Shown here piece by piece: positions 1 through 40,289 of a stretch of 40,289 bases of DNA. Made by a program: the position numbers and the translations under genes. The notes beneath the pieces are model-generated. The model worked only from the letters and a program-made list of their open reading frames with translations. It did not search any database and was not told the DNA's origin. The first letter of the stretch is position 1; the number at the start of each line of letters is the position of its first letter. Where the stretch lies: positions 510,603 through 550,891 of the forward strand of contig JAAOMT010000518.1 of NCBI GenBank assembly GCA_016748015.1. Direction: 5' to 3'. Origin of the DNA: Geosiphon pyriformis uo1. Taxonomy: Eukaryota; Fungi; Glomeromycota.

Positions 1-34
1 GTTGTTGTTCTATTATAATTATTGGTTCTAAATT

Positions 35-1369
35 TCAGGGAATATCTTCAGGATTAATTAAAGAGGAATGTGTACCAATTTGTGGAATTAATGTTTCAGA
101 ATTGTTTCTGGAATGATAGTGTTTCAATCTGTCTCCATGTGCAACTTTTGCTAGTATTTTATCATCAAGTCTTAACTTGTATGATCCATTGCCTAGAATT
201 TCGTGAATATAAAATGGTCCATCCCATTTGTTTTCAAATTTCCCACTCCATTGTTTTTTAGTCTTAGTTTTGTGTAAGAGAACTTTATTTTCAACTTTAA
301 ATTCATTGGTAATAGGTGGTAATTTGTTGTTATGTTTTTCTTTTTGTTGAGCTTGGGAATGTTCAATATAAGTTGCTGCTATTCTTTTTTTTCCTTCCAG
401 TGTACTAAAAAGAGTATAGGCCCTTCTTTGGAGTGTTTTTTGAAAGTTTTCATCATTGATTGGTTGCACTGGGTAAGTTTCTACTATGAAATTAATTGAT
501 AATGTTGCTGTTCTTCCATAAGTAAGATCAAATGGTGTGTGTTTTATAGTATCTTGTTTTAGCATTCTGTATGCTAGTAACACTGATGGAATAAAAATAT
601 CCCATTCCTGCTCAAAGTCTGTTGAGACTTTGGCTAAATATTCACACAATATTCTGTTGAAACGTTTTACAAGTCTATTTGTTTAAGGGTGATAAGGTGA
701 TGATAGAGGTCTTTTGACATTAAACTGTTCACAAATTTCTTGTATCAAGTTGTTCACAAAATGTGTTTCTTGATCAGATAAAAGTTCAATTTGGCATCCA
801 TGTCTACAAATAATGTCTTCATAGATGAAATTTGCTACTGATTTTGCATCTGCTCTTTGGATAGCTCTAGCTTTAAGCCATTTGGTAAGATAATCTACTG
901 CTACTGCAATATAGCAATTTCTTTGGGTTGTGATAAGTAATGGTCTAACTAAATTAATTCCAACTCTGTCAAAAGATTGTCCAACTTTGATTGGATTTAA
1001 AGGTTCTGTGGGGCGAGTTTCTTCTTTTCTTTGACAACTATCACAAGATTCTACATATTGTCAAATGTCTTTTTGCATGTGAGGCCAAAAATAATGTTCA
1101 AGAGTTTTTTGAATTGTTCCATCTCTTTCCAAGTGTGCTGAAAAAGAATTTGTGTGCATGTTGTATAGAATTGTTTCTTTTTCATTTTCTTGTACTAATC
1201 TGAGTGATTGGTTTGAGTTTTTATGATTTTTGTAATAAATTTTGTTGTGGTATATAAAATATTGTTTGGATTGGTGTTGTAATCAATGTTTTTCACTTGG
1301 AAACCAATTTTCTGGCATGATAAAAGTTTCCAAATAGTTTTTGATGTTGTTGTAGTTTTCTGGATCCAT
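35..1369 (-). pseudogene. Integrase of element A (separate ORF, premature stops)
   Basis: Starts ACAACA-ATG (MDPENYNNIKNYLET), in frame with ORF 35..649. Has HHCC-like CRSCDSCQ, core DLV/DYLTK/SDQ and C-terminal KWDGPFY. The TGA at 35-37 is probably premature: IP*NLEPII matches IPRDLEPIV in B. Confidence 0.9.
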
Positions 1370-1425
1370 TGTTGTTGATTTTGTAGTTTGTTCTGCTGTT
1401 AAGTTTATTGGTGTTGATGTTGGTA

Positions 1426-4400
1426 TTAATATTGTCTCATCTTTGAGAGGCTGTTAACATTAGTGTGTATTTTTCCTGGTTTGTGGTGTACAATATATTT
1501 GTAGTCTGCTAAAAAGTCATTCCATTGAAACTGTTTGGCACTTTGTTCAGTTTTCTTTTTATTGAAAATGTTTAAGAGCCCAGATAATTGTGGCAGTTTT
1601 TAATTCAGTTAAGCCGTATTTTAGTTCTGTTGGTTTGAGTATTCTACTAGCATAGATGATGATTTGTTCTTACCCATTTTCATCTAATTGTGATAAGATA
1701 ACACCAAATACTATATGTGAAGCATCAGTAGCTAATTGGAACTGTTTGTTGAAGTCTGGGTAAGCAAGAACTGGGGCTGTTGTCAATTTTGTTTTGAGAG
1801 TTTCAAAAGCTTTTTGTTGTTTTTCAGTCTATTTGTATGGCATGTTTTTGTTGGTAAGATAATTGAGTGGTTTGGCAATTTCTGAAAATTCTTTTATGAA
1901 TTTTTGATAGTAAAAGGCTAATCCTACAAATCCTCTTAGTTCTGTGGTATTTCTGAGAGTTTGAAAGTTTTTGACAGCACTGATTGTTCCAGGATTTGGT
2001 TTGACTCCATTTTTGCTAACAATGTGTCCAAGGAAGATTAAGCTTGTTTTTCTAAAGTGACATTTTTCAATGTTTAACTTCAATCCTGCTTTTTATAATC
2101 GTTGAAAAACTTTTTATAGGTGGATAAAATGAGTCTCAAAGCTTGGTGAGTATACATCAGTGTCATCAAGATAAACAACTACTGATTGCCACAAGAGTCC
2201 TTCATATACAACATCCATAAGTCGCTAGAATGTTGCTGGTGCATTGCAGAGTCCAAAAGGCATAATATTAAACTCATAGTTTCCTTCCTGAGTGGTAAAT
2301 ACTGTTTTGGGTCAGTCTTTTGGGTCCATTTCGACTTGCCAGTATCCACTTTCCAAGTCTAAAGTTAAGAAGAACTTGGCTTTTCCTAGAGCATCTAGCA
2401 TGTCATCAATTCTTGAAAGAGGGTAGGCATCTCTAATTGTTATACTGTTCAATTGGTAATAGTCAACACAAAATCTGATTTTTCCATTTTTCTTTTTGAC
2501 AAAGACTACTGGTGAGGCCCAAGAACTTCTTGATGGTTGAATCAATTTGTTATTGAGCATTCTCTGGACTTCTTCTCTAATGAATTGGTGACTGGCAGGT
2601 AGCACTCTGTAAGCTTGCTAACATTTTGGTAGAGTATCTCCTGTATGGATCTGATGTTAAATGATATCCATTTTTCCCAAGTTATTGTTGTCTTTTGCAA
2701 ATATATCTGCAAATTCAGCTATCAATTGTTTCAATTGTCTTTGTTGTTGAGGTTCTAAGGGACCCATGTTGATATGAGAGAGTTTTTTTTCCAAAAGATG
2801 ATAGTTTTCAGTGGTGGGAATGATATTTGGATTTGGGAGTAGAGTGTGTCTTATAATTTCGATAAAATTAGAGACAATTTGAGGGTTTTCATCTTGAAAA
2901 ATATTGCTGTGTATGATTCCAATCTCTAATTTGTTTAATAAGACAATAAAGTAATTATTGGGATTGTAGAATATAACTCGAAATTTTTTCATTTCTTTGG
3001 GAATATAAACGTTTGGAATTGAGATTTTATGCTTCAAACAGATTTGTTTATTGGATTCAAAGATTTGTTAAGTAGTAGTGGGTTTTGAGCAAGTGTAAAT
3101 TTCGTAATGTTCTCCAAAAGTTGAAATGGTAATTGGTTGAGAAAGTTGAAGAATCTGGTAAGATTCATTTTGTATTTTAAGAGCTATGTTTATTAAAACT
3201 GTAAATCATTTAGTTGAACCGAAATCTTGAGTTCTTCTTTCACTTTTTCCCAATTGTTCTCTGTTGTTAACTGATTGTAGATCCAAAATATTGATTAAGG
3301 ATAGGTAAATTGCTTAAGCAATTTTTTCAGCATGTTCAATCTTGAATGGTTTGTCTGTTTCATTCTGCAATATGATGGTAATGTCTCCAGTGTATCCTGC
3401 ATCTATAACTTCTTCTTTAATATTAATTCCTTTGCTTGCCAATGATGATCTGGAGGCAATTTGAACCATTGCTCCAGGTGGAATTTCAAGAGTGATTTTG
3501 AGATTGATTTTTGTCAAAGACTTTGGTTGAAGAACCAAAGTATCTTTTCCTGGATATCTTAAGTCATATCCGGCATCAATTTTGTGTGCTTTTTCTGGTC
3601 TGATTCCTTGACCATGGTTGTCAAAATATTTAAGTTGTAGAGTTGGTTGCTTTTCAAGGAGATAGATGAGAGTGGTTGGTAGTTCTTCTACTAGTTCAAA
3701 TACTCTAAATTCAATTTCATTTTTATCATTCTCATCTGGCAGAGGAATGCTAAAAGCATAACATTCTAAACACTATTGGTCATTACAAGGCATAACATAT
3801 TCTTCACACAATTGAATGTTTATTTGCTCTAATCATTAAATTTGAGCTTTTTTGGTCGAATATGTGTGGCTTGCAATTTGGTGGTAGGTTTCTACTTCAT
3901 CTTCATAATCAAATCCAGCTAATTCCATGGTATACTCAATGTATTCAGCTTCTTTCATTTGGTGGACATCTTCTTGTGTGGCTCCATTGATCAATACTAT
4001 TGCTAGGTCAAAAATCATTTCAGCATCATGAGGATAGTAGTAAAGTTTATTGAGAGCACTATTGTATGCTGCATCAAATAGTGTTCCTCTTCTGACTTTT
4101 TCCGAAATTGCTAGAGCATATTGACAAGTTTGATCACATACTCCTCCTCTCATTGCAACATCAATCCAGTTGCATTCTTCTGATAGCATATCTCCACATG
4201 TAAGGCAAGGTGTGTTGTCCTATTTTTCACTTCTTTTTGGAGATCCAAATCGTTCTCTATAGCATGCTTTGTAAAAGTAATAGGTATGAGTTTTATATTT
4301 CTCTTCTGGAGAAATACATGCTCCCATTGATGAAAGTTTTTTGTTGCAATCTTTGCATTTGAGTGGAATATAGGGTGGTTGTTTCTGTAGTTCTGGTGTA

Positions 4401-6986
4401 GAATATCTAACTTTCTTCCATCTTCTTGATTTTTCAAAAATCTCCTGTTCTGTTTCTTCAGCCCAATTAGATGTTGATCCAAGAGCCATGTAGGTTTCAG
4501 TAAGTGGCATTTCTTTTTTTTCTTCAAATTCAAATACTGGAGCTTTTTCTGATTGTTTGTTAAAAGTACTACAGGTTGCAGGTACTATGGTATATTGTTC
4601 TTGGTATGAGATTTTAAGTTTTTGAGTTTTCCAGTTCAGGTTTGCATTGGCCTTGAGAAGCCAATTATTTCCGATTAGAGCTTGGTATTAGGGTGCATCT
4701 ATAACAAGAACTTTAACTGGAATGGTAATTCCATTAATTGAAAAAAGGAAATCATCAATTTCTCCTACTGGAGTCTTCTTTATACCATCAGCTGTAACAA
4801 TAACTGTTTGAGCTGGTCTGTCTATGTTTTGTTTAAGTTGTTGCATCAGCTGGTAAGTGATGATACTTCCAGCTAATCTACTATCTAAGATTAAGCGAAT
4901 GGGTTTTTTTTCCACTGTAGCTTCTGTGTACATAGCAGTAATTGCTTTCTGTTCATTGACTGCTGCATTACTAAGCAGAAATGGTGATTCATTTGCTTCA
5001 AATTCGAATAGAAATATATCTGACAGATTGGCATTTTGGGCAATTTGAGCTGATGGAATGGTGTGGTTGGAAGGGTTTGATCTTGGTGCTGCAACTTCAC
5101 CTTCAAAAAGTGCAGTTTGTTGAAAATCCGATTTCTCTGGTATTGTAAGATAACTGGGTTAAGTATAATAGTAATTGGGTCTTTGCTGACCAGAATTTCG
5201 AAGAACCAACTGGTTATTTAAATTGATTCTGTTGTTGTTACTCTGCAATTGATTTTGGGATGTAAATTGGTTATGTTGAACCAATCTTCTTGTTGGTATT
5301 TGATATTGTTGAGTGGGTGGTGTCTGATATGGCTGAATTGATAAAGATTGCTGATATTGTTGCTGCATTGGTTATAGAGCTGGTGGATAGTAACTGTTTT
5401 GATTTTGTGGTCTTGGTGAATAATAGATTGGTGGTGGAGATTAGTAATAAGATTGTTGTGGTGAAGAGTAATGTTGATTACTCCTGTTTTGTTGGTCTCT
5501 TTGTAATTTCCTACAATCTCTTTTCCAGTGTCCTGGAATTCCACAATAATGACAATTTTGAGGTTGGTTGTTAGATAGTAATCCAAAATTGTTTTGGTTG
5601 CATTATTGTGGGGGTTGATATCTTTGTGGTTGTTATTGCTGTTGTTGTTGGTTTGTGAAGTAGCTTTCAACCTTTTTTGTAAGTTGGTCTATCTTCTCTT
5701 TAGCTGCTAAGCTGGTTTCTCCAATTGCAAGGTTTACAAGCTTGGTGTAATTTGCTTTTTCTATTGCCATTTTATAGCTCTTTGCATGTCTAATAGCAGT
5801 TGCTAAGTCTGCTGGAGCATGTGAATGGACTTTCTTAATCAGTTTGTCTTTTAACCCTACTATAAACTAATCCAAAATTTGAGCATCAGAATAGTAGTTA
5901 TTAGTTTCCAATTGTCGGATTCGTCTGAGAAGTTTGTTAAATCTTCTAAGATAAGTCATAACAGTTTCAGATGTTTCTTGTTTGATATTGCAAAAGCAGT
6001 TTCTGAGAGTGATAGAGGTATTGTTATCAGTGAATTGTTGTAGAAAAGCATCTTTGAATGCTTGCCAGTTTTCAAATGATTCTTCTAAATTTTCAAAACC
6101 ATTTTCCTGTTGTTCCTTGGAGAAAGTAGGGAATTGCTTTAAGCATTCTTGCTGCAATCCAACCATTTGCATCTCCTGCTTTTTGAACTTTGTCAAGTCA
6201 TTCTTAAGAACTGGTATTATTGTCTTTACCAATAAATTCTGGGATTTTTGCAATATAAGCAGTTGCCATTTTTTCTTTGTTTTCTGTAATTTCTTCTGGT
6301 TCTGATTCAGTTTTTTTACTTTCCAAGCTTTCTGAATGATTATTTTTGTTTTCCTATAAGTAATCAATGATATTGGCACTTGTTGATATTGGTTTTTGTT
6401 GTTGAGTAGGATTTCTAGGTGACTGAAAATCTTCTGGTCTGAAAAAATGGTTAAGTAGTAAACTTGGTGTTTGTAATTGAACAAGTAAAATTAAAAATAG
6501 TGTAATAAAAAGTGGTAATTTAACACTGGTTCCTTGTTCAGGTGTTTGCAAGTGTTTGGCAGTTGTCTTTGATAGTATTGGAGTGTTTGGAGTGGTTCTT
6601 AAGTATTGTTTCACTTTTTGTTTGCCTCTGTTGCTTGTCTCTGTTTTTGATTCAAAGTTAAAAGAGTATTTGGGCTGTACTAGGTATTTTTCTTTACAGT
6701 ACTTAATAATATTAAAATTAAGTTCTTGGAAGTAGGTAGCAAGTGTTTCACTGTTCAGGTCTTCTGTTCCCAATTGTGAATAGTGCACTAAATTATTGTA
6801 GAGGTTGCTTCTAACTTCTGAAATGTTGTAGTTTTCAAAAAGATAATTGTTGATACGATTTTCAATATATTGGTATACTGATTTCTTAACAACTTCAATT
6901 TCGTCTGGAATGTTGAATCTTTGCTTGCAGTGAGTGTAAATTGACTGATGATACTCTAGAGTTGTTGTGTCTGGTGTGGTTGCCAC
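1426..6986 (-). pseudogene. Gag-Pol polyprotein of A (N-extension, Gag, PR, Cys-rich module, dUTPase, RT, RNase H), decayed
   Basis: Fragments include LILDSRLAGS (PR), IASRSSLASKG/IDAGYTG (dUTPase), SSWASPVV..RFCVDY, LDLESGYWQ, YLDD (RT) and ATDAS (RNase H). There is a stop at 1426-1428 after RNase H. Confidence 0.92.
3215..3640 (-). pseudogene. dUTPase domain of element A
   Basis: Motifs DAGYDL, ASRSSL, IDAGYTG, KIA(Q>stop) and RRTQDFGST. Confidence 0.9.
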
Positions 6987-7013
6987 TTTGAATTTGTTGT
7001 TGCTGTGTTATTT

Positions 7014-7029
7014 TCATGGAAGAACACCA
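7014..7029 (-). promoter_or_regulatory. Primer binding site of A
   Basis: TGGTGTTCTTCCATGA lies 2 nt after the LTR end; C has TGGTGCTCTTCCACGG. The priming tRNA cannot be assigned firmly (TGGTGCTC could fit Thr or Ile). Confidence 0.8.
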
Positions 7030-7031
7030 AA

Positions 7032-7601
7032 TGTTACCAGAGGTTTTTGGTCTCTTTTTTTGAATGCTGTAACTGTCTGTTGGTTGCAAATTCACGTTTT
7101 CTAGAAGTAGTTGAACCTCCAATAACTGAATTTATCTTCAAATTATCTCCTATAATTTGAACTGCTGGGCTTATAAGTAGAATGGCCAATTCCTTGCCAG
7201 TTACTTTATGTAGTTATATTGTAGTAAATGTCAACTCTTTCCCAAGAATTGCTTGTCTGGAAGCTCACTAAAAATGTGTAGTTACTTTGCTGTAAAAGTC
7301 AACTCTTCTACAAAAATCTTGTCTGTAGGCTATCCTAATAATTGTAATAAGAAAAGAAAAGAAAAATAAAAAAAATGTAAAAGAAATAGGATTTTATCAA
7401 GGGAAACGTTTTTTATCCAGGCTTGGAGTTACTAACAGTTTACTGAAATTGGTAGCTAATCAATTTCAAAACGTTAGTTGGGTTTTGAGGATTTTCCAAG
7501 TGCAATAATTAAAGAATTTGGTTTTTTGAATTTATTTAATATTTATTTTTTTTTGTGTGTGTAAGAATAGTTCTAAGTAATAAATCTAAAATAAGATACA
7601 T
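7032..7601 (-). repeat. 5' LTR of A, R/U5 part (split by insertion of B)
   Basis: Reverse complement matches ~33790-34354 of the C LTR and ends in ...GGTAACA. Confidence 0.9.
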
Positions 7602-8473
7602 TGTTATGGTTTAAGAATTTAGCAAAAGAATCATAAAAATAATACAAACTATTCAATCATAATATAGTAATGATTAACATAGTAGCAAACACCATCTCGC
7701 AATAGTGGCAAGCACCAGTTCATAATAGCAGCCAATACCAACTGGTGATAGCAGCAAACACCAGATTGAAATATCAAAAAGAAAGTATTACAATGTGTTT
7801 TCTCATAGAACTACAAACATGTATATATACAATAGCTTTAATATTGGGAAAAAACAATCAAGTAATAAAAATTATAACTTATCAAGCAATAGATCCAATT
7901 TTATCCAACAAACTCCACTTTAAATCATACATTCAAATTAAATATCCCAAGAAACTTTTAAATCAAAAAGAAATGAAAAAAAATATTTAAAACTGAATTA
8001 TCACAACCCAAAGTATTAAGAAATTTACTTGTATTATTTATTGAATGAAACTATCATTCATCAACTGAATCTCTTGGAAGAATAATTCTTGATCAAGATT
8101 ATTCATATTGTTACTAATTGATAAAAGCTTTATTGTAAGAATTAGGAAAAGCACTAAAGGCCATTAACATTCTGTGTTTCTAGATTAGAGAAACACATCA
8201 GGTAAATGCAAAGATAGCCTCAGAGAAGACCCCAGACAGTGAGTAGATTTCAGTTCAGCCTCTGAGAAGAAGTACATAAACACACACAACAATCAAAAAT
8301 TGAAGAATAACTTACATCACAACATTAAAAAGAAAGTCTTCAGTATAACAGTGACATTATCACACAAATAGAATTGAGGAACTCACAAAAGACTGATTGC
8401 AATTAAAATGGGATATCAGCAATTAAAATGGGATATCAGCAATTAAATATAACAAGAAAACCATCCTGTAACA
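7602..8473 (+). repeat. 5' LTR of B (872 bp)
   Basis: TGTTATGG...CCTGTAACA; about 95% identical to 16753-17626. Confidence 0.97.
7679..7770 (+). repeat. Four degenerate 23-bp tandem units in U3 of the B LTR
   Basis: atagtagcaaacaccatctcgca / atagtggcaagcaccagttcata / atagcagccaataccaactggtg / atagcagcaaacaccagattgaa. Confidence 0.75.
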
Positions 8474-8475
8474 TT

Positions 8476-8490
8476 TGGTAAACCTTACAA
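8476..8490 (+). promoter_or_regulatory. Putative primer binding site of B
   Basis: TGGTAAACCTTACAA lies 2 nt after the LTR end. It differs from the PBS of A, C and D; tRNA unassigned. Confidence 0.7.
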
Positions 8491-8555
8491 GGAAAGAAAA
8501 TCAAAAAGAAAATAATAATTAGCAATAATTCATTGCTAAAAAGGAAGAAACAAAA

Positions 8556-11500
8556 GTGGCGACAAAAACCCTTAATCTTACTGTTCTTGAATTCTGCTGT
8601 GCTATTTACACACAAAATTAAAGTGATCTTGGATTACCAGAAAAGTGTTGTCCAGCAGAATCTGCTCTCACTTATTATATCAATGCCAGAATAAATCATC
8701 ATATAGGAAAAGAAAAATCACACAATGCAAAACTTGGATTGTATAAAGAATTATCACAATACACTACAAAAGAAGTAGCAGTAATAGCCACAACTATTGT
8801 CAAAATCCATTGAGAAATTGAGCAATATGCCAACAAAAATTTTCCAATATTCACAGAAAACACTAGGGAACGTGCCAACAAAACCAGAAAAAATTTAGAA
8901 ACTAATCAGGAAAGTAACCAGCAAAAACTAGGAACACCTGCTCAAACACCAAAAAAAACTGTCATTCAATCAATAAAGAAACAATGTATTTATTCACCAG
9001 AAGATAAATTATACCATTTTTCACCAGAAAATAAGATACAAATTCCATTAGGAGCTGCATCATCATCAACATCAACTCCACAAATGCCAAAAACTCCTAG
9101 TTATACTGATAAAATTAAACAACATAACTGGGGAGACATACCAATTACAGGAGGATATTCATCACTATTCTAAAACCCTCTTTTTCAGCCAAAATTTAGA
9201 ACAGGGTTTGAAAACCATGAAGAGGAGTCTGAATCGGAATCCGAAAAAAAGACCAGCAAAAAAACAATCACAAGACCAGTCACTGGAACAAGCAGCCAGT
9301 CTAGAAACCAAGAAACTTGTGATCAAAAGAAAAAACCGGATATAAAAGAAGCCAACTTTAAGAACACTCAAAGAAATATCATCCTACCTCCTCTTAGACC
9401 AATAAGCCCACCAGCAGAAAACGGCAACAAAATGGCCACATCATACATTACAAGACTAACAGATTTTTTAGGAGAGGAAGAAGAAATGGATATGCACACG
9501 TGGCTCAAAGAAACACAAAAAGCTATCCAGGCAAATAATTGGAATAACCAAAGAGCAATTCAAACATTACCTTTCTTCCTAAAAGGCACAGCCAACTTGT
9601 GGTATCAAAGTCTGGAAACAAAACCCACAAGCTTTGCTGAATTTAAAAATGCACTCCTAGAGTATTTTAGCAATCCAAACACTATAATCCAACTACAAAA
9701 CAAATTCAATACTATCAAGCAAAATACTGGTGAAACTGTCACCCAATACCTTGCTCGATTCAATTGAATTTGCCATCAGATTGAAGTGATTGAACAAAGA
9801 TACTACACTGATCCTCAGGTTTTAAATCAGTTTATTAGAGGATTAAAAAGCAGCATTTTAGGAAGAGTACACCCTGCCTACCCTAATTCCTTACCAGAAG
9901 TTATTACGCTTGCCAGAGTCTTTAAATTGGCTGAGAAAGAAGCTAACCATAGTCAAATGGTTAACATGGTAATGGAGAAAAATAAGACAGAAACATTAAA
10001 GAAAAAAATAATGCAATTAGGGAAGGAACTCTCTAAGAAAATAGAAAGTTACCTCATCCCGGATCTGAGAAGAAATACATACCAACCACCCCAAAGATGC
10101 AGCCAGAAAGTCAGCGACAGTTGAAATAATTGCTTGTCATGCCAAGAATTCAGAACAAAAATGTGTGCCTGCCATTTTTGCAAATGCATAAAACATTTGA
10201 TTAGTCAATGTCAAATGCGAATAATACAAGAAGCACATGAAAATAATTACTACATGCCACCCCAAATGCTCAGAAACCAGTATATGCCAATACCACATCA
10301 ATATCCCACCACGTATCAAAATCAAGAAACTTACTAGCAATAGCCTATGATAGCCAACCCGAATTGGCATCCCAAGGCCTAAAATCAGCCCATGTGAAAC
10401 CAGAACACATTGGTCCAGAGAAATCCAAACTGTGCTAGAACCAATCAGCAAACCAATCCAAACTACCAAAATTATCAACAAATTTATCTTAATATACTGG
10501 AAAATCTAATTATCGAAAACAATGATGGTAAAAACATAAACAGAACCAAAAATTCCTCTAACAAATTGAGCCAGACAATACCACCAGCAGTTGTCACTGA
10601 AGATAGCAGCCTTGCAGCTATTTTTTCTTTTGAATTAGAGGAAAACGAGGCTATGTTCAATGGAGCAGCATTGGATGAAAAATGTCCAATCACTGCTATA
10701 TATACAGAAGCCACTGTAAACAATATCCCAATCAAACTTATCTTAGACAGCAGATTTGCTGGAAGCATCATAACACTTCAACTAGTAAACCAACTGGATT
10801 TCAAAGTTGATTGTGCTGCGACATTCCAATCATAACAGCCGATGGAAATACAAAGCTGCCTCATGGCAAAATCGACTCATTTTCTTTCAAAATTAACGGC
10901 ATAGTAATACCTACAAAAGTATTAGTAATAGACACTACACAATATCAAGCATTAGTAGGGAATGACTGGTTAACAAAAGCCAACACCATTCTAGACTGGA
11001 CCACTCAAGAGCTTCTGATCAATTATAATGGCCACCAGGCCAAAATTCCAGCCACCTGTGGCCATTTCTAAAAACCCAGCGCCAACCAAAGACCTACTTT
11101 CAAATTTGAGGAAAATCCAGCACTACCAGCCATCAAAACCTATCAGCTCTCTTGGGCTGATGACCAAAAAACAGGACTACCAACTGTACCAACATGGACC
11201 AGCAAAAAAAGATCCAAATAGAACCAGATAAGTTTACAAAGAAACCACTAGCAATGCAGACCAAAGCTAGAATGCTCATTTTGCAAGAAGAAACTCTTAT
11301 TTATGACTGCATGCAGCACACCAGACAAAGACCCAAGAAACCCCACCCATTACTATTGTAACCATTGTAACAAAGAAAAATATGGTTACCCAGAAAGACA
11401 CAGAAAATGGAACAAGGAACTATGCCTCGTTTGTAGAGAACCATTATCAAGAGAGTGCGACTAGAATAACATACTAGGCAGAAGAGGAACATGTGACACA

Positions 11501-14263
11501 ACTTGCCAATACACAATTCTCATCTGTGACTGGGTAAGAGGAGGAATACCATTCGAAGCAGTGTTCAATAGAGCATTAAAAAAACTACAGCACTACTCAC
11601 ATGATAAGAACAAGTTGTACAATACCACACAAACTAAAGTAAAAAAAGAAACCTCTGAAAAAATACGACGTTAGAAAGAGTCAACCGAAGTAGCTGACAA
11701 AGTTGCCAGCTACAACATGTTCGACCCAATGGACAAATTCCAGGACTACTACCAACAACTATGCCCCACTCGACAAGAGCAAGAACAATACCTCATCCAA
11801 ATCAACACTTACCTCTGTAAAAACTGTCTCATTCCATGCCAAAATTAGTGCTGTGAAGAGTGTCAAGATGAAAGAGACTTAGAAAGAAAAATGGAAATTA
11901 AGAATCAGCAGTTTCAAAATCAATCAATAAATTAACAAGACTCATCTGACAGTCCTGAGTCAGAAAAATTTGTAGTCTATACCAACCTAGAATAGGTGAC
12001 CGACATCCGATACTTCGACAATAGGCACTTAGAAATAATACCCGAAAGAGTCCATCCAACCAATACCAGATTCAATCTACATTATTTGGAAGACCAATCC
12101 ACAACATTACTACCCAGGAGCATCACCAAAATCGACCTAAAAATAGTGGTTGAAATTCTGCCAGAAATAATGGTTCAAATAGCATCACGATCAAGCCTCG
12201 CAAAAAAAAGAATAAGCGTTCAAGGAGGAGTAATTGACTCTAAATACACTGAAAATTTGATGGTTTTGCTACAGAACAATTTAGAAAAGCCTTATACCAT
12301 TGAATCTAAAGAAAAGATTGCACAAGCAATTTTCCTACCATTGGTAAAAATTGGGAAATTTATGCCAGTGGAAAATCATGAGGAATTGTCACAAACAACA
12401 AGAGGAACTTTTGGTTTTGGATCAACAGAAAAAGGAATTAAAGCAAATTTCACTGAAACAATAGAGGAAAAAGGTGAAGTAATTAAAAATGAGCAGTCCA
12501 TCATGCTCCTATCATATGGAAAATCAGAAATAAGAATAAAAAAGACAATTAAAGAAAAAGACCTAATATTTGAGCCCTACCCAGAAACTTGCCAACAGTT
12601 TCTCATAGGACTTACTAACCTTTTTATTCCAGTTGATAAAGTTCAATGAATAAAAATTTCTATCACAAACACCACAGAAGAACCCATCTACATTCCGGAA
12701 GATACCATCATTGGATACCTCAGAACGGAGCTAAAAAACGCATCAACACCACAAGAAATTCTAAATTTCCCAGAAATCATCTTCTACTGTGAACTCACTT
12801 CAATAAATTGGCAACAACTGTTAGAATGCTATCAATTTACACCAGAAGAATTGGCCAAATTAAACATTGGAACAATGGATCCTAACCAACAGCGATAATT
12901 AAAAGCATTAATTTTAAAATACTCTGATATATTTTCATAAAATGGCAAATTTGGAAGAACCAACTTGGTTCAACACCAAATCCCCACTAGAGACGCCAGA
13001 CCTGAAAAACAATGCACTTATCATGTTCCACCAATGGAGCATAATTTTATCAGAGAAGAAGTCCAAAGCATGTTGGAAAAAGAAATAATACAACCATTAA
13101 TAAGCCCATAGTCCTTACCAGTTGTTTTAGTAAAGAAAAAGAATGGAAAAATTAGATTTTGCGTCGACTATCGCAAATTAAACAGCAAAACAACCAAAGA
13201 CTCATACCCAATACCATTAATTGATGAAATCTTCAACGTTTTTGGAGGAGCAAAATGGTTTTCTACACTGAACTTGACCAGTGGGTACTGGCAAGTGAAA
13301 ATGGACCCAAAGGACAGACATAAAACAGCATTTACAACACAAAATGGCAATTATGAGTTCAATGTAATGCCATTTGAATTAACAAATGCTCCCGCGACAT
13401 TCTAAAAACTAATGAACATAATTTACTCCAGAATCCTGTGGCAATTCGTTGTTGTCTACTTGGATGATACAAATGTTTTCTCATTAAAATTCACGGATCA
13501 TCTCCAATATTTACAACAAGTTTTTGAGAGATTAAGACACACTGAACTTAAACTAAATCTAGAAAAATGTTTCTTTGGAAAAAATGAGCTAGCATTTTTA
13601 GAACACATAGTTGAAAAAGATGGAATAAAACCAGATCCATCAAAAATAGACAAAGTGAAAAATTTTCCAGTACCTCAAAACGTTTTAGAAGTTAGAAGCT
13701 TTTTAGGATTCGCATCTTACTACTACTGCTTTGTAGAAAACTTTTTAAACATCACCAAACCCCTTAATTACCTACTATCCAAAAATGTGAAGTTTAAATG
13801 GACTGAAGCACAACAAAAAGCTTTTAAGTACCTTAGACAAAAACTCATTGAATCACCAATAATGATCTATCTGAATTTTAACAAGAAATTCATTTTGGCC
13901 ACAAATGTCTCTAGAACTGGACTTAGAGCCATTCTGTCACAAAAAGATGATAATGAAAAAGAATGTGTAATCACTTATGTCAGCAGAAGTCTCAGTACAG
14001 CAAAACAAAACTAAACAGCACATGAACTTGAATGCTTAGCAGTAGTCTGGAGTTGTGTTTACTTTGACACATATTTACAGTACCAACCCTTTGAGATTAC
14101 CACAGATCATAGAGATCTGGTCTGGTTAAATAACAAGAAAGCACTAAAAAAAAAATACACCAGATGGTCACAAATGTTAATATCATATAATTATATTATC
14201 AAATACAAAGAAGGTACCAAAAATGCTAATGCTGACTGTTTGTCAAGAATGAGACACACATAA
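8556..14263 (+). pseudogene. Gag-Pol polyprotein of B (N-extension, Gag from ATG 9432, PR, Cys-rich module, dUTPase, RT, RNase H)
   Basis: Knuckle CHFCKCIKHLISQC, LILDSRFAGS, IASRSSLAKK, RGTFGFGST, VVVYLDD, ILATNVS and ADCLSR, then TAA at 14261-14263. Many premature stops and a frameshift near 10825. Confidence 0.93.
11996..12430 (+). pseudogene. dUTPase domain of element B
   Basis: Motifs 2-5 are recognisable (ASRSSL, GVIDSKYT, KIAQ, RGTFGFGST); motif 1 is decayed (TRFNL). Confidence 0.9.
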
Positions 14264-14292
14264 AAATCACCAACCTACCCACTACAACAACA

Positions 14293-15672
14293 ATGAACAA
14301 CCACTTTTACAAAAACCTCAGCCAATACTTGGAAACACTACAAATAGACAAAGAAATACCAGTAAAAGAGCTAATTAAGCTCCAAAAATTAGCAAAACAT
14401 TATTTCATCCAAAATCACATACTTTATTACTGGAATTGACAAAATCCAAATAATTCATTAAGAGTTATAACCACGGATGAAAAAAAAACTATCTTATTTA
14501 ACATGCACTCAGATATTCATTCAGGCCACTTTGGAAAAACAGCAACCATCCAACGTGCAACTAGCTGTTACTATTGGCCAAAAATAAGTTCAGACATAAT
14601 CCAATACATAAGAAATTGTGATCCATGCCAACAAAGAGGAGGAGCAAAAACAATGGAATTATTAAGACCAATAAAAGTTGGACAGCCATTTGACAGAATT
14701 GAAATTGATTTAGTTGAATTCTTACCAATAACAACAAGAAACAACCATTATATTGCAGTAGCCATGGACTATCTCACCAAATGGCCAGAAGCTAAAGCTA
14801 TTAAAACAGCTAATGCTATTTCTGTAGCTCAATTTGTACATGAAGACTTAATTTGCTGGCATGGATGTCCACAAAAATTGCTATCAGATCAAGGCACACA
14901 CTTTGTAAACAGCACCTTAAAAGAACTTAGCCAAAAATTTGGAATCAAGCGACCACTGTTATCATCATATCACCCTCAAACAAATAGATTAGTTGAAAAA
15001 TTTAATCACACATTATGCGAATCACTGGCAAAAATTAGTAACAAACATGAAAAAGAATGGGATTTGTTCATATCAGCAATACTATTAACATATAGAATAG
15101 TAAAACAAGATACTACACAATTCACACTGTTTGAACTAATTTATAGAAGAAAAGCCACATTACCAGTTGAACTTACTATCCCAACTTATCCAAGTGACAC
15201 TATCATGGAAGCAACATTCTAGGAAATACTACTTAAAAAAACATACAAATTAATGAGAACTTTAGAAAACAAAAAAAGAAAAGCAGCACAAAATATTGAA
15301 CAATCACAAGAACAACAAAAAGTGAAATATGATAACCAGTTACCAGATAATATAATTAGCTACAAAATTGGAGATAAAATATTGTTGCATTGTACAAATA
15401 TGGAAAAACAGTGGAGTGGAAAATTTGATCACAAGTGGGATGAACCATTTTATATTTACGAAATACTTGGAAATAGAGCATACAAGCTAAGACTAAATGA
15501 TAAAATATTAAGAAAAGCAGCACATGGTAACCAGCTGAAATTATATTACAGTAAACCAGTAATAACAACAAAAACACCCAGAATTGGAACACAATTACCT
15601 TTAATTCTACCAGAACAAATTCCACGAGATTTAGAACCAATAGTTTTAATTGAACATTATTCAAAAAGATAA
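14293..15672 (+). pseudogene. Integrase of element B (separate ORF)
   Basis: ACAACA-ATG at 14293 is in frame with ORFs 14503 and 15253. Has H..GH..CDPCQ zinc finger, IDLV/DYLTKWPEA/SDQG core and a GPY/F-like KWDEPFY. Confidence 0.93.
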
Positions 15673-16739
15673 TTAATCTTAGATCACAGCAAAAATAATT
15701 TAACAACCATAAAAATGCATACAAAAGATTCCAAAATAGCAGTCAAAATTAAAACAATGATACTTATTCCAGAAAACATCAACAATATAACTCAACAATT
15801 AGTTGAAAGCTTACAACATTAAAATCCGATCTGGAAATCACAGTTAATAGTTCCAAAATAACATACATAAAAAGAACAATAAAAAATCCAAAAACAAGAA
15901 AAAAACATAATTTTGAACCATATAATATTACCAAATATAACAACAAATTTATCAGCAAAGTTATTGAAAAATTAGAGATAGCATTGGGCAATACATTAAT
16001 AATAGAAGAAATAGAAANNNNNNNNNNNNNNNNNNNNAAAAGATTCCAAAATAGCAGTCAAAATTAAAACAATGATACTTATTCCAGAAAACATCAACAA
16101 TATAACTCAACAATTAGTTGAAAGCTTACAACATTAAAATCCGATCTGGAAATCACAGTTAATAGTTCCAAAATAACATACATAAAAAGAACAATAAAAA
16201 ATCCAAAAACAAGAAAAAAACATAATTTTGAACCATATAATATTACCAAATATAACAACAAATTTATCAGCAAAGTTATTGAAAAATTAGAGATAGCATT
16301 GGGCAATACATTAATAATAGAAGAAATAGAAATAAGTAAATTAACACCAAACACATTTAGCAACTTGAAAACAAAATTTCCAATTAATTACTGTTATTAT
16401 TAACTAGGAAAGCACTTGAACATACAAACATTATACTCAAAAGACTCAACTAGAGTGTTTGACAAAACAACTATCCAACTATTAGAACCTTTTATTGAAA
16501 AAACCAACACTATATTCCATTCAAAAACAGTTTACAGAATTTTCAAAGCATTTGAAAACTGTCACAAATTATTGTTGGACCTAACCATAAACATAATAAC
16601 AACCAACAGTATTGGATGACTTACCAACTCGCAATTTCAAGAATTACAACAACAAATTAATAACACAGTATTGAACCACTATAGTAACTTAGAATTTAAT
16701 GAAGAAATTAACTTCGATTTTGATGGAGCTCAATTTTAA
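15669..16739 (+). pseudogene. Putative ORF3 of unknown function between IN and PPT (contains an assembly duplication)
   Basis: About 250 codons in one frame once the gap duplication is removed. It is broken only by TAA/TGA codons explicable as CAA/CGA, and ends ...FDFDGAQF* at the PPT. A homologous ending is present in E. Confidence 0.6.
16018..16037. other. Assembly gap (20 N) flanked by an exact 295-bp overlap
   Basis: 15723-16017 is identical to 16038-16332. Confidence 0.95.
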
Positions 16740-16752
16740 AAGAAGGGGATAA
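16738..16752 (+). promoter_or_regulatory. Polypurine tract of B
   Basis: AAAAGAAGGGGATAA immediately precedes the 3' LTR. Confidence 0.9.
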
Positions 16753-17626
16753 TGTTACAGTTTAAGAATTTAGCAAAAAAATCATAAAAATAATACAAAC
16801 TATTCAATTATAATATAGTGCAGTAATAATCTTAGAAAGGTAATGATTAACATAGTAGCAAACACCATCTTGTAATAGTGGCAAGCACCAGTTCACAATA
16901 GCAGCCAATACCAACTGGTGATAGCAGCAAACACCAGATTGAAATATCAAAAAGAAAGTATTACAATGTGTTTTCTCGTAGAATTACAAACATGTATATA
17001 TACAGTAGCTTTAATATTGGAAAAAAACAATCAAGTAATAAAAATCATAACTTATCAAGCAATAGATCCAATTTTATCCAACAAACTTCACTTTAAATCA
17101 TACATTCAAATTAAATATCCCAAGAAACTTTTAAATCAAAAAGAAATGAAAAAGAATATTTAAAACTGAATTATCACAACTCAAAGTATTAAGAAACTTC
17201 CTTGTATTATTTATTGAATGAAACTATCATTCATCAACTAAATCTCTTGGAAGAATAATTCTTGATCAAGATTATTCATGTTGTTACTAATTGATAAAAG
17301 CTTTATTATAAGAATTAGGAAAAGCACTAAAGGCCATTAACATTCTGTGTTTCTAGATTAGAGAAACACATTAGGCAATTGCAAGGATAGCCTTAGAGAA
17401 GACTCCAGACAGTGGGTAGATTTCAGTTCAGTCTCTGAGAAGGAGTACATAAACACACACAACAATCAGGAATTGAAGAATAACTTACATCACAACATTA
17501 AAAAAAAAACCTTTAGTATAACAGTGACATTATCACACAAATAGAATTGAAAAATTCATGAAAGACTGATTGCAATTAAAATGGGATATCAGCAATTAAA
17601 TATAACAAGAAAACCATCCTGTAACA
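16753..17626 (+). repeat. 3' LTR of B (874 bp)
   Basis: TGTTACAG...CCTGTAACA. Relative to the 5' LTR it has a 22-bp extra segment and one fewer 20-bp tandem unit. Confidence 0.97.
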
Positions 17627-17630
17627 ACAT

Positions 17631-18071
17631 TTTTTTGAAGAGAAAAGCTTTTTTTTATACAACTTGTTATAATACTAGTCTATGAACTTGCACTTTTTCT
17701 CTTTGCTCAAATTTCAGCGAACTAAAAATACACTTTGATGAGCTACAAGTTATTTCACTGAACTATTGATTAATTTGGATGAACTATTCATAATTTCGGC
17801 AAATTTTTATAAATTTTGGCGAATTTCATATAAATTTTGACAAATTTTTGTAAATTTCAACGAATTTTAGAATATTACAAAGTTCAGGGTATTGTGTAAT
17901 TTGATCATCTTACTTTCTGTTGTACTAATTGGATTATTAATTGAATCGTGATATGTGATAAATTGATTAAATAATAAGTGATAATTTGAAATGATATTAA
18001 TATACTAATTAATTATAGGGATTATAAGGGTAATTTTATGCTAATTACTAACTAAAATTCTACTGGTAACA
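17631..18071 (-). repeat. 5' LTR of A, U3 part
   Basis: Joins 7601 seamlessly once B and one TSD copy are removed. Reverse complement matches 33376-33790, starts TGTTACCAG, and has a TATA-like box at 17653-17659. Confidence 0.9.
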
Positions 18072-19150
18072 ATGCTGAACTGATTTTGTAATCTGATAAG
18101 AATGTTAGGGTCACAAAAATATTGCAGAAAGACAAGTTTAAAGGCAGCAAAGTCAGTTGGTTTCTCTGCAAGGCTTTGATACCATAAGTCTGTGGTTCCG
18201 GTCAGAAAGAATAGCAACGCTTAAATGGTTCTATCATTATCCCAATTGTTGATAGTGATGGCTTTCTTGGCTTTCACGATTCATATATATGTGTTATCTT
18301 CTTTACCAGAGAATTTCTCTAATTTGGCAATATTTTGGTAAGCCATGATCTGGTGAGTAGGTGGAGTCTTACTGATTGATGCCAAGAGGTTTGGTGTTTA
18401 CATACTAGAGTGTTCTCCTAGTGCTAATTCTGGTTGTTTCCCTTTGTTAATTTTCTCAATGGACTGAAGGATAGCTGTTTCTTTGGAGGGGGTGGTTGAT
18501 GATTTAGTCAATGGTTGGGTTGGTGGTGGTTCCCACGTCAATGTATTTCTATCTGTTTTGTTAAGTGTTGAGGTGAGATTTTCAAACAATGATCCATATT
18601 CTCCTAATGATTTGGTCCAACTATGTTGATTCCAAGGGTGTGGATTTCCAGGAGTGCGTGGTGTTTCCGACTGAGTTTCCAGAGGTGGATTGAATACAAT
18701 TCTACTTTGGAGTATCTGATAGTATAATGAGATAGTTGAAGAGAAAAACCTTGGTTTTTTGTTGACCATGGACTTGGCTTGGGCAGTTCCAGGGTTGTTG
18801 AATTCGTCTTTGTATTTGTCAAGGTCAGATTCCACTGGTTGTTGTACTTGAGAGAATCGTTTTGCTATGTAATATTTAATGTCTATATTAATTATGCGCA
18901 GAGTTTCAGTGATTGCTTGGGTAGTCGTGGCTGTTGAGTACTCTAATAAGCTTTGATGGATTTGTTCTTGCAGTCTTTCTGTGTTGGTTGCACAGCCTAA
19001 TAAGCAGTCAATTTTTGCATTGATATAGTTACAAAAATTACTTTCTGTGTAAGCAGTTTTTGTTGGTATTCCTAGGTCTTTTTGAAAGTATTAAAATAGT
19101 GCTCTTCCATATGGAGAGTAGTTCTTTTCTACTGTTTTAATAGTCACCAC
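18072..19150 (-). pseudogene. N-extension plus Gag N-terminus of D
   Basis: GTG at 19150 is in frame with ORF 18398..18835 and with the Gag ATG at 18346. YINAKIDCLLG resembles B YINARINHHIG. Confidence 0.8.
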
Positions 19151-19211
19151 TTTTGTGTATTTCTGGGGTGCTCTGTCTCTGTGGATTTATAACCTCACAA
19201 AGAGCACCAAA

Positions 19212-20261
19212 TGTTATGGATAAACTTGGTGGGTAATAGAAATAGTAACGTTTGGTGCTCTCAATTATTAGTAATGTATCTTCCACATAATTCTGTTGGC
19301 TTAGTCTCGATTATCAGTCTCTGAAGGTCTATTTTTGGATGTGAATTTACCTATTGAGTTCTTTGATTATAAGGCACAGAGTTCATTTTTCATTGATTGC
19401 AACGTTTTCTGTAAATGTAAGCTTTTCTTCTCCGAGCTAACAAGCATAGTCATTAGGATCTGGCAGTGTCTTTTTGCCTTTTTGGTAAGCTAACAAGATA
19501 ATATTAATATCCAAAACTTAGGGAGAGTCTCCCTCTTTTATCAGGCTATCATGAAGTCTATTTTCAGACAGTTAATTTTACTATATTGCTGCTCCACAAA
19601 AGAAAATAAGAAAGAAAGAAAAAGAAAGAAAAGAAAAGATAAATTAGTATTGTCAATCACTGTAATCAAGAGTGATTGGTCCAAGTTGTTAATAGTTCAA
19701 GGCAGTTATGCTAAAAACATCTGTTCTGGAATGAAGGTATGAAACAATGGTCAATTCACATAAATTCCACACAGTTCAAGAACATGAATTCATGATTCTG
19801 ATTTCTCAATAATTGATTTATTTCAGAAGATAAATATGGAATATAATAAATAAGAAGGAGGTATGAATATTTGTTTTTTGTCTAGTGGTTTGTATCTATC
19901 TCTGTCTTTTTCTATCTTTTACCACTATTCGCTTTTATACATTTTTTTGGTTTTATAAGATTGCTTCTGATTGTTTTATTATTGCTAACTATTGCTTTGT
20001 TATTTCTGTTATTGCTTTGTTCTTTTACGTTATTACTAGTTATCCTATGTTATAACATGTTATCTAGTGTTATTTTGTGTTATCCCATGATGTAACATGT
20101 TATCTTGTACTATTCTAAGTTATAACACATTATTCAACATTATTGCATGCTATCCTAAGTTATAATGCATTATTCAACGTTATTGTATGCTATTCTATGT
20201 TATGTCATGTTCTGGTTATGTTTCTTCATAACTTTAGATCAGTTTTTCTACTTGGGTAACA
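19212..20261 (-). repeat. 5' LTR of D (~1050 bp)
   Basis: TGTTACCC...CCATAACA termini, TATAAAA at 19933-19939 and internal tandem repeats. Confidence 0.82.
20035..20215. repeat. 10-bp-period tandem array in U3 of the D LTR
   Basis: TGTTATnnnn-type units (e.g. tgttataaca tgttatctag tgttattttg) with a higher-order ~40-bp repeat. Confidence 0.75.
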
Positions 20262-23200
20262 GCAGTCAAAGAAATTTAACAATTCTAAAAACCTAGATTT
20301 AAACTTCATTTTAATCAGCTTCAACAGTCTCTTTATCAAATACAACAAAATTATGGCCCTCTTGTATGTTATTATTGTAAATTAACTGAACATTTTTCAA
20401 AAGATTGCAATAATTTTCTTTTACTTCTACCAGTTTTTAGAAATAATAATAATTAAAACAACAGAACTAGTAATAATAATACTTCTAATTAAAGACTTAA
20501 TCATGTTAACATCAATTTTTTTAGAGAAGATCTCTTAGTTGAAACCATTGTTTATTAGCCTTTAAACTGATAAACACACTTCTAAAAAATAAGAGTACAA
20601 ACCAATCAGAAGAAAACCTCTTTTTTGCTTTTAACTTAATTAATAATGATTATAATATAGATGAACTAATTATTAACCTTTCTGAATTCAAAAGAAAAAA
20701 AAAGAAAGCCAAATTTGATTTGATTTTAGATTCCAATAAAGCCTCAATTTTTACTGCTAATAACAATAAATTATCAAAGACCAAAGTTTTTAAAAAATTT
20801 TTAAAGTTGAAATCCTCAAAAATTGTACAAAAATCTGAATCTTATTCTGTTGTCAAAGATCTTATAGAAACTTCAGTTCATATTACTTTTGGCCAATTAA
20901 TAATCTATCTACAATTCAGAAAAGCTTTTTGTAAATTATTAATATCAAAAAAAAAGATACCAAAAACCAACAAGCATTTTTGTTAAGCTGAACTTGCTAA
21001 TATTATTATTATTACTCCTCTAATTTGCAAAGTTCAAATGGCTAGTTACTTTATTGATTTAATTCTAAACAGTAGATTATCTGTTAGTATTATTGTTAAA
21101 TACTTCTTTGAAGCCATTGGCAAAAAAATTGATAAACTTTTAACTCAGTCTATAATTAATGTACATAATGACAAAAAAAAAATTTGACATACTCAAAGCT
21201 GTTTCTGTCTGAATTAATAATATTAGCATTAAAACTGACATAAAAGTTTCAAAAACAAAAAAATATATTATTATTATTAATAATAAATAACTTAAGAAAG
21301 CCAAAATCTTATTTAACTATAAGCTGTGTAAATTAATTATTAGATATAATAAAAAGTTAATTATAATTAAATATTATTATTGGACAACTCCTCTAGTATT
21401 CAAGCAGAACCAAGAAAAAAACAATTAGATAAATTAGATAATAAAAATAATAATAAAGAAAAAAAACAAAAAAAAACTGTTAAATTCACTTATACTATCT
21501 TTATTAGCAATAGTAAGTTATTAAATAATATTAAAGTTAACAAAAAAAGAATTATTGTAAATAGCAAACTAATTTGTTAGCCTTACTATAATATTTTTAG
21601 AAGAACTTTTAATAGAAAGCCTGGCAAGAAAGCCAAATACAGTTATTAATAGTATGTAATAAATACAAATTTTGCCTAATTTACTACAAAAATTAGAAAT
21701 TTATTAGCTTGATACCAAGAGAAGAGATAAAAAAAGTGCAAAAGTCTTTTGAGAATAAACTACTTAAGATATAGTTATTGATAATAAAACAAAAAAAACC
21801 TTTTTCAAAAGAAAAAAAATGGATATTGAAAATCTGTTAACTAAAAATAGTCTAATTATCTCAAAAAAAAATAATACTTTTGGACATATATATGTAATAC
21901 AACACACTATTATCATTAGAAAAACTTATTTTATCTACTTGAAGTCTTATTAATCTAATCATTACAATAATAAATTCATTAAGAAAAATAAACTGAATAA
22001 AAAGCCTTAAATTTATACAAAAAACCAAGAATAAATAAGTCTTTTTAGTTATAGTAATATTCAAAAAAGATAGAACTCTATACTTTTGTGTTAATTACTG
22101 CCAATTAAATGCTATTACTAAAAGAGACATGTACCTACTTTTTAAAATTAATGCAATGCTAAACCAATTTAATAATGCTGGTTTTTTCTTAATTATTAAT
22201 CTAATTGCTGGATTTTGGCAAGTAGAAATAAATTTAGAAAACAAAAAAAAACAGCTTTTATTACCAAGTATGGTACTTATAAATTCATCATTATGTCTTT
22301 TGGTCTTACCAATATCTCTTTTACTTTTTAATGTCTAATGAACAAAGTATTTGAATCAGTAAAAAAAAACTTTGTTTTAGTCTATTTAGATAATATAATA
22401 GTATTATTATAGTTTAAACTTATAGTTTTTATTAGTATCTTATATATTAGTCACTAATGTTATATAATTAATTGTCTTATTTTTAGATAGTGATTATTGA
22501 CTTGATTATTGATTATTTTTAATAGCTATATAAGCAATGAATCTCTTAGTTGTAAAAGGTATTAATATAACAAATGATTAAAAATAAATAAAATAATAAT
22601 TATCATATAAATTTTTTTTATATTACTTATTTTTCTTTTTCTACTTTTAAGTATCTAAATATCTTGAAATAAAAGATTGCTTGTTGGTATTTATTTATCC
22701 TTTTTTTGATTTGTATAATTGTAGTATTTGAAGATTATTGAATAAAATATGACTAAAAAATACATTTAATACTTAATATCAAATTCTAAAAGCACTAATA
22801 TAAAGCATAAAATTATATCAATATGTTATTATTTATTAACAGTATAGACTATTTTTTTATCTTTAAATTCCTTGGTTATTCTTTGAAAAAAATAGTAATT
22901 GAGATATTTTATAAGACTAATCTTACATATTAAATTCATACTCATTTAATTCACTCTTTGAAGTTGAATTCTCTTTGATTAATTCCATTATCCTATAATT
23001 CTGTTTTTTTTTGCTATTTATTAGCTTGTTATTCTAACTTGTAATAGTATACTTAAAAACTTGAGATAAATACCTTGAACATTTACAAAAAGTTTTTAAT
23101 TTCTTTAGAAATGCTGATCTCAAAATCAATTCAATTAAATTTTTTTTTGGATAATAATCTACCTAGTTTTTTGGTTATTTTATTACAAAAATAAAATCTT

Positions 23201-25996
23201 TTCTAACTCAGCCAAGATTGAAAAAGTCCAAAATATTAAACAACTTATGAATATTTATAAACTATACTCTTTTCTTAGTTTGGCATCTTATTATTAAAAG
23301 TTTGTTAAAAATTTCTCTAAAATCGCCTTTTCTTTTAATTAACTACTCAAAAAAACAGTCAATTATTACTAAAACACACATTAGCAAAAAGTTTTTGAAA
23401 TTATAAAAGAAAAACTAATTACTAAATTAATTTTTATACAACCTAATCTGAATCAATTTTTTTTTTCACTAATACATCTGGCTTTGAACTTCGTATTGTT
23501 CTTTCCCAAAAAAATAAAAATGGCAAAAAGCATGTTATAGTTTATACTAGCTAATTACTTTCTCCAGCAGAACAAAACTATTTAGTTACTGAACAGGAAT
23601 ATTTAGCAATAATATGGACTATTAGTTATTGAGATAAATATTTTCTTGATACCAAATTTTTGGTAGTAACAGATTATTAAGTCTTGGTTTGACTGCATAA
23701 GAAAAAAAAGCTGAAATACAAAAAAATAACTTGCTAAATATTCTACTTAGATGAATTTGACTATAATATACAATATTGTAAAGAAGCTTATTATTAAAAT
23801 GCTAATGCTCTCTCTAAATTTATTATTCAGTAATAATACAACTTTTTCAAACCAAATTAACCTAATTATTAGTAATTTTTTTTTAAAACAAACACAATAA
23901 TAAACTTGAACAACTATTTTGCCTTAATAGAATTTTTGGGTAAAAGACAATACCTATCAGACTATACTTAACAGCAAAGAAAATATTTGCAAAAACAATC
24001 AAATTTTTATTTAATCAGTCAGAACCAATTATATAAAAGAAATAGAAAAGATCCTAACTGCCTTTAAAAAGTTATTAAATTTGAAGAAAAAGAAATTGTA
24101 ATCTATAACATATATACTAATCCATTAGCTAAACACTTTAGAAAGATTAAAACAATTCAAAAAACACTTGTTTGCTATTATTAGCCTATCTTAGAAAAAG
24201 ACATTGCTAAATATATTAAAATCTGTAACATTTGCCAAAAAAAAGAAAAACCCAATTACAAAGAAGATATTCATCCAATCTCTGTTGGTTAACTATTTGA
24301 CAGAATTAATATAAATATTATTGGATTTTTAATCATAACTCTTAATAATAATAGATATATTATTATAGCTATTAACTATTTTACAAAGTAAGTAGAAGCA
24401 AAAGCCATTACAGATTAAACAGCCAATTTTATTTATGAAAATATTATTTATTACTATGGCTGCTCCAAAAAACTTTTATTTGACAGAAAAAAAGCTTTTT
24501 TTAATACACTGGTTAAAGAACTTTATAGAAAAATAAAAATATGTTATAAATTTTTTTTCTTTATTACTTTCAAATAAATAGCCTAGTGAAATGTTTTAAT
24601 AAATACTATGTAAAACCTTAGCCAAAACCAATAAAAAAACAAACTTATAAAACAAAGTACTGCTTTTAATTTTATTTGCTTATAGAACTGTGAATCATAA
24701 CATAACAAATTATGAATTCTTATTTGCTCTATAAATAAATGGCAATACTATTAATAGAAACTAATATTAGAACAATATTCTTTAAAGAAATCACAATAAA
24801 AAATTAGAGACATTTTGCAAAAAAAACTTGGTATTATTCTTGATTTTTTGGTAAAGACATGAATAATTGTCTTTGAAAAAATAAAGCAGTTTTAAAAAAA
24901 ACTTAATAAAAAAAAACTTATAAAACACTTTATTTAAGTGTTGATAACTTGGTTTTAGAATACTGCTTAAACAAAGACAATGTTTATAGTAATAAATTTT
25001 TTAGCTAATAGAAAAAACTCTTTTTAATTAACAAAGTTTTGAACAATAATTCTTATATTTTACAAGATTAATATAAAACAATCTTTAATAATTATTTTGT
25101 TTATGGTATACAACTTAAAAAATAATACAAACAACCTAATTAGTTACTTGTTATGATAATACCAACTTAAATAATCAGCAAAAATTGAATATAAATAAAT
25201 ACACCATTTCTAAAACAGAAGTATCTTCAATCAATATGAACAATTATTTTCTAGATCAAAACATTAAAATACTTTCTATACTTTTTATGAATATTAAATC
25301 AAAAATTATCCAAATGCTACTCTAACCATTGAAAAACAGACTATTATAACTGATAATAATAGAACATATACTGTTATTAAACCAAAAAAAATTACTATTA
25401 AAAGAAAAAAAATTGGTAGCAAAATAGATAAATATATGCTTAAAAGCATAATAGCAAGCATACTATTATTTTTTAATATACTTAGAAAAACAATTAAAAA
25501 AATTTTGCTTATAAACAAAAATTTATTATATGGAAGACAATAAAACTCTATAATTAACTTGGTAAAATCATAAAAAACATAAAGCTTATAAAGAAAACAA
25601 CTTTAAAGATATAAGTAAAAATTTTGGATATTATATAATTAGATGTTTCAAGAGTTTTGATTATTGCTAAAAAAGCCAAAACTCTTATACAAAGATTTAA
25701 TCTCTTAAATATAAAGCTTATTTTACTTTAAGTATTATATATCTTATCCACAAAAGACTTTACCAAATTAGTTAGTTTTGAATTAAATAAAACTTTTTAA
25801 TTAGATTATTTTATAAATAGTTTAATTTTGTCAGAGCTTAATTTCTTTGAAGAAAATAATATTATAGTTGAAATCCATAGTTTTTATTAATTATTATATG
25901 TATTAGCCATTCTATTTTTAGATAATGATTATTAAACTGATTATTAATCTAATTATTGACTTAATTATTGATTTAATTATTAATCTGGTTGTTAAC
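20262..25996 (+). mobile_element. Highly decayed Gypsy element E (gag 3' part, PR, RT, RNase H, IN, ORF3, PPT, start of 3' LTR); no dUTPase seen
   Basis: Knuckle CYYCKLTEHFSKDC (~20370), LILNS (PR), YFCVNY, AGFWQVE, VYLDNII, NANALS, CNICQ and NYFTK. PPT relic GAAGAAAATAA is followed by TATTATAG (=TGTTACAG) at 25860. Confidence 0.85.
22405..23046 (+). mobile_element. Solo LTR (642 bp) inserted in the RT of E
   Basis: Termini TATTATAG...TGTAATA are decayed TGTTACAG...TGTAACA. TSD GTAT is at 22401-22404 and 23047-23050. Removal restores VYLDNIIVYLKT*DKYLEHLQKVF. Its 5' end resembles the E LTR at 25860. Confidence 0.88.
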
Positions 25997-28218
25997 TTAT
26001 CAAATAAACAATTTTTTTATTTGGTTTTGTTAATTTTACAGTCTATTATTAGTTATCAAATACAGTTTAATTTTATATTTAAAAATGTGTGCCAAAAATA
26101 TAATATTATGTTAAAGAAGAAATTTAAATCTAAAACCAATCTGTTAAGAAATTTTCTTAATAAGACTTTATACTATCTATTCTTTTATAGATTAAAAACT
26201 TTTAAATAGTTATAAATAAAAGGCAAGATTGTTTTATTAAGTGTATTTTTTAATGTACTTGAAATTTTTGGTTAATTGTTTAAACATTATTTCTTAAACT
26301 TGTAGATTTTAAAGTGGATTCTAATAAATTTTTTGCAGTATTCTGTTAAATTAAGAGTCAGTTCTATAAATAACTTTTTAGCAGATATTGTAAAAATTTT
26401 TTTGGATAACAAGATCTTTTTAGTCTATAGTCTGCTCAATATATTTTGTGATTCTAAATGGTTTTTAATATCAAAGATTTTGGAAAATTTTTTTATTTTA
26501 GTGTGGTTAATTTTTTAAAATATTTTAATATTGTCTTTAATAATAAATTATTAGATAAGCAAAAGTTAGTTATAAGTTGAAAAACTTTTCATTATTAGAA
26601 AAAATTAAGTTTTAAAAGTCTAATGTTATTGTGATTTAAGAAAACTTCAGTTTACATAAATAGTTATCTTTTTAAATTTAAAGGAACTGTTTTTGTTTCT
26701 AATTGCTTAAATATCTTTTACTTAGATAAATTTTTAAACATTTAAGACTATTTATATGAACTATAAGCAGATATCTTTAATATTTACATGAATAATTCTT
26801 TAAAGTAATTAGATACTATAGAAATTGCTAATAGAACAACAGCTTATTTTTTTGATATTGGAGTGAATATAGACATAAAAGTACATAAATTGTTGTTTTT
26901 TACAATATTAGAACTTTAGGCAATTATTTTAATATTAAAGTGTATTCCTTTATTTTGCTTGGTAATTGTGTATATAGACAGTTAAATAACTTTGAATACA
27001 TGTATTTTAGAACTTGAGCTTTATTTGTTAGACTTTTGAAATAAATATTAAATTAAAAGGTGTTATATAGCTAATTTAATAAAATTTAAAAACATTTTTA
27101 TTAAATAAATAAAGATTAAAAATTATTTAAAAGACATTAATAATGACAGAGCTAATATTTTTGTATATAATACAACATATTTGGCTTTGTTTTTCCTAAA
27201 AAAAGTTATAAAAAATTTATTATGACTAATAGTTGAGTTGTATTAAAGAATATTTATTACTTTGTTTAAGATATTTATTAAGTTATTTGTTGTATTTAGT
27301 GAAAAGCCAGTCTAGATACAAAGGTCATAAATAAATTGATAATTAGAAAAATAAATTAAAATAGTATTGTTGTAATATAACATTCAGATTTTCATATGTT
27401 ATTAAGATTTATAAACAAAACTTTAGCTGTTTTTCATATATATTTGATGAAAATAATCTATAAAAAACTGTTAACTACTATTAAAAAAAAACTTTATAAC
27501 AAAAATTATTTAAATGTGTTATGTTTAATATGTAACAATATTAAATTGCCTAATTATTTCTTCATTTATTTAAAGAAAATTTCTTGGTATTCTGAAATTC
27601 TGCTAAATTATATAGATTTGTGAAAATTATTGGTAAATAATTATGCTCTATTAATGTCTTTGATGCTATATACACTTTTTTCAGAAATTTCAAATGTTAA
27701 TATTTATATAATTTTGTGCAAAAGTTTTATTTTTAAAGATTGAATTAATAAAACAGTTTTAATTTTTGGCAATAAAAAAAAAGACAGTATTGATTATAGT
27801 TAATTTTATTTACTGTTTGGCTAAAAAGCATTAAAGTAAATTATGGTTATTTAGAATAAGGTTTAGAATAAACATGGAAAAAAATAGTCTAGTTAGTAAT
27901 ATTAGAATAATTCTTATGGCTTTAAGTAGTGTGTTAAGTTTTTTGTTAGTAGGAATTATTTATTAGCTTGGTATTGATAAGTTTTTTGCTATTAGTTTTG
28001 GTTTATAAAAGATTTGCTCTCTTTTTTTAAGTGTTAATAATAGTGTAAGAGTTTATATAAGTATATAATATTGTTTTGATTGGCTTAAGTAATTAGTTAT
28101 ATGTAGTAAGCACATAAATTATGTTTGTTAAATTTATTTGGTTTGTTTCTGTATGCTAGATAGTAGTTGAACCATATTTATTAAATAATAATAATAATAA
28201 TAATAATAAAAATAAAAA
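25997..28218 (+). mobile_element. 5'-truncated, heavily decayed LINE copy F (same family as G)
   Basis: Translates to relics of G ORF2 (KQFFYLVLLILQSIISYQIQFNF, SVKLRVSSINNFL, VLCLICNNIKL). It has a homologous 3' UTR and an (AAT)n/A-rich tail at ~28183-28218. Confidence 0.85.
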
Positions 28219-28425
28219 CTCAATTTATTATTTAATTATTAAATAAAAACCTATTATATTAACTAAAAAAAAATTATAAATTTTATTTAATATTTTTTTT
28301 TTTATTGTTTAATGAGTGCAGCCCAACCACTATCTAGTATACAGATACAAGCTAAGTGAATCTAACTAAATGTGGCTTATGCATTTGCTACATGTGACTA
28401 GCCACTGAGGCCAATCTAGGCAACA

Positions 28426-31400
28426 CTACATACCTACGTAAACTTTGACATTATCACAAATACCAGAAAAAAAAAGACTAGCCTTATGCAAACCAAAACT
28501 GACAGCAAATGCCTCATCAATCCCAAGAAGACGAACAACTCCACCAGACAAATGTTTAATAGAATTAGCTGAAAGACCAATGGGAATTTCCAAAGCACAG
28601 ACCAACCCACAACGTTCCATGTCCACTCTAAACTTAGCTCTGGTCAACCACAAACCACACCAGTGTTTTTCTGCCAGACGTCAAACAAAATCAGCCACCA
28701 CCAAAAAAGCCTGATTGCAATCCTTGAAATGTACTGTAGCTTCATCGATCCAATCTCTCAGTACAAAGTCTTTACACAGTTGCATATACGCTCCTAAATC
28801 ATGACAACTAGCAAGCAGAGTACACAACATAAAAGAGGATGCCGGAGAGCAGCCCATCAGCAATGACTTCCACAAAGCAATCCCACCCAACAAAATATCA
28901 GTATGTGCAGCTGCCTCACTTTGACAAGTAAATACATGATCCAACAATTCAACATCACCACACATTAAACAGAGAACCCCAGAATAACATTTATCATACA
29001 ATCTTTTATGAACGGCAACTGGCAACTTCCTATGGACCACTTTCATTAAGTAGGTGTGGAGAACAGTTGAAGCTTGGCTTGTAAAGCCCGATAGCATATA
29101 GGAGTTCAGATGCCAAACTGATGCCATGCACTTCTAATCAACTCTCACAATTAACTCCTCATTGATCACCACAGAGCCAGGGCCAGCCTCCCATTGAGCA
29201 CAACAGATAGACCTATAAATATCCTGAACAAAATGTCGAGCATTGTCTGAAACAACCTGATTATGAGCCATGACATACCTTTCCCGAACACTTATAGGAA
29301 GAGACAAATCAGAATAAGCAGTATGCCCAGCCAAAACATCAGTCTTGTCATTGTGAACATCACCTGAATGGCCCTTCACCTTCACCCACCCAACAGAAAA
29401 GTCCTTATCCTTGATCAACTTGCAAATATAACGCCTCTCTACCCAACACTTGTTCCTGAAATCTGGAGCAATCAAACTCAATTCTGAAACACATGCATCA
29501 ATAGCAGCCTAACTATTAGTATTAATAACAACCGAACACAAAGAAAGAACACATTTTAGTGCCAGAACAATAGCGTAAAGCTCAGCCATAGTAGAAAAAA
29601 GCAACCCACTGACCTCAACACCAATACTCACACCAGCATCAGGAAAATAAGCTGCAGCCCCACCTGCAATCTCTGCAGTGCCCAAATGAGACAGAAAACC
29701 ATCAGTATACACTGCGAAAGCATCAGACTAGGATTCATGTAAACATTCTCAAACAACCAAATATCTTTCCAAATCAGAAAAGCTTGAACCACCAGAGACT
29801 GTGGATAGACTACTAGGAATGAAATGATAACCATTCATGTACGCAGAAACTTTGAAGTACCACAAGGGTACAGGACTCCTGGAACTTAGTCTCTTCCAGT
29901 GGCGAAAAGTCCTCCAACTGAGAACCAATCCATCCTTGCCTAATAACCTGTCACCAAAGACAATACCAAAACACTTTAAAGAGAGGACCACACCAAAATA
30001 AAAGAAGCTACCCAAGATTGTTGACACAAGGAAGTGACCAGCACCACGAAAAGCACAAGGCAAATTGTTGGCCAGGCATATATCTTTGTTCAAAAAAATT
30101 CTAACCACACCAGTGAGAAAATTGTTAGAGGGACTAACTCTTAACTTCACAGAATGTTGCAAAAGATTTAACGGAGCCCACCCTAATATCTGTAGATCTA
30201 AAAAATGGTGTTCAAACAAATGCCCCAGAATACCAGGCGCATTTGAGAACCAAACCAATGAAGCCATCTTTCCTTCAGCCTAGATCTGTTCAAAAGTCTT
30301 CATGCCATAAAGGGAGGGATGATGTAAAGCCTCACTGGGAAAATTTCAGGGCAAATTCACTTTAAATTTGAGACTCTTCCTTAGCATAACATCCCATTTT
30401 AAGCAGACACTCTTAGAAACAAAGCTGAATTGTGTACAATAGCTAACAATGGGTTGCGGAACTGAAGACACCAAGTACACAACTTGTTTGTCTGTCAAAG
30501 CCTTCCTGAGAACCATATTGGAGAAGAACCTGACATCTGACTGAGCTTTGGCTAAACTGGGTTTAGACAACCCATCTGTCAACAAAAAAATGCCCAGATA
30601 TCTATGAGCCTCACCCTGTTTGGGAATAGAGATAGATAGTTCATTAATATGCAGAGACGCAGCTGAAACTCTTTTGTTGATAGGAATTGCCACAGTCTTT
30701 TCACTGTTAATTGCAATATTATTGACCTCAAAAAATTCGCCCACAATATCCAAGATATGTTGTGTCGATGCTTGACCATTACCAATCCAGATAGTATCAT
30801 CCACAAAAGCACCTGCCACCAAGAATGAAGACCAACCACCACTAGACTCAATTCTGCCAGATTTCGCTACAAAGTTGGTATTGATTCTGTAACTATACAA
30901 ATTTTTATGATCCTTAATCTTGCACAACAAAGGGTCATAAAAAATCCTCCACAAGAGAGGAGAGAAGACTTCTCCTTGATCCAAACCATCCAACACATTG
31001 TATCTATCCAAAAGGCCAAAATCAGTCATCACTCTATTAATTCTGCCTACATGTAAGTTCCCGAAAAACAACACAAATTTGTCACACATTTTGATCCACT
31101 TCAAACTGGCCTCCAACTGCCACCAACCAACGGAATCATAGATCTTACACATATCCTGCAACACCAACCAAACCTCTCTATTTTTTTTCAGAGCATCTTC
31201 CACAATTGAATCAACAGCGAAAACTGGAGATTGAATAGACGTACCCTTCAGGACTGAGAAATTGTCACCCCAGAGAACATCAAATCTGGAACAGACCGAA
31301 GAGATATGGTCAGACAATAATTTAGAGAGTATCTTTCTGGCTGTCTCAATTAATGCAATGGGCCTTGTATTCATAAGAATGCCATCCCATTCATATGGTT

Positions 31401-33111
31401 TGGGAATCATAGAAACCCAAGCTCTTTTCCAAAGGACTGGAACCTCACTGGTATTTAGGCAAGAATTTAAGAAACCCAATAAACAGCCAAGTATATCATC
31501 ACCACAATGTTTCCATAGCTCATTAGAGATACTAGACAGGCCAGCCGCTTTGCCATCAGGTAGATCCAAAATCATATTCACCAATTCATTGAAATAGATA
31601 TCATTCATAACATTAGAGAAGGCATTATCTTTCACATAATCCAAAGACGCATATTGGTGGGCCCATCTGGAGGGCATCATTAAAAGTAACATATGCTCTC
31701 TTGTCTAGTTAACCATGATATTGTTGACTCTGCTTTTCACCTCAATTGGATCCAAAACCAATTCATCGCCTATAACTAAGTAGTCCAACACAATCTTACA
31801 AAAAGGCCACTCCAAAACACTCCTAATCATGCCACCCTTGTTAGAACTGAAATTCTCTATGTATTTATTAATAGCACTCCGAATTGCCATATTCCTAGCC
31901 ACTCTGGATTCATAATACTTAGACTTTCTATAACACTTCCTAACCTGAAACAGATGCTTGAACACCTCCACCAAATCAGCTCCATTTTGAACCAAGAAAT
32001 CAAACTTGAAAGCCTCTTTACAATCAACCAAAAACCATCTCTTGATTAAGTGATTACACTTATGCTTATTACCTGTATTCAAACTCTTGACAACCTTAGC
32101 CATCAACAATTCAAGTCCAAGGAACCTCAATGAATGTTTGTTCCTTGAACAGTCAAATTCGCTAAACCAGCGTCTAGAAAATGTAGCATCAGTGGCTCTC
32201 ACCATAACTCCACACAACACATCCCACATCTCATTCAGATTATCAAAAACCTTAGCACTCAAAAAACTACCTATGACCAAAGACAGAGCAGTGGACACAT
32301 TATCCTTAAACTGTAACCATTTGGAAAGATCAGCATTCTTAAAGTCAAATTTCCATCTGTTTTTGTTGGTCTGTTTGTGAATACTGTTTAGCTGAGCATT
32401 AAGAAGACCCTCCAGCCCAATTGAAACTGAAATCATCTTATGATCTGTGTCAAAAAACTCCAAAACTGCACTAATGTCCTGTTTCATCAGAGCAGAAATT
32501 AAGTTTTCACTAACAAAGATATAATCAATAACTTTTTTCACACCTCTGGAGTTGTTTTACATAAATAAACTAGCCAAAGAGTGTCCTTTGAAAGAGTTAA
32601 CAAGACCCAGATCCACATATTTTCTGAGACTAGCACTTTTCTTGGTATCTAATTCATTGAAGTCCCCATCCAAGATGACAAAAGAGCTTGAGTTGATAGC
32701 ACTAGTGATCATGAAGTTGACAGCAAAAGCCTGGCCAAAACACACACTAGCAGATGCACCTGCATAGATACCCAAGATTGTAACTGAAAGTTTGCCCTTA
32801 AACAAAAGCCGAATCAAAATCAACCGACCAGGAATCTCATCAATCTTTGAAACATGTTGAGCCACTGAAAAGTTCATAATAACAGTCACGTCAGCACCAG
32901 AAGAATCTGCATTAAGACCTAACATAAAAATGCGAACACCAGGGAATCTATTCATGATCCATGGCTTAATGCCAGATTTCAACTTTGTCTCTGTAATGAT
33001 AGAAATGTTATTACCAGAATCTACATGCCATCTAACTACATTGTCCTGTTTGGCAAGAATGTTCACACTCCTCACATTACATGTCACAATTCTTCAAACC
33101 AAACTGCTCAT
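28426..33111 (-). pseudogene. LINE ORF2 (endonuclease-RT-RNase H-zinc finger), 1562 codons in one frame with premature stops
   Basis: APE: TCNVR, TETK, GDFN, IDYIF, TDH. RT: NTRPIAL, YDSV, QGEVFSPLL, AFVDD. RNase H: YTDG, TMAEL, VKGHSG..ND. Zinc finger: CLMCGDVELLDHVFTC. Confidence 0.93.
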
Positions 33112-33375
33112 TGAGATAAAAAAGAGACCACAGAATCCAAGCCAGCACACACCTGATCTAACTTCTCCAATACCAAATAAATCGAAGCTTTGAGAGCCAT
33201 CAACTTTGACTTCAAACAGCCCACTTTTGAAGTCAAAATTTTTGAACTACTCGAACCCAAATTAGAGACACCAGAGGAAACTGAAAAAAAAGGAAAAGCC
33301 ATAGGCTTAGGATCATCTAGGACCATATCCGAACCAAATTCCACATTTGCCATAATAGAGATAACTGATGGCTGA
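33108..33375 (-). pseudogene. C-terminal end of LINE ORF1
   Basis: Low-complexity, coiled-coil-like ORF whose TGA overlaps the ORF2 ATG (ATGA at 33108-33111). Confidence 0.65.
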
Positions 33376-34354
33376 TATTACCAGACGAAATTAGAGATAT
33401 TATTTAGCATGAAATTATCTTATAATTCCTATCATTAATTAGCATATATTATCGTTTCAAATTATTACTTATTACATTAGCAAAAATGTCCAAAATTATC
33501 ATTTAATTAATAACCCAAATTGTACACAACACAAATGTAACCTAATTGCAATGATCAATCATGCAATACCCCAAATTATATAACATTCAAAAGTTCACCG
33601 AAATTTGTAGAAATTCGCCGAAATAATTGATAGTTCACCAAAATATCTAATAGTTTGCAGAAATAACTTATAGTTTGCCGAAATGTATCTTTAGTTCAGC
33701 AAAATTGTAGAAAAGAGCAAAGTTTAAGTTCATGGAATAGTGTTACAACAAGTTGTATAAAAGAAGAGCTTTTCTCTTCAAGAAAATATATCTTACTTTA
33801 GATTTATCACTTAGAACCATTTCTACACATACAAAAAAAATAAATATCAAATAATTTAAAAAACCAAATTCTTTAATTATTGCACTTAGAAAATCCTTAA
33901 AACCCAACTAACATTTTGAAATTGATTAGCTACCAATTTCAGTAAACTGTTAGTGACTCCAGGCCTGAATAAAAAATGTTCCCTTGATAAAAACCTATTT
34001 CTTTTACATTTCTTTTATTTTTATTTTTCTTTTCTTATTACAATCATTAGAGTAGCCTACAGACAAGATTCCTGTAGAAGAGTTGACTTTCACAGCAAAG
34101 TAACTACACATTTTTAGTGAGCTTCCAGACAAGCAATTCCTGGGAAAGAGTTGACATTTACTACAACGTAACTATATAAAGTAACTGGCACGAAATTGGC
34201 CATTCCACTTATAAGCCCAGCAGTTCAAATTATAGAAGATAATTTGAAGAGAAAATTCAGTTACTGGAGGTTCAACCACATCCAGAAAACGTAAATTCAC
34301 AGCAAACAAGCATTGACAACATTTAAGAAAAGAGACCAAAAACCTCCAGTAACA
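33376..34354 (+). repeat. 5' LTR of C (979 bp)
   Basis: TATTACCAG (decayed TG)...CAGTAACA. It has ~20-bp tandem units at 33590-33710, TATAAAAG at 33756-33763 and a ~65-bp direct repeat at 34061-34180. Confidence 0.9.
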
Positions 34355-34356
34355 TT

Positions 34357-34372
34357 TGGTGCTCTTCCACGG
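34357..34372 (+). promoter_or_regulatory. Primer binding site of C
   Basis: TGGTGCTCTTCCACGG lies 2 nt after the LTR end. Confidence 0.82.
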
Positions 34373-34399
34373 AAACAACACAGCAAAAACAACTTCAAA

Positions 34400-37300
34400 G
34401 TGGCAACCACACCAGACGCAACAACTCTAGAGTATTACTAGTCAATTTACACCCACTGCAAGCAAAGATTTAACATTCTAGACGGAATTGAAGTTGTCAA
34501 GAAATCAGTATACCAATACATTGAAAACCACATCAACAATTATCTTTTTGGAAATTACAATATCTCAGAAGTTAGAAGCAACCTTTACAATAATTTAGCA
34601 CACTATTCACAGTTGGGAACTGAAGACCTTAACAGCGAAACACTTGCCACTTACTTTCACAAACTTAATTTTAACATTATCAAATACTGTGAAGAAACAT
34701 ATCCAGTACAGTCTCAATACTCTATTGATTTTGAATTGGAAACAGAAACAAGCAACAAAGGCAAAAACAAATTGAAGCAATACTCAAAAACCATCCCAAA
34801 TACTTCAACACTACCAAAAACAACTGCCAACCATTTACAAACACCTGAACAAGGAACCAGTTCAAAACTTTCACTTACTATCACACCTTTTCCAGCTTCA
34901 CTTGCATAAGCACAAACGCCTAATTCATCCTTGAATTGATTTACAAGACCAAAAGATTTTACATCACTCAGAAGTCCCATCAGACAACAAGAACCTCTTC
35001 AAACTAGTTCCAATCTCCTTGACTTTCTAGCTGAAAATCAAAGTGAACACTCTGAGACAGCAGTGAATAAAGAAAACGAACCTGAAATATTTGAAGAAGA
35101 ATCAATAGACAGTAAGAATGAAGAAAACAAAATGACAACATACATCGCAAAAATTCCTGAATTTAATAGAGAAGACATTGAGACCAGTTCCCAAGAATGG
35201 CTCAACCAAGTTACTAAAGCTGGAGATGCAAATAGATGGAATGCTGCCAGAATGTTAAAAACAATTCCCTACTTTCTCAAAGAAACAGCAGAAGAATGGT
35301 TTGAAAACTTGGCTGCCCCATTCAATGATTGGAACACTTTCAAAGCAGCCTTCCTTGAACAGTTCACCAACAATAACACCTTCATCACTCTTCGCAATCA
35401 TTTTTGAAATATCAAACAAGAACCCTCCGAATCCATTATAACTTATATTAGAAAATTCAACAAACTTCTCAGACGAATTCGCCAACTCGAGACAAACAAT
35501 TATTATTCTGATGCTCAAATCTTGGATCAATTTATCGCTGGTCTAAAAGATAAACTAATTAAAAAGGTTTGCTCACATGCGCCAGAAGATTTAAACTCTG
35601 TCATACAGCATGCGAAAAGATACAAAATGGTCATGGAAGAGGCCAACCACACAAAACTTGTAAATTTGGCAATTGGAGAAACCAGCTCAGCAGCTGAGGA
35701 AAAAATTGACCAACTCACAAAGAAGGTTGAAAACTATTTCACCAATCAACAACAACAGCAACCCCAAAGATATCAACCACCCCAAAGACAAAATCAAAAT
35801 AACTTTGCACCACTTTCTAATAACCAGCCTCAGAATTGTCATTACTGTGGAATCCCTGGCCACTGGAAAAGAGATTGCAGAAAGCTACAATGAGACCAAC
35901 AAAATAGGAGTAATCAACGTTACCCTCCATCACAGCAATCTTATTATCAACTGCCACCACCAGCTTACTATCCACCAAGACCCCAATACCAAAATAACTA
36001 TTATCAGCCTGCCCCACAGCCAATCTCACAGCAATACCAACAACTGCTCACACAACATTATCAAGTACCTGCTCGAAGACTGCTTACACAAAATCAATTC
36101 ACACCACAAAACCGATACCAAGCAAACAACAATAGAATCAGTTTAAACAACCAATTGGTTCTCCAAAATACCACTCAACCAAGACTCAACCACTACCACA
36201 CTCAACCCAGTTATTTAACAATGCTGGAAGAACAAGATTTTCACCATACTGCACTCTCGAAAGGTAGAGCTGCAGCACAACAACAAAATCCTTCCTATAC
36301 TCCCACCACAATTCCACTAGTCAGAATCGCTAAAAACACTAACCTTTCAGATATATTTCCTTTTGAGTTCAAAGCAAATGAGTTACCATTTCTGCTTAGC
36401 AATGCAGCTGCCAATGAACAAAAAGCAATCACGGCCATGTACACTGAAGCCGAAGTCGAAGGAAAGACAATTCACTTAATTCTAGACAGTGGATCTGCCA
36501 GAAGCATTATCACCTACCAGTTAATGCAACAGTTGAAAAAAAATGTTGACCGACCAGCTCAAACAGTAATCGTCACTGCCGATGGCATGAAAAAGACCCC
36601 AGTAGGAGAAATTGACAATTTTCCATTCACTCTTGATGGAATCACCATTCCAGTCAAAGTTCTTGTAATGGATGCACCTCAGTACTAAGCTCTCATCGGA
36701 AATGATTGGCTTCAAAAAGCCAATGCTAATCTGAATTGGAAAACACAAGAGTTAACAATCTCCTACTAAGAACAACATGCCTGGGTATCTGCCACTTGTA
36801 GTATATTCAACAAATGCTCTGAAAAAGCCCCAGCTTTTGAATTCGAACTGGAAGAGGAAAAACCCCTCATTGAAACATTCATGGCTCTTGGATCAATGTT
36901 CAACTGGGCCAATGAAACAGAACAAGAACATTTTACCCCACACTCTGAACCCAAAACCTCTGGATGGAATATCCTTTACTCAAAATCTGAACCAAGAAAA
37001 CAATGCCCCTATATTCCCCTTAAATGTAAGAACTGCCACAAAAAACTATCATCAATGGGAGCCTGTATTTCACCTGAAGAAGAATATGAAAATCATACTT
37101 TTTATTACTGCAAGGCTTGCCACAGAGAATGATGGGGCCATTTAATAAAAAGGAGCAGAAAATGAAACAACACCTCTTGTTTGACTTGTGGAGATATGCT
37201 ACCGGAAAAATGCAATTGGATTAATGTAGCCATGAGAGGAGGAGTTTGCAATCAGACCTGCCAATATGCTTTATCAATTTCAGAAAAAGTAAAAAGAGGA

Positions 37301-40018
37301 ACACCCTTTAATGCAGCATACAACAGTGCTCTCAACAAACTTTATCACTACCCCCATGATGCTGAGATGATTTTCAACCTAGCAATGGCATTAATTAATG
37401 AAGCTACCAAAGAAGATGTTCGTCAAATAAAGGAAGCAGAATATATTGAATACACTATAGAATTAGCTGGATTTGATTACGAAGATGAAGTAGAAGTCTA
37501 CCACCAAATTGCAAGTTACACCTACTCAATCCAAGAAGCTCAAATTCAACAATTAGAGCAAATGAACATTAGGCTATGTGAAGAATGCATTATGCCTTGC
37601 AATGAACAGTGGTGTTCTGAATGCTACGCTTTTAGTATCCCCTTGCCCAGCAAAAATGATGAGAACAAAATTGAATTTAGAGAACCTGAAGCAACAGAAG
37701 AAATTGAAACAACACCTATTTACCTTATCGAAAATCAGTCTGCCTTACAACTTAAATACTTCAACAACAACGGACACGAAATAAAACCCAAAAAAGCACA
37801 CAAAATTGATGCTGGATATGACTTAAGATATCCAGGCAAGGATACTCTTGTTCTCAAACCCAAATCTCTCACAAAAATCAACCTCAAAATTGCACTCGAA
37901 ATCCCGCCAGGAGCAATGGTTCAAATCACCTCCCGGTCCTCTCTGGCAAGCAAAGGAATCAATGTCAAAGGAGGAATAATCGATGCTGGATATACTGGAG
38001 ACATTACAGTAATGCTTCAAAATAAAATTGACAAACCATTCAAAATCGAACATGCTGAAAAAATTGCCCAAGCTATTTACCTACCCTTAATCAACATTTC
38101 AGGTTTGCAACTAGTCAATCAAAGAGAACAATTAGGAAAAAACAATAGAGGAACCCAAGGTTTTGGTTCAACTGGACAATTCACAGTTCCAGTTAATATA
38201 GCTCTTAACATACAGAACGAATCCCACCAGATTCTCAGACTTCCACAACCAATTACCATCTCACTCTTTGGAGTACATTCGGAAATCTACACCTGCCCAA
38301 AGCCAACAACCACACAACAAATTTTTGAGTCCAATGAACAAGTCTGCTTGGAACATAATATTTCAATCCCAAACATTTATATTCCAGAAGGAACAAAGAA
38401 AGTCCAAGTTACTTTTTACAATCCCAATAATTATTCCATAATTTTATTAAATAATTTAGAAATTGGAGTTATTCACAGTAATATATTTCAACAAGAATTA
38501 CCCCAAACAGTTCCCGATTTCTCTGAAATTATTGGACATTCACTACCAAAAATCAATCCAAATCCCAGCTCCGAAAACTATCATGTTGTCATAGAAAAAC
38601 TATCTCGAATCAACATGGGACAACTTGAACCACAACAACAAACCCAGCTCAAAGAGCTAATTGCAGAATTTGCCAATATCTTTACTAAAAACAACAATGA
38701 CTTAGGAAGAACCAATTTAGTCCAACACCAAATTTATACAGAAGATGCCAAACTAAGAAGACAACAAGCATATCAAGTTGCTCCAGAAAGCCACCAATTT
38801 ATCTGAAAAGAAGTACAATGAATGCTTAACAATGGGCTCATCCAACCCTCCATGAGTCCTTGGGCTTTATCTGTAGTGCTAGTTAAAAAGAAAAATGGAA
38901 AGATCTGATTTTGTGTTGACTATTGACAACTTAACAGTGTTACAATTGGAGACACCTACCCCCTTTCCCGGATTGATGACATGTTAGATGCCCTTGAAAA
39001 ATCTAAATACTTTTCAACACTAGATTTAGAAAGCAGTTATTGGCAAGTTGCTATGGATCCCAAAGATCGCCCCAAAACAGTATTCACCACCCAAGACAGA
39101 AATTACGAGTTCAATGTAATGTCTTTCGGATTATGCAATGCACCAGCAATGTTTCAGAGATTAATGGATGTTGTGTACCAAGGACTTCTTTGGAAGTCAG
39201 TAGTCGTTTATCTTGATGATACTGATGTTTATTTTCCATTATTTGAATTACACTTAAAACACCTGCGAGAAGTTTTTCAATGATTACAAAAAGCAGGACT
39301 AAAACTCAATATCAAAAAATGCTACTTTGGAAAAACAAGCCTAGTCTTCCTTGGTCATATTATTAGTAAAGATGGAATCAAACCAGACCCTGGAAAAATC
39401 AGCATTGTCAAAAACTTCAAAACTCCTCGAAACACTACAGAACTAAGAGGATTTATAGGATTAGCATCCTACTATCGGAAGTTTATCAAAGGATTCTCAG
39501 AAATTGCAAAACCCCTTAACCAGCTCACCACCAAAAACATTGAATACAAATGGACTACCGAACACCAAGAAGCTTTTGAAATTCTCAAGAAAAAACTGAC
39601 AACAGCTCCAATTCTCACCTACCCGAATTTCAGCAACCGATTTCGACTAGCTACAGATGCTTTGTATATTGCTTTTGGTGTCATCTTATCACAACTAGAT
39701 AACAACGGAAATGAGCGAGTAATTGCTTATGCTAGCAGAACATTAAAACCAGCTGAGAAAAACTACCCTGCCACAGAACTAGAAACAGCAGCCATAATTT
39801 GGGCCCTACACCACTTCAACCTTTATCTCAGGCCTAAAAAATTCGATATTATCACTGATAATATTGGACTCAAATGGCTTCAGAACAAAAATACTCAGCT
39901 GAATGCAAAACAAATCCAATGGACAAGATTTCTAGCAAACTATCGATACATAGTACATCACAAACCAGAAAAACTCCACACCAATGTTGACTGTCTCTTT
40001 AGAATAAGACAAGATTAG
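34400..40018 (+). pseudogene. Gag-Pol polyprotein of C, 1873 codons in one frame (N-extension, Gag from ATG 35132, CCHC, PR, Cys-rich module, dUTPase, RT, RNase H)
   Basis: ORF pieces starting at 34613, 35063, 35522, 36155, 36881, 37181, 38981 and 39662 share one frame. Motifs: CHYCGIPGHWKRDC, LILDSGSA, VVVYLDD, ATDA and NYPATELE. Confidence 0.95.
37751..38177 (+). pseudogene. dUTPase domain of element C (uninterrupted)
   Basis: All five motifs: DAGYDL, SRSSL, GIIDAGYTG, KIAQ and RGTQGFGSTG. Confidence 0.95.
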
Positions 40019-40070
40019 AAAAACACAAAAACCAACACTCAACTTAACCAACCAAAAGAGCCAACAAACA

Positions 40071-40289
40071 ATGAATTCGGAAAACTACAATGATCTCAAA
40101 CAATATTTGGAAACATTAACAATTCCAACAGATCGGTCTCCAAATGAAAAACATCGACTACAACAACAAGCCAAACAATATTTTCTACACAACAACATTA
40201 TTTATCATCAAAATTTCAAAAACCCAGACAAACCACTCAGATTAATACAAGAACAGAAAAAAGAGACTATATTATACAACATGCACTCA
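40071..40289 (+). CDS. Start of the integrase ORF of C (partial)
   Basis: AAACA-ATG MNSENYNDLKQYLET...YNMHS matches the IN N-termini of A and B; it is out of frame with RNase H. Confidence 0.85.
   Translation, partial: MNSENYNDLKQYLETLTIPTDRSPNEKHRLQQQAKQYFLHNNIIYHQNFKNPDKPLRLIQEQKKETILYNMHS

Follow-up and report, generated by a model that had tools for sequence, protein, structure and literature searches.

Introduction

In the textbook LTR retroelement, integrase (IN) enters the particle within Gag-Pol. Enzymes that are made and packaged independently of Gag are found with foamy virus Pol, which is expressed from a subgenomic mRNA, and with the polycistronic translation of caulimovirids, whose Pol terminates at RNase H. 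In elements of the Gmr1 type IN lies upstream of RT, chromoviruses carry a chromodomain after IN, and the ORF3 of Env-bearing Gypsy elements has a transmembrane segment. Glyco-Gag of MLV begins at a weak non-AUG start located upstream of Gag and in frame with it, and the stretch between the two starts is free of AUGs.

Canonical Ty3/Gypsy elements and fungal elements with a dUTPase (PosPlaTy3-5 and some from Phanerochaete and Tuber), as characterized in the relevant passages of PMC2864245 and PMC6431247, share with the element reported here the TG...CA LTRs, a 4-bp target site duplication (TSD), a putative primer binding site (PBS), the polypurine tract (PPT), the order PR-RT-RH-IN and the placement of dUTPase between PR and RT. 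The Ylt1-like families and SN_1006 are likewise fungal Gypsy elements without a chromodomain; compared by description only, most of these families have one or two ORFs and a separate IN is not mentioned in the sections of PMC2864245 that deal with them. According to the portion of PMC2836005 that bears on it, Ginger1 encodes a similarly stand-alone, Gypsy-type integrase of ~400 aa with GPY/F, TGT termini and a 4-bp TSD, which starts near a YPYY-like motif (a likeness judged by eye), but it has TIRs and no RT, whereas the IN described below sits behind RT-RH in an LTR element. Troyka, also an LTR element, has its domains in the same order and is described in the corresponding part of PMC12440569 as confined to animals, with CG...CG termini, a 3-bp TSD and mostly a single Gag-Pol; it was rejected as a precedent for a separate IN because, in that account, it lacks one. 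Kuafuorterviruses, considered as well, were rejected because they are animal elements in the part of their description concerned. A search of the literature, as distinct from the Repbase, GyDB and Dfam catalogues, found no description of a Gypsy clade with a separate integrase.

LTR elements make up 41.2% of the Geosiphon pyriformis genome, by the figure given in the section of PMC11952901 concerned. Here we analyse a stretch of 40,289 nt from this fungus (the window). The clade to which its elements belong differs from canonical Ty3/Gypsy in having IN outside Pol, no chromodomain, a weak-start Gag extension, an ORF3 and varied recoding among Gag, PR and RT.

Results

Layout of element B and its neighbours

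Element B (7602-17626; Table 1) is a genuine full-length LTR retrotransposon of the Ty3/Gypsy type, present as a dead copy, and its nearest relatives are in G. pyriformis. Its Metaviridae traits include TG...CA LTR ends and the 4-bp TSD, together with the domain order PR-RT-RH-IN, a Ty3-type capsid and RVT_1 (from Pfam, except PR, which was assigned by position and motif). The LTRs measure 872 and 874 nt and differ at 40 positions, 38 of them transitions; C>T/G>A changes are plentiful in B. The order LTR-PBS-Gag-PR-dUTPase-RT-RNase H-STOP-IN-PPT-LTR given in the initial annotation is confirmed, since LTRs, PBS and PPT were located and Pfam matches were obtained for Gag, dUTPase, RT, RNase H and IN. 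That annotation also called B complete, which is correct for the outline of the layout but not for the ORFs, broken by 25 in-frame stops (14 in pol, nine in gag and two in IN), a frameshift in PR and an assembly gap. Nor are A/C, D and E clearly divergent families, as had been claimed: A/C and E are one family, with 76.8% nucleotide identity across 6,080 nt, and D is only a gag fragment, so that the Pol-IN junction is represented within the window by two families.

Table 1. Features of element B and neighbouring elements (window coordinates)
Feature	Position	Strand	Remarks
Element A/C	6..18071	-	5' LTR (18071 to 7032) holds the B insertion; GUG 6986; IN ATG 1369
Left TSD, ACAT	7598..7601	+	right copy 17627-17630
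5' LTR of B, TG...CA	7602..8473	+	95.3% identity to 3' LTR
PBS, tRNA-type by TGG-led pattern	8476..8493	+	2 nt past LTR; TAACA-TT-TGG junction common to A, D, E
Gag N-terminal extension, 292 codons	8556..9431	+	opens AAA-GUG-G, with stops 10 and 12 codons upstream in the same frame
Gag (capsid), strong-context AUG	9432..10700	+	end approximate; Pfam Retrotrans_gag and Ty3_capsid
Aspartic protease	10701..11080	+	bounds approximate; frameshift near 10826-10835; by position and motif in B
Cys-rich module, ~215 aa	11255..11893	+	coding; predicted helical core
dUTPase	12005..12442	+	Pfam E 5.8e-19
Conserved beta-rich PR-RT spacer domain	12458..12871	+	dUTPase origin without support
RT and RNase H	12941..14263	+	ends in TAA 14261-14263; stop without variant in B-family contigs
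Spacer, 29 nt	14264..14292	+	between Pol stop and IN ATG; G-free, A/C-rich, unstructured
Stand-alone integrase ORF, own ATG	14293..15672	+	H2C2, DDE core, SH3/GPY-F-type end
Decayed ORF3 region	15716..16739	+	295-nt duplication and 20-N gap; probable divergent member of clade ORF3 family
PPT	16738..16752	+	adjoins 3' LTR
3' LTR of B	16753..17626	+	LTR pair comparison
Element D fragment	18072..19216	-	LTR end, PBS, GUG 19150, Gag start; broken by A
Element E	33376..40289	+	GUG 34400; single Gag-Pol frame; stop 40016-40018; IN ATG 40071

Pol ends at RNase H and integrase has its own AUG

The stop-spacer-ATG junction of B recurs with a 56-nt spacer in A and a 52-nt spacer in E. The heavy C>T/G>A mutation of B would fit a split that arose when an ordinary, single Gag-Pol-IN ORF decayed, and among 33 distant loci, 23 of which have IN fused to Pol, the connection between RNase H and IN is likewise broken in 10. 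Opposed to decay is the invariance of the junction: among 607 contigs aligned to 14100-14500, no variant or indel is listed at the Pol stop or the IN ATG, while about half of the coverage has a sense codon in place of the premature IN stop of B, and B-family copies elsewhere retain the Pol stop, the IN ATG and the GUG discussed below. Decay is ruled out for the clade as a whole by intact relatives that share the layout. IN is a separate ORF in all 10 close metagenomic relatives that encode RNase H upstream of it, placed in frames 0, +1 and +2 relative to Pol in two, three and five cases, behind spacers of -8 to 727 nt; two intact dUTPase-bearing Pols terminate at RNase H; and in 99 of 120 stand-alone IN relatives the initial Met falls within 3 alignment columns of that of B. 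We consider decay of a single ORF extremely improbable. These comparisons support the conclusion that a Pol ending at RNase H, followed by an IN with its own AUG, is an inherited layout, as the initial annotation had proposed.

Alternatively, IN might be joined to Pol by a programmed frameshift or stop readthrough, the AUG being incidental. Recoding does appear elsewhere in the clade: three loci (L001, L013, L017) have TGA-CTA in frame between PR and RT, and in L008 the frames overlap by -1 at TTTAAAA. The -1 frame also stays open past the Pol stop in A and B. However, the use of all three frames, spacers of up to several hundred nucleotides, the in-frame stops directly before the IN ATG at several loci and a Met fixed at one alignment column make this very unlikely, and no slippery heptamer was seen in A or B. 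Of 19 IN AUG contexts scored, one of which is mis-placed, 15 have a purine at -3 and 16 have G at +4.

The IN ends of relatives carry GPY or GPF, which is degenerate in B, and the SH3_Tf2-1 match was below cut-off. In contrast with chromoviruses, no chromodomain was found in the IN end of B or A, nor in the precomputed domains of the 120 relatives listed.

In an RT-RH tree the separate-IN elements form one clade (support 100/99, 13 rows; 13 of 62 rows, being short, near-duplicate or long-branch, were left out). A second tree under a mixture model, a quick tree from which 22 of 64 rows were left out for the same reasons, recovered it with SH-aLRT 96 (15 rows). Unnamed Gypsy-type rows share a polytomy with the clade, in trees built without named references or a Copia, BEL or retrovirus outgroup. 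The clade is not resolved in the IN tree, and L028 has a separate IN yet falls outside the RT clade. Loci with IN first form a distinct clade (95/95), and one badnavirus row has no supported link to the clade in these trees. Relatives also occur in Rhizophagus and Gigaspora; Rhizophagus irregularis encodes intact stand-alone integrases (GBC53574.1), of which P0188 belongs to the subclade with the RNA motif described below.

The Gag extension

GUG 8556 shares its frame with Gag AUG 9432, and neither it nor the upstream stops show a variant at 5% or more in B-family copies. AAA-GUG-G stands at the homologous position in all four window copies, although GTG accounts for only 17 of 117 Val codons, and in relatives a weak-context AUG is found at the matching place. 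A coding signal is provided by a third-position excess between A and E (48/42/68, p 0.03). AUGs observed and expected in the extension are 0 and 9.0 in A, 1 and 9.1 in E, 6 and 11.5 in B and 5 and 9.6 in D (the deficits of B, p 0.06, and of D are not significant singly); in relatives none is present where 11.6 (L013), 7.6 (L004), 7.8 (L006), 5.3 (L003) and 6.9 (L015) are expected. For comparison, Gag-Pol has 19-21 AUGs per kb. L008 is a counterexample, with 43 AUGs against 29.6 expected. By these measures of composition the extension is coding and AUG-poor. It resembles MLV glyco-Gag in its start layout but differs in having no transmembrane segment (maximum KD19 1.09 in B and 0.62 in E).

The weak first start followed by an AUG-poor stretch suggests leaky scanning, and two versions of Gag, one long and one short, are likely to be made. 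Gene predictors, in the Geosiphon models, spliced LTR exons onto the start of the extension, which raises the alternative that translation begins at an AUG in a spliced upstream LTR exon and the GUG is not used. Against this alternative stand the AAA-GUG-G shared by all four window copies and the weak-context AUGs of relatives, for which splicing is not needed, and it predicts no depletion of AUGs across all three frames; we regard it as unlikely. The non-AUG extension of the initial annotation thus stands as to its frame, its conservation in B-family copies and its AUG depletion, while initiation at the GUG is indicated indirectly.

Accessory regions

The protease of E lies in a single open frame and matches Pfam Asp_protease_2. 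The Cys-rich module announced by the initial annotation is present, but it has no Pfam match and its best fold Z was under 5 (inside a 628-aa model); the Cys/His-rich tails behind RNase H of L003, L006, L009 and L013, considered as its counterparts, did not match. A dUTPase model from a Geosiphon relative aligns with known dUTPases (Z 15.2, rmsd 3.7, 122 aligned). The second, dUTPase-like domain that had been proposed at 12458-12871 is unsupported: hhalign gave 0.8%, and a fold search with the model, whose pLDDT is about 53-63, responds chiefly to the true dUTPase. The Cys-rich module and the dUTPase are extras of a sublineage and not clade-wide.

A small ORF3, soluble and mostly basic, is usual after integrase across the clade. 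These proteins form a family of ~145 aa (490 clusters, with a confident structure model) that is new in this analysis. The ORF3 region that had been annotated in B does lie downstream of IN, but the ORF runs across a gap of 20 N, on either side of which the same 295 nt stand at 100% identity. This duplication was in all likelihood created by the assembly, and it inflates the length of the ORF. The match of B's ORF3 to the family profile is weak (9.7 bits, the best of 501 including shuffles, the next shuffle scoring 9.2; hhalign 3%, E 0.015), and position and motif order are alike by eye; it is probably a divergent member. The term retrovirus-like was an overstatement, because ORF3, as distinct from that of Env-bearing Gypsy elements, has no transmembrane segment (a 19-residue hydropathy above 1.8 in 0 of 102 proteins; 1.18 in B). 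No consistent Pfam family emerged among 102 members, none of four members matched PHROGs, and PDB sequences gave a best E of 0.46-0.47, with a hint of uS13 that the fold search did not confirm. Foldseek found nothing at E<=0.001 in the PDB and viral sets, and the best VIA result had Z 5.1 (rmsd 3.2, 69 aligned). Such absence of structural matches to a model does not prove a new fold. ESM Atlas look-alikes of ORF3 were uninformative.

Spacers and a putative RNA structure

Short spacers contain 1 AUG against 6.1 expected (10 Pol-IN spacers) and 0 against 5.4 (six IN-ORF3 spacers), a deficit that is partly built in because the choice of start excludes in-frame AUGs. Two Pol-IN spacers are long: that of L001 has 7 AUGs in 365 nt, and that of L013 has 12 AUGs in 727 nt together with a TATA-like TATATATATAAA run. 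Scanning reinitiation does not fit there.

In a single subclade, a putative 37-nt covarying RNA structure, new in this analysis, lies directly 5' of the integrase AUG. All 63 cells are paired and the covariation of 0.476 was reached by none of 500 shuffles, for a structure drawn from the same sequences; the motif was also recovered in a held-out locus (L025). Its folding is no better than that of shuffles (z -1.1 to +0.2). The motif is not in B, A or E, had no match in Rfam at E<=10 (11 loci), and as an exact pattern gave 0 matches in viral or prokaryotic contigs. Judged by eye, the motif is no fit to a hammerhead. YAG, a few nucleotides 5' of the ATG, closes eight of nine copies.

This YAG, the long spacer of L013 with its TATATATATAAA run and the ordinary, strong IN AUG contexts are what would be expected if IN and ORF3 were translated from a subgenomic mRNA, made by an internal promoter or splicing, with the RNA motif serving as a splice, processing or packaging signal. 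On the other hand, 10 of the 12 spacers, those of B and E among them, contain no YAG in the 40 nt before the ATG, the L002 variant of the motif lacks it, and in L017 the IN ATG overlaps the Pol stop. We take a subgenomic origin to be a genuine possibility, but lean against it.

Discussion

The reading that we favour, by a modest degree, is that a single RNA is read polycistronically, with leaky scanning for Gag and restart or internal entry for IN and ORF3. The four-part expression plan of the initial annotation is in this sense upheld in its ORF layout, conservation and clade, while the manner of expression is deduced from DNA. Quite probably, most ribosomes would reach the capsid AUG because the first start is weak (GUG in Geosiphon-type families, an AUG in poor context in relatives) and no further AUG follows for 0.5-1.1 kb. 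The chances seem about even that IN and ORF3 come from the same RNA by way of short AUG-poor spacers, A/C-rich here and with structured RNA in one subclade, at which ribosomes would restart or enter internally at the two AUGs. Eukaryotic ribosomes, however, normally reinitiate inefficiently after translating an ORF as long as 5.7 kb. We suggest only tentatively that IN, being untethered from Gag-Pol, would have to be packaged separately, with ORF3 as a candidate RNA-binding adaptor or reinitiation helper.

A fuller scheme, which we consider rather doubtful as a whole, would be a Glomeromycota-centred Metaviridae clade with a virus-like polycistronic RNA, producing two Gags by leaky scanning and Pol by UGA readthrough or frameshift, in which the 37-nt structure or an A/C-rich spacer starts a free IN, an ORF3 of new fold drives reinitiation or packages IN, and the free IN gene links Gypsy to Ginger1 or to integrase-less pararetroviruses. 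Foamy viruses and caulimovirids keep their enzymes apart from Gag, whereas the present clade uncouples IN only; and in contrast to Gmr1-type elements, IN follows RNase H.

A large clade with an uncoupled integrase needs another route of translation and packaging, for which there are two concrete candidates, the putative covarying RNA and the orphan ORF3. If the RNA does act as an internal start signal, its 37 nt would be unusually few. Where an rve domain is the sole criterion, the stand-alone integrases of this clade may be counted wrongly among the Ginger DNA transposons, as we infer from part of PMC5751038. The route from Gypsy integrase to free transposase was left open in the relevant discussion of PMC2836005, and this clade is a plausible intermediate between the two.

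A separate integrase gene in element B and its relatives

In element B, Pol ends in SRMRHT and a stop codon that finishes at 14263, and the integrase (IN) ATG lies at 14293. The same junction of Pol stop, spacer and IN ATG is found in the window copies A (56-nt spacer) and E (52 nt). Among 607 B-family contigs over 14100-14500, from one DNA run that is possibly the window's own sample and so compares copies rather than hosts, there was no variant of at least 10% at the Pol stop or IN ATG and no indel, and at the premature IN stop of B about half of the depth reads a sense codon. A search with B's IN, in a length window that left out fused forms, returned 684 proteins of 252-804 aa. In the best 120 of these, among them proteins from Rhizophagus irregularis and R. 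clarus, the Met start lies at most three columns from that of B in 99; the others have a later Met (17), are longer (2) or are partial (2).

The DNA context of IN relatives was taken from 80 metagenomic loci. Ten of the closest 25 have RNase H upstream, and in all ten IN is separate, with all three frames used and Pol-IN spacers of -8 to 727 nt. IN is fused in 23 of the 33 distant loci with RNase H upstream; in the remaining 10 the linker is broken or the elements are tandem and IN-first, and these appear, as judged by reading, to have no aligned IN start. Two intact dUTPase-bearing Pols, P0466 and P0459, both terminate at RNase H. In a tree of reverse transcriptase (RT) and RNase H (49 rows), 13 separate-IN elements form one clade (100/99), and a quick tree under a mixture model gave a clade of 15 (SH-aLRT 96); the base of the IN tree lacks resolution.

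Decay of a fused Gag-Pol-IN frame is rejected because the stop and ATG are invariant among copies, every close locus with RNase H upstream has the split and these elements share an RT clade. A general frameshift is likewise rejected, given the use of all three frames, the long spacers and the aligned Met. The initial annotation's view of a separate, own-AUG integrase as inherited design thus holds, and the layout, its conservation and its clade are direct observations. L028 (1-2666), a separate-IN locus placed outside the main RT clade, is a possible second origin of the split.

Expression of integrase and ORF3

An ORF of ~145 aa, ORF3, follows IN in 10 close loci and often ends at the polypurine tract (PPT); L001 has none before its LTR. 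From DNA alone, we infer that ribosomes would restart, or enter internally, on the full-length RNA to produce IN and ORF3, a reading to which we give an even chance. It is favored by starts that overlap the upstream stop in some loci (L017, L005) and by AUG-poor short spacers, with 1 AUG against 6.1 expected in ten Pol-IN spacers and 0 against 5.4 in six IN-ORF3 spacers, a deficit partly built in. Subgenomic RNA is the less probable source; it would suit two long spacers, one containing 7 AUGs and the other 12, of which one also has a TATA-like run. Both routes may operate in the clade. Free IN would need packaging without Gag-Pol, and ORF3 is a candidate adaptor for this or a reinitiation helper.

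Recoding across the clade is diverse. In-frame TGA-CTA lies between protease (PR) and RT in L001 (870-875), L013 (3358-3363) and L017, which also has TGA-TCA between Gag and PR (L017 sites 481-486 and 1585-1590); L008 has a -1 overlap at TTTAAAA (2898-2919).

An RNA motif before the integrase ATG

A 37-nt element a few to ~15 nt 5' of the IN ATG is common to eight loci (see table). In seven aligned copies 63 of 63 cells are paired and three stem pairs have changed on both sides; the covariation score of 0.476 was reached by 0 of 500 shuffles, controls that are lenient since the structure was named from its own test sequences. A covariance model recovered all eight copies and a held-out ninth, L025, and found the motif nowhere else in the 81 sources searched, window included; Rfam gave no match. 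All nine loci group with Rhizophagus P0188 in a single IN subclade (99/94). B, A and E have short A/C-rich spacers in its place, that of B being unstructured and G-free (1.5% of B's 29-mers are G-free). In L013, the 727-nt spacer (6706-7432) combines the TATA-like run with three short CTCGAAAG hairpin-like repeats and with stretches that match parts of the motif exactly.

Coordinates of features in element B (window) and of the RNA motif (metagenomic loci)
Feature	Position	Strand	Basis
5' LTR of B	7602-8473	+	LTR comparison
3' LTR of B	16753-17626	+	LTR comparison
B ORF3 region	15716-16739	+	position after IN, weak family match
RNA motif copies	L003:586-623; L005:186-222; L006:4464-4500; L009:491-528		
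RNA motif copies	L014:176-213; L019:9-45; L022:493-529; L025:20-57		
RNA motif variant	L002 ~24-64		

The ORF3 family

A profile search gathered 490 ORF3 clusters at 50% identity, Gigaspora and Rhizophagus proteins among them. Of the 150 matches listed, 102 were aligned: Met occupies 98% of rows with a first-column residue, the median pI is 8.6, Arg and Tyr are conserved at several positions and no protein has a transmembrane-like segment. The AlphaFold model of one member is all-helical (pLDDT 95.5). Pfam, PHROGs, PDB sequence, Foldseek and VIA gave no credible match.

In B, a perfect 295-nt duplication flanks a 20-N gap within ORF3 (15723-16332) and is most likely a scaffolding artefact. The match of B to the family profile is weak (9.7 bits, best of 501 including shuffles; hhalign 3%), and position and motif order agree with the family; B's ORF3 is probably homologous to it. 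The ORF3 C-terminus (F.G[A/T]...) overlaps the PPT and LTR start in L004 (2690-2716), L005 and L010, and the end of B's ORF3, FDGAQF (16720-16752), resembles it.

The Gag extension and its start

In each of the four window copies, AAA-GUG-G lies 47-84 nt beyond the point where the LTR-end motif begins, ahead of the in-frame extension upstream of the capsid AUG; GTG accounts for 17 of 117 Val codons, against GUG at the extension start in every copy. Across 478 contigs, B's GUG and the in-frame stops that precede it by 10 and 12 codons show no variant of at least 5%. The extensions are homologous as proteins, and a comparison of A with E gives a third-position excess in the extension (48/42/68, p 0.03), as in every Gag-Pol module; their LTRs have no such periodicity. 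The GUG extension of the initial annotation has a coding signal and a conserved GUG, a putative non-AUG start.

AUGs in all frames are scarce in the extensions of A (0 against 9.0 expected) and E (1 against 9.1), and number 6 against 11.5 in B and 5 against 9.6 in D; Gag-Pol has 19-21 per kb. Of the six in B, one varies between copies and the other five probably reflect CpG decay. In relatives the extension opens with an AUG whose context is poor (pyrimidine at -3, A at +4), and an AUG-free run then reaches to the capsid-proximal Met, over 1074 nt in L013, 576 nt in L006 and 498 nt in L004; L003 and L015 are AUG-free from the weak-context AUG to the contig end. L008 is a counterexample (43 AUGs against 29.6 expected); its extension (1-1686) exceeds 560 aa and carries Cys-rich repeats. 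The weak start and the AUG-poor stretch up to the capsid AUG make it quite likely that leaky scanning would yield a long and a short Gag. Alternatively, the extension start may come from a spliced AUG exon. The B and E extensions have no transmembrane segment.

Modules between protease and RT

The proposed dUTPase is borne out by Pfam and by fold, and its position is already known (PMC2864245, PMC6431247). The proposed Cys-rich module is also real: Geosiphon families and P0012, an intact relative, conserve it as coding sequence, and the helical core of its model matched no fold. The domain after dUTPase is coding and beta-rich; its description as dUTPase-like finds no support (hhalign 0.8%, low-confidence model), and the eukaryotic proteins that resemble it in the Atlas are unnamed. 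None of the three has a convincing match in the metagenomic loci, which marks them as sublineage extras. Long acidic, Cys/His-rich tails of about 315 and 585 aa follow RNase H in or near the motif-bearing subclade (L006:3500-4441, L013:4950-6705, L003:2-544, L009:1-348); they have no convincing Pfam match and were not matched by B's Cys-rich module.

State and surroundings of element B

B was annotated as complete, and its LTRs (95.3% identity; 38 of 40 mismatches are transitions), 4-bp target-site duplication ACAT, PPT and domains are present; however, it is a dead copy, in which the pol frame has 14 in-frame stops, gag 9 and IN 2, and the protease carries a frameshift. Its Pol had 114 protein matches, mainly Geosiphon pyriformis gene models (best 70-77% identity), so the host is probably that species or a near relative; PMC11952901 puts the LTR content of the G. 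pyriformis genome at 41.2%. The LTR ends, TAACA-TT-TGG in all four copies, show that B lies within the 5' LTR of A and that A in turn lies within the gag of D (7032-19216). A and E, taken earlier for divergent families, are one family (76.8% identity across 6,080 nt); in RT and IN, B shares 64-70% identity with them.

A fifth, heavily decayed Gypsy copy (22179-24804, +) has stops after RNase H and an IN starting ~200 nt past the RNase H match; it is compatible with a separate IN and too decayed to count. A decayed LINE-type element at ~28400-33200 (-) contains RT and, at its C-terminus, RNase H (Pfam); its N-terminal part looks endonuclease-like by eye.

Placement

B fits Ty3/Gypsy by termini, target-site duplication and domain order. 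It does not fit the definitions of chromoviruses, Troyka, Ginger1 or env-bearing elements, and its domain order is not that of Gmr1. Literature searches, covering listings and abstract openings, turned up no account of this layout; the PMC2864245 structure table and the entries of Repbase, GyDB and Dfam may be relevant here. The layout is a real and inherited variant of Ty3/Gypsy organisation that is apparently undescribed, and the ORF3 family and the RNA motif are its two new parts that can be tested.

Follow-up and report, generated by a model that had tools for sequence, protein, structure and literature searches.

A conserved GUG codon and an AUG-depleted interval point to an N-terminally extended Gag in Ty3/gypsy retrotransposons of Geosiphon pyriformis

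Introduction

Four retroelements with a visible 5' end in the genome of Geosiphon pyriformis uo1 raise the question of where translation of their Gag protein begins. Ahead of the Gag ATG each of them carries a long stretch in the same frame, and this stretch opens with a GTG codon shortly after the LTR. Is the stretch translated, does the GUG serve as its start codon, and would the AUG at the capsid be used as well? We addressed these questions in a window of 40,289 nucleotides (contig JAAOMT010000518.1, positions 510,603 to 550,891, forward strand), by which we mean the whole stretch of DNA analyzed. An earlier note on this DNA, made from the sequence alone, had proposed that leaky scanning past the GUG makes two Gag forms, analogous to the CUG-initiated glyco-Gag of murine leukemia virus (MLV). 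Long Gag forms with a non-AUG start have precedents in a retrovirus and in domesticated gag genes; published systems are compared here as far as the accessible parts of the cited texts describe them.

Results

The window is filled with a pile of decayed retroelements, four of which are referred to here as A, B, C, and D (Table 1). Pfam detected retrotransposon Gag, CCHC knuckle, aspartyl protease, dUTPase, RT, RNase H, and integrase domains, and in C and B these follow the Ty3/gypsy order of Gag capsid and CCHC knuckle, protease, RT, RNase H, and integrase. Element B is full length (7602-17626), with LTRs at 7602-8473 and 16753-17626 that are 91% alike and the target-site duplication ACAT on both flanks (7598-7601 and 17627-17630), inside an LTR of A. 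The junction of LTR and primer-binding site (PBS) reads TAACA-TTTGG in all four elements. By their LTRs, PBS, and domain order, and in B also by the duplication, these elements are Ty3/gypsy LTR retrotransposons (Metaviridae). They are nested, B within the 5' LTR of A and A within gag of D. Because A and C belong to one family (77% DNA identity), the window represents three independent families, not four.

Table 1. Positions in the window of the elements and of the features discussed in the text
Feature	Position	Strand	Remarks
Element C, 5' LTR	33376..34354	+	start approximate; TAACA terminus; contig loose ends at 34354
Element C, primer-binding-site-like stretch, TT-TGGTGCTC...	34355..34372	+	from the sequence
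Element C, out-of-frame ACG	34369..34371	+	31 nt upstream of the GTG
Element C, codon -8 in the Gag frame	34376..34378	+	stop in copy A
Element C, AAA-GTG-G, inferred long-Gag start	34397..34403	+	A at -3, G at +4
Element C, conserved domain	34400..34714	+	~105 codons; four predicted helices; one decay stop
Element C, Pro/Thr/Ser/Gln-rich linker	34715..35131	+	in frame; weakly constrained; two decay stops
Element C, Gag ATG	35132..35134	+	~9 residues before the first capsid match
Element C, remainder, Gag frame	35135..40289	+	cut by the window end; order: capsid, CCHC knuckle, protease, Cys-rich insert, dUTPase, protease-like, RT, RNase H
Element A, AAA-GTG to Gag ATG	6267..6989	-	AAA-GTG 6989-6984; Gag ATG 6269-6267
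Element A, out-of-frame ATG	7015..7017	-	31 nt upstream of the GTG; missed in the earlier note
Element B, AAA-GTG to Gag ATG	8553..9434	+	AAA-GTG 8553-8558; Gag ATG 9432-9434; 292-codon extension
Element B, two AAA-ATG-G uORFs	8408..8481	+	12 and 17 codons
Element D, AAA-GTG to Gag ATG	18344..19153	-	AAA-GTG 19153-19148; Gag ATG 18346-18344; 268-codon extension

From its GTG to the window end, C forms a single frame with 17 stops, so that Gag and Pol lie in one frame (34400-40289, +). No stop is shared by A and C at the site checked: a seemingly conserved stop at codon 922 was rejected, being TAG in one and TGA in the other. The polyprotein of C includes two protease-like stretches. The first (36446-36673, +) is an aspartyl protease that follows Gag; the second (38582-38791, +) lies between dUTPase and RT and matches the spumavirus type (E 8e-5). 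A Cys-rich insert with several CxxC pairs and no Pfam match occupies ~37000-37250 (+) in the interval from the first protease to the dUTPase.

Further features of the window were recorded. An exact 295-nt duplication flanks a run of 20 N (16018-16037, within 15723-16332) and is likely an assembly-gap artifact. A decayed element at 28681-33093 (-), with an RT match (E 4.5e-15) and a weak RNase H match, is unlike the gypsy families and possibly a LINE; a fragment of a relative lies at 26006-26611. A 560-nt AT-rich self inverted repeat with 69% identity (27967-28527) is possibly a MITE or foldback element. Tandem repeats of 20 and 40 nt occur in the LTR of C (33592-33684), that of A (17792-17868), and that of B (8399-8447), and repeats of the same class lie upstream of the leader of D (19990-20203).

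The motif AAA-GTG-G is present in all four copies, with its GTG at 6986 (-) in A, 8556 (+) in B, 34400 (+) in C, and 19150 (-) in D, at 45, 82, 45, and 61 nt from the LTR end, respectively. The in-frame Gag ATG follows 717, 876, 732, and 804 nt downstream (239, 292, 244, and 268 codons). Recomputation thus bore out the claim of the earlier note that a GTG in this context follows the LTR in frame with Gag, while its count of four elements shrinks to three independent families. Elsewhere in these frames, GTG accounts for 14 of 139 Val codons (10%), which puts the chance of a GTG common to three families at about 0.001; a further in-frame AAAGTGG was not found among the 3731 other codons.

Gene models tell the same story at the protein level. 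Three protein searches with the N-terminal domains returned 166 matches (108 for A/C, 41 for B, and 17 for D), all of them Geosiphon pyriformis gene models, so the named homologs come from a single species and from machine-made models that likely include false introns. Residue 1 in family A/C is Val in 54, Met in 15, and another residue in 3 of the 72 models covering it (36 do not); it is Val in 33 of 35 covering models of family B (6 matches lack coverage) and in 6 of 8 of family D (9 lack coverage). When 1.84 billion proteins were searched with a profile, 163 matched, and 9 of the 10 looked up were from Geosiphon; the tenth, P0289, the only one not so named, is a repeat protein matched over 40 positions and was dropped. 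The profile search revealed a fourth family, E, known from proteins only, whose members start K/T-V-A-E-S. Among 56 assigned proteins, 40 could be anchored, with Val at residue 1 in 31, Met in 7, Leu in 1, and 1 incomplete; residue -1 is K, T, or N, all with codons starting in A, in 32 of 33. Codon 1 of family E is probably GTG, judging from the proteins, since the Met variants are one G>A step from it.

Beyond the four copies, DNA evidence came from contigs of run X1, which may be the window's own sample and is not independent; these were mapped on C (666 records) to assess read depth in family A/C. Neither G34400 nor the AAA before it showed a variant at 2% of depth or above, and the GTG is read as ATG in less than 2%; a G>A change at 34402 reaches 6.7%, and CpG decay is seen at 34404/34405. 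The Met found in 15 of 72 models had raised the possibility of an AUG-start subfamily in A/C. It was rejected as a likely selection bias, because 11 of the 15 are model starts and ATG reads stay below 2%. A hairpin downstream of the GUG was not found (z 0.1 to 0.6).

Upstream of the GTG the frame is closed. An in-frame stop lies 7 to 35 codons before it in all four copies, and no in-frame ATG, which the earlier note had named as an observation that would overturn its proposal, occurs between that stop and the GTG in any of them. Codon -8 is a stop in 39% of the A/C family depth, compared with 2-3% at non-CpG C>T sites nearby, which suggests that an active subfamily had its frame closed just upstream of the GTG. 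In C, the nearest upstream ATG in any frame is 424 nt away, and A has only a decay ATG within ~610 nt. A uORF starting at this ATG of A was rejected: the corresponding ACG of C is ATG in 24% and ACA in 51% of depth in other copies, in keeping with CpG decay at 34370/34371. The uORF ATGs of B, at 8408 and 8428, are in strong context and belong to a tandem repeat of 20 nt; they precede the LTR end by 66 and 46 nt, occur in both LTRs, and open frames that end 109 and 74 nt before the GTG. In D, an ATG 138 nt before the GTG opens a uORF of 6 codons. If transcribed, the uORFs of B and D would require reinitiation at the GUG. These ATGs of B and D had escaped the earlier note, whose description of an AUG-free leader holds from the GUG onward but fails at the LTR ends of both elements.

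These data bear on the possibility that an upstream AUG, spliced on or within the LTR, starts the extension and that the GTG is a conserved Val codon or a splice or packaging signal. Gene models often splice in an exon just before K-V, as this reading would have it, and B and D do have AUGs at the LTR end. However, the exons spliced in are unrelated to one another, the tracts upstream of the GTG in C and A are ATG-free or carry only the decay ATG over the distances given above, the spacing from LTR to GTG differs modulo 3 between families, and an ordinary Val residue would be encoded by GTG in just 10% of cases per family. We therefore consider an upstream AUG highly improbable.

The same region shows a feature of another kind. 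The LTR end of D includes an 11-nt exact complement of its own PBS, 50 nt upstream of it, in a 16-pair stem (z -5.5; 19196-19262, -); A/C has a weaker complement 25 nt upstream (z -1.5; 34325-34372, +), and B has none. The complements of D and A/C are candidates for a U5-PBS hairpin or for Tf1-like self-priming.

Downstream of the GTG, ATG triplets are scarce. A has none up to the Gag ATG and C only one (35118), as the earlier note had counted by eye; B has 6 and D has 5. Comparison with shuffled controls, proposed in that note, gave means of 6.4 (A), 13.2 (B), 7.9 (C), and 11.2 (D) in dinucleotide shuffles, and the share of 2000 shuffles at or below the observed count was 0, 0.003, 0.001, and 0.009, respectively. 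Pooled, ATG is the most depleted triplet of the extensions (12 seen versus 38.7 expected), whereas gag-pol has 270 versus 265 expected; with one copy per family (C, B, and D), the counts are 12 versus 32.3 (Poisson P 4e-5). Codon shuffles, which score only out-of-frame ATGs, gave a weaker signal (P 0.0035 in A, 0.04 in B, and 0.014 in C) that was not significant in D (P 0.12). Among 61 family A models, whose copies are not independent, Met occurs 5 times in 10,833 extension residues versus 68 times in 4,601 residues downstream. The gap concerns all frames, is limited to the interval from the GUG to the capsid Met, and gives way to normal frequencies thereafter.

The internal ATGs that remain look mostly secondary, as had been suggested for B and D: 11 of 12 coincide with CpG-decay-type variation in the family proteins (A/T, E/K, G/R, T/M, and R/C/H), the one at 18597 in D being without a clear decay signature. 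At the in-frame ATG of B (9084), 18 of 27 models have Met, which, like the ATG of D at 18597, speaks against the proposal. CG methylation of transposons has been reported in the related Rhizophagus (10.1101/2021.03.30.436303).

The extension itself evolves as coding sequence. It comprises a conserved domain with predicted helices at residues 7-24, 31-50, 55-69, and 79-100, followed by a linker with 36-39% Pro/Thr/Ser/Gln. Between A and C, dN/dS is 0.14 in the domain (codons 1-105), a value that rests mostly on transitions (transversions 2 versus 2), compared with 0.47 in the linker, 0.18 in gag, and 0.21 in RT-RNase H (Fisher P 2e-10 and 2e-6 for the coding comparison). Indels in the extension are of 6 and 6 nt, and the LTR has single-base indels. 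With CpG-type sites removed, differences between A and C fall on the three codon positions as 5/5/23 in the domain and as 19/12/20 in the LTR control. A lack of purifying selection, the second finding that the earlier note said would speak against it, is thus not what the extension displays.

Homology begins at the GTG, as previously claimed, and the domain is shared by families A, B, D, and E at 16-26% identity, with cross-family HMM matches in 12 of 12 directions (pairwise E 1e-6 to 1e-17). An AlphaFold model built from a 16-row alignment has four helices (pLDDT 85.6, pTM 0.78); a single-sequence model is poor (pLDDT 48.7). Taken on sequence conservation and modeling, the extension is coding and includes a conserved domain predicted to fold.

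Searches for relatives of this domain returned little. Pfam had no match in the first 210 residues of A; a PAZ_2 identity, suggested by 5 of 16 members, all from family B (best E 2.9e-5), was discarded, as fold searches lent it no support. The best match among PDB sequences had E 0.029, the Atlas was blank or below 0.9, and Foldseek with the domain model, a search the earlier note had called for, found nothing with E below 0.001 in PDB or BFVD. VIA-align gave no Z of at least 8 among the matches listed, the best being a designed protein (Z 7.1, rmsd 4.4, 108 aligned); coat proteins of archaeal filamentous viruses, with Z 5.0-5.9 (for 6wq2_a, rmsd 3.4 and 87 aligned), are no more than a weak lead. 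No DNA relatives were found for the domain in viral and metagenome contigs or, by capsid alignment, in metagenome, genome, and viral contigs.

Could the extension be a relic that is no longer translated, its AUG scarcity arising merely from composition and decay? Each extension has indeed decayed to the point of carrying 2-3 stops, and the strand is poor in G and T, as such a reading would predict. Yet shuffles that preserve dinucleotides still expect three times more ATGs, CpG decay adds ATGs instead of removing them, the stops are not the same from copy to copy and are read through in the family proteins, and the predicted fold is kept in four families. This explanation is largely refuted, and we give it hardly any credence.

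An uneven distribution of transversions between A and C was also noticed. LTR and leader (613 nt) have 9 and the domain (315 nt) has 4 (33785-34714), as against 48 in the linker (405 nt) and 67 in gag (769 nt; 34715-36500). Recombination may have transferred LTR, leader, and domain as a unit, or the domain may act on its own leader.

At the far end of the extension stands the putative second start. The capsid profile matches Arc capsids (E 2.7e-5), and the Met at its beginning is kept in four families, in 55 of 61 models of A, 13 of 18 of B, 6 of 7 of D, and 2 of 3 of E. The residues preceding it vary (E/K, I, or P/Q), and the context of this AUG is not uniformly strong, being weak in family E, where Pro or Gln precedes Met.

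Discussion

The features assembled here probably reflect leaky scanning on a single RNA, with a minority of ribosomes starting at the GUG to make a long Gag and the majority at the capsid AUG to make a short one. The earlier note had reached this interpretation, and the sequence data favor it, the AUG gap being confined to the stretch from GUG to capsid Met. The main reason to propose two forms from one RNA is that the gap ends at the capsid Met; a long form alone would not need AUGs to be purged after the GUG, hence the proposal of a short form. Near-cognate start codons depend on an A at -3 and a G at +4, capture 2-30% of ribosomes, and usually serve leaky scanning, and a scan of ~895 nt is on record (PMC3542737). 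By analogy, a few to 30% of scanning ribosomes might start at the GUG and make domain, linker, and Gag(-Pol), and the remainder would encounter no AUG over the next 720-880 nt and begin at the capsid.

Two other ways to read the pair of start sites have to be weighed. The GUG might be the sole start, a weak codon that merely lowers output, with the domain an ordinary matrix-like N-terminus and the conserved Met a cleavage site or a structural residue. Constraint on the domain equals that on the capsid, two protease-like stretches are present in the element, the context of the capsid AUG varies, and metaviral Gags have varied N-terminal domains (PMC10516033), all of which fit a sole start. It leaves the all-frame AUG gap ending at the capsid Met unaccounted for, though, and the variable residues before this Met do not favor it either; we consider it unlikely. 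Alternatively, the short form might be translated from another RNA, one with an internal start, or by way of internal ribosome entry. Ty1 sets a precedent, its internal Ty1i RNA giving rise to p22 (PMC5408680); moreover, a scan of 720-880 nt is long, and the upstream uORFs of B impede simple scanning. But the AUG gap spans the whole extension, which would be needless for a start near the capsid, and a scan of about that length is documented, as cited above. We hold such an internal origin to be very unlikely.

If leaky scanning operates, the closest parallel is MLV glyco-Gag, a CUG-initiated minority long form with 6.7% ribosome density (PMC5778647, PMC3542737). In both cases, an in-frame near-cognate codon in strong context precedes the Gag AUG and opens an AUG-poor extension, to judge by sequence here and by the accessible text for MLV; unlike MLV, the case at hand is a fungal retrotransposon with a conserved GUG and 239-292 codons predicted to encode a globular domain and a linker. 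The analogy drawn in the earlier note extends to the translation scheme but not to the protein, as hydropathy revealed no signal or membrane-anchor segment in the extension. The best 19-residue window scores 0.6-1.45 in 6 of 7 copies, and the value of 2.02 at residue 160 of A compares with 0.62 and 1.45 there in C and P0001. PDB sequences, Foldseek, and VIA-align showed no sequence or fold match to glyco-Gag. A plus-strand frame of 100 codons after the integrase region of B was not found in this decayed copy, and the elements have Ty3/gypsy domains and fungal homologs, which sets them apart from enveloped vertebrate gammaretroviruses. The extension would work like glyco-Gag but is not a member of that group.

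Retroviral matrix domains are marked by a basic membrane-binding surface or by a Gly at position 2 for myristoylation. Here, residue 2 is Ala, and K+R (7-10%) versus D+E (9-12%) does not give a basic, membrane-binding composition. The predicted four-helix core N-terminal to the capsid (pLDDT 85.6) does agree with a retroviral matrix as defined in PMC10516033, and no solved matrix protein appeared among the structural matches listed. Since the accessible part of a survey of metaviral N-termini records no matrix-like fold but mostly long helices and disorder (PMC10516033), a compact four-helix domain would be unusual in this group.

Domesticated genes offer further comparisons. PEG10 uses both an AUG and a CUG 34 codons upstream (PMC2800197), and CCDC8 has an upstream CTG start (PMC10516033). 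Like the Geosiphon elements, they belong to the Ty3/gypsy superfamily and extend a Gag-derived protein from a non-AUG codon; they are mammalian host genes, however, whereas the families described here transpose and keep a much longer extension, with a different, all-helical domain, at 16-26% identity. Ty1 p22 likewise represents a second in-frame Gag length in one LTR retrotransposon, as would be the case here, but p22 is the shorter of the two, starts at an AUG, and derives from an internal transcript of a Ty1/copia element (PMC5408680), and the extra form here would be longer and is predicted to start at GUG. In the fungus Neurospora, cpc-1 has a ~700-nt in-frame near-cognate extension with conserved A at -3 and G at +4 alongside AUG uORFs (PMC5487733), much as seen here; it encodes a cellular transcription factor, uses several near-cognate codons, and shares no homology with the elements.

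Among fungal Gypsy elements, the dUTPase-bearing Tmt1 and PosPlaTy3-5 resemble those of Geosiphon in their LTRs, Gag with CCHC, dUTPase between protease and RT, and often a single Gag-Pol frame; a GUG start and an N-terminal extension are absent from the accessible parts of their descriptions (PMC2864245). Full-text literature searches, which covered few subscription papers, found no transposing LTR retrotransposon reported to start Gag at a non-AUG codon and no prior description of these families. In Ogre/Tat-type elements, gag is preceded by a separate ORF that has an AUG and a stop of its own, unlike the extension here, which is in one frame with Gag.

What the long form might do can be considered only tentatively. 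Its most likely role, in itself less probable than not, would be that of a minor, co-assembled subunit whose four-helix domain, tethered by 130-190 residues of flexible linker, binds a partner in the host for transport or for entry into the nucleus. The domain would hang outside the particle, because the N-terminus of the Ty3 capsid runs outward (PMC6525542). It is conceivable, at much the same level of doubt, that such a GUG-gated accessory Gag, kept across families only about 20% identical, guides particles through a many-nucleate cytoplasm towards membranes or nuclei, or blocks host defense, as an independent counterpart of glyco-Gag.

For Geosiphon, the proposed GUG start would account for a block of mis-built "hypothetical" gene models, in which predictors seem to invent upstream exons that reach an ATG. 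If the proposed mechanism is true, these single-frame elements would set the ratio of their proteins without frameshift or splicing and would carry an accessory domain of no known family under strong selection.
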